Positions 1 through 28,226 of a stretch of DNA of 28,226 bases are shown piece by piece. How positions within the stretch are numbered: the first letter of the stretch is position 1; each line of letters starts with the position of its first letter. The stretch comes from Myxococcota bacterium. Its GTDB lineage: Bacteria; Myxococcota; XYA12-FULL-58-9; JABJBS01. The stretch is from contig JAYZAY010000055.1 in NCBI GenBank assembly GCA_036339465.1, forward strand, positions 1 to 28,226, written 5' to 3'. A program made the translations under genes and the position numbers. The notes under the pieces were generated by a model, which did not search any database, was not told the DNA's origin, and was given only the letters and a program-made list of their open reading frames with translations.

Positions 1-16
1 CTCAACGGAGAAAGCC

Positions 17-1084
17 ATGACAGCTGTAGCCCTTAAGCTCATGATTCGCGATATTCGAGCCGATGGTCACCTCAGCCTCGCTGAAGCCAAAACGCTCCTA
101 AAGCCAGAAAACGGCATCGGAAACAAAATCGACGGTGATGAGTTTGAACTCATCTCTAACTTGCGTACCGACATCAAGAAATTCGAAGCATCCACCAAGC
201 CCGCAGAAGAACAAGCAAAAGAACTCACCGTGGCCAACAAGGACCGCGTTCTCGACAAGGGCACCAAGATTGGCGCCATTGTCGGTGGCACGCTTGGAGG
301 ATTGGTAGCCATTGCAGCCGCCATTGGTGCTGGCAGCGTCGGTACTTTTTTCAGCACAGTTATTTTTAGCGGCCTCCCGATTTTGGGGATTGGTGCAGGC
401 ATCGGAGCATTGGCCGACCACATCCACGGTCGCCGCAAGCCGGTCACTAAGGCAGATGTTGAAAACAACACCGAAGCCGCAAAGACAGCAAAAGCCCACC
501 ATGTGCATGACGAGGTCCAAGACGGCGTGAAGAAAGGAGCTAAAATCGGCGGCGCTATCGCAGGTGTCTTTGGAGTTGGTTTTACCCTCGGCATCATCGG
601 TTTCTGCATCGAAGGCGGAGTGGCCGCTATCCCCGCCGCATTGGGTCTTTCTGCCCTCGTAGCCATTCCCCCAGTAGGTATCGCCGTAGTCGTCCTAGTT
701 GGCCTAGGTGCAGTGGCTGGCCTCATCAGCTTAAAGATGCGTCAAAACCGGAATGCAAAGGTACCATCCGGACCTATCAGCGCAGACCCAGAAGCCAAGA
801 AACTCCTCGATGAAGCCCTGAGCAAAGGTGCCACCGCCAAAAACCACGTCAAGAGCGGCATGAAAACCGGCACCATCGTGGGTGGTGTAGTCAGTGGCCT
901 CGGCGCTATCGCTTGGGGCGTCGCTAGCGTGAAGGTCTTCATGACAAGTGGGGTGGCCATGGGCTTCATGATCACCGGGACGCTTTTCCTTCCCCTCGGC
1001 GTGGCTGCTTTAACCCTCACCGGCGCATGTGCTGGCATCGGGGCTTTGGTTGGTCACATCCGCAACAAGCGCGCGGCTGAATAA
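17..1084 (+). CDS. Orphan membrane protein, 355 aa, with three glycine-zipper hydrophobic hairpin repeats and an N-terminal degenerate EF-hand-like pair
   Basis: ATG at 17 with GGAG at 7-10. Three repeats start KGTKIGAIVGG (aa 81), KGAKIGGAIAG (aa 173) and SGMKTGTIVGG (aa 280); each has two GxxxG-rich hydrophobic segments and ends in a basic patch (HGRRK, KMRQNR, HIRNKR). No recognisable enzyme motif. Confidence 0.8.
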   Translation: MTAVALKLMIRDIRADGHLSLAEAKTLLKPENGIGNKIDGDEFELISNLRTDIKKFEASTKPAEEQAKELTVANKDRVLDKGTKIGAIVGGTLGGLVAIAAAIGAGSVGTFFSTVIFSGLPILGIGAGIGALADHIHGRRKPVTKADVENNTEAAKTAKAHHVHDEVQDGVKKGAKIGGAIAGVFGVGFTLGIIGFCIEGGVAAIPAALGLSALVAIPPVGIAVVVLVGLGAVAGLISLKMRQNRNAKVPSGPISADPEAKKLLDEALSKGATAKNHVKSGMKTGTIVGGVVSGLGAIAWGVASVKVFMTSGVAMGFMITGTLFLPLGVAALTLTGACAGIGALVGHIRNKRAAE

Positions 1085-1191
1085 GTAACAACCTTTACCT
1101 TTATTCAACACGAAGCTCCCCTGAATCTCATACTTGGACCCTGAGTCTTTTTGAGTTGGCGCTACCCTTCTCGGTCCACTCCCGATACGTT

Positions 1192-1210
1192 GCGCATAAT
1201 TATCATTATC
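1192..1210. promoter_or_regulatory. Possible Fur-box-like operator in the intergenic region upstream of nuoA
   Basis: GCGCATAATTATCATTATC matches 14 of 19 positions of the classical GATAATGATAATCATTATC consensus. The site is AT-rich and about 290 bp from nuoA, so support is weak. Confidence 0.25.
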
Positions 1211-1500
1211 CACCAAATACAAGTCTTAGAAAAAACATTTTCCTCCAGCACTTGATAGCGCAACTCCCTTCTTATGAGATTAGACAATCTCTATTAGAGA
1301 CGCCGTTAGACATGGTGTGTCGTTGTGGCTGCAGTCCTAGGCGCTCTCAGCTTGGAAAAAAACAGCGGCCTAACAAAAAACGAGAGTCCAGGCGAGACAA
1401 CCCAATCTGACTTCCCAAAAACCGCCACTCATTTGTGTTTCCCTAAGAGTTACTATATGGGCCAACGGCGGTTTTACTGCTTTTCCAGGAAGTATTTATC

Positions 1501-1863
1501 ATGATGGATCAGTGGCCCCCGGCAATTGTTTTTCTGGCACTCTCGGCAATCGTGCCAATTTCTATGGTGGTGGCGGCCCGTTTTCTCGCAGTGCACCCCA
1601 TCGAAGATGTAGAAGCCAAACGAGACACCTACGAATGCGGTGAAGACCCCGACGGCGTTGCCTGGATGCGCTTTCATCCCCGCTATTATCTCGTAGCACT
1701 GGTGTTTGTTCTCTTCGATGTAGAAACCGCTTTCCTACTCCCTTGGGCCATGGGCTTAGAGGATTTCGGAGGCTTCGGAATCGTGGAAATGTTTATTTTC
1801 TTAGGTATTCTAATGCTCGGGTGGGCTTATGCCCTGCGTAAAGGGGCGCTAAAATGGCAGTGA
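1501..1863 (+). CDS. nuoA: NADH-quinone oxidoreductase subunit A
   Basis: 120 aa, three hydrophobic helices, YECG loop, RYYLVALVFVLFDVE, C-terminal KGALKW; AGGA upstream. Confidence 0.97.
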   Translation: MMDQWPPAIVFLALSAIVPISMVVAARFLAVHPIEDVEAKRDTYECGEDPDGVAWMRFHPRYYLVALVFVLFDVETAFLLPWAMGLEDFGGFGIVEMFIFLGILMLGWAYALRKGALKWQ

Positions 1864-2624
1864 ACGAAGCCCACGATCCCAACAAACTTCACTACGAGAA
1901 TCCATTCTTCCAAAAGATGATGTCGGTTCCTGGTCTCAGCGTCGCCATGTCCACTGTGGACCAACTCATGGCCTGGGGTAGCGCCAACAGCCTCTGGATT
2001 TTCCCCATGGCAACCTCCTGTTGCGGCATTGAATTTATGGCCGCTGCCGCCTCGCGTGTGGACTTAGACAGAATTGGCTCCATCGCTAGAGGTTCTCCCA
2101 AACAATGCGATGTCATGGTCGTGGCGGGTACCATCACCGTGAAAATGGCCCCGCGCGTCAAGAAGCTCTGGGACCTCATGCCCGAACCCAAGTGGTGCCT
2201 GGCTATGGGATCCTGTGCCATCAGTGGCGATTTTTACCGCGATATCTACTCAGTCATTCCAGGGATCGATACCGTGGTTCCGGTGGATGTTTATGTCCCG
2301 GGCTGCCCTCCCAACCCAGAGCAACTTATGGCCGGACTTATGAGACTCCAAGAGAAAATAAAACTACAGCAGCAAGGCAAATGGACCGCCCCCGAAACCC
2401 GACCCGAAACCGAAAAAATGATTGTCCCCGAAGTTGGCCGCCTGTGGGAATCCGACAGAAATACAGAAATCACCGAGGGCCAGATTTCCCGCTGCGCCAC
2501 CCTCGGCCTTAACGGAAACGAGATGGCCCAAAACGACGAACCAGAACTTGTTCAGATCCGCAAAAAAGGCGACCAGATCCCAACTCACCTCTCCTTTGCC
2601 GCAAACCCGAGTAAAAAAGGATAA
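1854..2624 (+). CDS. nuoB: NADH-quinone oxidoreductase subunit B with an ~86-aa C-terminal extension
   Basis: TSCCGIE (adjacent Cys pair binding N2), SPKQCD, MGSCA, VDVYVPGCPP; overlaps the end of nuoA. Confidence 0.97.
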   Translation: MAVNEAHDPNKLHYENPFFQKMMSVPGLSVAMSTVDQLMAWGSANSLWIFPMATSCCGIEFMAAAASRVDLDRIGSIARGSPKQCDVMVVAGTITVKMAPRVKKLWDLMPEPKWCLAMGSCAISGDFYRDIYSVIPGIDTVVPVDVYVPGCPPNPEQLMAGLMRLQEKIKLQQQGKWTAPETRPETEKMIVPEVGRLWESDRNTEITEGQISRCATLGLNGNEMAQNDEPELVQIRKKGDQIPTHLSFAANPSKKG

Positions 2625-2630
2625 AGAGTC

Positions 2631-3143
2631 GTGACGCCAAAGCTTTACCAACAAATTGCTCCCCTCCTCACACCCACTGTGGATGCCGATGGCAACGCCC
2701 TGCCCATTACCCCAGAACAAGTGGTCAATTTCGGGATGATGGTACCCCAAAATAAACACCTCGCCTTAGCCCAACTCCTCAAAGAAGCTGGCTATTCCAT
2801 ATACGTCACGGTGGTAGCCAGCCATTGGGAAGAACAAACCGTTAAGGGAAAATCGGCACCAGACCCCGAGCACTTCGAAGTGGCCACTGTTGTCCGCCAT
2901 CCAGGTCCCGGCGCCACCACCACTTTTAGTTGGCGTGTGCGCCTAGAGGTTGGGGAATCCATCGACAGCTTGGTAAGCCTCTATGCCGGCGCCGATTGGC
3001 AAGAACGCGAACAATACGACCTCGTCGGGGTTCGGTTTGATAACCACCCAGACCTACGGCGCTTAATGATGCCCGAGGATTGGCCGGGACACCCCCTAAG
3101 ACGTGATTATGCCATCGATACATCGCATTTTCCGTGGAGATAA
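2631..3143 (+). CDS. nuoC: NADH-quinone oxidoreductase subunit C
   Basis: ADWQEREQYDLVGVRFDNHPDLRRLMMPEDWPGHPLRRDY signature; GTG start. Confidence 0.95.
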   Translation: MTPKLYQQIAPLLTPTVDADGNALPITPEQVVNFGMMVPQNKHLALAQLLKEAGYSIYVTVVASHWEEQTVKGKSAPDPEHFEVATVVRHPGPGATTTFSWRVRLEVGESIDSLVSLYAGADWQEREQYDLVGVRFDNHPDLRRLMMPEDWPGHPLRRDYAIDTSHFPWR

Positions 3144-3149
3144 AGAACC

Positions 3150-4340
3150 ATGTCCATTGCCATGCCATCTCCCTTCGTTGCCGATCCGTATTTGGATATC
3201 GATGATTACGATTCCGATGCCGACTTAATGGTTCTCAATTTAGGTCCCCAACACCCGAGCACCCACGGCGTTTTCCGGATCAAACTCATCCTCGACGGGG
3301 AAATCATCATTAAAGCCATTTCCTACCCCGGGTACCTTCACCGAGGCGTAGAAAAACTTTGTGAGAAACTCAACTACGCGATGATTACCCCCATCGTGGA
3401 CAAAAACGATTACATCTCCCCCATGATCAATGAGCAAGCCATTAACATGGCATTTGAATCATTGATGGGGGTTGAAGTGCCACGGCGAGGTCGTTGGATC
3501 CGCACCATTCTAGCGGAAATGCAACGAGTTGCCTCCCATCTCATCGCCCTCGGCACCTTCGCCATGGATCTCGGCGGAGCCATTGGCGGTGGAGCTTCCC
3601 TCTTTATGTACATGTTCCGGGATCGGGAACTCATCCTAGATTGCTTTGAAGAATTGACGGGCTGCCGGTTCCATTACAATACCCATATTGCAGGTGGGCA
3701 ACGCCACGACCTCCCCGAAGGATGGAGTGAAAAAGTCAAAACCGCACTCGCTCAAATCACCCAACACCTAGAAGATTGCAAACAATTGGTAGTGGAAAAT
3801 CCGATCTTCGCTGATCGCACCAAAGGCGTGGGCGTTATCACCCAACAACTCGCCCTAGAATTAGGCCTCCAAGGCCCCATCGCACGGGCAAGCGGGGTGG
3901 ATATGGATTTGCGACGAGACGCTCCTTACCATTGTTACGATGAAGTCAAGGTAAACGTGGTCACAGAATCAAGCGGTGATACGTGGGCCCGATTCATGGT
4001 GCGACTCAGAGAGGCTCAGGAAAGCATTCGAATCGCCACAGAAATGGTGGATGGAGTGCCTGTTGGCCCCATTTTCGCTGGTAAAGTCGTCAAAACCGCC
4101 ATTGCCATCAAAATCAAGGAAGGTCAAAGCTACGTGGCTGTGGAAAGCCCTCGGGGAGAACTCGGCACCTACCTAATTGCGGGGGGCCCAAAAGGTATCT
4201 CCCCCTATCGTCTCAAAATACGACCGCCGAGCCTCCATGCCATCAGCGCCATCCCGTACATCCTGCCTGGTAATAACGTGAGTGATGCCATTGCTATCTT
4301 GGGTAGCCTAGATCCCGTCATGGGGGAGGTCGACCGCTAA
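3150..4340 (+). CDS. nuoD: NADH-quinone oxidoreductase subunit D
   Basis: NLGPQHPSTHGVFR, GYLHRGVEK, ESPRGELG, C-terminal LGSLDPVMGEVDR; lacks the NiFe-binding CxxC pairs of hydrogenase large subunits. Confidence 0.97.
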   Translation: MSIAMPSPFVADPYLDIDDYDSDADLMVLNLGPQHPSTHGVFRIKLILDGEIIIKAISYPGYLHRGVEKLCEKLNYAMITPIVDKNDYISPMINEQAINMAFESLMGVEVPRRGRWIRTILAEMQRVASHLIALGTFAMDLGGAIGGGASLFMYMFRDRELILDCFEELTGCRFHYNTHIAGGQRHDLPEGWSEKVKTALAQITQHLEDCKQLVVENPIFADRTKGVGVITQQLALELGLQGPIARASGVDMDLRRDAPYHCYDEVKVNVVTESSGDTWARFMVRLREAQESIRIATEMVDGVPVGPIFAGKVVKTAIAIKIKEGQSYVAVESPRGELGTYLIAGGPKGISPYRLKIRPPSLHAISAIPYILPGNNVSDAIAILGSLDPVMGEVDR

Positions 4341-5359
4341 TGAGCAACCTATCGGAAAACATAGAATTATTCATGGGCAACCCCTGGGGCCGCGGCGTGG
4401 TGCTCAGCATCGCCATTGTGACGGTGGTTATGACCCTCATCGCTTGGACTATATGGTTCGAACGAAAATTCGCTGGCCGCATGCAAAATCGGGTTGGACC
4501 CACTTTTGTGGGCCCCTTTGGTCTTCTCCAACCCCTGGCAGATGTCATTAAGATGCTCCGTAAAGAACTCATTATCCCGCGCGGCGCCGATCCCTTTCTC
4601 TTTTTACTCGCCCCACCTTTGACCTTATTTTTTACCTTGGCTGGATTGGCGGTGGTTCCCTTTGGCCCCTCCATTGTGGTTGCAGATTTGGAACTCGGCG
4701 TCCTATGGGCACTGGCATTTTCCGGACTCCTGCTCTTTCCGATCTGGATTGCCGGTTGGGCAAGCAACAACAAATACGCATTGCTCGGCGGCATGCGCGC
4801 GGTCGCTCAAGGCGTGAGTTACGAAGTGCCTATGCTCCTCACAGCACTCGTCCCCGTGATTCAATGCAGTTCGTTCAACATCACAGAGATTGTCAATTAT
4901 CAAATTGCCAACGGCTGGGTGATTTATTGGCCCCCCGGCCCAGGCATTTTCGCCGCCGCGATTTTCTTTGTGGCAAGCCTCGCCGAGGCCAACCGAATCC
5001 CCTTTGATATCCCAGAAGCTGAAAGTGAACTCATCGCTGGTGTCGGCGTAGAATATACAGGAATCCTCTACGGGCTTTTGCCCCTATCTGAATACCTTCA
5101 CACATTGATCTCCAGCGCCCTGGTCGCTGCGCTTTTTCTCGGCGGCTGGGATGGCCCCTTCGCACCTGGCATGCACTGGATGATCCTGAAAACCCTGACC
5201 CTCTTCGTCGGCATCCTGTGGATCCGGTGGAGCTTGTTACGCTTCCGCTCCGACCAACTGCTCCGTATCTGCTGGTACTGGTTGGTTCCTATTTCCATGC
5301 TCACTGTCTGTGCGGCAGCCCTCTCTAAATATCTATTGGCAAGCGGAGGTTCGCTGTGA
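4340..5359 (+). CDS. nuoH: NADH-quinone oxidoreductase subunit H
   Basis: ERKFAGRMQNRVGP, GLLQPLADVIK, SNNKYALLGGMRAVAQGVSYE, EANRIPFDIPEAESEL, RFRSDQL; its start overlaps the nuoD stop (TAATG). Confidence 0.97.
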   Translation: MSNLSENIELFMGNPWGRGVVLSIAIVTVVMTLIAWTIWFERKFAGRMQNRVGPTFVGPFGLLQPLADVIKMLRKELIIPRGADPFLFLLAPPLTLFFTLAGLAVVPFGPSIVVADLELGVLWALAFSGLLLFPIWIAGWASNNKYALLGGMRAVAQGVSYEVPMLLTALVPVIQCSSFNITEIVNYQIANGWVIYWPPGPGIFAAAIFFVASLAEANRIPFDIPEAESELIAGVGVEYTGILYGLLPLSEYLHTLISSALVAALFLGGWDGPFAPGMHWMILKTLTLFVGILWIRWSLLRFRSDQLLRICWYWLVPISMLTVCAAALSKYLLASGGSL

Positions 5360-5865
5360 AATATTTTTACTACGCTCTCCGCTCCATGTGGGTCACCTTG
5401 ATCAACCTCTTACGCAAACCTACCACCGATACGGGTTTTCCGCTTAACCCAAGACCCCGCCCCGAGCGTTACCGCACAAGCTTCGCCCTCGTTCACGATG
5501 AAGATAAAGAAGAAGCCTGCATCGCTTGTGCAAAATGCGAAATGATCTGCCCTTCTCAGATCATCACCGTCACACCGGGTAAAAAACGCGAATCACCCGC
5601 CACCGGAAAAAAACGAGGCTATCTCGATGATTTTACCCTAGATCTTCAGGCCTGCATCTTTTGCGAGCTCTGCGTTCAGGTTTGTCCCACAGATGCCATC
5701 CTCATGACCAGGTCCCCTCACAGGCCCGGGTTCGCCCGTGAGGACCTCCTACTCACCATGGACCGACTCTACGCCAACGAACCCCATGTCACTTGGGGCA
5801 CGGCCTCCTTGTTACTAGAAATGCAAGACCCTAAGCGCAATTTGCCCACCCAGGAAGGTGAATGA
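5356..5865 (+). CDS. nuoI: NADH-quinone oxidoreductase subunit I (2x[4Fe-4S])
   Basis: CIACAKCEMICP and CIFCELCVQVCP; GTGA overlap with nuoH; GGAGG RBS. Confidence 0.96.
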   Translation: MKYFYYALRSMWVTLINLLRKPTTDTGFPLNPRPRPERYRTSFALVHDEDKEEACIACAKCEMICPSQIITVTPGKKRESPATGKKRGYLDDFTLDLQACIFCELCVQVCPTDAILMTRSPHRPGFAREDLLLTMDRLYANEPHVTWGTASLLLEMQDPKRNLPTQEGE

Positions 5866-6356
5866 TGCTCGAATACGTCGCCTTTGGAATCATCAGCACG
5901 GCAATCGTGGGCTCAGCCATCGGGGCGGTAACGTCACGTAACTTGGTGCACTCTGTGCTTTTCTTAGCCTCTACCCTACTCTCCACAGCCGTGCTCTATG
6001 TGCACCTAGAGTCAGCCCTCATCGCCGGCATTCAGGTCATCCTCTACACGGGCGGCGTGATCACGCTCATGCTCTTTGGGATATTACTCACCGACGACAC
6101 CCATGCGGTCACACGTCAAAACCGTAGCACCGGGCACCTCGCCGGAGGCATTGGTGCCCTGGCTATGTTTGGATTTATCATCGCGAGTATCCACCAAAGC
6201 GCGCTACCATCCTTGCCGCAAACCTTCGACATCAACGCCAAAAGCATAGGATTTGCCTTCCTAACAAAGCACCTCCTCGCATTTGAAGCACTTTCTCTCC
6301 TCCTTCTCGCAGCCTTAGTCGGGGCCGTCGTTCTGGCCAGAAGGAGTGACCCATAA
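5862..6356 (+). CDS. nuoJ: NADH-quinone oxidoreductase subunit J
   Basis: RNLVHSVLFL, QVILYTGGVITLMLF, FEALSLLLLAALVGAVVLA; ATGA overlap with nuoI. Confidence 0.95.
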   Translation: MMLEYVAFGIISTAIVGSAIGAVTSRNLVHSVLFLASTLLSTAVLYVHLESALIAGIQVILYTGGVITLMLFGILLTDDTHAVTRQNRSTGHLAGGIGALAMFGFIIASIHQSALPSLPQTFDINAKSIGFAFLTKHLLAFEALSLLLLAALVGAVVLARRSDP

Positions 6357-6655
6357 TGACACTCGCAGCCTATCTCATCGTCGCCGCAGCGGTGTTTTGT
6401 TGTGGACTCTACGGGGTGCTTACCCGGCGAAACGCCATCGGTATGCTCATCGGCGTGGAGCTCATGGCCAATGCCGGCAACATCAATCTTATCGCTTTTT
6501 CCCGTTTTCTCGGTCAAGTAGACGGACAAGTCTTCACTCTCTTCGCCATCGCACTAACGGTAGCTGAAGTGGTGGTGGGGCTTGCCCTAGTGCTGTTACT
6601 CTACCGCAGTCGAAAAAACATCGATGTCGTTCAAGCCTCGGAGATGAAGGGATGA
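6356..6655 (+). CDS. nuoK: NADH-quinone oxidoreductase subunit K
   Basis: 99 aa; RRNAIGMLIGVELM and LTVAEVVVGLAL carry both conserved Glu residues. Confidence 0.96.
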   Translation: MTLAAYLIVAAAVFCCGLYGVLTRRNAIGMLIGVELMANAGNINLIAFSRFLGQVDGQVFTLFAIALTVAEVVVGLALVLLLYRSRKNIDVVQASEMKG

Positions 6656-8487
6656 GTACGTCGCTCTTGATACTTCTAACATTGTTCACCCCTGTAGGCG
6701 CTGCCCTGACGCTAGGGCTTCTGCCAAACTTTCGCCGGGCGGGCCGGCCCGCTGAGTATCTGAGCGTCGCGGCGGCTTTCGTCTCTCTGATTGCCGCAAC
6801 CGTTCTTTTTATAAGACAACAGTTGGTTTCCGATGCCACACCCCTCTTAGACACCCATATCCGTTGGCTCAGCCACAATGGGAAATCCCTGGTTGAAGTG
6901 GGTGCCACCATCGACGGTATTTCCGCCCCTATGCTTTTGGTGGTCGCCTTGGTCGCATTTTGCGTTCAGCTCTATTCCATGGGTTATCTAGCCGGTGAAA
7001 GCGGTGACGCTAGGGGGCGCTACTTCACCTATCAATCGCTCTTTATCTTCGCCATGGAGGCCATGGTGGTCGCCCCCAACGCCTTCCAGGTTTTTATGGG
7101 CTGGGAGCTCGTGGGTATGTGCTCTTATCTTCTCATCGGCCACTACTACCAAAAGCCAAGTGCTGCCCGTGCTTCACTTAAGGCATTTTGGGTTACCAAA
7201 TTTGCCGACATGGGACTTTTGTTTGGGCTTTTGGTTTTGTTCACAGTGGGGGGCTCCTTTGGCTGGGACAGCACCACCGTAACCAGCCTGGGTAGTTCGG
7301 GCGCAACCGCCGTCGCCGCGCTTTTCTTACTCGCCGTGGTGGGAAAATCCGCCCAATTCCCCCTTCACATTTGGCTACCCGATGCCATGGAAGGCCCCAC
7401 TCCGGTTTCCGCCTTACTTCACGCTGCCACCATGGTCGCCGCGGGTGTATATCTCATCGTGCGAACCTACCCTATTTTTGCGGCCGCTCCCGATGTGCTC
7501 ACAGTTATGGCCTATTTAGGGGCCTTCACCGCATTCTTTGCGGCCTGTGTGGCTATGGTCCAAACCGACATCAAAAAGCTCCTGGCCTACTCCACATGCT
7601 CACAACTCGGCTACATGGTCGCCGCCCTAGGTACTGGATCCCTCATGGGTGGCTATTTTCATCTCAGCACCCACGCTTGCTTCAAGGCTCTCCTCTTTCT
7701 CGCTGCCGGCTCCTTCATTCATGCCGTCCACAGCAACGAGATGGAAAATATGGGCGGGTTGTGGGCGAAGATGAAACTCAGTGCCATCCTTTTCATTATC
7801 GGTTCTCTCGCTTTGGCGGGACTGCCCGGTCTTTCAGGCTTCTTCTCCAAAGAGGTCATTCTCGAAGAACTTTCCCATAGTGGCCATGCCCTACCTTTTG
7901 TCGCCTGCATGCTCACCGCTGGTATGACCGCATTCTACATGACCAAAGCCTGCTTACTCGCGATTTTTGGGCCACCCTCCGAAGGCGCGCGCCATGCCCA
8001 CGAAAGTCCAAAAACGATGCTTCTACCCATGGGCATATTGGCGGCACTTTCCCTCGTGGCGGGCTTTGGCGGCACCATGCTCGCGCAGATGTACGGAGTT
8101 GAATACGCCTTTCATTTTGGAACAACCGGTATCATCGCCACAGCATTGGGGTTTGCGGGCATCGGCTTGGCGCTATTTGCCTATCTCCCCTCTCGGCGCG
8201 CCAACAATCCATTTGGAGCCCTAACTTCCGTGGGAAGCTTCATTCGATATGGCGCCGTAGACCGAACGGCTGCCTTCGCCTATCGCAACGGACTCTGTAA
8301 AATCGGCGCCGCAATCGGCTGGTTTGACCGCTACGTCGTGGATGGGGTCATGAATCTAACCGGGTGGTTGCCACTGGTAGCCGCCCAAAGATTGCGCCGA
8401 ATTCAAACCGGTGTGGTCACCGACTACGTCTACGGTGTAATCGTCGGTCTCATCGTGCTAATCGCTATGGGGACGGTGTTCAAATGA
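6652..8487 (+). CDS. nuoL: NADH-quinone oxidoreductase subunit L
   Basis: GWELVGMCSYLLIG, GKSAQFPLHIWLPDAMEGPTPVSALLHAATMV, DIKKLLAYSTCSQLGYM, HACFKALLFL, C-terminal D.YVVDG...RRIQTG. Confidence 0.97.
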   Translation: MSTSLLILLTLFTPVGAALTLGLLPNFRRAGRPAEYLSVAAAFVSLIAATVLFIRQQLVSDATPLLDTHIRWLSHNGKSLVEVGATIDGISAPMLLVVALVAFCVQLYSMGYLAGESGDARGRYFTYQSLFIFAMEAMVVAPNAFQVFMGWELVGMCSYLLIGHYYQKPSAARASLKAFWVTKFADMGLLFGLLVLFTVGGSFGWDSTTVTSLGSSGATAVAALFLLAVVGKSAQFPLHIWLPDAMEGPTPVSALLHAATMVAAGVYLIVRTYPIFAAAPDVLTVMAYLGAFTAFFAACVAMVQTDIKKLLAYSTCSQLGYMVAALGTGSLMGGYFHLSTHACFKALLFLAAGSFIHAVHSNEMENMGGLWAKMKLSAILFIIGSLALAGLPGLSGFFSKEVILEELSHSGHALPFVACMLTAGMTAFYMTKACLLAIFGPPSEGARHAHESPKTMLLPMGILAALSLVAGFGGTMLAQMYGVEYAFHFGTTGIIATALGFAGIGLALFAYLPSRRANNPFGALTSVGSFIRYGAVDRTAAFAYRNGLCKIGAAIGWFDRYVVDGVMNLTGWLPLVAAQRLRRIQTGVVTDYVYGVIVGLIVLIAMGTVFK

Positions 8488-10031
8488 ATCACCTACTAGA
8501 AATAATCATTGCAGCACCCTTCGTGGCTGCCCTTGTCATTCTGGCACTCCCGTCAGAGCAAACCATGAACATGCGAATCGTTGCCCTCTTAGGAGCCGGC
8601 GTGTCATTGGTCGGTTCTGTGGTGGTGGCTTTTCAATACGATATGGGTGTGGGGGGAGTGCAAATGCTCAACAGCTATCCCATCGTGCCCTCCCTGGGCA
8701 TCAATCTCACCCTAGGCGTGGATGGTTGGGGCGTGAGTCTCCTTTTGCTTACGGGGCTCATTATCTTCACCGGAGTCTTCGCCAGCTGGACCTTAACAGA
8801 CCGGGTCAAAGAATTTCACGTTTTTCTCCTGGTTTTGGTGGCCGGCGTCTTTGGAGTCTTCGTCTCTTTGGACCTCTTCATTTTCTTTCTCTTCTACGAA
8901 ATCGCCGTGCTACCCATGTATCTTTTAATCGGTATCTGGGGGTCCTCTCACAAAGTGGCGGAAGCGGGCCCCTTTCGTTTCGTTTGGAGAATGCTCGACA
9001 TCGGCGGCAAAGAATACGCCGCCATGAAACTAACCCTCATGCTCTTGGTGGGTTCGGCCCTGATCATTGCTGCCATGATAGCAATGTATCTCGAGGCCAA
9101 CCTCACGAGCTTCGATATGCTTCGATTAGAGAATGTCACTTTCAGTCACAGCCTTCAATTTTGGGCTTTCCCTTTTCTCTGGATTGGCTTTGGCACCCTG
9201 GGAGGGGTCTGGCCTTTTCACACTTGGTCACCCGATGGCCATGCCTCAGCCCCCACCGCAGTTTCCATGCTTCACGCCGGGGTCCTTATGAAACTTGGTG
9301 CCTTCGGGGTAATCCGAGTGGGCATGATGCTCTTGCCGGAAGGCGCTCAGGAGTGGGTCTGGCTGGTAGGAGGCATAGCTGCCATCAACGTCATTTACGG
9401 CGCATTGGGCGCTCTCTGGCAAAAAGACCTCAAATATGTGGTCGCCTACAGCTCCGTGAGCCACATGGGTCTGGTGATGTTGGGGGCCGCCACCTTGAGT
9501 GTGGCAGGATGGAACGGCGCCATCTACCAGATGTTTGCCCACGGATTAATGACAGGACTTCTCTTCGCCCTAGTGGGCATCGTTTACGATCGAGCCGACC
9601 ATACCCGCCACATTCCCGACTTTGGTGGATTTGGGCGCAAAATGCCGGGGGTGGCCGTCTTCTTTACCATCGCTTGTCTCAGCAGTCTGGGGATGCCTGG
9701 CTTTGCGGGATTCGTAGCAGAATGGTTGGTGTTTTTAGGAGCCTGGACCGGCCAACAGTTCTGGTGGGCCATGATCGGAATCGTCGGTGCATGGGTCACG
9801 GCCATCTATATCCTTCGCGTTTCTAAGAATATATTCTGGGGACCCGGTCCCTCCGATCGATGGAAAAACATCAGCGATGCTCGTGGCCAGGAATGGTTCC
9901 CACTTTGGGTGCTGGGCGGAGGCCTCATCGTTTTTGGGATCTGGCCCAACCTGATTCTAGACTTTATTGATTTGGCAACATCCACCTACCTTCCCTCGGT
10001 GACCAGCCTTGCCATGGAGGTACACCCATGA
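8484..10031 (+). CDS. nuoM: NADH-quinone oxidoreductase subunit M (515 aa; start corrected from the ORF track)
   Basis: ATG at 8484 overlaps the nuoL stop (ATGA). FYEIAVLPMYLLIGIWG, PFHTWSPDGHASAPT, KYVVAYSSVSHMG, QMFAHG, LGMPGFAGFVAE. Confidence 0.96.
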   Translation: MNHLLEIIIAAPFVAALVILALPSEQTMNMRIVALLGAGVSLVGSVVVAFQYDMGVGGVQMLNSYPIVPSLGINLTLGVDGWGVSLLLLTGLIIFTGVFASWTLTDRVKEFHVFLLVLVAGVFGVFVSLDLFIFFLFYEIAVLPMYLLIGIWGSSHKVAEAGPFRFVWRMLDIGGKEYAAMKLTLMLLVGSALIIAAMIAMYLEANLTSFDMLRLENVTFSHSLQFWAFPFLWIGFGTLGGVWPFHTWSPDGHASAPTAVSMLHAGVLMKLGAFGVIRVGMMLLPEGAQEWVWLVGGIAAINVIYGALGALWQKDLKYVVAYSSVSHMGLVMLGAATLSVAGWNGAIYQMFAHGLMTGLLFALVGIVYDRADHTRHIPDFGGFGRKMPGVAVFFTIACLSSLGMPGFAGFVAEWLVFLGAWTGQQFWWAMIGIVGAWVTAIYILRVSKNIFWGPGPSDRWKNISDARGQEWFPLWVLGGGLIVFGIWPNLILDFIDLATSTYLPSVTSLAMEVHP

Positions 10032-11563
10032 GTTCTTTGGCCTGGTTAACGGGTATGCATGTTCTCAACATCGAAGTAATGTTGGCCATCTGCGCGTTGG
10101 TTCTACTGCTCGCAGACATCATCATGCCCCACGGCGACAAAAAGGTCCTCGGCTGGGTTGCTGCAGCGGAGTTGTTACTCTGCCTCGTGGCCACTTTTGT
10201 TCTTGATCTGCAGGGCAGTGCACTTTCCGAAGCCTATTTCGGCGACCCCATGGCCGTCTTTTTTAAACGTCTTTTTCTCGTGAGTGGACTCGTCGCTATC
10301 CTCGGCTCCATGGAGCACATCGCTCAGATCGCCCCGCGCCGGCAAGGAGAATACTATATGCTCTTGCTCTTTAGCATCACCGGCATGTGCTTATTGGCGG
10401 GGGCAAGAAATCTCGTGCTGCTTTTGGTGGCCTTTGAATTCATGAGCATTCCCCTCTATGTCATGGCGGCCTATGCCAAAACCGGACCAGAATTCGAAAC
10501 CACCCAACACCGAAACAAACCCAAGTGGACCGAACCCGCCGAAGGTGCGTTCAAGCTCTTTATCATTGCCGCCGTAAGCGCCGGTATTACCGTCTATGGC
10601 CTCAGCTTGGTCTATGGGGCGACTGGCTCCACCGATATCAAGATGATTCGTGAGGCTTCCTCTTCACCGCTCTTCTCTTTGGGACTCGTGATGTTATTGG
10701 TGGGTTTTGGCTTCAAGCTAGGAGCCGCGCCCTTTCACATGTGGGTGCCCGATACCTATCAAGGTGCTCCTACTCCCTTCGTCTCCTTTCTTAGCGCCGC
10801 CCCAAAAGCCGCCGCCATCGCTGCCTTGGCACAAATTCTCCTCGGTGGTGCCCTCACCCACAGCTCAAAATGGACACCCTTGCTCTTAGTCGTCATTGTG
10901 GGCTCTCTCCTTTTGGGAAATACCTTGGCCCTTGTACAGAGCAATACCAAGCGACTCCTCGCATTCTCCGGCGTGGCTCAAATTGGTTTTCCGCTGATGG
11001 CCTTGGTAGCGGTCACTCCCACCGGTGTCGCCAGCGGCCAAACCGAAGGACTCGCCGCCGGACTCTTCTATCTAGCAGCCTATGTCGTGGCCAACATGGG
11101 CCTCTTTCTGGTCATCGAAGTACTTGAAACCGCCCAACCCCATCGAACCTTCGCCCAACAAGATATGAACGTCCTCTCCACCTTCGCTGGCCTGGGTAAG
11201 AGAGCACCGGGCTTAGCCATGGCCGCCTTACTCTTTCTGCTCAGTTTGGCGGGGATCCCTTTCGTGGTGGGTTTTTGGGCCAAGCTCTATGTATTCTTGG
11301 CGGTTTGGCAAGCCGGCTATGGCTGGTTGGTGGTCTTGGGTGCAGTGCTCTCGGTGGTGGGTTTGTTTTACTACCTACGAATCGCTCGCGCCATATACAT
11401 GGACCACGAGCCAGAAAGAACGAAACCCCTCAGCACCCCTACGACCATAAGCATCGCCATTGGTTTTTGCCTCGCGGCCACAGTCATCACCGGCCTCTAT
11501 CCCAATCCCCTCATCGAAGCAGCCCGGCAAGCAGCGCAGGCCTTCTTGCTATCGGGTGGTTAA
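10028..11563 (+). CDS. nuoN: NADH-quinone oxidoreductase subunit N
   Basis: GEYY, FEFMSIPLY, FKLGAAPFHMWVPDTYQGAPTP, KRLLAFSG, LSLAGIPF..GFWAK, YYLRI; GGAGG RBS; ATGA overlap with nuoM. Confidence 0.97.
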   Translation: MSSLAWLTGMHVLNIEVMLAICALVLLLADIIMPHGDKKVLGWVAAAELLLCLVATFVLDLQGSALSEAYFGDPMAVFFKRLFLVSGLVAILGSMEHIAQIAPRRQGEYYMLLLFSITGMCLLAGARNLVLLLVAFEFMSIPLYVMAAYAKTGPEFETTQHRNKPKWTEPAEGAFKLFIIAAVSAGITVYGLSLVYGATGSTDIKMIREASSSPLFSLGLVMLLVGFGFKLGAAPFHMWVPDTYQGAPTPFVSFLSAAPKAAAIAALAQILLGGALTHSSKWTPLLLVVIVGSLLLGNTLALVQSNTKRLLAFSGVAQIGFPLMALVAVTPTGVASGQTEGLAAGLFYLAAYVVANMGLFLVIEVLETAQPHRTFAQQDMNVLSTFAGLGKRAPGLAMAALLFLLSLAGIPFVVGFWAKLYVFLAVWQAGYGWLVVLGAVLSVVGLFYYLRIARAIYMDHEPERTKPLSTPTTISIAIGFCLAATVITGLYPNPLIEAARQAAQAFLLSGG

Positions 11564-11607
11564 GACCGAACGAAACCTTCTGGCCCAACAAATTACCCAT
11601 TCAGTCA

Positions 11608-11646
11608 CCATGGACGAGCCACAACCAAACCACGGTCGTGCCATGG
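11608..11646. repeat. Imperfect inverted repeat between the convergent nuoN and phosphatase genes (possible 3' stem-loop)
   Basis: CCATGGACGAGCC...GGTCGTGCCATGG. No U-tract on either side, so it is not a canonical intrinsic terminator. Confidence 0.3.
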
Positions 11647-11813
11647 CCAAAGATTCAGCCCCAATAAAATAGCCACTGACATTGAAAGCTATTAAGGGTT
11701 TCATGACTCCTTAGAAGCCAGTCTCTATATTCTCATGGAAAACTCAGCGCGACTGCTGATTTTTTTGATAGATTGTTCGAACTTTATTGGGTGGGTGAAT
11801 ACCAAGCCCTGAT

Positions 11814-13223
11814 TTAGGCAGCGATAGCGTCTCTTACTTCGACTTCCCGAAATAGCCGATTAAGGTCCTGTTTAAGAACTTTAAAGAGAGCCTTCTTTTG
11901 GGAGTCATCTGCAAAATCAATATCGCAGAATTTTCGAATACATGCAGTACCCACATCCCGAGCCTTATCGGATTCAATGATGCCCTCTTTCAGGGCAATT
12001 CGAGCTGCTTCGGCGTAGTTTTCGAAAACCCAAACCCCCTTCTTTGCCAATCGACGTTTTCTCATATCCGACATCCCCGTGACATTGTGGATAAAGACCC
12101 CCAACATCTGATCAGGGTGTTTTTCGAGCATCTCTAAGCCAACTTCCGTATCTTTTTGACCACTATCACCCACAAAGGTAAACTTTCCTTCGGGGTAGAG
12201 GCGGAGGTTGTTCTCAAAATTACTAAATTTCTTCGTTCCAATTCGCGATTCAGGAAACAAATGACAGAAGTCTCCGTAAAGTATCGTCGCAGAGGCGAGT
12301 CCCGATTTCTCCAGAGAATTACGAGTGTAATGGTCCATCAATCCAAAACCATCTTTCGGTCGCGCCGTCAGAAATGCAACCCCCAGGCTCTTGCCTAGGT
12401 CTTCCATGTCCGTTCGCCGTAAGGCCTGAATAAACTGCCCACTGCCCGGATAGATCGTCGATTTGGGATAACGGGTATCTTTCCAACCACAACACACCGT
12501 ATCATCAATATCTGCAAACACCCGTTGTTCGAGTACGTCGGTTTTCGGTTTGATTGATTCGATTTTTGCAATCGCCGTTTCTGTATTTGAGGTCCCGACG
12601 ACATGGCCCAGAATAACATTCAAACTCTTACCGATAAATCGTTTATCTAAGCACGCTTTAAACTCCCGCACATTGTCTGCATCAAGAGTTAAAATCAGTT
12701 CCAGAGCGAGTTTGGGTTTCCTGCAATAACTCTTGTCATACATGGTCTTGAAAACTCGAGATTTGACCTCAGGGGTCAATTCGCTTGCTCGGGCCTTAAG
12801 CACGGTCAAGCGCTCTGTCACAGTGCTCACCCAACAGGAATTTCCACTTTCCCGGAGAAGATTCACCATGTGAGCACGCTTCAACACCGTATTCAGGCTT
12901 GTCGAATCCAGAGTCGCTAGAATCTCGGTAATGGCAGCATCGTTGTTTGACCTATTATTTGTAGCAATAAGCCTCAAGAGAATTTTCTCTTCGTTGGAAA
13001 GGGTATTTTTCGGCTGGTCGAATCCTAGCGGCGGTAAGACGATCCCCTGAATTGCATCTGGATCTCCCAACTTATTCAAACCAAGATCCGTGGGTAGAAT
13101 TGTCAGGGGCTCGGTTTGTTTGGGCTCTATATTCAGCACTTTCTCTGCCTTCTTCGTGGAGGCAAGAATAGGTGCCGGCAAAATGAGTGGACTAAGGCCA
13201 ATTGCTCCAGAGGTTTTCACCAT
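11814..13223 (-). CDS. App1/DUF2183-like HAD-superfamily (phosphatidate phosphatase-like) protein with an unassigned N-terminal helical domain, 469 aa
   Basis: VFADIDDTV (DxDxT, 12498-12512), FLTARP, a conserved Lys region (GTKKFSNF) and FVGDSGQKD (GDSGQKD at 12150-12170); CAGGAG RBS before the ATG. Confidence 0.75.
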   Translation of the reverse strand: MVKTSGAIGLSPLILPAPILASTKKAEKVLNIEPKQTEPLTILPTDLGLNKLGDPDAIQGIVLPPLGFDQPKNTLSNEEKILLRLIATNNRSNNDAAITEILATLDSTSLNTVLKRAHMVNLLRESGNSCWVSTVTERLTVLKARASELTPEVKSRVFKTMYDKSYCRKPKLALELILTLDADNVREFKACLDKRFIGKSLNVILGHVVGTSNTETAIAKIESIKPKTDVLEQRVFADIDDTVCCGWKDTRYPKSTIYPGSGQFIQALRRTDMEDLGKSLGVAFLTARPKDGFGLMDHYTRNSLEKSGLASATILYGDFCHLFPESRIGTKKFSNFENNLRLYPEGKFTFVGDSGQKDTEVGLEMLEKHPDQMLGVFIHNVTGMSDMRKRRLAKKGVWVFENYAEAARIALKEGIIESDKARDVGTACIRKFCDIDFADDSQKKALFKVLKQDLNRLFREVEVRDAIAA

Positions 13224-13254
13224 CAGCTCCTGAAAAAGGGGTATTCAAGGATGG

Positions 13255-13281
13255 ATATCGGCGCTGAAACGGAGGTGTTGC
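13255..13281 (-). promoter_or_regulatory. Putative alternative-sigma promoter GCAAC-N14-GCCGATAT (copy 1)
   Basis: Minus strand GCAAC acctccgtttcagc GCCGATAT, ending 31 nt before the ATG at 13223; the same motif and spacing precede the next two genes. Confidence 0.7.
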
Positions 13282-13536
13282 TTGTTTTTGGAAAAATGGA
13301 CCCAAATTGACAAAAAAGAAATTAAGGAGATAAAAAAAAGGCACCCAACTCATTCTCTAACCCGTCTAGGGAGTCAAACAACCCCAGCAGACACCTCGCG
13401 AATAAAATCCAGCTGTGTATCCAAAAAAATCGTGGGGTGGAGTACTCGATAATAATGCAATGCCCCTATCAGACAAGTATCAAATCTGGGCTAGCGAATC
13501 TAAGGTCCTAGAGTAATTCCATGCTTGTGGCTAAAT

Positions 13537-15441
13537 CTACGCCCTCTGCATTGCAGACAACTGCGGAAGCACTGGGGGGAAGATCTCGGGTGCCTCTTTC
13601 AACATCCCGATTCTTTCGAGTTTCCCCCTTTGTTCTGGAGAGAGAATTCCCCTTTTCGAAGCTTCTTTCTGCATGGAAATCCAGCTTCGAAGAGCCGCAT
13701 GTTGACCGTCGTTTCGCGAAACCTTCACATCACCATAATCTTGCTTATATACGCGCAATGAATGGTACATGAAATTCCACTGTTCGGGGCTCACGGATTG
13801 GTGAAGCTCGAAACTCTTCTTCAATATTCGGTTCTTCGCAAATGAAAGACCAATGCAAGAAATAATGGTAAAGATCATAGCGGGGATGAAAATCATATTG
13901 AGACCGGGAACAAACGTTGCCGCAGCCATGGCCGCGCTTCCAATCACGAGACCCGCTGTCTTTGCCACACTCACCGCCTTCGCCGATATAGGCACTTTGG
14001 ATGTCGGACTCTTCAGGTCTTTGTAGGTTTCGTAGGCACTGGCTCCGATGGCCAAAGCCTGAAGTGCTGGAAAGACGTAGCTAAGGGCTGTGGCAATAGG
14101 CGCCAACCCCTTGGCGACAGTCCGTCCTAAAACTCCAAAGATCCTCCCCATCACCCCCACAGCCATCCCTCCCACCGACAAGGTTGTTAGAGCCATTTGA
14201 ACTTTGTTATTGGCTTGGAGTTTTTCCCATTTCTCAACCACATCCAGTTTTGACTTTTTCAACGCAGATTTTGGAATCTTTCCCAAAAGAAACTGGTCGA
14301 AACGTGTTTTTTCGTCATGGAGTTTGTCCCAAGTATGGCTGAGTTTCGCACTGATTTCTTCATCCTCCGGATGCTCCATCTTAAGGCACTGCAATTGAAC
14401 CAAATTGCGAGAATACATCTGGAGATTTTCTTTGTCGGGATATTGATTGAAAAGTTTGATAAATACCTTGTCTCTTTTCGGATCATCTTGCGACTGCGAA
14501 AGCCAATGCTGAAGGGCCAAATGGTCCGGAACAATGTCGCCCTTATGGGATTTCTGATGTAAATACATTCCCAAGGCCACCACAGGAACCAGGCCAGTCC
14601 ACACGGCAGCAGTAGCAATGGCCACGGTGTGGGCGGAAATGCCAGTCATGCGCCCCACACAGCGGGCAAAATTTGCAAAATCATGGCCGACGGAAGCTTC
14701 ATGGGCCAAGGTTGCGTTATCCATGAGAGCCGCGGTAATTGGGTAGCCTGAACTCATGAGATGCTGAGTCAATCCGCAGGCAAGTAAAGCATAACCTGCT
14801 GCAGGATGACTGTCTTTGAGTTTCATGCCACCGATAACCGCGAGCGAATTCAATGCGAGACCGGGCAAAGATCCCGAAAGAGAAATCCAAGCGCTCATAC
14901 CATCCGCTCCCATGGCTTCACCCAGGGCGTTTGGCTCTCCACCACGCACCCAAGCTTTGCCGAGGGCACCATCGTCACCCACATCATGGGCACCGAGTAA
15001 TCGACCGAGGGCTTTCATAGCTTCACTAAAGTTTTCAGCGTCGCCGATAGCCTCAGCATTGTCCCAACCGTCCACTTGAAAACGTGGTTCACGGCCAGGC
15101 GCATAATCGTGAAGGAGGTGCCCCCCTAGATAACCATGACCCACAACTTCGTGGAGTGACGTGTCCACACCCGTGGTCGTCATGAGCACAGCAGTGCCTA
15201 CGCCGGAAACAGCGCCGATGGTGGGTCGGATGAAACCGAATTTAGGGTTCAGGGGAACGCCACGTCGTGCATCTAAACGACTCGTATCAACAAGATCCCG
15301 ACGAAACCCAGGATCTCGAGCCAAGTCACACTCAGAACCCCAAGATTCATTTGATTCAATGGCGCTAGGTCTAGGTGCAACCTTTGCACCCCTCTTGGCG
15401 TTCCTGATGAGATTGGAATTAATCGGTGAAATAGTCGTCAT
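13537..15441 (-). CDS. Orphan polytopic membrane protein, 634 aa: M50B-like zinc-protease motifs, hydrophobic hairpins and a C-terminal helicase-associated (HA)-like domain
   Basis: Likely start is ATG 15441 (MTTISPINSN) after AGAGG. LHEVVGH at 15136-15153, ISLSGSL, GHDF at 14677-14688; C-terminal WNFMYHSLRVYKQDYGDVKV...LRSWISMQK...GILSPEQRGKLERIGM at 13603-13779. Confidence 0.7.
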   Translation of the reverse strand: MTTISPINSNLIRNAKRGAKVAPRPSAIESNESWGSECDLARDPGFRRDLVDTSRLDARRGVPLNPKFGFIRPTIGAVSGVGTAVLMTTTGVDTSLHEVVGHGYLGGHLLHDYAPGREPRFQVDGWDNAEAIGDAENFSEAMKALGRLLGAHDVGDDGALGKAWVRGGEPNALGEAMGADGMSAWISLSGSLPGLALNSLAVIGGMKLKDSHPAAGYALLACGLTQHLMSSGYPITAALMDNATLAHEASVGHDFANFARCVGRMTGISAHTVAIATAAVWTGLVPVVALGMYLHQKSHKGDIVPDHLALQHWLSQSQDDPKRDKVFIKLFNQYPDKENLQMYSRNLVQLQCLKMEHPEDEEISAKLSHTWDKLHDEKTRFDQFLLGKIPKSALKKSKLDVVEKWEKLQANNKVQMALTTLSVGGMAVGVMGRIFGVLGRTVAKGLAPIATALSYVFPALQALAIGASAYETYKDLKSPTSKVPISAKAVSVAKTAGLVIGSAAMAAATFVPGLNMIFIPAMIFTIISCIGLSFAKNRILKKSFELHQSVSPEQWNFMYHSLRVYKQDYGDVKVSRNDGQHAALRSWISMQKEASKRGILSPEQRGKLERIGMLKEAPEIFPPVLPQLSAMQRA

Positions 15442-15470
15442 TGACTTGCCTCTTGTTGTTTCCTGATAGA

Positions 15471-15497
15471 TTTTCGGCAACAAACGGCATCGGTTGC
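15471..15497 (-). promoter_or_regulatory. Putative alternative-sigma promoter GCAAC-N14-GCCGAAAA (copy 2)
   Basis: Minus strand GCAAC cgatgccgtttgtt GCCGAAAA(TCT), ending 29 nt before ATG 15441. Confidence 0.7.
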
Positions 15498-15530
15498 CTA
15501 CGCCTTTCCTTAATGATGAAAGAAAATCGG

Positions 15531-15545
15531 TGACTCAATGAGTCA
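15531..15545. promoter_or_regulatory. Perfect 7-1-7 palindrome, possible operator
   Basis: TGACTCA-A-TGAGTCA, 33 nt upstream (minus-strand sense) of the GCAAC element of motif copy 2. Confidence 0.4.
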
Positions 15546-15596
15546 TTCTAGGGTGCCTGAATCGGCGAAGAAACAGAGAGCTTCTGAGATAAGCCT

Positions 15597-15926
15597 CTAC
15601 TTAACATTGACGAATTGAAGTTCACTTGAATGAACATAGTACTTCGCATCAAAATTAACGTTTTTTCCCTCAGAATTGATGCCTGTAGCTTCCACACCAA
15701 CATAGCCATAGTGGTTGTAGATGGCTCTTTCACTGGTGGGATGCCATTCAGTGGACAGAGTCGACAGCATCACCCGAATGTTCGTCAGTCCTGGCACCTT
15801 AGCCTTAAATAGAGTAACCGCGTCGTTCTTAATTTTGGTTTCAAGAGCCGGATCAGGATTGGTGCCCGTAGTACCGATGGTGCCGTCAAGAATTGGATTG
15901 CTGCGAATGCTTGCTGAAAAGTTCAT
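15597..15926 (-). CDS. Small orphan protein, 109 aa (predicted helix followed by beta strands)
   Basis: ATG at 15926 follows a very strong RBS (GGGAGGAGG) and motif copy 3; no signal peptide or TM segment. Confidence 0.75.
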   Translation of the reverse strand: MNFSASIRSNPILDGTIGTTGTNPDPALETKIKNDAVTLFKAKVPGLTNIRVMLSTLSTEWHPTSERAIYNHYGYVGVEATGINSEGKNVNFDAKYYVHSSELQFVNVK

Positions 15927-15964
15927 GGTATCCTCCTCCCGAGAAGTCGAATGAGCAACGAAGA

Positions 15965-15991
15965 TTTTCGGCCTCATGCAATTTTTGTTGC
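15965..15991 (-). promoter_or_regulatory. Putative alternative-sigma promoter GCAAC-N14-GCCGAAAA (copy 3)
   Basis: Minus strand GCAAC aaaaattgcatgag GCCGAAAA(TCT), ending 38 nt before ATG 15926. Confidence 0.7.
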
Positions 15992-16519
15992 GTCAAAAAA
16001 CTTGAAAACGTTCTTATTCGAAAATCCTGTGGTTTTTATTTTTGAACAATGCGCCACTGCCTCAAGGCCTGGTATCCCCACAACATCCCAAAAGCCAAAC
16101 CATTGAGGTTTCGTATCCAAGACTTTTTTCTCAAGGCAGGTTGGGTGAGAATTCCGAGATTTGTTTTCAATGTTCAAACCGCTACGTTCTGGTCTGCGGA
16201 TTCGACTGTATCAAAGTAGCCCCTGGTGAATCATCACTCAACAACGAGCGTCGTAAATGGGAACCAGTCGAAGCTATTAACCTGTGCTCTTTTAGACAAT
16301 GGCATCTGAGACTGACGAAACAAACGGTAACACCCAGCTTCCCACCACCATCCTCCAAAATGAACTTTTTGGGAGCATTCGAAAAGCCAATGACCACGCC
16401 CATATCTCTTACCCCGACAGTGAATATTGAACCCTGAAGTCGGCTATGTTAGTGGGCTTTTAGTTTCATTGAACCTGAGGCTAATCCGTTCCTCACCTTA
16501 TCATAGCTTGGAGATCTCT

Positions 16520-17221
16520 ATGAATATCCCCCGGAATATCCCCCGCCTTCGAATCTTTTCAATCATTTTGCTACTCGCAATGGGCTGTCAGCCGTCAGGC
16601 GCAAAAAAAGAAGAACCTGCGACCCCTACAGTCGTCAAAGCTCAAAAAGAGATGGTCAAAGAAGCGCCAAAGCCCACCGCGGTTAATTGCACCTATACCG
16701 TCAAAGCAGCAACACCAAAATGGACCGCCTACAAATATACCGAGAAGGCTCCGGTAAGCGGCACGTTCAACGAAAGCAAGCTGGGAGAAGCCAAAAGCGC
16801 AACCTCTTTAAGTGAAGCACTCATAGGTTTAACCATGGCCATTAACCCTGCATCGGTCGAAAGTAATAATCCCGCCCGGAATACCACCATCGCCACGTCG
16901 TTTTTCAATAAATTCATGCCCGCTACAGAAATCAGTGCCAAAGTGGATGCTGTAAAAGGAAATGATTCGACTGGTCGAATAACCATTAGTGTCAATATGA
17001 ATAGCGTCAGCAAAGCCCTAGAATTCGATTATACCATGAATGACAAGGGTGTACTTGAAGCCAAAAAGAGCGTTGATATGATCGACTTCAATTTAAAAGC
17101 TGCCTACGACGGCATTCACGAGGCATGCAAAGGACTCCACACCGGTAAGGATGGAGTTGCTAAAACTTGGACTGACGTGGAATTGGCGGTAACTGCTCAG
17201 ATCGAAAAGAAATGCAACTAA
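16520..17221 (+). CDS. YceI-like lipid/polyisoprenoid-binding lipoprotein, 233 aa (start corrected)
   Basis: GGAG RBS then ATG 16520; lipoprotein signal ending LAMG-C; Pro/Lys/Ala linker; WTAYKYTEKAPVSGTF, SVESNNPARNTTI (YceI 'S..T....RD'-like motif), LHTGKDGVAKTW. Confidence 0.75.
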   Translation: MNIPRNIPRLRIFSIILLLAMGCQPSGAKKEEPATPTVVKAQKEMVKEAPKPTAVNCTYTVKAATPKWTAYKYTEKAPVSGTFNESKLGEAKSATSLSEALIGLTMAINPASVESNNPARNTTIATSFFNKFMPATEISAKVDAVKGNDSTGRITISVNMNSVSKALEFDYTMNDKGVLEAKKSVDMIDFNLKAAYDGIHEACKGLHTGKDGVAKTWTDVELAVTAQIEKKCN

Positions 17222-17434
17222 ACTCTTTCTACTTCCAGACCATCATATCTCCCCTTGATTGGCTTCTTATGGGTTCGTCTCCCGCTTAAACATCTTCAGT
17301 AGACGATGCTCCTCAGTGGGATAGGCACAACCGGCTGGCGAAAAATCTTCCTTGAGTGGAGTTAAATATTCGGCATTTTCCCAATCCCGTAGACACCACT
17401 CGACCTTCGCGTCTAAACACCATAAAGAGCTTCC

Positions 17435-18121
17435 ATGATTTGGGCCTTTCTCACCTTGATATTAGTCGGTATTATCTTTGGCCCACAATGGTGGGCTCGA
17501 CAAATACTGAGCCAGCATGGGCATCGCCGAGCTGACATTCCCCAAAGCGGGTCTGAATTTGCCAACGCACTGATTCGGCATGTTGACCTAGCCCAAGTTG
17601 GGGTGGAGTTGGCCACACCAAACCAAGACCATTTTGACCCCATCGCCAATAGAGTCCGCTTAAGCCCCAATATTTATGAAGAGAACTCACTCACGGCAAT
17701 TGTGGTCGCAGCCCATGAAGTGGGGCATGCAATACAACATGCATCAAACTACTGGCCTCTTAAAATGCGAACAAATCTAGTCGGTTTCGCAACAAACCTC
17801 GAAAAAGCAAGTTCGGTAATTCTCATTGCGGCCCCCTTCGCCGGGCTACTCACTCGAAATCCCCGGCTCCCTATTTTTATGACAGTCTTCATGGTCGGGA
17901 GTATGCTTGCAAGCACCTTGATACACCTAATCACCCTTCCCGTAGAATTCGATGCCAGCTTCAAACGAGCCATGCCCTACCTTCGAGACGTGAAATACCT
18001 CACCGAAAGTGACATCCAAGCAGCAAAGAAAATCCTATGGGCATGCGCGCTCACCTATGTTGCTCGCTCCCTAGCAACCCTGCTTAATGTTTGGCGCTGG
18101 CTAAGAGTTTTACGGCGCTAA
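17435..18121 (+). CDS. Putative neutral zinc metallopeptidase (Zn_peptidase_2/YugP-like), membrane-anchored
   Basis: DHFDP, AAHEVGHAIQH (HExxH), TLPVEFDASFKRA, ALTYVA; N-terminal TM helix. Confidence 0.9.
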   Translation: MIWAFLTLILVGIIFGPQWWARQILSQHGHRRADIPQSGSEFANALIRHVDLAQVGVELATPNQDHFDPIANRVRLSPNIYEENSLTAIVVAAHEVGHAIQHASNYWPLKMRTNLVGFATNLEKASSVILIAAPFAGLLTRNPRLPIFMTVFMVGSMLASTLIHLITLPVEFDASFKRAMPYLRDVKYLTESDIQAAKKILWACALTYVARSLATLLNVWRWLRVLRR

Positions 18122-18586
18122 CCACCAAACAGTCCTTTTTTCCCTACAATACCAACCTAAGCACCAGTTCTTAAAATCAAAAGTTCACTTCTACACATAA
18201 TAGAGGCCATTATTTGTGCGCATTTGCGCCGGCAAAAACCGTGAATCGCGATACTCTCTATGTAATCCGCCAATCACCAGCATCGAGCTTTTGACTTTTA
18301 AGCACGCAAAACATGCCGAAGAACTCAACCTCGCAAATCACACCCCAAAAAAGGCTGTAGCTCCAAAGGAAAAATCGGCCCCACCTTCCTCCGCCGTGAA
18401 CTTAGACTCCCCATAACTTCTGCATCACCTCGCTATCAGCCCCAGCCCAAAACCCAATACTTCGCCCCAAATATCATGTTTCCTCCTCTGACAGTGCTAC
18501 CTACCGCCCATCATAAACCATAAAATTGGTGGATAAGGCGGCTACATTTACGGCCAATAGTTACATAACTGTCGTTTCCTTTGGCT

Positions 18587-18615
18587 AGTCCAATTTGACT
18601 TGGACTTTTCGTCCA
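18587..18615. promoter_or_regulatory. Candidate enhancer (bEBP-binding) site for the nirB sigma54 promoter
   Basis: AGTCCAA-N6-TTGGACT (18587-18606) overlapping TGGAC-N5-GTCCA (18601-18615), about 80-110 bp upstream of the -24 element. Confidence 0.4.
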
Positions 18616-18693
18616 CTGCAAAAACAACTATAAGCGCTTGTTTTTACACACTCTTCTTCGCCTAGCCATCGAAGTCACCATCCCCCATTTTTT

Positions 18694-18709
18694 TGGTATC
18701 TTTCTTGCT
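18694..18709 (+). promoter_or_regulatory. Sigma54 (RpoN) -24/-12 promoter of nirB
   Basis: TGGTATCTTTCTTGCT: GG-N10-GC with TTGC; 32 nt upstream of the nirB ATG. Confidence 0.7.
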
Positions 18710-18741
18710 ACTTCAATAGATGAAATCAAGGGAGGTCGAAG

Positions 18742-21708
18742 ATGTCTAAGTGTGTACCTGGAAGCAATTCCCGCTTTCCGAGGGTGTTGGTTATCGGCAA
18801 TGGCATGGTCGGCCAGAAGTTCCTAGAGACCCTCTCAGAGCTGGGTGGAGGTGATTGTTTCGAAATCGTCGTATTTGGCGAGGAATCCAGACCTGCTTAC
18901 GACCGCGTTCATCTTTCGGAATATTTTTCAGACAAAAGCGCATCAGAACTCGAACTATCTTCCGTCGAGTGGGCGCAAGAAAGAAACATCGCTCTGCGGC
19001 TATCCACCAAAGTGACACAAATTCACCGCGAACAAAAAACGGTAACCCTAGAAGATGGCCAATCCCTTTCCTATGATTATCTTGTTTTGGCAACCGGATC
19101 ATCTCCATTTCTGCCCCCGATTCCAGGCATCGAAACTGAAGGGGTTTTCGTTTATCGAACCCTCGATGACCTAGATGCAATTCAGGCCTACGGAACAACA
19201 TCTAAATCTGCTATCGTCATGGGTGGGGGCCTCCTAGGTTTGGAAGCAGCCAACGCCATGAAAAACCTTAACCTCGATACCACGGTTATAGAATATGCCC
19301 CGAGTCTCATGCCTAGACAACTCGACCTTGACGGCGGTTTGATTCTCAAAAAAGTAATCGAAGAACTCAATATTCCTGTCCTCCTAAACAAGCAAACCAC
19401 CAAGATATCTCAGGATGCGAACGGTCTTTCATTGGATTTTAATGGCGATGCTTCCATCAGCACAGATATGCTAATTGTATCCGCAGGCATTCGCCCCCGG
19501 GACGAATTGGCCCATGGTGCAGGTCTCACTATCGGAGAACGTGGTGGCGTGGTTGTCGACGACACCATGCGCACCTCTGACCCCTCCATTTTTGCAATTG
19601 GTGAAGTAGCCTCCTTTCAAGGGCAAACCTATGGCCTGGTTGCCCCAGGATATAACATGGCACAAGTAGCCGCCTCCATTCTAATGGCACAACCCGCACG
19701 TTTCCCAACACCGGATTTATCCACAAAACTTAAGTTGCTAGGTGTGGATGTTGCCACTTTCGGACAACTATTCACCGATGAAGAGTCGTCACAAATCGTT
19801 AAGTATACCGATCCAGGAAGGGGTATCTATAAACGACTCAACTTGTCTCTGGACGGAAAACAGCTCATCGGCGGAATGCTGGTGGGGGAAGCATCTGCGT
19901 ATCAAAACCTCTTGCAAATAATGAAGAACTCCCTGCCCCTTCCAGAATTCCCAGAGACGCTCTTATTGCCTAGCGGTGCCTCTACAGAATCACAGGAGCT
20001 CGAGCTTCCCGACTCCGCTCAAGTTTGTTCCTGTGAAAATATCAGCAAGGGAGCAATTCGAACTTGCATGGGCAAGGGGCAAGTCACCACCCTCGTCCAG
20101 CTCAAAGCAGAAACCAAAGCGGGAACCGGCTGTGGTGGATGCGCGCCTCTCTTGACAAAAATATTTCGTGATGAACTCGCCGCCCAAGGAAAAACTCTTG
20201 TCAATCATGTCTGTGAACACTTTACCTATTCTCGAAAAGAACTCTTCTCATTAATAAAAATACGTGGGTACAGAACCTTCAAAGACACGGTCGAAGGCAT
20301 CGGCGTCGGCTATGGATGCGAAACATGTAAACCTACGGTTGCTTCGATACTGGCCAGTCTCTGGAATGAACCAGCATTCGAACATGACATCATTCAAGAT
20401 ACCAACGACCGATTTATGGCCAACATACAACGGGGAGGAACCTACTCTGTTGTGCCGAGAATACCCGGTGGAGAAATTACACCAGATAAACTAATCGTAC
20501 TCGGTGAAGTTGCAAAAAAATACAATCTCTACTCGAAAATAACCGGTGGTCAGCGAATCGACCTATTTGGTGCCCATGTTCATCAATTACCCGATATTTG
20601 GGAAGAACTTATCGCAGCCGGTTTCGAAAGTGGCCATGCCTACGCAAAATCCCTCCGCACGATTAAAAGTTGCGTGGGGACAAGTTGGTGTCGCTTTGGT
20701 GTCGGAGACTCGACTCGATTGGCCATCAAACTCGAAAATCGATACCGTGGACTCCGCGCCCCGCATAAACTTAAATCTGCTGTTTCTGGATGCACCCGAG
20801 AATGTGCAGAAGCCCAAAGCAAAGATTTTGGAATCATCGCCACTGAACACGGATGGAACCTTTACGTGGGGGGAAATGGCGGAACCACACCAAGACACGC
20901 TCAATTGCTAGCGACAGACCTTGATGAAAAAACCTTGGTCAGCTTTATCGACCGCTTTCTAATGTACTATATTCACACTGCCGATAAGCTCCAACGCACA
21001 GCCCGATGGATCGAAGAACTAGACGGTGGAATCGACCGATTGCGGGAAATAATCGTCGGCGACATCATGGGCATCGGTGAGCAACTTGAATCTGAAATGG
21101 AAGCACTGGTTGGTCGATACCAATGTGAATGGAAAGCCTTAGTCAACGATAGCCAGCGACGCACCCATTTCTCTCATTTTTCCAATTCGTCGAAAGTGGA
21201 CCCAAATCTGGAATTCGTACAAATCAGACGACAAAAGCAACCCATAGCCTGGACCAAATCGATCGTCACCCAATCAGCTGCCAGGAACAAGAAGGAAGCC
21301 AGTCCATCCCAGGGAGCCTGGTTCAAAGCAGGGTCCATAAACGAATTGAATACAAAGGGTGGATCGTGTGTAAAAGTGGGAAATATGCAAATTGCCCTCT
21401 ATCATCTCCCGGAAAAACAGACCTGGTTTGCGACCCAGAATATGTGCCCCCATCGACGAGATATGGTTTTATCCCGAGGGCTCACAGGATACGCCGGAGA
21501 TACCCCGAAAGTTGCCTGTCCCCAGCATAAGAAAACCTTTTCCCTACTCACCGGCAAAGGTCTCAATGACCCCTCCCTGAATATCGAAACATATCCGGTT
21601 GAGATTAGAGATCAGGACATTTACGTTTTTCTTTCGAATAAAGTCGTCAAATCTTTTGATGACAGTAAAAACCGACACACCGTGGCCAGAGCTTGCGAAG
21701 TCGTCTGA
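18742..21708 (+). CDS. nirB: NAD(P)H-dependent siroheme nitrite reductase large subunit fused to a C-terminal Rieske (NirD) domain, 988 aa
   Basis: GNGMVG (FAD), GGGLLGLE (NAD), BFD-like CSCEN...GTGCGGC and CEH...GCETC, siroheme/4Fe-4S KSCVGTSWC and SGCTRECA; C-terminal NMCPH...LSRG...KVACPQHK; GGAGG RBS. Confidence 0.95.
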   Translation: MSKCVPGSNSRFPRVLVIGNGMVGQKFLETLSELGGGDCFEIVVFGEESRPAYDRVHLSEYFSDKSASELELSSVEWAQERNIALRLSTKVTQIHREQKTVTLEDGQSLSYDYLVLATGSSPFLPPIPGIETEGVFVYRTLDDLDAIQAYGTTSKSAIVMGGGLLGLEAANAMKNLNLDTTVIEYAPSLMPRQLDLDGGLILKKVIEELNIPVLLNKQTTKISQDANGLSLDFNGDASISTDMLIVSAGIRPRDELAHGAGLTIGERGGVVVDDTMRTSDPSIFAIGEVASFQGQTYGLVAPGYNMAQVAASILMAQPARFPTPDLSTKLKLLGVDVATFGQLFTDEESSQIVKYTDPGRGIYKRLNLSLDGKQLIGGMLVGEASAYQNLLQIMKNSLPLPEFPETLLLPSGASTESQELELPDSAQVCSCENISKGAIRTCMGKGQVTTLVQLKAETKAGTGCGGCAPLLTKIFRDELAAQGKTLVNHVCEHFTYSRKELFSLIKIRGYRTFKDTVEGIGVGYGCETCKPTVASILASLWNEPAFEHDIIQDTNDRFMANIQRGGTYSVVPRIPGGEITPDKLIVLGEVAKKYNLYSKITGGQRIDLFGAHVHQLPDIWEELIAAGFESGHAYAKSLRTIKSCVGTSWCRFGVGDSTRLAIKLENRYRGLRAPHKLKSAVSGCTRECAEAQSKDFGIIATEHGWNLYVGGNGGTTPRHAQLLATDLDEKTLVSFIDRFLMYYIHTADKLQRTARWIEELDGGIDRLREIIVGDIMGIGEQLESEMEALVGRYQCEWKALVNDSQRRTHFSHFSNSSKVDPNLEFVQIRRQKQPIAWTKSIVTQSAARNKKEASPSQGAWFKAGSINELNTKGGSCVKVGNMQIALYHLPEKQTWFATQNMCPHRRDMVLSRGLTGYAGDTPKVACPQHKKTFSLLTGKGLNDPSLNIETYPVEIRDQDIYVFLSNKVVKSFDDSKNRHTVARACEVV

Positions 21709-21812
21709 GCTTCAAAAAGAACCAATAGGAAGTTTCTTCATCTAGTTCCACATATTTGAAGAAAGAACATTATTGTTCGCAGAAAAACACCAGCAAAAAC
21801 GCCCGACGCTAT

Positions 21813-21828
21813 TGGCATAATAATTGCT
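21813..21828 (+). promoter_or_regulatory. Sigma54 (RpoN) -24/-12 promoter upstream of the nitrate transporter
   Basis: TGGCATAATAATTGCT, near-consensus TGGCA-N6-TTGC; 37 nt before ATG 21866. Confidence 0.8.
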
Positions 21829-21865
21829 CCTTATCGTGATTGATAAACGAATAAGGAGAATGCAA

Positions 21866-23194
21866 ATGTCTGTGGGACAGGCTTCCAGAATCAGCCTATT
21901 GACTTTTGGAACACCGAAAATTCGAGCCTTCCACATATCCTGGCTCTCTTTTTTCGTGTGCTTCTTTGCCTGGTTTGGTGTTGCACCACTGATGGCGATT
22001 ATCCGGGATGAGTTTGCACTAACAAAATCCCATATTGGTAATATAATCATCGCTTCGGTTACAGGGACAACAATCGCTCGCCTTTTCATGAATTGGCTCT
22101 CTGACAAAATCGGTCCGAGAACAGCCTACACCACGTTTCTCTGTCTCGGTTCATTGCCAGTTATGGCTATTGGACTCTCCACTGATTATGAATCGTTTCT
22201 CCTTTTTCGTCTTTTCATTGGGTTCATCGGCGCTTCATTCGTCATTACGCAGTACCACACGTCCTCGATGTTCGCTCCAAACGTGGCGGAAACCGTAAAT
22301 CCAATCGCCGCTGGCTGGGGAAACTGCGGTGGTGGAGCCACTCAATTCATTATGCCCCTAATATTTTCCGCATTCATGGGACTTGGTTTTGGCGGAGCCA
22401 TGAGTTGGCGCTTAGCAATGGTCGCCGCAGGGTTTGCATGCCTGATTGTGGGACTACTCTACTATTTTTTCACCCGAGACTTACCCCAAGGAAACACTGC
22501 GCAATCAAGAAAACTCGCCCTCCAAGAGACCCCCGAGGCCGGTAAAGACAGCTTCTTAGCCACTTTGAAGGACGGTAGAGTCTGGCTCTTGTTTTTTATC
22601 TACGGAGCCTGTTTTGGTGTAGAACTCACCATCTACAATATCGCGACCATGTATTTTATGGACAACTTTGGTCTATCCCTCACCTTGGCTGGTTTGGCCG
22701 CAAGTTTATTCGGTTTGATAAACTTCTTTGCTCGTTCTCTCGGCGGTGCAATTGGAGACCGTTTTGACAAAAAAGGAGGCATTCATGCACGGGTTCTTTG
22801 GCTTTTCATTGCGGTCTTTTGTGAGGGTTTAGCCCTTATGATCTTCTCTCAGATGACGGTTCTTTCCATCGCCGTCCCTTCACTCGTCGTCTTTAGTTTC
22901 TTTGTTCAGATGAGTGAGGGGGCAACGCACTCAGTCGTACCATTTATAAAGGAGAAATCCCTCGGGTCGGTCGCCGGGTTTATTGGCGCTGGCGGAAGCT
23001 TTGGTGCCGTTTGTGCTGGTTTTCTTTTCAAGAGTGAAGCCTTGACTTGGCCACAAGCCCTTCTCATCCTAGGGGCGGTCGTAACAGCCATTTCATTTCT
23101 CACCTTTGGATTTCGATTCTCCGCCCACAAGGAATGCTCAATCCGTAAAAAACAGCGAGAACTTTCCCTGCCTGCTGGTCCGGTACCTGCGTAA
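21866..23194 (+). CDS. narK: NarK/NRT2-family MFS nitrate/nitrite transporter, 442 aa (start corrected)
   Basis: AAGGAG RBS 7 nt before ATG 21866; RAFHISWLSFFVCFFAWF, ARL..., GASFVITQYHTSSMF, AGWGNCGGG, YGACFGVEL, FARSLGG, GAGG. Confidence 0.9.
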   Translation: MSVGQASRISLLTFGTPKIRAFHISWLSFFVCFFAWFGVAPLMAIIRDEFALTKSHIGNIIIASVTGTTIARLFMNWLSDKIGPRTAYTTFLCLGSLPVMAIGLSTDYESFLLFRLFIGFIGASFVITQYHTSSMFAPNVAETVNPIAAGWGNCGGGATQFIMPLIFSAFMGLGFGGAMSWRLAMVAAGFACLIVGLLYYFFTRDLPQGNTAQSRKLALQETPEAGKDSFLATLKDGRVWLLFFIYGACFGVELTIYNIATMYFMDNFGLSLTLAGLAASLFGLINFFARSLGGAIGDRFDKKGGIHARVLWLFIAVFCEGLALMIFSQMTVLSIAVPSLVVFSFFVQMSEGATHSVVPFIKEKSLGSVAGFIGAGGSFGAVCAGFLFKSEALTWPQALLILGAVVTAISFLTFGFRFSAHKECSIRKKQRELSLPAGPVPA

Positions 23195-23220
23195 CGCGTA
23201 TACTAGAGGGAGATGGGATT

Positions 23221-24996
23221 TTGACGAGTATCGGTGATCAGATGAGCGACTATTCCAAATCAGATAATAGTGAACTCACAAAAACTTGGGACTCCAAAAA
23301 GAAGAGTTGGTCTAGTCGTCTGCCTATCATCGATTCGTATCTGAAAGAACAACAGGACTTAACCGCAGTTGAACGGTTCGCTCAATTACACGAACACGAA
23401 AGCACCGTTCTCCAGGGAAAATACTATCAAGATTTGCTGCCAACCAATCTACCGGGAGAATCGGAACAATACGCGTTCGAAGTCGATTTAGACAATTGCA
23501 CTGGCTGTAAGGCATGTGTCACCGGATGCACGAGCCTCAATGGACTAAAAGATGGAGAAACCTGGCGCGATGTCGGTTTGGTCATTGGTGGAACAGGTAG
23601 CCAAGCCACCACTCAGCATGTAACCACCGCATGCCATCACTGCCTCGAGCCTGCATGTGCAAAAGGCTGCCCAGTTAACGCCTATGTGAAGGATGAAGAA
23701 ACTGGAATAGTCAAACACCTCGATGACCAATGTATCGGATGTCAATATTGTACCCTAACCTGCCCCTATGACGTTCCCAAATTTTCAAAATCCATGGGGA
23801 TTGTTCGCAAGTGCGACATGTGTATTGACCGATTAAAAGAAGGCGAAGCCCCTGCATGTGTTCAGGCCTGCCCCACCGGGGCCATTAACATTTCAGTGGT
23901 AAACAAAAGGGACGTTCTCCGAAAAGGCGAGACTGGGATGCTTATTCCAGGCACGCCTCCTTCAAACATCACCTACCCAACAACCACCTATAAGAGCAAA
24001 AGTGCTTCCATTAGACACACCCTACCCGCCGATTATTATCGTCCCCAGCAACAACATTCCCATTGGCCTCTAATCTTTCTTCTGGTTTTATCCCAAATGT
24101 CTATTGGCGTCTTCGCCATCCAAAGAAACTTTTTGCTTGAAAGCCTTGCATTCGGGTTTCATTCATTGGTTTCTCTCAGTTCTCTTCTAGGCCTAGCGAT
24201 TATGGGACTCGCACTAACCACCAGCCTCTTCCATTTAGGCCGGCCACAATATGCTTTTCGAGCCATCCTGGGAATAGGGCACTCATGGCTTAGCCGCGAA
24301 ATCCTTACCTTCGGAATCTATTTCAAAGTGGCACTTATATTTACCGCTGCCTGTCTTGTTGAGTCTGTTCCGGAGCTTAGAAATAAACTTCCCACCTGGT
24401 ATCCCGATGGACTTTACCTGCTACCCATTCTATCCAGTATGACCCTCATAGCAGGGGGAACCGCCCTTTTGTCGTCTGTGATGGTTTATCATGACACCAA
24501 ACGCATTTTCTGGAATTGGCTCCGCGGCGGATTTAAATTCGTCTCAACGACACTCCTTTTAGGGATCACCTCGCTCCTATTATTAAGTTCAGCTTACCTC
24601 TGGAACTCGGAGACCCCTCCCACTTTCATCCGTGACTTCCTGAACAATTCATTGATTCCATATTCAGCCTTACTTATGGGCGCCAAGTTGTCCCATGAGA
24701 TTTCGCTCTTCCACTATTTACGTGACTCCCACAATTCCGCCATGAAACGTACAGCTCAACTCCATTTCACCGAGCTACTTAACTCCACCGTGGCCCGAGT
24801 GGCATGTGGTCTTTTAGGCGGAATTCTCATCCCGCTTCTACTCATGCACGACCTCAGAAGTTCCCCGGCCCCCACAGGCCCGATGGTTCTCATTATGGGC
24901 TTTGGGTCCATTTTAGTCTTTTGCGGAGAAGTTCTCGAACGATACCATTTCTTTTCCGCTGTCGTTGTATGGAAGATGCCAGGAGACTTCAGATGA
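23221..24996 (+). CDS. Fusion of a DmsB/NrfC-like 4x[4Fe-4S] protein and a DmsC/YnfH-like membrane anchor, 591 aa
   Basis: [42 protein letters not shown]...PACVQACP; then about 8 TM helices with [37 protein letters not shown]. Start is either TTG 23221 (GGGAG RBS) or ATG 23242. Confidence 0.88.
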
Positions 24997-27221
24997 AATC
25001 CCCCTCAGCCAAAGGGCTCATTCGGTGGGCTTCCAATTTAATACATCAAGTTGACGGCCCTTTAACTCAGCAGCTCCTTCGCACCCCCGGAGAATTCGGT
25101 TTAGGACAAGTTCCCGCGGCCCAAAAACCTACCGCAACCACCTCCTTAACCTGTGGCTACTGCTCCACTGGATGCAGTTTGACGGCCCATCTAAAGGATG
25201 GAGAAGCCATCAATCTATCTCCGAACTCCGAATACCCGGTCAATCTCGGAATGGCCTGCCCCAAAGGATGGGAAGCGTTAACACCTATGGGCGCCTTAGA
25301 CCGCGGAACCACACCTCTGCTGCGCTCGAAAGCAGGTCGAATGGAAGCCATCGATTGGCACGATGCGATGACGACCTTTACGGATAAATTTAAAGAGATT
25401 GGTCGAAAACATGGTCAGGACTCCATCGCATTTTTGGGAACCGGCCAGATTACGACCGAAGAGATGGCTCTTTTAGGCTCTCTGGCTAAATTTGGCATGG
25501 GCATGGTTCACGGAGATGGCAATACAAGACAGTGTATGGCCACTGCAGTTGCGGCCTATAAACAAAGTTTCGGATTTGATGCACCGCCCTATACCTACCA
25601 AGATTTCGAAGAATCCGATGTCATTATTTTGATCGGAAGCAACCTGTGCATTGCTCACCCAATTATGTGGGAGCGAATTTCTAGAAACAAAAACAATCCC
25701 AAGGTCATCGTCATCGACCCGCGAAAAACAGAAACCGCGTCAGCTGCAACCCATCATCTCGCAATTTATCCAAAATCAGACCTCGTACTTTTTTATGGAT
25801 TGGCAAATATACTCATCAATGAAAATTGGACAGATAACACCTTCATCGAGAAACACACCGATAACTTCGAAGAATTTCGGAAATTCGTGTCGCAATTCAG
25901 CATCGCTTCAGTATCCGAAGCCACTGGCATTGAGGAACCACAATTATTTGACCTTGCAAAAACCATTCATGCGTCAAAGGCCACCTCCTTTTGGTGGACC
26001 ATGGGAGTCAACCAAAGTCATGAGGGCGTACGAGTCGCTCAGTCAGTCATCAATATTGCCCTCATGACCGGAAATATTGGAAGACCAGGAACCGGAGCGA
26101 ATTCCATTACAGGACAGGCAAATGCGATGGGTTCTCGGCTCTTCAGTAATACCAGCTCACTACTCGGCGGGCATGATTTCAAAAACGCGGAGCACCGAAA
26201 AAAAGTTGCTCAACATTTAGACATCCCCGAGACCAGTATTCCGACCACGGCGGGAATGGCCTATGACCAAATTGTGGAGGGTATCCTTTCTGGGAAAATT
26301 AAGGGGCTCTGGGTGATCGCAACGAACCCAGCCCACTCATGGATCCACCAAGGAAACCTACGCGACATTCTAGGCCGATTAGACTTCTTAGTCGTCCAAG
26401 ACTTATACCCGACCACCGAAACTTCCCAATATGCAGACCTTTATTTTCCATCTGCGGGTTGGGGGGAAAAAGAAGGTACATTCATTAACTCCGAACGTCG
26501 CATTGGACTACTCAAAAAAGTCATTCGCGCTCCGGGTAAAGCGCTCTCCGATTTTTATATTTTCAAACTGGTTGCTGAGTATTGGGGATGTGGCGACCTT
26601 TTCACGCAGTGGAGCGACCCTGAGTCCACCTTTCAAATCCTCCGAAAAATAACCAAAGACCAACCCTGCGACATCACCGGCATAGAGGATTATGCTCAAA
26701 TAGACACTCTTGGTGGAATCCAGTGGCCTCATCCAGAAGGTTCGAAAACACCAAATCCGCAACGGAGGCTATTCGAAGACAACTGTTTTTTCCACGCCAA
26801 TAAGCGAGCTTATTTTCATTTCGAAACACCCCGTGACATACCAGAAAAGACCAACGAGGAATTCCCATTTCTCCTATTGACGGGACGAGGGTCCTCTTCA
26901 CAATGGCATACACAAACACGCACCTCAAAATCCCCTGTATTGCGAAATCTCTATCCCAATGCAGTGTATGCCGAAATAAATCCACTGGATGCCGAGAGGC
27001 TTGGCATCCAACGCCATTCGGAGGTACGCATACTTTCGCGCCGGGGAAGTGTTAGGGCCAAAGCCTTTCTGACCACCAGTATTCAGGAGGGACACATATT
27101 TATGCCCATGCATTACGAGGAAACCAATGTCCTAACACATGCCTCTTTCGACCCCTATTCACGACAACCCTCCTACAAAGCATCGGCAGTGAACATTCGA
27201 CCACTGCAACATTGGGAATAG
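24993..27221 (+). CDS. nasA: Mo-bis-PGD nitrate reductase catalytic subunit, assimilatory NasA/NarB type, 742 aa (start corrected)
   Basis: ATG 24993 overlaps the upstream stop (ATGA) with an [16 protein letters not shown]...[12 protein letters not shown] (Mo-ligating Cys), [49 protein letters not shown]; no Tat signal. Confidence 0.88.
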
Positions 27222-27294
27222 AGAGAATATTCTAGAAAAAGATGGCATGACCACGCCACAATGACGTAGTTAAAATAATAAAAGAGAGAAAGAC

Positions 27295-28113
27295 ATGACG
27301 CAAAAAAAAAATGGGTTTGTTTGGTTCGTTGGAGCTGGTCCCGGTGCAGCAGACCTAATCACCGTACGTGGCCTCACGATACTGAAACGCGCTGATGTTG
27401 TTTTATACGACAGTTTGGTTGAACCAGAGCTTCTGGAACTTACCGATTCCAGAAAACTCCATGTGGGCAAACGTTGTGGACGACATAATTATTCTCAAGA
27501 AGAAATTTCGTCGCTCATGGTTAGGGAGGCGTGGAATGGTCACCGGGTGGTCCGATTGAAAGGCGGAGATCCTGCAGTCTTTGGCCGACTGGGCGAAGAA
27601 GTGGATGCGCTTCGAAAATATGGGATTCCATTCGAAATTATTCCTGGGGTTTCAAGTGTCACCGCCAGTGTGCTTGCATGTGGCCTATCTCTCACCAAAC
27701 GAGGAATAGCAGACTCTTTTTGTGTGGTCACAGGTAAGAAAGCCGACTCAGATGAACCACTGACGATTCCAACTTATGACCCTAGGCAGACCATCGTAAT
27801 TTTGATGGGCGTTAGAAATTTTGCATCCATCAGAAAGTCCATGTCAGAACAAGGTTACCCCATGGATATCCCCTTATGCTTTATTTCGCGCGCGGGCAGA
27901 AAGGATGCGTCCTATATTCACACAAATTTGGGTTCAGCCAACAAAAAGGTCGACGCGCTCAAAGACGCAGCACCCACGATAATCTTAGTCGGCCATATCG
28001 CGCAGGATCTAGAGACTGAAATTGATTATTTTTCCCCCGAGTCCATGGGGAATTCTCCACGTCTTTGGACTGAGCCAGACAAAACAGGAATTAAAGTGTC
28101 TTCCCCGACCTGA
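27295..28113 (+). CDS. cobA: Uroporphyrinogen-III C-methyltransferase (siroheme pathway; stand-alone CysG-A/CobA type)
   Basis: VGAGPG, VLYDSLV, VGKRCG, RLKGGDPAVFGR, IPGVSS; no N-terminal CysG-B dehydrogenase/chelatase domain. Confidence 0.93.
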   Translation: MTQKKNGFVWFVGAGPGAADLITVRGLTILKRADVVLYDSLVEPELLELTDSRKLHVGKRCGRHNYSQEEISSLMVREAWNGHRVVRLKGGDPAVFGRLGEEVDALRKYGIPFEIIPGVSSVTASVLACGLSLTKRGIADSFCVVTGKKADSDEPLTIPTYDPRQTIVILMGVRNFASIRKSMSEQGYPMDIPLCFISRAGRKDASYIHTNLGSANKKVDALKDAAPTIILVGHIAQDLETEIDYFSPESMGNSPRLWTEPDKTGIKVSSPT

Positions 28114-28226
28114 CTCAGGATTCCGACACCTGCGCTTGGTGATAGTGACTTATGATTGTAGACACCGAGGGGCGATTCCAGAACCATATTATTTTGACAT
28201 CCACCCACGATAATGTTGCCCTAAGC

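Follow-up and report, generated by a model that had tools for sequence, protein, structure and literature searches.

A probable sigma-28-like promoter box with a GCAAC -35 element in a Myxococcota genome, and its candidate reader encoded with a type III secretion system

The stretch of DNA analysed here (the window; 28,226 nucleotides of a Myxococcota bacterium) contains three consecutive minus-strand genes, each preceded by a box of the form GCAAC-N14-GCCGAWAW (Table 1). The original prediction had regarded all three as orphans. This description fits gene 3, which falls into no family, but not gene 1 with its APP1-type domain or gene 2 with its HA domain. Judged from their sequences, the products of genes 1 and 2 are a candidate secreted lipid phosphatase and a candidate secretion substrate, respectively. 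In a search of 30 relatives, gene 1 and gene 2 were each found to have homologues in three genomes, and these, too, have box-like sequences upstream: GCAAC-N17-CGATAC (G005), GCAAC-N16-CGATAA (G025) and GCAAC-N16-CGACA (G013) in the case of gene 1, GCACC-N16-CGATAA (G003) and ACAAC-N14-GCCGAAG (G011 and G016) in the case of gene 2. A fourth gene of the set opens the window, and its upstream region had been proposed as a place to look for a further copy. The end of another contig of the assembly, C21, overlaps the first 86 bases of the window exactly, and on this adjoining contig a perfect box, GCAAC-N14-GCCGATAA, is located 121 nt 5' of the ATG (C21:78662-78688).

Table 1. Genes, boxes and other features of the locus (window coordinates). 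Transcription starts are predicted by analogy with sigma-28 promoters.
Feature	Position	Strand	Description	Predicted transcription start
Gene 1	11814..13223	-	469 aa; APP1-type phosphatidate phosphatase catalytic domain (PF09949, E 4e-9)	
Gene 2	13537..15441	-	634 aa; polar N-terminus; C-terminal HA (helicase-associated) domain (PF03457, E 2.5e-11)	
Gene 3	15597..15926	-	109 aa; no Pfam family; Ser/Thr/Asn-rich N-terminus	
Fourth gene of the set	17..1084	+	355 aa; glycine-rich, hydrophobic	
Promoter 1 (putative)	13255..13281	-	GCAAC-N14-GCCGATAT; 31 nt 5' of ATG at 13223	near 13247
Promoter 2 (putative)	15471..15497	-	GCAAC-N14-GCCGAAAA; 29 nt 5' of ATG at 15441	near 15463
Promoter 3 (putative)	15965..15991	-	GCAAC-N14-GCCGAAAA; 38 nt 5' of ATG at 15926	near 15957
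Weak terminator-like hairpin	15531..15545	-	between gene 3 and promoter 2; only a hint	

GCAAC-N14-GCCGAWAW is matched three times in the window, each time on the minus strand, while dinucleotide-preserving shuffles of the window (n = 100) had a mean of 0.00 matches and never reached three or more (0/100). The boxes described in the original prediction are thus exact matches, and the distances given there agree with the start codons of the three genes. The 14-nt spacers were confirmed to be unrelated in all three boxes, and no further copy occurs in front of the nuo, YceI-like, peptidase and nitrate/nitrite genes of the window, as had been claimed. Allowing one mismatch added two sites, both within coding sequence (5 found versus 3.8 expected). 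Each of the three genes is also preceded by a Shine-Dalgarno-like stretch. A terminator scan of the region around them yielded 6 terminator-like structures compared to 5.3 expected from shuffles. Three metatranscriptome runs, all from the same study, contained almost no sequence words of positions 11800-16100 of the window.

The scan was extended to the whole genome (4.17 Mb, with the assembly being 92.8% complete), using rough gene calls from a home-made longest-ORF caller. The full motif occurs ten times with a 14-nt spacer, twice with 13 nt, once with 15 nt and not at all with 12 or 16 nt. Eight of the ten sites lie in DNA uncalled by the rough gene calls, a ninth is positioned 66 nt 5' of a 525-aa ORF, and the remaining one is located within a gene and looks like a chance match. 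Genome-wide, the core of the motif is GCAAC-N16-CGAWA, which displays a sharp excess at that spacing only: 24 of 52 sites are intergenic, compared to 14 of 177 for the spacings N12-15 and N17-20 pooled (Fisher p = 2.7e-9). A same-strand ORF begins within 250 nt downstream of 19 of the 24 intergenic sites; the sites point towards genes, at 24-195 nt from the start codon. No single-base variant of GCAAC showed an excess in the genome. The genome-wide enrichment that the original prediction called for was obtained, and it is confined to a single spacing and to positions 5' of genes. Two simpler markers were tried and rejected. The -10 octamer alone is intergenic in 134 of 961 cases and directed towards genes about as often as its reverse complement (44 versus 41), and a TAAAG-type -35 combined with the same -10 gave 26 matches, only one of them intergenic.

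The -10 half of the genome-wide consensus, (G)C-CGA(T/A)AAT, has the sigma-28 form. The sigma-28 element reads GCCGATAA, and the window sites read GCCGATAT, GCCGAAAA and GCCGAAAA. In contrast, the TAAAG(TTT) of a sigma-28 -35 element is replaced by GCAAC in all sites, with the pentamer beginning 19 nt ahead of the G in GCCGA, which is the sigma-28 spacing. In sigma-28 promoters, transcription starts about 7-8 nt after the box. We took the -35/-10 numbering from the fliC promoter of Pseudomonas aeruginosa (PMC12784957), where GCAAC-N14-GCCGA would correspond to positions -34 to -15. Class 3 flagellar promoters read by sigma-28, fliC among them, share the composite -10 and the distance between the two elements, but FliA promoters carry T(C)TAAAG where the boxes found here have GCAAC.

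Among the ten sigma-70-family genes in the assembly, FliA/WhiG is the best-scoring family for a single gene. This gene is located within a non-flagellar type III secretion (T3SS) cluster (contig C64:38204-38956). Its product scores 161 bits against the NCBIfam model TIGR02479 (FliA/WhiG), below the cut-off of 189.6, over a match spanning positions 1-223 of 224. Residues D75, F85 and R106 align to D66, Y76 and R97 of P. aeruginosa FliA, which read the -10 and extended -10, and their columns are invariant in a 16-row alignment of orthologues. Of the residues reading the -35 in P. aeruginosa FliA, S224 is kept and Q228 is replaced by R232. The corresponding helix, SKSWTSRLH, shows few changes across all 21 aligned members of the clade, whereas the canonical FliA of relatives has ESRV(C/S)Q in its place. 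Variants of the helix include SKSWTCRKH. The first option of the original prediction, a FliA-like sigma factor whose -35 specificity is altered, agrees with all tests carried out; the retained -10 readers and the clade-specific -35 helix argue for such a protein. Within a sample of 301 genomes from the phylum, the sigma family was found in 180, a tally that includes one unpublished genome (G195), of which all other statements made here are independent.

The neighbours of the sigma gene encode a TPR chaperone and SctI, J, L, N, O, Q, R, S, T and U. The genome displays the gene content of a 'Myxo'-type T3SS, in which SctJ, L, N, Q, R, S, T, U and V are present and a secretin is absent. SctV scores above its equivalog cut-off (835.6 versus 692 bits), and in the 92.8%-complete assembly no T3SS-type secretin does (best match 118 versus 238 bits). 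Genomes of 9-10 Mb that belong to another family have their T3SS genes in the same order. Two sites inside the T3SS cluster of this genome are degenerate, and autoregulation is therefore not evident here. The sigma operon is headed by a 159-residue protein with a C-terminus that we presumed to be needle-protein-like, but neither Pfam nor PDB sequences supported an assignment as needle protein.

The association of motif and sigma factor extends to other genomes, distant relatives among them. At 10 of 13 loci in related metagenome-assembled genomes, the motif or a TCAAC/GAAAC variant is positioned just before the sigma operon or sctI, and this holds also for G025, G030, G049, G119, G145 and G156. 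In 24 genomes possessing the sigma factor, exact GCAAC-N16-CGATAA was found 647 times compared to 30 times for a reversed-pattern control. The numbers differ between genomes: G007 has 88 exact sites (control, 1), the 9-10 Mb genomes of the other family have 5-7, and G028 has none (control, 0) in the presence of the sigma factor. Conversely, the motif occurs in G008 (97% complete; 20 versus 0 in the control) and G002 (94% complete; 8 versus 1), in neither of which protein and profile searches found the T3SS-type sigma factor. G008 has sctI-J-K on a contig that ends 5.5 kb upstream, and as the cluster is cut by this end, absence of the sigma gene is not separable from a gap in the assembly.

The motif, its enrichment and conservation, the location of the sigma gene and the residue pattern of its product are direct observations on the sequences. 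From these, we infer that the boxes are promoters read by the T3SS-encoded sigma-28 paralogue, which would have acquired a new -35 specificity and would drive genes for candidate secretion substrates. We consider this reading likely, at a probability of roughly 0.7. The FliA/WhiG-family protein would recognise the composite -10 GC-CGATAA together with GCAAC, which would take the place of TAAAG at an equal distance from the -10. Each of the three genes, like the gene at position 17, would have a promoter of its own, and all four would belong to a regulon comprising about 25 promoters across the genome.

An improbable alternative is that a canonical flagellar FliA, missing from the incomplete assembly, reads these promoters. 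Canonical fliA, flhA and flhB were not found in the 92.8%-complete assembly, but a reading as an organism without flagellum is ruled out by five flagellin-like matches and FliF, and relatives of the same family and order usually possess, in addition to the T3SS-type sigma, a canonical FliA above the curated cut-off. The -10 element equals the sigma-28 consensus, and a precedent is described for Bdellovibrio bacteriovorus, the single FliA of which serves flagellar and other genes through a canonical-type -35, TTAAG; TTAAG-N16-CCGATA was reported for 92 of 140 attack-phase promoters (PMC3627812). However, two flagellin genes of the present genome are preceded by a box of another kind, CTAAAGT-N12-GTCGA(T/A)G, GCAAC is strict in that its one-base variants lack an excess, and the canonical proteins of relatives retain the S/Q helix that reads TAAAG. 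Furthermore, no canonical FliA above cut-off was found in four complete or near-complete f17 genomes, and the three of them that were checked (G119, G145 and G156) have kept the motif before the T3SS sigma operon.

Slightly less probable still is recognition by an ECF sigma factor, which the original prediction had offered as its second option. ECF promoters follow a general pattern that fits the geometry AAC-N16-CG, as the box does. The genome encodes five ECF-type sigma factors, one of which (C86:23760-24308) has a motif-bearing gene at a distance of 6 kb. ECF sigma factors usually autoregulate, but AAC-N15-17-CGW has no match within 300 nt before any of the five ECF genes. In addition, the conserved -10 extends to the sigma-28 form (G)C-CGATAAT, and across the phylum it is the operon of a sigma-28-type gene that the motif precedes; this option is therefore disfavoured. 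That the box is a transcription-factor binding site or repeat element instead of a promoter is very unlikely, as a bipartite site could suit a dimeric regulator but the halves are asymmetric, the spacers unrelated, the -10 half matches the sigma-28 consensus and the sites face genes at the distances given above.

Recognition by the T3SS-encoded paralogue is in line with the products of the motif-bearing genes. Most of them are orphans, and others have phospholipase D/lipase, phosphatidate phosphatase, Fic, deaminase, hydrolase or LRR domains; no flagellar gene was found among the 31 motif-downstream ORFs scanned. In a hand-picked subset of 23 regulon proteins, none has a signal-peptide-like N-terminus compared to 23% of 3179 background proteins, and the N-termini are polar, with Ser, Thr, Pro, Asn and Gln making up a median share of 0.43 of the first 30 residues versus 0.23 in the background (p = 9e-10). 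The regulon would thus consist mostly of lineage-specific proteins lacking signal peptides, and judged by these sequence features its products are probably T3SS substrates. The motif-downstream ORFs of G007 include some hydrolases of kinds that are usually Sec-exported, such as a subtilase and a protein with a thermolysin-type propeptide, so the label 'T3SS substrate' may be too narrow. The lifestyle-specific programme envisaged in the original prediction is plausible in view of the resemblance of the downstream gene products to secretion substrates.

Just before the sigma gene lies a gene for a conserved, small, partly disordered protein of 157 residues. A complex model of this protein with the sigma factor scored 0.79, with the best control at 0.00; of 157 solved complexes, 116 attained the mark used for this score, as did 2 of 215 mismatched pairs. 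The model runs share at least 31% of contacts, and the pLDDT of the partner is at least 66. Binding to the sigma factor is thus predicted by modelling, making the protein a candidate anti-sigma factor. It has no FlgM match in Pfam at E values up to 1 and belongs to no other Pfam or Atlas family; the nearest Atlas clusters consist of unnamed Myxococcota proteins. By analogy with FlgM, the candidate anti-sigma factor would hold the sigma factor, and export through the T3SS may release it.

The arrangement was compared to known systems. Compared to FliA, the sigma factor has R for Q228, a different recognition helix, putative targets that are non-flagellar and a gene within a T3SS cluster. The FliA of Bdellovibrio, a global regulator of the attack phase in a predatory-type bacterium, resembles it in that a sigma-28-type promoter is described before many non-flagellar genes, largely uncharacterised or encoding hydrolases (PMC3627812), but here a separate, T3SS-tied paralogue would use a new -35, and relatives also have the canonical protein. 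In plant pathogens, the ECF (group 4) sigma factor HrpL is encoded together with a T3SS, and the hrp box marks scattered effector genes. The present case is similar in that a T3SS-encoded alternative sigma factor is associated with a box tagging scattered genes, but the protein is of the three-domain sigma-28 type and the box is a different one. Export of a regulatory partner through a type III machine is a known logic, as described for FliA-FlgM and for BtrS-BtrA of Bordetella (PMC10732220, PMC6483047). The 157-residue protein, too, is small, partly disordered and encoded beside the sigma gene, and modelling predicts that it binds the sigma factor; it differs in matching neither FlgM nor another family, and BtrS is described as an ECF sigma factor. 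The secretion system itself shares SctJ, L, N, Q, R, S, T, U and V with the 'Myxo'-type needleless T3SS of the same phylum (PMC3459982) and the T3SS* of Myxococcus xanthus (PMC12075869). Neither study contains the word 'sigma' or describes the promoter and regulon presented here, and both describe the effectors as unknown. The needleless system of myxobacteria is needed for prey lysis, and its effectors are referred to only as potential ones (PMC12075869). Our literature search found no description of this sigma factor or of the GCAAC box.

A wider scenario, which we regard as possible but doubtful, is that the FliA-FlgM checkpoint was copied at the origin of the non-flagellar T3SS and kept in Myxococcota, where a sigma-28 paralogue with a re-tuned -35 helix, held by an exportable partner encoded beside it, would switch on apparatus and substrates as soon as the secretion machine works. 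In that case, the box would label the substrates of the 'needleless' predation T3SS throughout the genome, also in Myxococcus-like genomes with the same cluster and box. A box tied to a sigma factor of the T3SS cluster would allow candidate substrates to be listed from sequence only; the present genome would contribute about 25, one relative has 88 exact sites, and the 9-10 Mb genomes have 5-7. The system would also represent a clear natural example in which a sigma factor was duplicated and the -35 specificity subsequently changed, with the -10 readers being kept and one recognition helix being replaced.

As the original prediction held, three equally spaced copies of GCAAC-N14-GCCGAWAW precede three genes of the window: the pattern has exactly three matches there, and three or more were obtained in none of 100 dinucleotide-preserving shuffles. 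The short gaps to the start codons and the unrelated nature of the spacers were both borne out by the sequence, the spacers having no mutual similarity, and a Shine-Dalgarno-like stretch was found at each of the three ATGs. No box was observed upstream of the remaining window genes (nuo subunits, YceI-like protein, zinc peptidase and nitrate/nitrite genes), again as predicted. Elsewhere in the window, the longest ORF of a molybdopterin oxidoreductase gene shares about 190 nt with that of an iron-sulphur/DmsC-like gene, and the oxidoreductase probably starts further downstream than this ORF implies.

Coordinates of boxes, genes and other features (C, contig; L, locus; contigs belong to the assembly under study unless stated)
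Feature	Position	Strand	Remark
Box 1	window 13255-13281	minus	ends 31 nt before ATG 13223
Gene 1	window 11814-13223	minus	469 aa; APP1-type phosphatidate phosphatase domain
Box 2	window 15471-15497	minus	ends 29 nt before ATG 15441
Gene 2	window 13537-15441	minus	634 aa; C-terminal HA domain
Box 3	window 15965-15991	minus	ends 38 nt before ATG 15926
Gene 3	window 15597-15926	minus	109 aa; no family
Gene at 17	window 17-1084	plus	
End of C21	C21:78794-78879		last 86 bases
Iron-sulphur/DmsC-like ORF	window 23221-24996		
Molybdopterin oxidoreductase ORF	window 24804-27221		
159-aa ORF	C64:36653-37129 (L047:8653-9129)		heads sigma operon
T3SS sigma gene	C64:38204-38956		
Flagellin gene	C11:174090-174330 (L012)		
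Flagellin gene	C100:204-360 (L014)		
Motif-bearing gene	C48:2474-3415		313 aa
Motif-bearing gene	C49:107-1048		313 aa
Motif pair, relative G007	C25:33836-33862 and 35293-35319		exact copies, 1.4 kb apart

In the whole assembly (4.17 Mb, 102 contigs including the window as C55, 48.9% GC, 92.8% complete), the full motif had ten matches at N14, two at N13, one at N15 and none at N12 or N16. Eight of the ten lie outside the rough gene calls, each pointing at an ORF; a ninth is located 66 nt before a phospholipase D ORF whose start had been overrun by the gene caller, and the tenth looks like a chance match. The end of contig C21 is identical to window bases 1-86, and the two contigs probably adjoin, this 86-base overlap being the sole basis of the join. 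The region upstream of the gene at 17, to which the original prediction had pointed, carries on C21 a perfect GCAAC-N14-GCCGATAA 121 nt before the ATG, so that four of the ten exact copies belong to the neighbourhood of the window.

Taken alone, the -10 octamer was enriched neither between genes (134 of 961 matches intergenic) nor by orientation (44 towards a gene versus 41 for the reverse complement) in the whole genome, indicating that the signal lies in the combination of the two blocks. When the two positions preceding CGA were relaxed, the core became GCAAC-N16-CGAWA, and the genome-wide excess at this spacing, mostly upstream of ORFs, was as anticipated: 24 of 52 matches were intergenic, compared to 14 of 177 for N12-15 and N17-20 pooled (Fisher p = 2.7e-9); singly, these eight other spacings gave 15-30 matches each with 0-4 intergenic. 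For 19 of the 24 sites, an ORF on the same strand starts within 250 nt. None of the 15 one-base variants of GCAAC displayed the intergenic excess, which is carried by CGATA (31 matches, 18 intergenic) and CGAAA (21 matches, 6 intergenic). An approximate consensus is A-(A/C)-GCAAC-N14-(G)C-CGA(T/A)AAT.

Ten sigma-70-family genes are present in the assembly: two RpoD-like, one 432-aa RpoD/RpoS-like, one RpoH, five ECF-type and one with FliA/WhiG as best family (161 bits, under the 189.6 cut-off). An ECF sigma factor had been proposed as one possible reader; no match to AAC-N15-17-CGW was found in the 300 nt before any of the five ECF genes. The FliA/WhiG-type gene is located inside a non-flagellar T3SS cluster, and its product is referred to as the T3SS sigma. 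The cluster runs from a 109-aa ORF through a 159-aa ORF, a TPR chaperone, a 157-aa ORF and the sigma to an SctI-like gene, SctJ, a 347-aa ORF, SctL, N and O, an SctP-like gene, SctQ, a FliO-like gene, SctR, S, T and U and a SycD-type chaperone. SctV occurs alone on C59, above the equivalog cut-off, and no T3SS secretin above cut-off was found in the assembly. The first gene of the sigma operon encodes the 159-aa protein, which is conserved throughout the phylum; its N-terminal half is rich in Ser/Thr, and it has no match in Pfam or PDB sequences.

A canonical FliA was likewise considered as reader. The assembly has five flagellin-like matches and FliF, and two of the flagellin genes are preceded by CTAAAGT-N12-GTCGA(T/A)G, a canonical-type box unlike the GCAAC box. 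Searches of this 92.8% complete assembly gave no flagellar FlhA, FlhB or canonical FliA. Since most same-family or same-order relatives carry both a canonical FliA (>200 bits) and a T3SS-type copy (about 155-165 bits), the canonical fliA gene is probably in the unassembled part; flhA, flhB and fliA are often contiguous, so that one missing piece could hold all three. Genera g6 and g7 have a third FliA-like paralogue of about 168 bits (L077, L085-L087; genomes G014, G007, G020 and G008), whose helix is of canonical type and which has no T3SS genes adjoining. In four relatives (G119, G145, G156 and G029) no FliA scored above cut-off, the best match to the FliA model being the T3SS sigma itself; a canonical FliA therefore cannot be the reader there.

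Work on the P. aeruginosa sigma-28 open complex describes a fliC promoter with (-36)TCTAAAG(-30) and (-15)GCCGATAA(-8), with S224 and Q228 as readers of the -35, R97 as reader of the extended -10, and D66 and Y76 holding the flipped -11 A (PMC12784957). The T3SS sigma was aligned to the corresponding PDB chain, numbered five higher than in the paper and matched via the D, Y, R, S and Q positions. It keeps D75, F85, R106 and S228 and has R232 at the place of Q228. Among 43 aligned FliA-like proteins of relatives and MAGs, the helix reads (T/S)ESR(V/I)(C/S)Q or near it in canonical FliA (n = 17), TDSRVCQ in the third paralogue (n = 4) and SKSW(T/V)(S/C)R in the T3SS clade (n = 21, with one SRSWACR); S-W-x-(S/T)-R is retained in more remote homologues from G025, G030 and G023. 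A kept -10 reader with a replaced -35 helix matches a promoter in which GCCGATAA is kept and the -35 is replaced.

In the relatives and MAG loci compared, the genes from the 109-aa ORF to SctL keep the same order, and the box occurs at the sigma's own operon in ten of 13 MAG loci, three of which duplicate genomes G006, G011 and G017. It lies either immediately before the 159-aa gene (four loci with GCAAC, one with TCAAC) or between sigma and sctI (two loci each with GCAAC and TCAAC, one with GAAAC). A box before the sigma operon was also observed in G025, G030 and G049 and, with the same cluster order, in G119, G145 and G156, which are single-contig genomes of another family (9-10 Mb, about 70% GC). 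Both cluster sites are degenerate in the assembly under study.

The T3SS sigma profile matched 180 of 301 sampled genomes of the phylum (E 1e-45 or better; one of them, G195, unpublished), including 19 of 21 same-family or same-order relatives (misses, G002 and G008). Summed over 24 genomes with the sigma, the core gave 1562 matches at N16 versus 463 at the N19 control, compared to 226 versus 142 in seven genomes without it; exact GCAAC-N16-CGATAA gave 647 versus 30 for a reversed-pattern control and 48 versus 3, respectively. Most of these 48 sites occur in G008 (20), G023 (12) and G002 (8). G023 has the distant homologue with the S-W-R helix, and in G008 sctI-J-K are present and the contig stops after a 1841-aa ORF. 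G008, G002 and G028 (sigma present, no exact site) are exceptions to the pairing of motif and sigma. G007 has 88 exact sites versus one control; each of the first 30 along the genome is followed by an ORF start at a distance of 8-230 nt, and 22 of these ORFs are without Pfam family, the others including subtilase, thermolysin-type propeptide, M1 peptidase and CBM48 proteins. On its contig C25, the spacers of two copies differ by one base, suggesting a recent tandem duplication of the promoter-gene unit.

Genes 1 and 2 each have homologues in three of 30 searched relatives. Upstream of those of gene 1 are GCAAC-N17-CGATAC (G005, 45% identity), GCAAC-N16-CGATAA (G025, 39%) and GCAAC-N16-CGACA (G013, 25%); a second G025 match (L132), whose reading frame reaches the end of the locus, was left out. 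For gene 2 we observed GCACC-N16-CGATAA (G003, 45%) and ACAAC-N14-GCCGAAG (G011 and G016, 36%). Only the G025 box is exact; the others, being near-matches by eye or loose pattern, are supporting rather than decisive evidence.

A Pfam scan covered 28 downstream ORFs of the assembly, taken from one strict and two relaxed site lists and from some sites called intragenic. Twelve had no family, and none was flagellar or chemotactic; the remainder include two phospholipase D, one Fic, one MafB19/Bd3614-type deaminase, a DUF818-type hydrolase, a weak LRR match, two DUF2505 proteins and a few ordinary enzymes. The motif-bearing proteins from C48 and C49, one with a thioredoxin-like domain, may be paralogues. 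N-terminal composition was determined for 23 proteins with a box within 200 nt, dropping two sites more than 270 nt away, two without a nearby gene, one at a contig end and six relaxed or doubtful ones. A signal-peptide-like hydrophobic stretch occurred in none of the 23 versus 23% of 3179 background proteins, and the median S/T/P/N/Q share of the first 30 residues was 0.43 versus 0.23 (p = 9e-10). A polar N-terminus without signal peptide is expected for T3SS substrates, and the composition fits such substrates, short of proving secretion.

The 157-aa ORF ends 5 nt before the ATG of the sigma. The N-terminal half of its product is polar and variable and the C-terminal half helical and conserved; no family was found for it in Pfam or Atlas. 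Modelling of the complex from our own alignments (16 and 11 rows) scored 0.79, 0.79 and 0.80 in three runs versus 0.00 for the best control. Of 157 solved complexes, 116 attain the mark, as do two of 215 mismatched pairs. Contact agreement between the runs was at least 31% and partner pLDDT at least 66, with a modelled interface of sigma 111-190 and 245-247 and partner 51-154. The model supports binding of the 157-aa protein to the sigma; by analogy with FlgM, this protein would be an exported anti-sigma factor, and Bordetella BtrS-BtrA offers a further analogy.

No description of a T3SS-encoded sigma-28 paralogue or a GCAAC box was found in the full-text literature searched, subscription-only papers and supplements aside; neither Abby and Rocha 2012 (PMC3459982) nor the 2025 paper on M. 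xanthus Kil/T3SS* (PMC12075869) contains the word 'sigma'. The box would act as a sigma-28-type promoter with a changed -35, and the system falls outside the canonical sigma-28 class in its -35, in the residue reading it, in its set of genes and in its curated score. In its way of working, the regulon is likened to the HrpL/hrp-box regulon. A further resemblance is to the FliA attack-phase regulon of Bdellovibrio, in which TTAAG-N16-CCGATA is present at 92 of 140 promoters (PMC3627812). The proposal of a FliA-like sigma factor with altered -35 specificity is supported by the kept -10 readers, the replaced -35 helix and the box at the sigma's operon in relatives. With a probability of roughly 0.7, judged from sequence, the GCAAC boxes of this organism would be read by such a factor encoded within its T3SS cluster.

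Follow-up and report, generated by a model that had tools for sequence, protein, structure and literature searches.

Regulated intramembrane proteolysis has a metalloprotease branch, the site-2 proteases. To our knowledge, every described member uses an HExxH motif plus an Asp. In the canonical enzymes this ligand Asp sits in an NxxPxxxxDG motif, and the metal ligands are not placed nearer the outer face of the membrane. Passages of PMC5249076 describe the freeing of membrane-bound transcription factors as the typical task of these proteases.

We analyzed a gene in a window of 28,226 nucleotides from contig 55 of a Myxococcota genome assembly, and its features are collected in Table 1. The M50 site-2 proteases (RseP, SpoIVFB and M. 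jannaschii S2P; PF02163) and the gene product share the HE..H membrane helix. In both, this helix is followed by a short beta segment, a helix with small residues and Pro, and a later invariant Asp, an order of elements that was aligned by profile through a set of short chlamydial proteins. The gene product departs from site-2 proteases in that its zinc motif is HExxGH, about 33 extra residues are inserted behind the zinc helix, and a module of four transmembrane helices (4-TM) comes as an obligatory addition. Its Asp lies in GHDF rather than in NxxPxxxxDG, and a single HA domain takes the place of a PDZ or CBS domain. Peptidase_M50B is similar in being small and purely membrane-embedded, with HExGHA, GG, AG(Y/P) and an Asp before the last helix; it differs in that its motif is HExxH, not HExxGH, and its model, PF13398, misses the gene product. 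The account that we favor, and to which we give roughly even confidence, is that the gene encodes a resident intramembrane metalloprotease of the M50/M50B superfamily with a cytoplasmic, nucleic-acid-binding HA accessory domain.

Table 1. Features of the protease-like gene and its product, with positions in the window.
Feature	Residues	Position	Strand	Basis and details
Whole gene	1-634	13537..15441	minus	634 aa plus stop codon; ORF list and translation
Shine-Dalgarno-like AAGAGG		15449..15454	minus	7 nt before the ATG at 15441; read from the sequence
Terminator-like hairpin		15531..15545	minus	after the upstream 126-aa ORF; consensus scan, pattern match only
N-terminal tail	1-70	15232..15441	minus	low-confidence/disordered; pLDDT 41-54 over most of it
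Site-2-protease-like membrane domain	71-297	14551..15231	minus	profile link and AF2 model
HEVVGH (H97, E98 ... H102)	97-102	15136..15153	minus	translation
Family-specific insertion, about 33 residues, two short helices	128-160	14962..15060	minus	gap in hhalign; predicted structure
AWISLSGSLPG, kinked membrane helix	184-194	14860..14892	minus	AAGP counterpart by hhalign
GHDF	252-255	14677..14688	minus	D254, putative third metal ligand
Charged helical linker	298-412	14206..14550	minus	helices in the full-length model (from 300)
First hydrophobic helical hairpin	413-477	14011..14205	minus	hydropathy; helices 413-441 and 444-477
Conserved inter-hairpin loop		13960..14034	minus	Y470, Y473, D475, P484, A487, K488, S491, K494
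Second hydrophobic helical hairpin	485-550	13792..13989	minus	helices 485-510 and 515-550
Single HA domain, three helices	552-613	13603..13788	minus	Pfam PF03457; helices 552-569, 579-596 and 602-610
C-terminal tail, low confidence	614-634	13540..13602	minus	pLDDT <50 for 621-634

With the stretch upstream of the chosen start included, the open reading frame covers 13537-15483 on the minus strand. The ATG at 15441 is supported as the start codon by the Shine-Dalgarno-like sequence in front of it and by a 634-aa homologue, 98% identical, that begins at the same residue as our 634-aa product. The neighbors of the gene are an APP1-like phosphatase gene and a 126-aa ORF, and the terminator-like hairpin that follows this ORF suggests that the protease-like gene has its own transcription unit. 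RNA data for this region comprised two 151-nt contigs (15193-15343 and 15452-15602) from one run, with a share of 0.06, and no matches in three further runs; they are evidence neither way. Composition was considered as a sign of recent horizontal transfer and gave no support for it, the GC content of the gene (50.7%) being unremarkable beside that of the genome (48.9 +/- 2.3%). More widely, the locus holds respiratory and nitrogen-metabolism genes. At one homologue locus (L002) the neighbors are a cation-efflux gene and a VWA gene, and at another (L008) they are an ankyrin protein gene and methyltransferase genes. Across these three loci no gene neighborhood is conserved, and for this reason a substrate candidate is lacking.

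A preliminary description of this gene, made from the sequence without database searches, had read it as an M50B-like protease fused to a single HA domain, and all of the elements that it listed were recovered. The HEVVGH motif follows directly on a hydrophobic stretch (residues 68-93 by hydropathy), ISLSGSL occupies residues 186-192 within the longer motif of Table 1, and GHDF is present. The proposed equivalence of ISLSGSL to the AAGP turn was borne out by hhalign, in which GHDF also aligns with GHDF. As described, a charged helical linker follows, with modelled helices over residues 300-412 and 20 K+R and 19 D+E in residues 298-430, and the two long hydrophobic hairpins, at about 416-470 and 482-541, are seen both in hydropathy (maximum 2.26 in the second) and in the full-length model. 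Together, model and hydropathy give the protein about nine membrane helices. The N-terminal 70 residues carry 12 K+R and 8 D+E. Three points had escaped the preliminary description: the HExxGH form of the zinc motif, the combination of protease domain and 4-TM module as the family core, and the restriction of the HA domain to a minority of members.

The profile matches that had been expected for an M50-type protein did not appear. Neither PF02163 (gathering score 27.2 bits) nor PF13398 (gathering score 26 bits) matches the gene product at E<=10. When the genome was searched in six frames at E<=10, the PF02163 matches were a pair of canonical M50 genes, both on contig 11, with the gene itself missed, and PF13398 gave five weak matches elsewhere, none in contig 55. 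Peptidase_M50B is also absent among the best 25 of the 71 families matched by 70 family members. A direct hhalign comparison of the family with 19 true M50B proteins, all of which carry HExxH, was weak (18.7%, E 0.0013, 20 columns).

The closest recognizable relatives of the protease domain are eight short chlamydial proteins (263-328 aa) that carry canonical HExxH, AAGP and the same GHDF, and that have no insertion, 4-TM module or HA domain. One example is PNK_1422, a 290-aa "hypothetical protein" of Candidatus Protochlamydia naegleriophila. The family profile aligns with these proteins over 176 columns (hhalign 99.2%, E 1e-19), and all three motifs align; the insertion, which sits between the strands that come after the zinc-motif helix, appears as a gap. 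The short proteins in turn align with true M50B (hhalign 96.4%, E 1.3e-9). Five of the eight match Pfam M50 and four match M50B, although only the best of them exceeds the M50 cut-off, with 27.3 bits against 27.2. At the level of sequence profiles, these data indicate that the link of the protease domain to M50/M50B is transitive, runs through the short chlamydial proteins and holds at superfamily level only. The M50B-like assignment of the preliminary description thus stands for the superfamily and falls for membership of Pfam M50B or M50, which no match supports.

Structure comparisons, with weak scores, point in the same direction and put site-2 proteases among the closest folds. The AF2 model of the protease domain is confident (pLDDT 95.3, pTM 0.88). 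In VIA-align it pairs with SpoIVFB (8vjl_A; Z 6.1, rmsd 3.9, 121 aligned) and with an RseP orthologue (7w6z_A; Z 5.5, rmsd 4.2, 138 aligned), but these are weak matches, since the tool describes Z values of this size (at most 6.6) as common among helical models, and unrelated helical proteins, transporters among them, score equally high. Four of the top five rows of an Atlas structure search are Peptidase_M50 clusters (TM 0.40-0.44), all of them "under the bar", and the Atlas feature search with the protease part reached scores of at most 0.81 and no family. Foldseek returned nothing from the PDB at E<=0.001 with either the domain model or the full-length model. Residues 1-550 match nothing in Pfam, NCBIfam or PDB sequences, and against the PDB neither the family profile (best E 0.33) nor the short-protein profile (best E 1.6) gave a hit. 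For residues 300-550 the Atlas rows are incoherent (HTH_AraC, SpoIIE, ABC2, HisKA_7TM); therefore, the 4-TM module is without a known relative.

HEVVGH reads H-E-x-x-x-H, with His at i and i+5, one residue longer than canonical HExxH, and it aligns to the HExxH of the short chlamydial proteins with a one-residue gap. Among 58 family rows, 42 have HExxxH, 15 have HExxH and one is truncated, and we conclude that the HExxGH form is derived within the family. Across 70 homologues, residues H97, E98, H102, G190 and D254 each reach a conservation of 90% or more, and the Asp of HDF is identical in all 74 aligned rows, whereas the residue before it may be H, N or D. Conservation at this level argues that the named motifs are not chance occurrences. 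In a nine-sequence alignment W185, I186, S187, G190, S191, P193 and G194 are invariant as well. From these patterns, D254 is the candidate third metal ligand, and metal binding and catalysis would run through H97, H102, D254 and E98. A topology sketch, which is only a sketch, puts the predicted ligands nearer the outer face. We found no literature joining an HEXXXH motif with a site-2 protease.

The one-residue insertion could have abolished catalysis. If so, the protein would be a dead pseudoprotease whose fold is retained as a scaffold, a channel or a membrane anchor of the HA domain and might, for instance, fix DNA or the nucleoid at the membrane. The altered spacing of the zinc motif, the failure of every M50 model to recognize the protein and the two canonical M50 proteins that the genome already has would all fit such a role. 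However, the Glu of HE, both His residues and the Asp stayed conserved after the insertion arose, which would not be expected of an enzyme that had lost catalysis. Moreover, passages of PMC5805324 and PMC9820243 describe HExxGH as a functional zinc motif of dipeptidyl peptidase III (M49), in whose family HExxH members occur as well. The split between the two forms in M49 resembles the 42 to 15 division seen here, although dipeptidyl peptidase III is a soluble two-domain exopeptidase and the resemblance is one of motif only: apart from the HA domain our protein has no Pfam match, and it has no PDB sequence or fold match to dipeptidyl peptidase III. Taken together, the conserved HE, second His and Asp and the precedent of dipeptidyl peptidase III make activity likely, and we regard a dead enzyme as improbable.

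The HA domain is the one part of the protein that a Pfam model recognizes directly, as the preliminary description had anticipated. PF03457 matches over model positions 2-64 of 64, so that the C-terminal 62 residues cover essentially the whole model (E 2.6e-11, 44.1 bits against a cut-off of 28.4), and a six-frame search of the genome finds the same place (E 4.2e-12, 48.6 bits). This is the only HA copy in the protein and in the entire genome, and the protein has no helicase domain. HA proteins differ in both respects: all 58 HA-repeat proteins scanned carry tandem arrays of 4 to 22 matched stretches, many of them with helicase or nuclease domains (Helicase_C in 13, ResIII in 8, DEAD in 7, with nucleases and a sigma factor also present), whereas the gene product is a membrane protein with one copy. 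No M50 domain was present within the best 25 families listed for these 58 proteins, and the HA segment alone has no match among PDB sequences. Flanks rich in K and R follow the last membrane helix and run throughout the inter-hairpin loop. By the positive-inside rule, the HA domain is predicted to be cytoplasmic, as is the charged linker.

A protease-like domain and a domain of DNA contexts in one chain, with four membrane helices between them, could form a self-contained signalling device in which cleavage within the C-terminal hairpins by the protease domain of the same chain releases the HA domain as a DNA-binding regulator. Self-release would fit the freeing of membrane-bound transcription factors that passages of PMC5249076 give as typical of site-2 proteases, and it would fit the absence of a conserved neighboring substrate gene. 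It would also fit the strong conservation of the hairpin turns and of the inter-hairpin loop, which is lysine-rich and whose columns listed in Table 1 are invariant in the nine-sequence alignment. However, most family members have the protease domain and the 4-TM module without a recognizable HA domain, which is an add-on in 11 of 80 family proteins in one scan and 9 of 70 in another. Release of the HA domain is therefore not the general function of the family. A single HA domain of about 60 residues is, in addition, not known to bind DNA sequence-specifically. On balance we think self-release unlikely.

The family comprises about 80 cluster representatives; "hypothetical" is the annotation of all named members that we looked up. 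Its spread is patchy: it occurs in Chlamydiota (19 of 250 sampled genomes, with Rhabdochlamydiaceae among the sources of homologues), in one Legionellaceae MAG and in a few marine Myxococcota, the phylum of the window contributing 4 of 301 genomes. Such a distribution across Chlamydiota and Legionellaceae is what a host-directed effector family would be expected to show. A secreted, Inc-like protein could sit in a host vacuole or prey membrane with the HA domain and the linker facing the host cytosol. The bilobed hydrophobic domain that marks Inc-type effectors is present in the form of the two helical hairpins, the N-terminus is of low complexity and disordered, and a gene for an ankyrin-repeat protein adjoins the homologue in L008. 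Inc proteins, however, are not known to have about nine membrane helices with a polar catalytic core, and the gene product has two hairpins in addition to a polar core of five helices. Its nearest outgroup consists of ordinary small M50-like membrane proteins. The genome of the window (92.8% complete) shows only one FHIPEP and no non-flagellar type III export gate, no VirB4, and no DotI/IcmL, for which a positive control worked in the Legionellaceae MAG. Among the literature matches listed, all of them Inc papers, none joins a site-2 protease with Inc-type bilobed proteins, and searches on M50B or PF13398 listed nothing with this architecture. We judge the protein to be probably resident and not secreted, given the missing secretion genes, the number of membrane helices and the genome-like GC content, and we consider an effector role decidedly unlikely.

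Least probable of all is a nucleic-acid-sensing defense protease, in which the HA domain would detect foreign DNA and switch on a toxic membrane protease: HA domains occur fused to nucleases in defense contexts (in passages of PMC12191111), and Mrr- and HNH-type nuclease domains are found among HA-repeat proteins, but PADLOC models match neither the protein nor four neighbors, the surrounding genes form no defense island, and the context is not conserved.

We return to a resident intramembrane metalloprotease with an HA accessory domain. The protein would be polytopic and would reside in the cytoplasmic membrane of the bacterium itself, and its residues 71-297 would be a far-diverged representative of the site-2-protease superfamily. 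Zinc would be held by H97 and H102 of HExxGH together with D254, and E98 would serve as the catalytic base. Because it invariably accompanies the protease domain, with which it makes up the conserved core of the family, the four-helix module of two hairpins is probably part of the enzyme, and it may help in gating or substrate docking, for example. In the clade that carries it, the single HA domain would follow the last membrane helix on the cytoplasmic side. The enzyme would then act by regulated intramembrane proteolysis of a membrane substrate, and the HA domain would serve as a cytoplasmic accessory, either in nucleic-acid binding or in bringing in and positioning a partner. RseP, which carries PDZ domains, and SpoIVFB, which carries a CBS domain, offer parallels for such an accessory role.

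Several of these elements can be combined in a more ambitious reading, which we hold to be doubtful as a whole. It describes an undescribed branch of site-2 proteases in which HExxH became HExxGH, the 4-TM module was gained and one clade acquired an HA tail that makes the protein a self-cleaving switch. As parts of that same doubtful combination, the protease would cut its own hairpins and free the HA domain to act on DNA, and the gene would have moved horizontally between intracellular bacteria (Chlamydiota and Legionellaceae) and marine Myxococcota.

If the favored reading is true, the zinc motif of the site-2-protease fold has accommodated one additional residue without the loss of any catalytic residue, and a parallel comes from dipeptidyl peptidase III, a soluble fold that is likewise divided between HExxGH and HExxH. 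The family is unannotated and is missed by current M50 models; therefore, counts of intramembrane proteases in Chlamydiota and in some marine bacteria may be too low. If the chlamydial members are secreted, they would constitute a protease-type membrane effector. In the HA clade, a membrane protease would end on its cytoplasmic side in a domain known from helicases and nucleases, a compact arrangement for linking an event at the membrane to DNA.

The window gene occupies an open reading frame at 13537-15483 on the minus strand. We prefer the ATG at 15441 as its start, because an AAGAGG box read from the sequence lies 7 nt 5' of this codon and a 634-aa homologue, 98% identical, begins at the same residue. 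The product, P0001, is 634 aa long and carries every element listed in the preliminary description: HEVVGH, ISLSGSL, GHDF, a charged linker, two hairpins and a helicase-associated (HA) segment. The HA call was confirmed by a profile check, and this match is the sole one in the whole genome (six-frame search, E 4.2e-12). The zinc motif was correctly located, but its spacing is H-E-x-x-x-H rather than the HExxH that had been implied.

Features of P0001 and its upstream flank
Feature	Position	Strand	Basis
HEVVGH	P0001 residues 97-102, directly behind hydrophobic stretch 68-93	minus	translation and hydropathy
ISLSGSL	P0001 residues 186-192	minus	translation
GHDF	P0001 residues 252-255	minus	translation
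Charged linker (20 K+R, 19 D+E)	P0001 residues 298-430; helices over 300-412	minus	composition and full-length model
Two hydrophobic helical hairpins	P0001 residues 413-477 and 485-550	minus	hydropathy and model
HA domain (PF03457), model positions 2-64 of 64	P0001 C-terminal segment	minus	E 2.6e-11, 44.1 bits vs cut-off 28.4
Terminator-like hairpin (pattern match from a consensus scan)	15531-15545, between window gene and upstream 126-aa ORF	minus	

From 5.8 billion proteins, word-indexed searching retrieved 8 relatives; 1.84 billion cluster representatives, searched exhaustively with HMMER, gave 1561 matches at E≤0.001. The majority of these 1561 are multi-repeat HA proteins that align solely to residues about 550-615. 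When 157 retrieved proteins were compared locally by phmmer, 80 matched the N-terminal and/or middle part of P0001, and 11 of the 80 also have the HA tail. A Pfam scan found HA in 9 of 70 family members. Because so few members share HA, these data indicate that the conserved core of the family is the N-terminal domain plus a predicted four-helix module, with HA an addition in a minority. Nine residues (H97, E98, H102, G190, G205, Y233, G252, D254 and P286) show conservation of 90% or more in these 70 members. M50 and M50B were absent among the first 25 of the 71 Pfam families listed for these members, no Pfam family in that listing is common to more than a few of them, and every named cluster member is labelled "hypothetical protein". 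Three members that retain HExxH (P0047, P0048 and P0049) have N-terminal extensions of ~115-350 residues ahead of the protease domain.

The preliminary description had called the protein M50B-like, a label that is right for the superfamily but does not extend to membership of the Pfam families: neither PF13398 nor PF02163 matched P0001 at E≤10. Six-frame genome searches with both profiles likewise passed over the window gene, although they did pick up two canonical M50 genes, which lie on a different contig. Genomes of the window's phylum supplied 19 true M50B proteins for alignment, and every one has HExxH. When hhalign compared the family profile with this set directly, the probability was only 18.7%, in a gapped alignment of 20 columns surrounding the motif. 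No result given here draws on G195, a genome marked as unpublished. A profile search of 250 genomes from the phylum of a chlamydial homologue returned two kinds of match, a few full-length proteins and many short ORFs (246-335 aa) covering only profile positions about 138-274. Eight short proteins retrieved from it have canonical HExxH, GG.T, AAGP and GHDF motifs. Pfam found M50 in 5 of the eight and M50B in 4, mostly sub-threshold, and neither in two; one scored 27.3 bits against the M50 cut-off of 27.2. The short-protein profile aligned with the window's family at 99.2% (E 1e-19, 176 columns), pairing HE-xGH with HEvvGH across a one-residue gap, AAGP with GSLP and GHDF with GHDF, and placing a family-specific insertion at residues about 128-160. 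The same profile aligned with true M50B at 96.4% (E 1.3e-9, 77 columns). Together, these two alignments provide a sound transitive link, at the level of sequence profiles, between the putative protease domain and the M50 clan.

The short chlamydial membrane proteins at L045-L052 (G538, G506, G420, G537, G542, G336, G463 and G477; 263-328 aa) mostly fall under the Pfam M50/M50B thresholds, and the one with public names is a "hypothetical protein"; they look like an unannotated M50-clan subfamily of their own. Among the L043/L044 homologues, one chlamydial-phylum genome (locus G535:C122:275-1882) has an intact copy beside a fragment that four in-frame stops interrupt (3 TAG, 1 TAA), and a 246-aa piece of the domain is all that is left on a Parachlamydiales chromosome (G303:C1:932445-933068), suggesting that some copies are decaying.

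AlphaFold2 with the family alignment modelled residues 60-320 very confidently (pLDDT 95.3, pTM 0.88), and the full-length model was good (pLDDT 85.7, pTM 0.73). Neither model had a Foldseek match in the PDB at E≤0.001. VIA-align, run on 48,161 chains, gave no Z above 6.6; the tool warns that such values are common for helical models, and transporters also populate the top of its list. The longest low-rmsd alignments there were to SpoIVFB (8vjl_A; Z 6.1, rmsd 3.9, 121 aligned) and an RseP orthologue (7w6z_A; Z 5.5, rmsd 4.2, 138 aligned), both in the weak-score range. In an ESM Atlas structure search, Peptidase_M50 clusters took rows 1, 2, 3 and 5 of the top five, all flagged as below that tool's score bar (TM 0.40-0.44, 125-142 residues aligned). 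These structural routes, each weak alone, agree with the profile chain on a predicted site-2-protease-like core.

HExxxH, nearly always HExxGH, occurs in 42 rows of the 58-row family alignment, and HExxH in 15; one row is truncated. With genome-derived members and the eight short proteins included, which brings the alignment to 74 rows, the counts become 50, 23 and 1. All 74 rows keep the Asp of HDF while the preceding His is replaced by Asn or Asp in some of them, which points to D254, not H253, as the putative metal ligand. A quick maximum-likelihood tree, built without the motif columns and rooted on the short proteins, placed HExxH forms on basal branches and required 4 state changes, compared to 19.8 with shuffled labels; the starred branches require at least 2. 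Many of its branches are long and poorly supported, so we draw a single point from the tree, namely that the hexapeptide form is a derived one and falls in clusters. The one-residue insertion left the Glu, both His and the Asp in place, which argues for a functional predicted zinc site. DPP III (M49), whose family includes both HEXXGH and HEXXH enzymes (PMC5805324, PMC9820243), is a precedent. Our literature search returned no paper joining HEXXXH with a site-2 protease.

In the model, helices 71-90 and 92-110 are parted by one residue, and we therefore treat them as probably one long kinked helix. A cytoplasmic location suits the N-tail, which is rich in K/R, the linker, the loop between the hairpins (471-486), which is rich in lysine, and a K/R cluster past the last helix; the HA domain would then share the cytoplasmic face with the linker. 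In this sketch the acidic segment 111-171 (61 residues) would lie toward the outer face, as would both metal-ligand motifs. In this respect the sketch would differ from canonical site-2 proteases.

The HA domain reportedly binds DNA, according to the title of one NMR study. As the preliminary description had stated, HA normally occurs in tandem and on helicases: of the 77 non-family HMMER matches, we scanned with Pfam the 58 that came within a total of 50,000 residues, and all 58 contain it, with 4 to 22 matched stretches per array and with Helicase_C (13), ResIII (8) and DEAD (7) as partners. Mrr and HNH nucleases, one sigma-70 and one Lon_C were also found, and M50 was absent among the first 25 of the 40 Pfam families listed for these proteins. 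HA has also been published in fusion with PLD nucleases and with TniQ. Since HA otherwise occurs in arrays or on nucleic-acid enzymes, a single HA on a predicted polytopic membrane protein is unusual.

The GC of the window gene is ordinary for the genome, and RNA evidence for it is negligible. With a terminator-like hairpin upstream and a ribosome-binding site of its own, the gene looks monocistronic. None of the neighbouring genes recurs beside homologues in the loci compared, and PADLOC models gave no match. Directly upstream on the same strand is the 126-aa ORF (15597-15977, minus), which has no Pfam or PADLOC match. The downstream neighbour (11814-13223, minus; 469 aa) has a C-terminal APP1 catalytic domain (PF09949, E 4.2e-9) behind an extension of ~280 residues without any match; APP1 is a yeast-type phosphatidate phosphatase, making this a eukaryote-style lipid phosphatase, unusual in a bacterium. 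The window also holds YceI and Zn_peptidase_2 genes and a complex I operon (1501-11563, plus; nuoA, B, C, D, H, I, J, (K), L, M, N) that lacks NuoE/F/G genes between D and H and has a GC of 54.2% vs the genome mean of 48.9%. Among its nitrite/nitrate reduction genes, a 988-aa NirB-type nitrite reductase with a fused C-terminal Rieske (NirD-like) domain (18742-21708, plus) is followed by an MFS transporter and a molybdopterin oxidoreductase set.

In the window's phylum, 4 of 301 genomes hold a homologue; in the chlamydial phylum the figure is 19 of 250. Their sources are MAGs titled Chlamydiae, Rhabdochlamydiaceae and Parachlamydiales, a record titled Chlamydia trachomatis MAG, a Legionellaceae MAG and a Myxococcota MAG, the last being closest (46% identity). 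This spread, the hydrophobic hairpins and an ankyrin-repeat protein gene adjoining the homologue at L008 are reminiscent of secreted membrane effectors. However, the window's genome (4.17 Mb, 92.8% complete) has little secretion machinery: a single FHIPEP was found, and searches detected neither VirB4 nor DotI/IcmL (positive control in the Legionellaceae MAG, E 1.4e-61). Because of this, the ~nine membrane helices of P0001 and its nearest relatives being small, ordinary M50-like membrane proteins, we favour P0001 as a resident inner-membrane enzyme, with its activity predicted, and treat secretion as the less likely alternative, chiefly where the chlamydial members are concerned.

The anatomy given in the preliminary description is correct, and its family assignment stands at the superfamily level. 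What is new is a branch of the site-2-protease superfamily that is divergent and lacks annotation. Its HExxGH motif is derived, its additional four-helix module is obligatory, and in the clade of the window gene there is a single HA tail as well.

Follow-up and report, generated by a model that had tools for sequence, protein, structure and literature searches.

The window, by which we mean the whole 28,226-nt stretch of DNA analysed here, carries an operon in the order nirB(Rieske)-narK-fusion-nasA-cobA, set in a nitrate assimilation context in a marine bacterium (Table 1). The fusion gene starts with TTG at 23221, with an alternative ATG at 23242, and the nasA reading frame spans 24804..27221, where an in-frame ATG at 24993 shares bases with the TGA stop of the fusion gene and yields a protein of 742 residues. 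Both genes and their overlap are thus present as described in an earlier note on this DNA, which had seen a DmsB-DmsC-like fusion joined by ATGA to a NasA/NarB-like gene. NirB scored 1070.9 bits against NCBIfam NF011565 (cut-off 883) and 96.9 bits against TIGR02378 (NirD), and a Pfam search recovered Pyr_redox_2, Fer2_BFD, NIR_SIR and Rieske_2 domains within it. A complex I operon with 11 subunits lies 7 kb upstream.

Table 1. Coordinates of the operon genes and of the features discussed in the text.
Feature	Position	Strand	Basis
NirB, NAD(P)H nitrite reductase with fused C-terminal Rieske (NirD/NasG-like) domain, 988 aa	18742..21708	+	NCBIfam and Pfam
NarK-type MFS nitrate/nitrite transporter	21824..23194	+	TIGR00886 280.7 bits (below cut-off 311.7); Pfam MFS_1 102 bits
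Fe-S/DmsC fusion protein, four-cluster domain and membrane quinol-binding domain (predicted), 591 aa	23221..24996	+	Pfam Fer4_11, DmsC
Fusion N-terminal family-specific motif, residues 36-80, LTAVExFSQxH...QxxYYxxLxP	23326..23460	+	family alignment
Fusion four-[4Fe-4S] domain, residues 83-228	23467..23904	+	16 Cys, invariant
Fusion eight-helix NrfD/DmsC-fold membrane domain, residues 283-591	24067..24993	+	hydropathy, AF2, fold match
Predicted quinol site S335, H338, S355, S358, E360, TM2-TM3 loop (HLGRP...SWLSRE)	24223..24300	+	alignment to DmsC
ATGA stop/start overlap (translational coupling), cagATGAaat	24993..24996	+	sequence
NapA/Nas-type Mo-bisPGD nitrate reductase catalytic subunit (NasA), 742 aa	24993..27221	+	Pfam three-domain architecture
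NasA family-specific N-terminal extension, residues 15-52, DGPLTxxLLxxPGxFGLGQVP, without twin-arginine	25035..25148	+	alignment, 21 sequences
NasA FS0 [4Fe-4S] motif C54-x2-C57-x3-C61...C89	25152..25259	+	invariant in family alignments
NasA Cys181 codon, predicted Mo ligand	25533..25535	+	aligns with E. coli NapA ligand Cys and FdhF Sec140
CobA/SUMT, uroporphyrinogen-III C-methyltransferase, sirohaem supply to NirB	27295..28113	+	NF004790 253 bits (cut-off 198); TIGR01469 246 bits

The fusion protein, which has more than 8000 homologues, combines a Fer4_11 domain (88.9 bits, residues 133-225) with a DmsC domain (57 bits against a cut-off of 22.3, residues 280-578), and its two halves are 35% identical to E. 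coli DmsB (E 4e-36) and, in the quinol-site region, 32% identical to DmsC (E 2e-9). The TIGR02951 DmsB model gave 131 bits, below its cut-off of 214, and a profile search with the Fe-S domain matched FdnH (1kqf_B, 1.3e-25), PcrB, ArrB and PsrB. Sixteen cysteines fall into sets for four clusters (C93/96/99/103, C138/141/146/150, C171/174/177/181 and C198/201/213/217) and all are invariant, in 20 of 20 and in 66 of 66 aligned sequences. The membrane domain has eight hydropathy peaks, and its AF2 model places helices at residues 282-311, 314-338, 356-382, 397-424, 433-462, 468-501, 520-547 and 553-582 with pLDDT of about 80-95, in a fold that matched ActC (8k9e_C, VIA Z 24.3) and PsrC (2vpw_C, Z 19.0). 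The Fe-S half of the same model was poor: its mean pLDDT was 66.9, and when residues 1-280 were taken in 28 blocks of ten, only 3 blocks reached 60. Residues S335, H338, S355, S358 and E360 align with E. coli DmsC S62, H65, S82, S85 and E87, and we predict that these TM2-TM3 residues form a quinol site. H338, S355, S358 and E360 are invariant in all 66 sequences, and position 335 is Ser in 56, Ala in nine and Gly in one, the 10 of 66 with Ala or Gly counting against the assignment. A section of PMC8076601 places S62, H65, S82 and E87 in the quinone site of DmsC and reports that H65 mutants block quinol oxidation.

We then considered on which side of the membrane the Fe-S domain lies. No RR pair was found in the first 80 residues of the fusion and no hydrophobic segment before residue 283, and the protein is biased in charge, with a mean of 17.0 Lys and Arg on the Fe-S side versus 1.9 on the other and the same bias in 20 of 20 sequences. 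Given the lack of a signal or Tat motif together with this bias, the Fe-S domain is predicted to face the cytoplasm. The DmsC/NrfD-type domain would accordingly be upside down in the membrane relative to DmsC and PsrC, and, owing to that inversion, the quinol pocket (H338, E360, S355) would open on the cytoplasmic side, beside the Fe-S chain.

In Pfam searches NasA contains only Molybdop_Fe4S4 (40.1 bits), Molybdopterin (203.3 bits) and Molydop_binding (104.9 bits) domains, and no Fer2_BFD domain was found. It also has no RR pair in residues 1-50 and a maximal 15-residue hydropathy of 0.69 across residues 1-70, and in alignment it has no counterpart of the region of E. coli NapA that bears the Tat motif SRRSFMK. 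The signal scan and the domain search are therefore in agreement with the earlier description of an enzyme devoid of both a Tat signal and a C-terminal BFD-like [2Fe-2S] domain. Its NCBIfam scores all fell below the respective cut-offs, with formate dehydrogenase alpha highest at 483 bits, followed by NasA_Halo at 443 (NF041323, 443.1 vs 1000), NasC at 437 (NF047855, 436.6 vs 1100), the latter two being narrow equivalog models, and NapA at 349 (vs 904); dmsA_ynfE gave only 133 bits. The nearest named homologues are annotated as nitrate reductases, and the best matches among solved structures are formate dehydrogenases. At the active site, R179-Q-C181-M182 resembles the RHCM of NapA, the FdhF equivalent being RV(Sec)H, and T373 occupies the position of FdhF R333, where NapA likewise has Thr; we take the Cys-Met and Thr/Arg positions to be markers separating nitrate reductases from formate dehydrogenases. 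The FS0 cysteines C54, C57, C61 and C89 are invariant in the family alignments, as are G22, L24, T25, L28, P32, G33, F35, G36, L37 and G38 of the N-terminal extension across 21 sequences. In a quick tree with Nas, Nap and formate dehydrogenase references only, the paired NasA enzymes formed a clade of their own, apart from classical NasA/NasC, NapA and FdhF, and with these same references and Fdh-alpha, Nas and Nap as the best families, NasA probably groups outside the DmsA/PsrA/NarG lineages.

Across genomes, the next gene downstream of the fusion encodes, on the same strand, a NasA homologue (57-67% identity) in all but one of 80 loci (79 of 80), and the single miss is cut by a contig end; these are the best 80 of at least 589 related loci and are not independent, because many are related to one another. 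Among these 80, the pair occurs in at least five named phyla and candidate Poribacteria, in keeping with the earlier expectation that similar gene pairs exist in other phyla. The two genes overlap (-4 or -1 nt) in 48 of the 79 loci and are separated by 0-30 nt in 11 more, which makes 59 of 79 in total. Among 301 genomes of the window's phylum, a full-length fusion and a close NasA (at least 57% identity) occur in the same four genomes, adjacent in each, and the next-best molybdoenzyme in those 301 genomes is 36% identical to NasA. The pairing of fusion and NasA is far beyond chance. Neighbours in the related loci include Amt (in Poribacteria), ABC transporter genes and, flanking the pair in 9-12 loci, pairs of a NarX-like sensor kinase and a LuxR-type regulator. 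In 3 of the 80 loci the gene immediately before the fusion encodes an FNR-like FAD/NAD protein, which counts against a quinol-fed enzyme.

Prediction of the fusion-NasA complex returned an ipSAE of 0.92 (runs 0.93, 0.92 and 0.92) compared with 0.00 for the best control, a score that may reflect likeness to solved molybdoenzyme/Fe-S pairs (FdnGH, PsrAB, ArrAB and FdhF-HycB). Of 157 solved complexes 116 attain this ipSAE mark, as do 2 of 215 mismatched pairs; these counts hold only roughly here because the prediction used custom alignments. At least 95% of contacts recurred between runs, and the partner had a pLDDT of 85. In the model the FS0 loop of NasA (residues 85-94) touches fusion residues 94-108 and 216-220, around the C96/C99/C103/C217 cluster, with expected errors of 0.6-0.9 A. 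Contacts are also predicted between fusion residues 33-68 and NasA residues 122, 506-530 and 567-572, and NasA residues 18-52 are placed by the model at the interface with the Fe-S domain.

Since NasA is paired with an Fe-S wire and an inward-facing quinol-binding anchor, the respiratory quinone pool is the probable source of the electrons for nitrate reduction. We favour, as the probable reading of this gene content, a menaquinol:nitrate oxidoreductase used for assimilation, and we infer quinol as the donor, the direction of electron flow and the assimilatory role. NarK would import nitrate, and NasA, with Mo-bisPGD, its Cys181 ligand and FS0, would dock on the cytoplasmic four-cluster domain of the membrane-bound fusion. 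Menaquinol would be oxidised at the cytoplasm-side pocket with release of protons to the cytoplasm, and electrons would pass from FS4 to FS1 and then via FS0 to the molybdenum centre for the conversion of nitrate to nitrite; NirB, with sirohaem supplied via CobA, would then reduce nitrite to ammonium with NAD(P)H. The quinol:nitrate step would itself separate no charge, and the quinol route would let reducing power enter via proton-pumping quinone reductases ahead of nitrate. The genome, estimated to be 92.8% complete, contains a MenA above its cut-off (176 vs 102 bits), with proteobacterial UbiA below its own; NasA is the only PF00384 gene found in it, and searches for NarG (TIGR01580) and for a second DmsC-family gene returned none. 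The earlier note had proposed a cytoplasm-facing, quinol-fed nitrate reductase distinct from Nar, Nap and classical Nas, and had named topology, complex prediction, phylogeny and gene neighbourhood as checks; each of these, together with the conserved quinol residues, points the same way, and the distinction holds at the level of subunit architecture. Our literature search found no description of this module, and the probable supply from the quinone pool is a route not listed for the assimilatory class.

The main competing explanation is that NasA works much like Paracoccus NasBGC, with electrons passing from NADH through the NirB flavin and Rieske domain to NasA while the fusion does no more than anchor the enzyme to the membrane or provide a secondary entry. 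NirB carries its own FAD/NADH domains and a C-terminal Rieske domain with complete CxH...CxxH ligands (CPH...CPQH); this domain matches a 'NirD' whose gene adjoins both nirB and the nitrate reductase gene on a Paracoccus marcusii plasmid, a NirD/NasG-type protein with the same ligands that we regard as equivalent to NasG of P. denitrificans, whereas Ralstonia NirD lacks them. As this NasG-like Rieske motif is also kept in 41 of the 43 full-length NirBD genes adjoining the pair, such a route is compatible with the gene content. According to a portion of PMC6618116, NasC and NasB both take electrons from NADH, possibly as a complex that includes the ferredoxin NasG. The cluster does have no separate NasC-type diaphorase or ferredoxin gene, as had been noted earlier, but the accompanying premise that no other donor is encoded was incomplete in view of the NirB FAD/NADH and Rieske domains. 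We nevertheless regard the NADH route as unlikely. The NADH-type enzymes inspected, from Paracoccus and Ralstonia, have the C-terminal BFD-like [2Fe-2S] domain that NasA lacks, and the predicted complex sets the first cluster of the fusion on FS0, the sole known point of electron entry in such enzymes. Sixteen invariant cysteines and an invariant quinol site would be needless in a mere tether, and the pair also has a different, NirA-like nitrite reductase as its neighbour in 6 loci and no NirBD match in 20 of the 80 (7 of these under 6 kb).

The same machine could instead serve mainly as a dissimilatory or redox-balancing quinol:nitrate oxidoreductase, a low-oxygen sink with NirB detoxifying nitrite. 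Quinol-linked nitrate reductases (Nar, and Nap with NapGH/NapC) classically act in respiration or redox balancing, and the absence of Nar or any other molybdoenzyme from what was recovered of the genome, the NarX-like sensor pairs flanking some related loci and the upstream complex I operon all suit this role. It is rendered improbable as the primary one by the assimilatory context, namely the NirB-type sirohaem nitrite reductase, CobA and, in Poribacteria loci, Amt, and by the cytoplasm-side quinol site, from which the reaction separates no charge; the two roles are compatible and not mutually exclusive. A different substrate altogether, such as formate, chlorate or selenate, with a coincidental nitrate context, appears very unlikely. 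Although the highest family score and the top solved structures belong to formate dehydrogenases and the scores stay below every Nas and Nap equivalog cut-off, Cys-Met and Thr373 match NapA rather than the Sec/Cys-His and Arg333 of formate dehydrogenases, the nearest named homologues carry the nitrate reductase annotation, and NirBD and NarK matches (the latter of at least 290 bits) accompany 60 and 31 of the 80 loci, respectively.

If the quinol-fed reading is true, reducing power would go through a proton-pumping quinone reductase, such as the complex I encoded nearby, before arriving at nitrate. Tentatively, and with more doubt than belief, we suggest that routing through the quinone pool turns costly nitrate assimilation into an energy-paying reaction and constitutes a hidden nitrate electron sink, without Nar or Nap, in supposed aerobes. 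The NrfD-like domain might even use the large menaquinol-to-nitrate potential drop to move ions. The consequences would extend to many Planctomycetota, Verrucomicrobiota, Myxococcota and Poribacteria of the sea and of soils, and nitrate reductase gene surveys in which nasA counts as 'assimilatory, NADH/ferredoxin type' would misjudge the energetics and role of these populations.

Comparison with known systems delimits the module. With classical Nas enzymes (Paracoccus NasC with NasG/NasB, Ralstonia- and Klebsiella-type NasA, and cyanobacterial NarB) it shares a cytoplasmic Mo-bisPGD subunit with an N-terminal [4Fe-4S] cluster, a Cys ligand, no Tat signal, and an operon with nitrite reductase and a nitrate transporter. 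The window's NasA is only 31-35% identical to them and falls in a separate clade; where the Paracoccus and Ralstonia enzymes have the BFD domain, it has the conserved N-terminal extension instead, and its obligate neighbour is a membrane Fe-S/DmsC protein, in contrast to the soluble flavoprotein or ferredoxin of classical Nas. Klebsiella-type NasA is served by a diaphorase and cyanobacterial NarB by ferredoxin. NarGHI is a quinol:nitrate oxidoreductase with a cytoplasmic active site, and in mycobacteria it is reported to serve assimilation too; however, its NarI anchor is a dihaem cytochrome b, its oxidation of quinol takes place at the outer face and generates a proton gradient, and NarG and NarH fall in other clades. 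We rejected identity with NarGHI on finding no narG match in the genome (92.8% complete) and only 47 bits to narH, on the Fe-S domain, and identity with Nap given no Tat signal, the low NapA score and no nap genes in the window.

DmsABC of E. coli and PsrABC of Thermus share with the fusion the 16 cysteines, the identity to DmsB and DmsC, the PsrC fold and, as we propose, the quinol-to-acceptor direction, but they are Tat-exported and periplasm-facing, whereas the window's pair has no signal, a reversed charge bias, fused B and C subunits and a catalytic subunit from the Nas/Nap/FDH clade. One statement in PMC7331816 holds that this clade is never associated with canonical four-cluster and anchor subunits. 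SoeABC of Allochromatium vinosum and Aquifex aeolicus, compared by description, also joins a molybdoenzyme to a four-cluster protein and an eight-helix NrfD-family anchor. An extract of PMC8076601 gives as a hypothesis that Soe faces the cytoplasm with an inverted anchor and lists His65, Glu87 and Ser82 as quinone residues of SoeC. Judged by sequence signals, the fusion would have such an inverted eight-helix anchor with its peripheral subunits at the N-side. Soe differs in comprising three polypeptides and in carrying electrons in the opposite direction, from sulfite to quinone; the window's pair instead combines a B-C fusion with a NapA/Nas-type catalytic subunit.

The nearest unpaired relative in the plasmid collection (46% identity) is encoded in a Cetobacterium somerae plasmid operon of a Mo enzyme, Fer4_11 and Pyr_redox_2 proteins and a TDT transporter. 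In the quick tree this enzyme falls inside the paired clade, on a long branch that makes its exact position unsafe; its Fe4S4 domain begins at residue 1, and its alignment to the window's NasA sets in only at residue 53 of the latter. The Fer4_11-type partner is kept, as a soluble protein of only 135 residues, and an NAD(P)H-type Pyr_redox_2 flavoprotein replaces DmsC, a swap that fits a wiring role for Fer4_11 and electron entry through the last module.

ORF calls together with Pfam and NCBIfam searches resolved a plus-strand cluster of five genes separated by short spacers (see the table), in which the TGA of the gene for P0001, the Fe-S/DmsC-type fusion, is overlapped by the ATG of the gene for P0002, its NasA-type catalytic partner (ATGA at 24993-24996). 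The earlier note had located and described this two-gene unit correctly, including the overlap, the fusion and a catalytic subunit with neither a BFD domain nor a Tat signal. Across the window, scans for promoters (10 versus 12.0 expected) and terminators (16 versus 12.0 expected) stayed at chance level, and an Rfam search returned no matches. No RNA sample was listed as carrying this DNA. The sole contig from a run guessed to be RNA (X20, 368 nt) matches nasA at 100% identity in its 3' part only; the short loose ends on both sides of the contig resemble mutual reverse complements, probably a library artefact.

Features of the window and of surveyed loci in other genomes (L-numbers)
Feature	Position	Strand	Details
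NirB with fused Rieske domain	18742-21708	+	988 aa; NF011565, 1070.9 bits
C-terminal Rieske domain of NirB	21262-21708		CPH...CPQH complete; tail of ~25 residues
NarK-type MFS transporter	21824-23194	+	
Fer4_11+DmsC fusion (P0001)	23221-24996	+	591 aa
Molybdopterin oxidoreductase (P0002)	24993-27221	+	742 aa
Uroporphyrinogen-III methyltransferase	27295-28113	+	
Match of X20 contig	26830-27165		
Complex I-type operon	1501-11563	+	NuoA, B, C, D, H, I, J, L, M and N homologues (Pfam)
ORF, no Pfam match at E 0.001	2-1084	+	360 aa
ORF, no Pfam match at E 0.001	15597-15977	-	126 aa
ORF, no Pfam match at E 0.001	16042-16437	+	131 aa; no NCBIfam match either
Cetobacterium somerae operon	L097:5983-10700 (plasmid p1)		NasA-clade molybdoenzyme, 135-aa Fer4_11 protein, Pyr_redox_2 flavoprotein, TDT-family transporter
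NirA-like sirohaem enzyme	L027:5155-7995; L028:5014-7884; L079:5080-7926		~950 aa; also in L054, L056 and L075
FNR-like protein directly 5' of fusion	L018:7185-7985; L023:7167-7970; L026:1-1047		266 aa; FAD_binding_6 + NAD_binding_1

Pfam recovered three core domains only in P0002, with no BFD domain, and every NCBIfam score fell below its cut-off (Fdh-alpha 483, haloarchaeal NasA 443, NasC 437 and NapA 349 bits), while the top solved-structure matches were formate dehydrogenases and NapA. When P0002 was aligned to NapA and FdhF of E. coli, its active site R179-Q-C181-M182 resembled the RHCM of NapA, as opposed to RV-Sec-His in FdhF, and Thr373 was likewise NapA-like, the FdhF equivalent being Arg333; judged by these aligned residues, the active site settles the predicted identity in favor of a nitrate reductase over a formate dehydrogenase. 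The same alignment held no equivalent of the NapA Tat signal SRRSFMK, and the first 50 residues contain neither an RR pair nor a hydrophobic stretch. Residues 15-52 form a conserved extension (DGPLTxxLLxxPGxFGLGQVP) with ten invariant positions across 21 homologues, and the cysteines C54, C57, C61 and C89, which ligate the [4Fe-4S] cluster FS0, are invariant. A quick maximum-likelihood tree (33 rows) grouped the paired enzymes into a single clade (SH-aLRT 100, stem length 1.45) apart from the Paracoccus, Sinorhizobium and Ralstonia NasC/NasA enzymes, a mycobacterial NasN-type enzyme, NapA and FdhF, in keeping with the earlier proposal of an enzyme distinct from Nap and classical Nas. The submitter record of the Singulisphaera sp. 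GP187 homologue reads "nitrate reductase (quinol-dependent), catalytic subunit" and RefSeq gives "nitrate reductase"; we took the quinol-dependent wording to be an automatic label and gave it no weight.

Ahead of residue 283, P0001 carries no signal peptide, RR pair or hydrophobic segment. This half comprises a family-specific motif at residues 36-80 (LTAVExFSQxH...QxxYYxxLxP) and four CxxCxxCxxxC-type groups at residues 83-228, whose 16 cysteines are invariant in 20 of 20 aligned homologues and in all 66 genome-derived sequences. It shares 35% identity with E. coli DmsB (E 4e-36), and its profile matches FdnH, PcrB, ArrB and PsrB; the poor Foldseek result for this half (TM ~0.1) is due to the low-confidence AF2 model there. 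Residues 283-591 form eight helices by hydropathy and in the AF2 model (pLDDT ~80-95) and adopt the NrfD fold, with a Foldseek probability of 1.0 to PsrC and VIA-align Z scores of 24.3 to ActC (300 residues, 3.3 A) and 19.0 to PsrC (241 of 250 residues, 3.5 A). BLASTP aligned P0001 with E. coli DmsC at 32% identity over 110 residues (E 2e-9), bringing S335, H338, S355, S358 and E360 onto DmsC S62, H65, S82, S85 and E87. The passages on DmsC in a review of the NrfD family (PMC8076601) assign the quinone site to Ser62, His65, Ser82 and Glu87 and state that replacement of His65 blocks quinol oxidation. Across the 66 genome-derived sequences H338, S355, S358 and E360 never vary; at the S335 position, 56 have Ser, 9 have Ala and one has Gly. 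Given that the DmsC site residues are both matched and retained, the membrane half of P0001 looks like a functional quinol site rather than a mere tether.

The earlier note had predicted that the Fe-S domain of the fusion faces the cytoplasm, and the distribution of charged residues agrees. Helix boundaries were drawn from alignment hydropathy and coincide with the helices of the AF2 model; with them we counted a mean of 17.0 Lys+Arg in the P0001-family loops on the Fe-S side versus 1.9 on the opposite side, with the bias present in 20 of 20 sequences (15 versus 4 in P0001 itself); the eight helices of E. coli DmsC gave a weak reverse bias, 2 versus 4. Counts based on automatic peak picking in single sequences were discarded, as this procedure missed helix 6 of the fusion and called a spurious ninth peak for DmsC of E. 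coli. The lack of an export signal, the 280-residue N-terminal cofactor domain and the charge bias together suggest a cytoplasmic location for the Fe-S domain, for loop 2-3 with the putative quinol site and for the C-terminus. This predicted orientation is opposite to that of PsrC, whose termini and quinone site lie at the P-side; in the relevant passages of the NrfD-family review, SoeABC is the only system for which an orientation like that of P0001 has been proposed (PMC8076601).

To model the complex, full-length NasA (742 aa; 21 aligned sequences) was folded together with fusion residues 30-275 (20 aligned sequences). The proposal that the two proteins associate fared well in this complex prediction, with ipSAE values of 0.93, 0.92 and 0.92 as opposed to 0.00 for the best of three controls, a partner pLDDT of 85 and contact agreement of at least 95%. 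Of 157 solved complexes, 116 attain the same mark, as do 2 of 215 mismatched pairs; these calibration numbers apply only roughly here because we used our own alignments. The lowest-error contacts lie between NasA 87-94, the stretch around C89 of FS0, and two stretches of the fusion, 96-105 and 216-218 (around C96, C99, C103 and C217), a contact that we take to be the FS0-FS1 arrangement of solved molybdoenzyme/Fe-S pairs, FS1 being one of the four clusters of the fusion. Both family-specific extensions, NasA 18-52 and fusion 33-68, lie in the interface. NasA is thus predicted to dock on the Fe-S domain of the fusion; the model passes, short of proof of binding, and since similar complexes have been solved (FdnGH, PsrAB, ArrAB and FdhF-HycB) its score may reflect likeness to them.

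We then surveyed one genome per species with the alignment of 20 fusion homologues; this gave at least 600 matching stretches, 589 of them confirmed, so that at least 589 species-level genomes carry a relative of the fusion. Metagenome-derived protein sets contain more than 8000 fusion homologues. The best 80 of these at least 589 loci come from Planctomycetota, Myxococcota, Poribacteria, Acidobacteriota, Verrucomicrobiota and MAGs labelled Elusimicrobia and Proteobacteria; carriers of the pair include abundant marine and soil lineages, and among those in culture are Gimesia, Singulisphaera acidiphila, Sorangium cellulosum and Adhaeretor mobilis. As the earlier note had anticipated in suggesting that similar pairs exist in other phyla, a NasA homologue (57-67% identity) lies immediately 3' of the fusion on the same strand in 79 of the best 80 loci, and at the sole exception the contig ends within the fusion gene. 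Among these 79, the fusion stop and NasA start overlap by 4 or 1 nt in 48; in the others the two are separated by 0-30 nt (11 loci), 31-100 nt (10 loci) or 101-400 nt (10 loci). Of the same best 80 loci, 60 held a NirBD match, 31 a match to a NarK-type transporter with a score of 290 bits or more, and none a CobA match; because the loci were picked by fusion likeness and many are related, these counts are not independent. A co-occurrence test on 301 genomes sampled from Myxococcota, which is less circular than the locus survey, found the full-length fusion in 4 genomes. These 4 and no others also had a NasA with 57% identity or more, located next to the fusion each time, and the next-best molybdoenzyme was 36% identical. 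The pair is therefore rare and patchy in this phylum, and these findings suggest that it moves as a unit. In L014, L021, L043, L047, L052, L068, L073, L079 and further loci, recurrent neighbors of the pair are a LuxR-type response regulator (12 loci), a histidine kinase whose sensor domain is PilJ/NarX-like (9 loci) and an Alginate_exp-type outer-membrane porin (7 loci), possibly parts for nitrate sensing and uptake.

The host assembly (4.17 Mb, 92.8% complete) contains a single DmsC-family gene and a single PF00384 gene, both belonging to the pair, and one further NrfD-family gene on a different contig; NarG and a NarJ/TorD-type chaperone were not found in it. MenA scored above its cut-off and proteobacterial UbiA below, so that menaquinone is the likely quinone of the host; MqnA was not found in the genome. 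We consider it fairly probable that the pair is a menaquinol:nitrate oxidoreductase serving assimilation. Menaquinol would be oxidized at the cytoplasm-side pocket of the fusion, electrons would pass through its four clusters to FS0 and on to the molybdenum center, where nitrate would be reduced, and NirB would convert nitrite to ammonium. By their approximate potentials, -74 mV (menaquinone) and +420 mV (nitrate/nitrite), menaquinol is a competent donor. The nitrate-reduction step itself should be electroneutral, and a possible gain would lie in routing reducing power first through a pumping quinone reductase.

The earlier claim that no other donor is encoded leaves out NirB, whose C-terminal domain has a full Rieske ligand set. 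NADH electrons could accordingly reach the nitrate reductase through this fused NasG-like domain, a route that we regard as unlikely. The domain resembles the NirD/NasG-type protein beside nirB and nasC of Paracoccus marcusii, unlike the ligand-free NirD of Ralstonia, and 41 of the 43 full-length NirBD genes adjoining the pair retain its motif; in Paracoccus denitrificans, NasG is held to pass NADH electrons to NasC (PMC6618116). However, the NADH-type enzymes that we inspected have a C-terminal BFD domain, which P0002 lacks, the predicted entry at FS0 is already taken by the fusion, and the pair also occurs beside a different, NirA-like nitrite reductase. The Rieske motif is present in 4 of 6 of these NirA-like sirohaem enzymes, and by Pfam the one of L028 fuses a rubredoxin-like motif, a Rieske domain and an FNR-like FAD/NAD domain. 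An FNR-like gene is next upstream of the fusion in 3 of the best 80 of at least 589 loci, all of Gimesia type, and its product may feed electrons from NAD(P)H into the Fe-S chain in this minority. That the same machine has a dissimilatory or redox-sink role is also given a low probability, and sequence does not tell a sink from assimilation.

Returning to the menaquinol-fed assimilatory reading, the closest unpaired relative of P0002 in a plasmid collection, from Cetobacterium somerae (46% identity), supports the DmsC domain as the electron entry. Its operon appears to combine the catalytic core and Fe-S wire known from the pair with an NAD(P)H module, which takes the place of the quinol module. 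The Cetobacterium enzyme begins directly with the Fe4S4 domain and matches P0002 from residue 53 only; in the quick tree it falls within the paired clade, where its long branch makes the exact position unsafe. This soluble variant of the module, from a gut fusobacterium, adjoins ribose-utilization genes.

The donors listed for assimilatory nitrate reductases are NAD(P)H, ferredoxin or flavodoxin. In the full-text literature searched, subscription-only papers and supplements aside, we found no description of a NasA-type enzyme with DmsB/DmsC or NrfD as a quinol-dependent assimilatory system, and the phrase "membrane-bound assimilatory nitrate reductase" was absent. PMC4013037 and a vesicomyid preprint proved to have no bearing on such a system. 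A passage of a family-wide phylogeny states that the Nas/Nap/Aio/FDH clade never occurs with canonical four-cluster or anchor subunits (PMC7331816); the fusion-NasA pair contradicts this generalization and is not rare. The relevant excerpt of PMC9938260 describes an unfused three-gene operon, narB-ttrB-nrfD, in Thiovulum, with nrfD read as polysulfide reductase. The architecture is one of known parts recombined, namely a Nas-type enzyme, DmsB/DmsC and a Soe-like orientation. Should the donor be quinol, the energy cost of growth on nitrate would need revising for the carrier groups, as would the coupling of respiration to nitrogen assimilation and the interpretation of nasA as a marker gene; the fusion would also be the second upside-down NrfD-family anchor after SoeABC.

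The G+C content of the window drops near 11600-12000, from ~0.54-0.55 (1-11000) to ~0.46-0.48 (12000-28226), and the nitrate cluster lies inside the lower-GC part, which together with the presence of the pair in just 4 of 301 phylum genomes hints at horizontal acquisition. Three ORFs of the window had no Pfam match (table). The census of the complex I-type operon, in which NuoK was outside the search, left a gap at 6356-6652; given that the window has no NuoE, NuoF or NuoG genes and the genome no second PF00384 (NuoG-like) gene, this complex I is read as the 11-subunit form. Near-identical DNA is present in seawater metagenomes from at least three studies.
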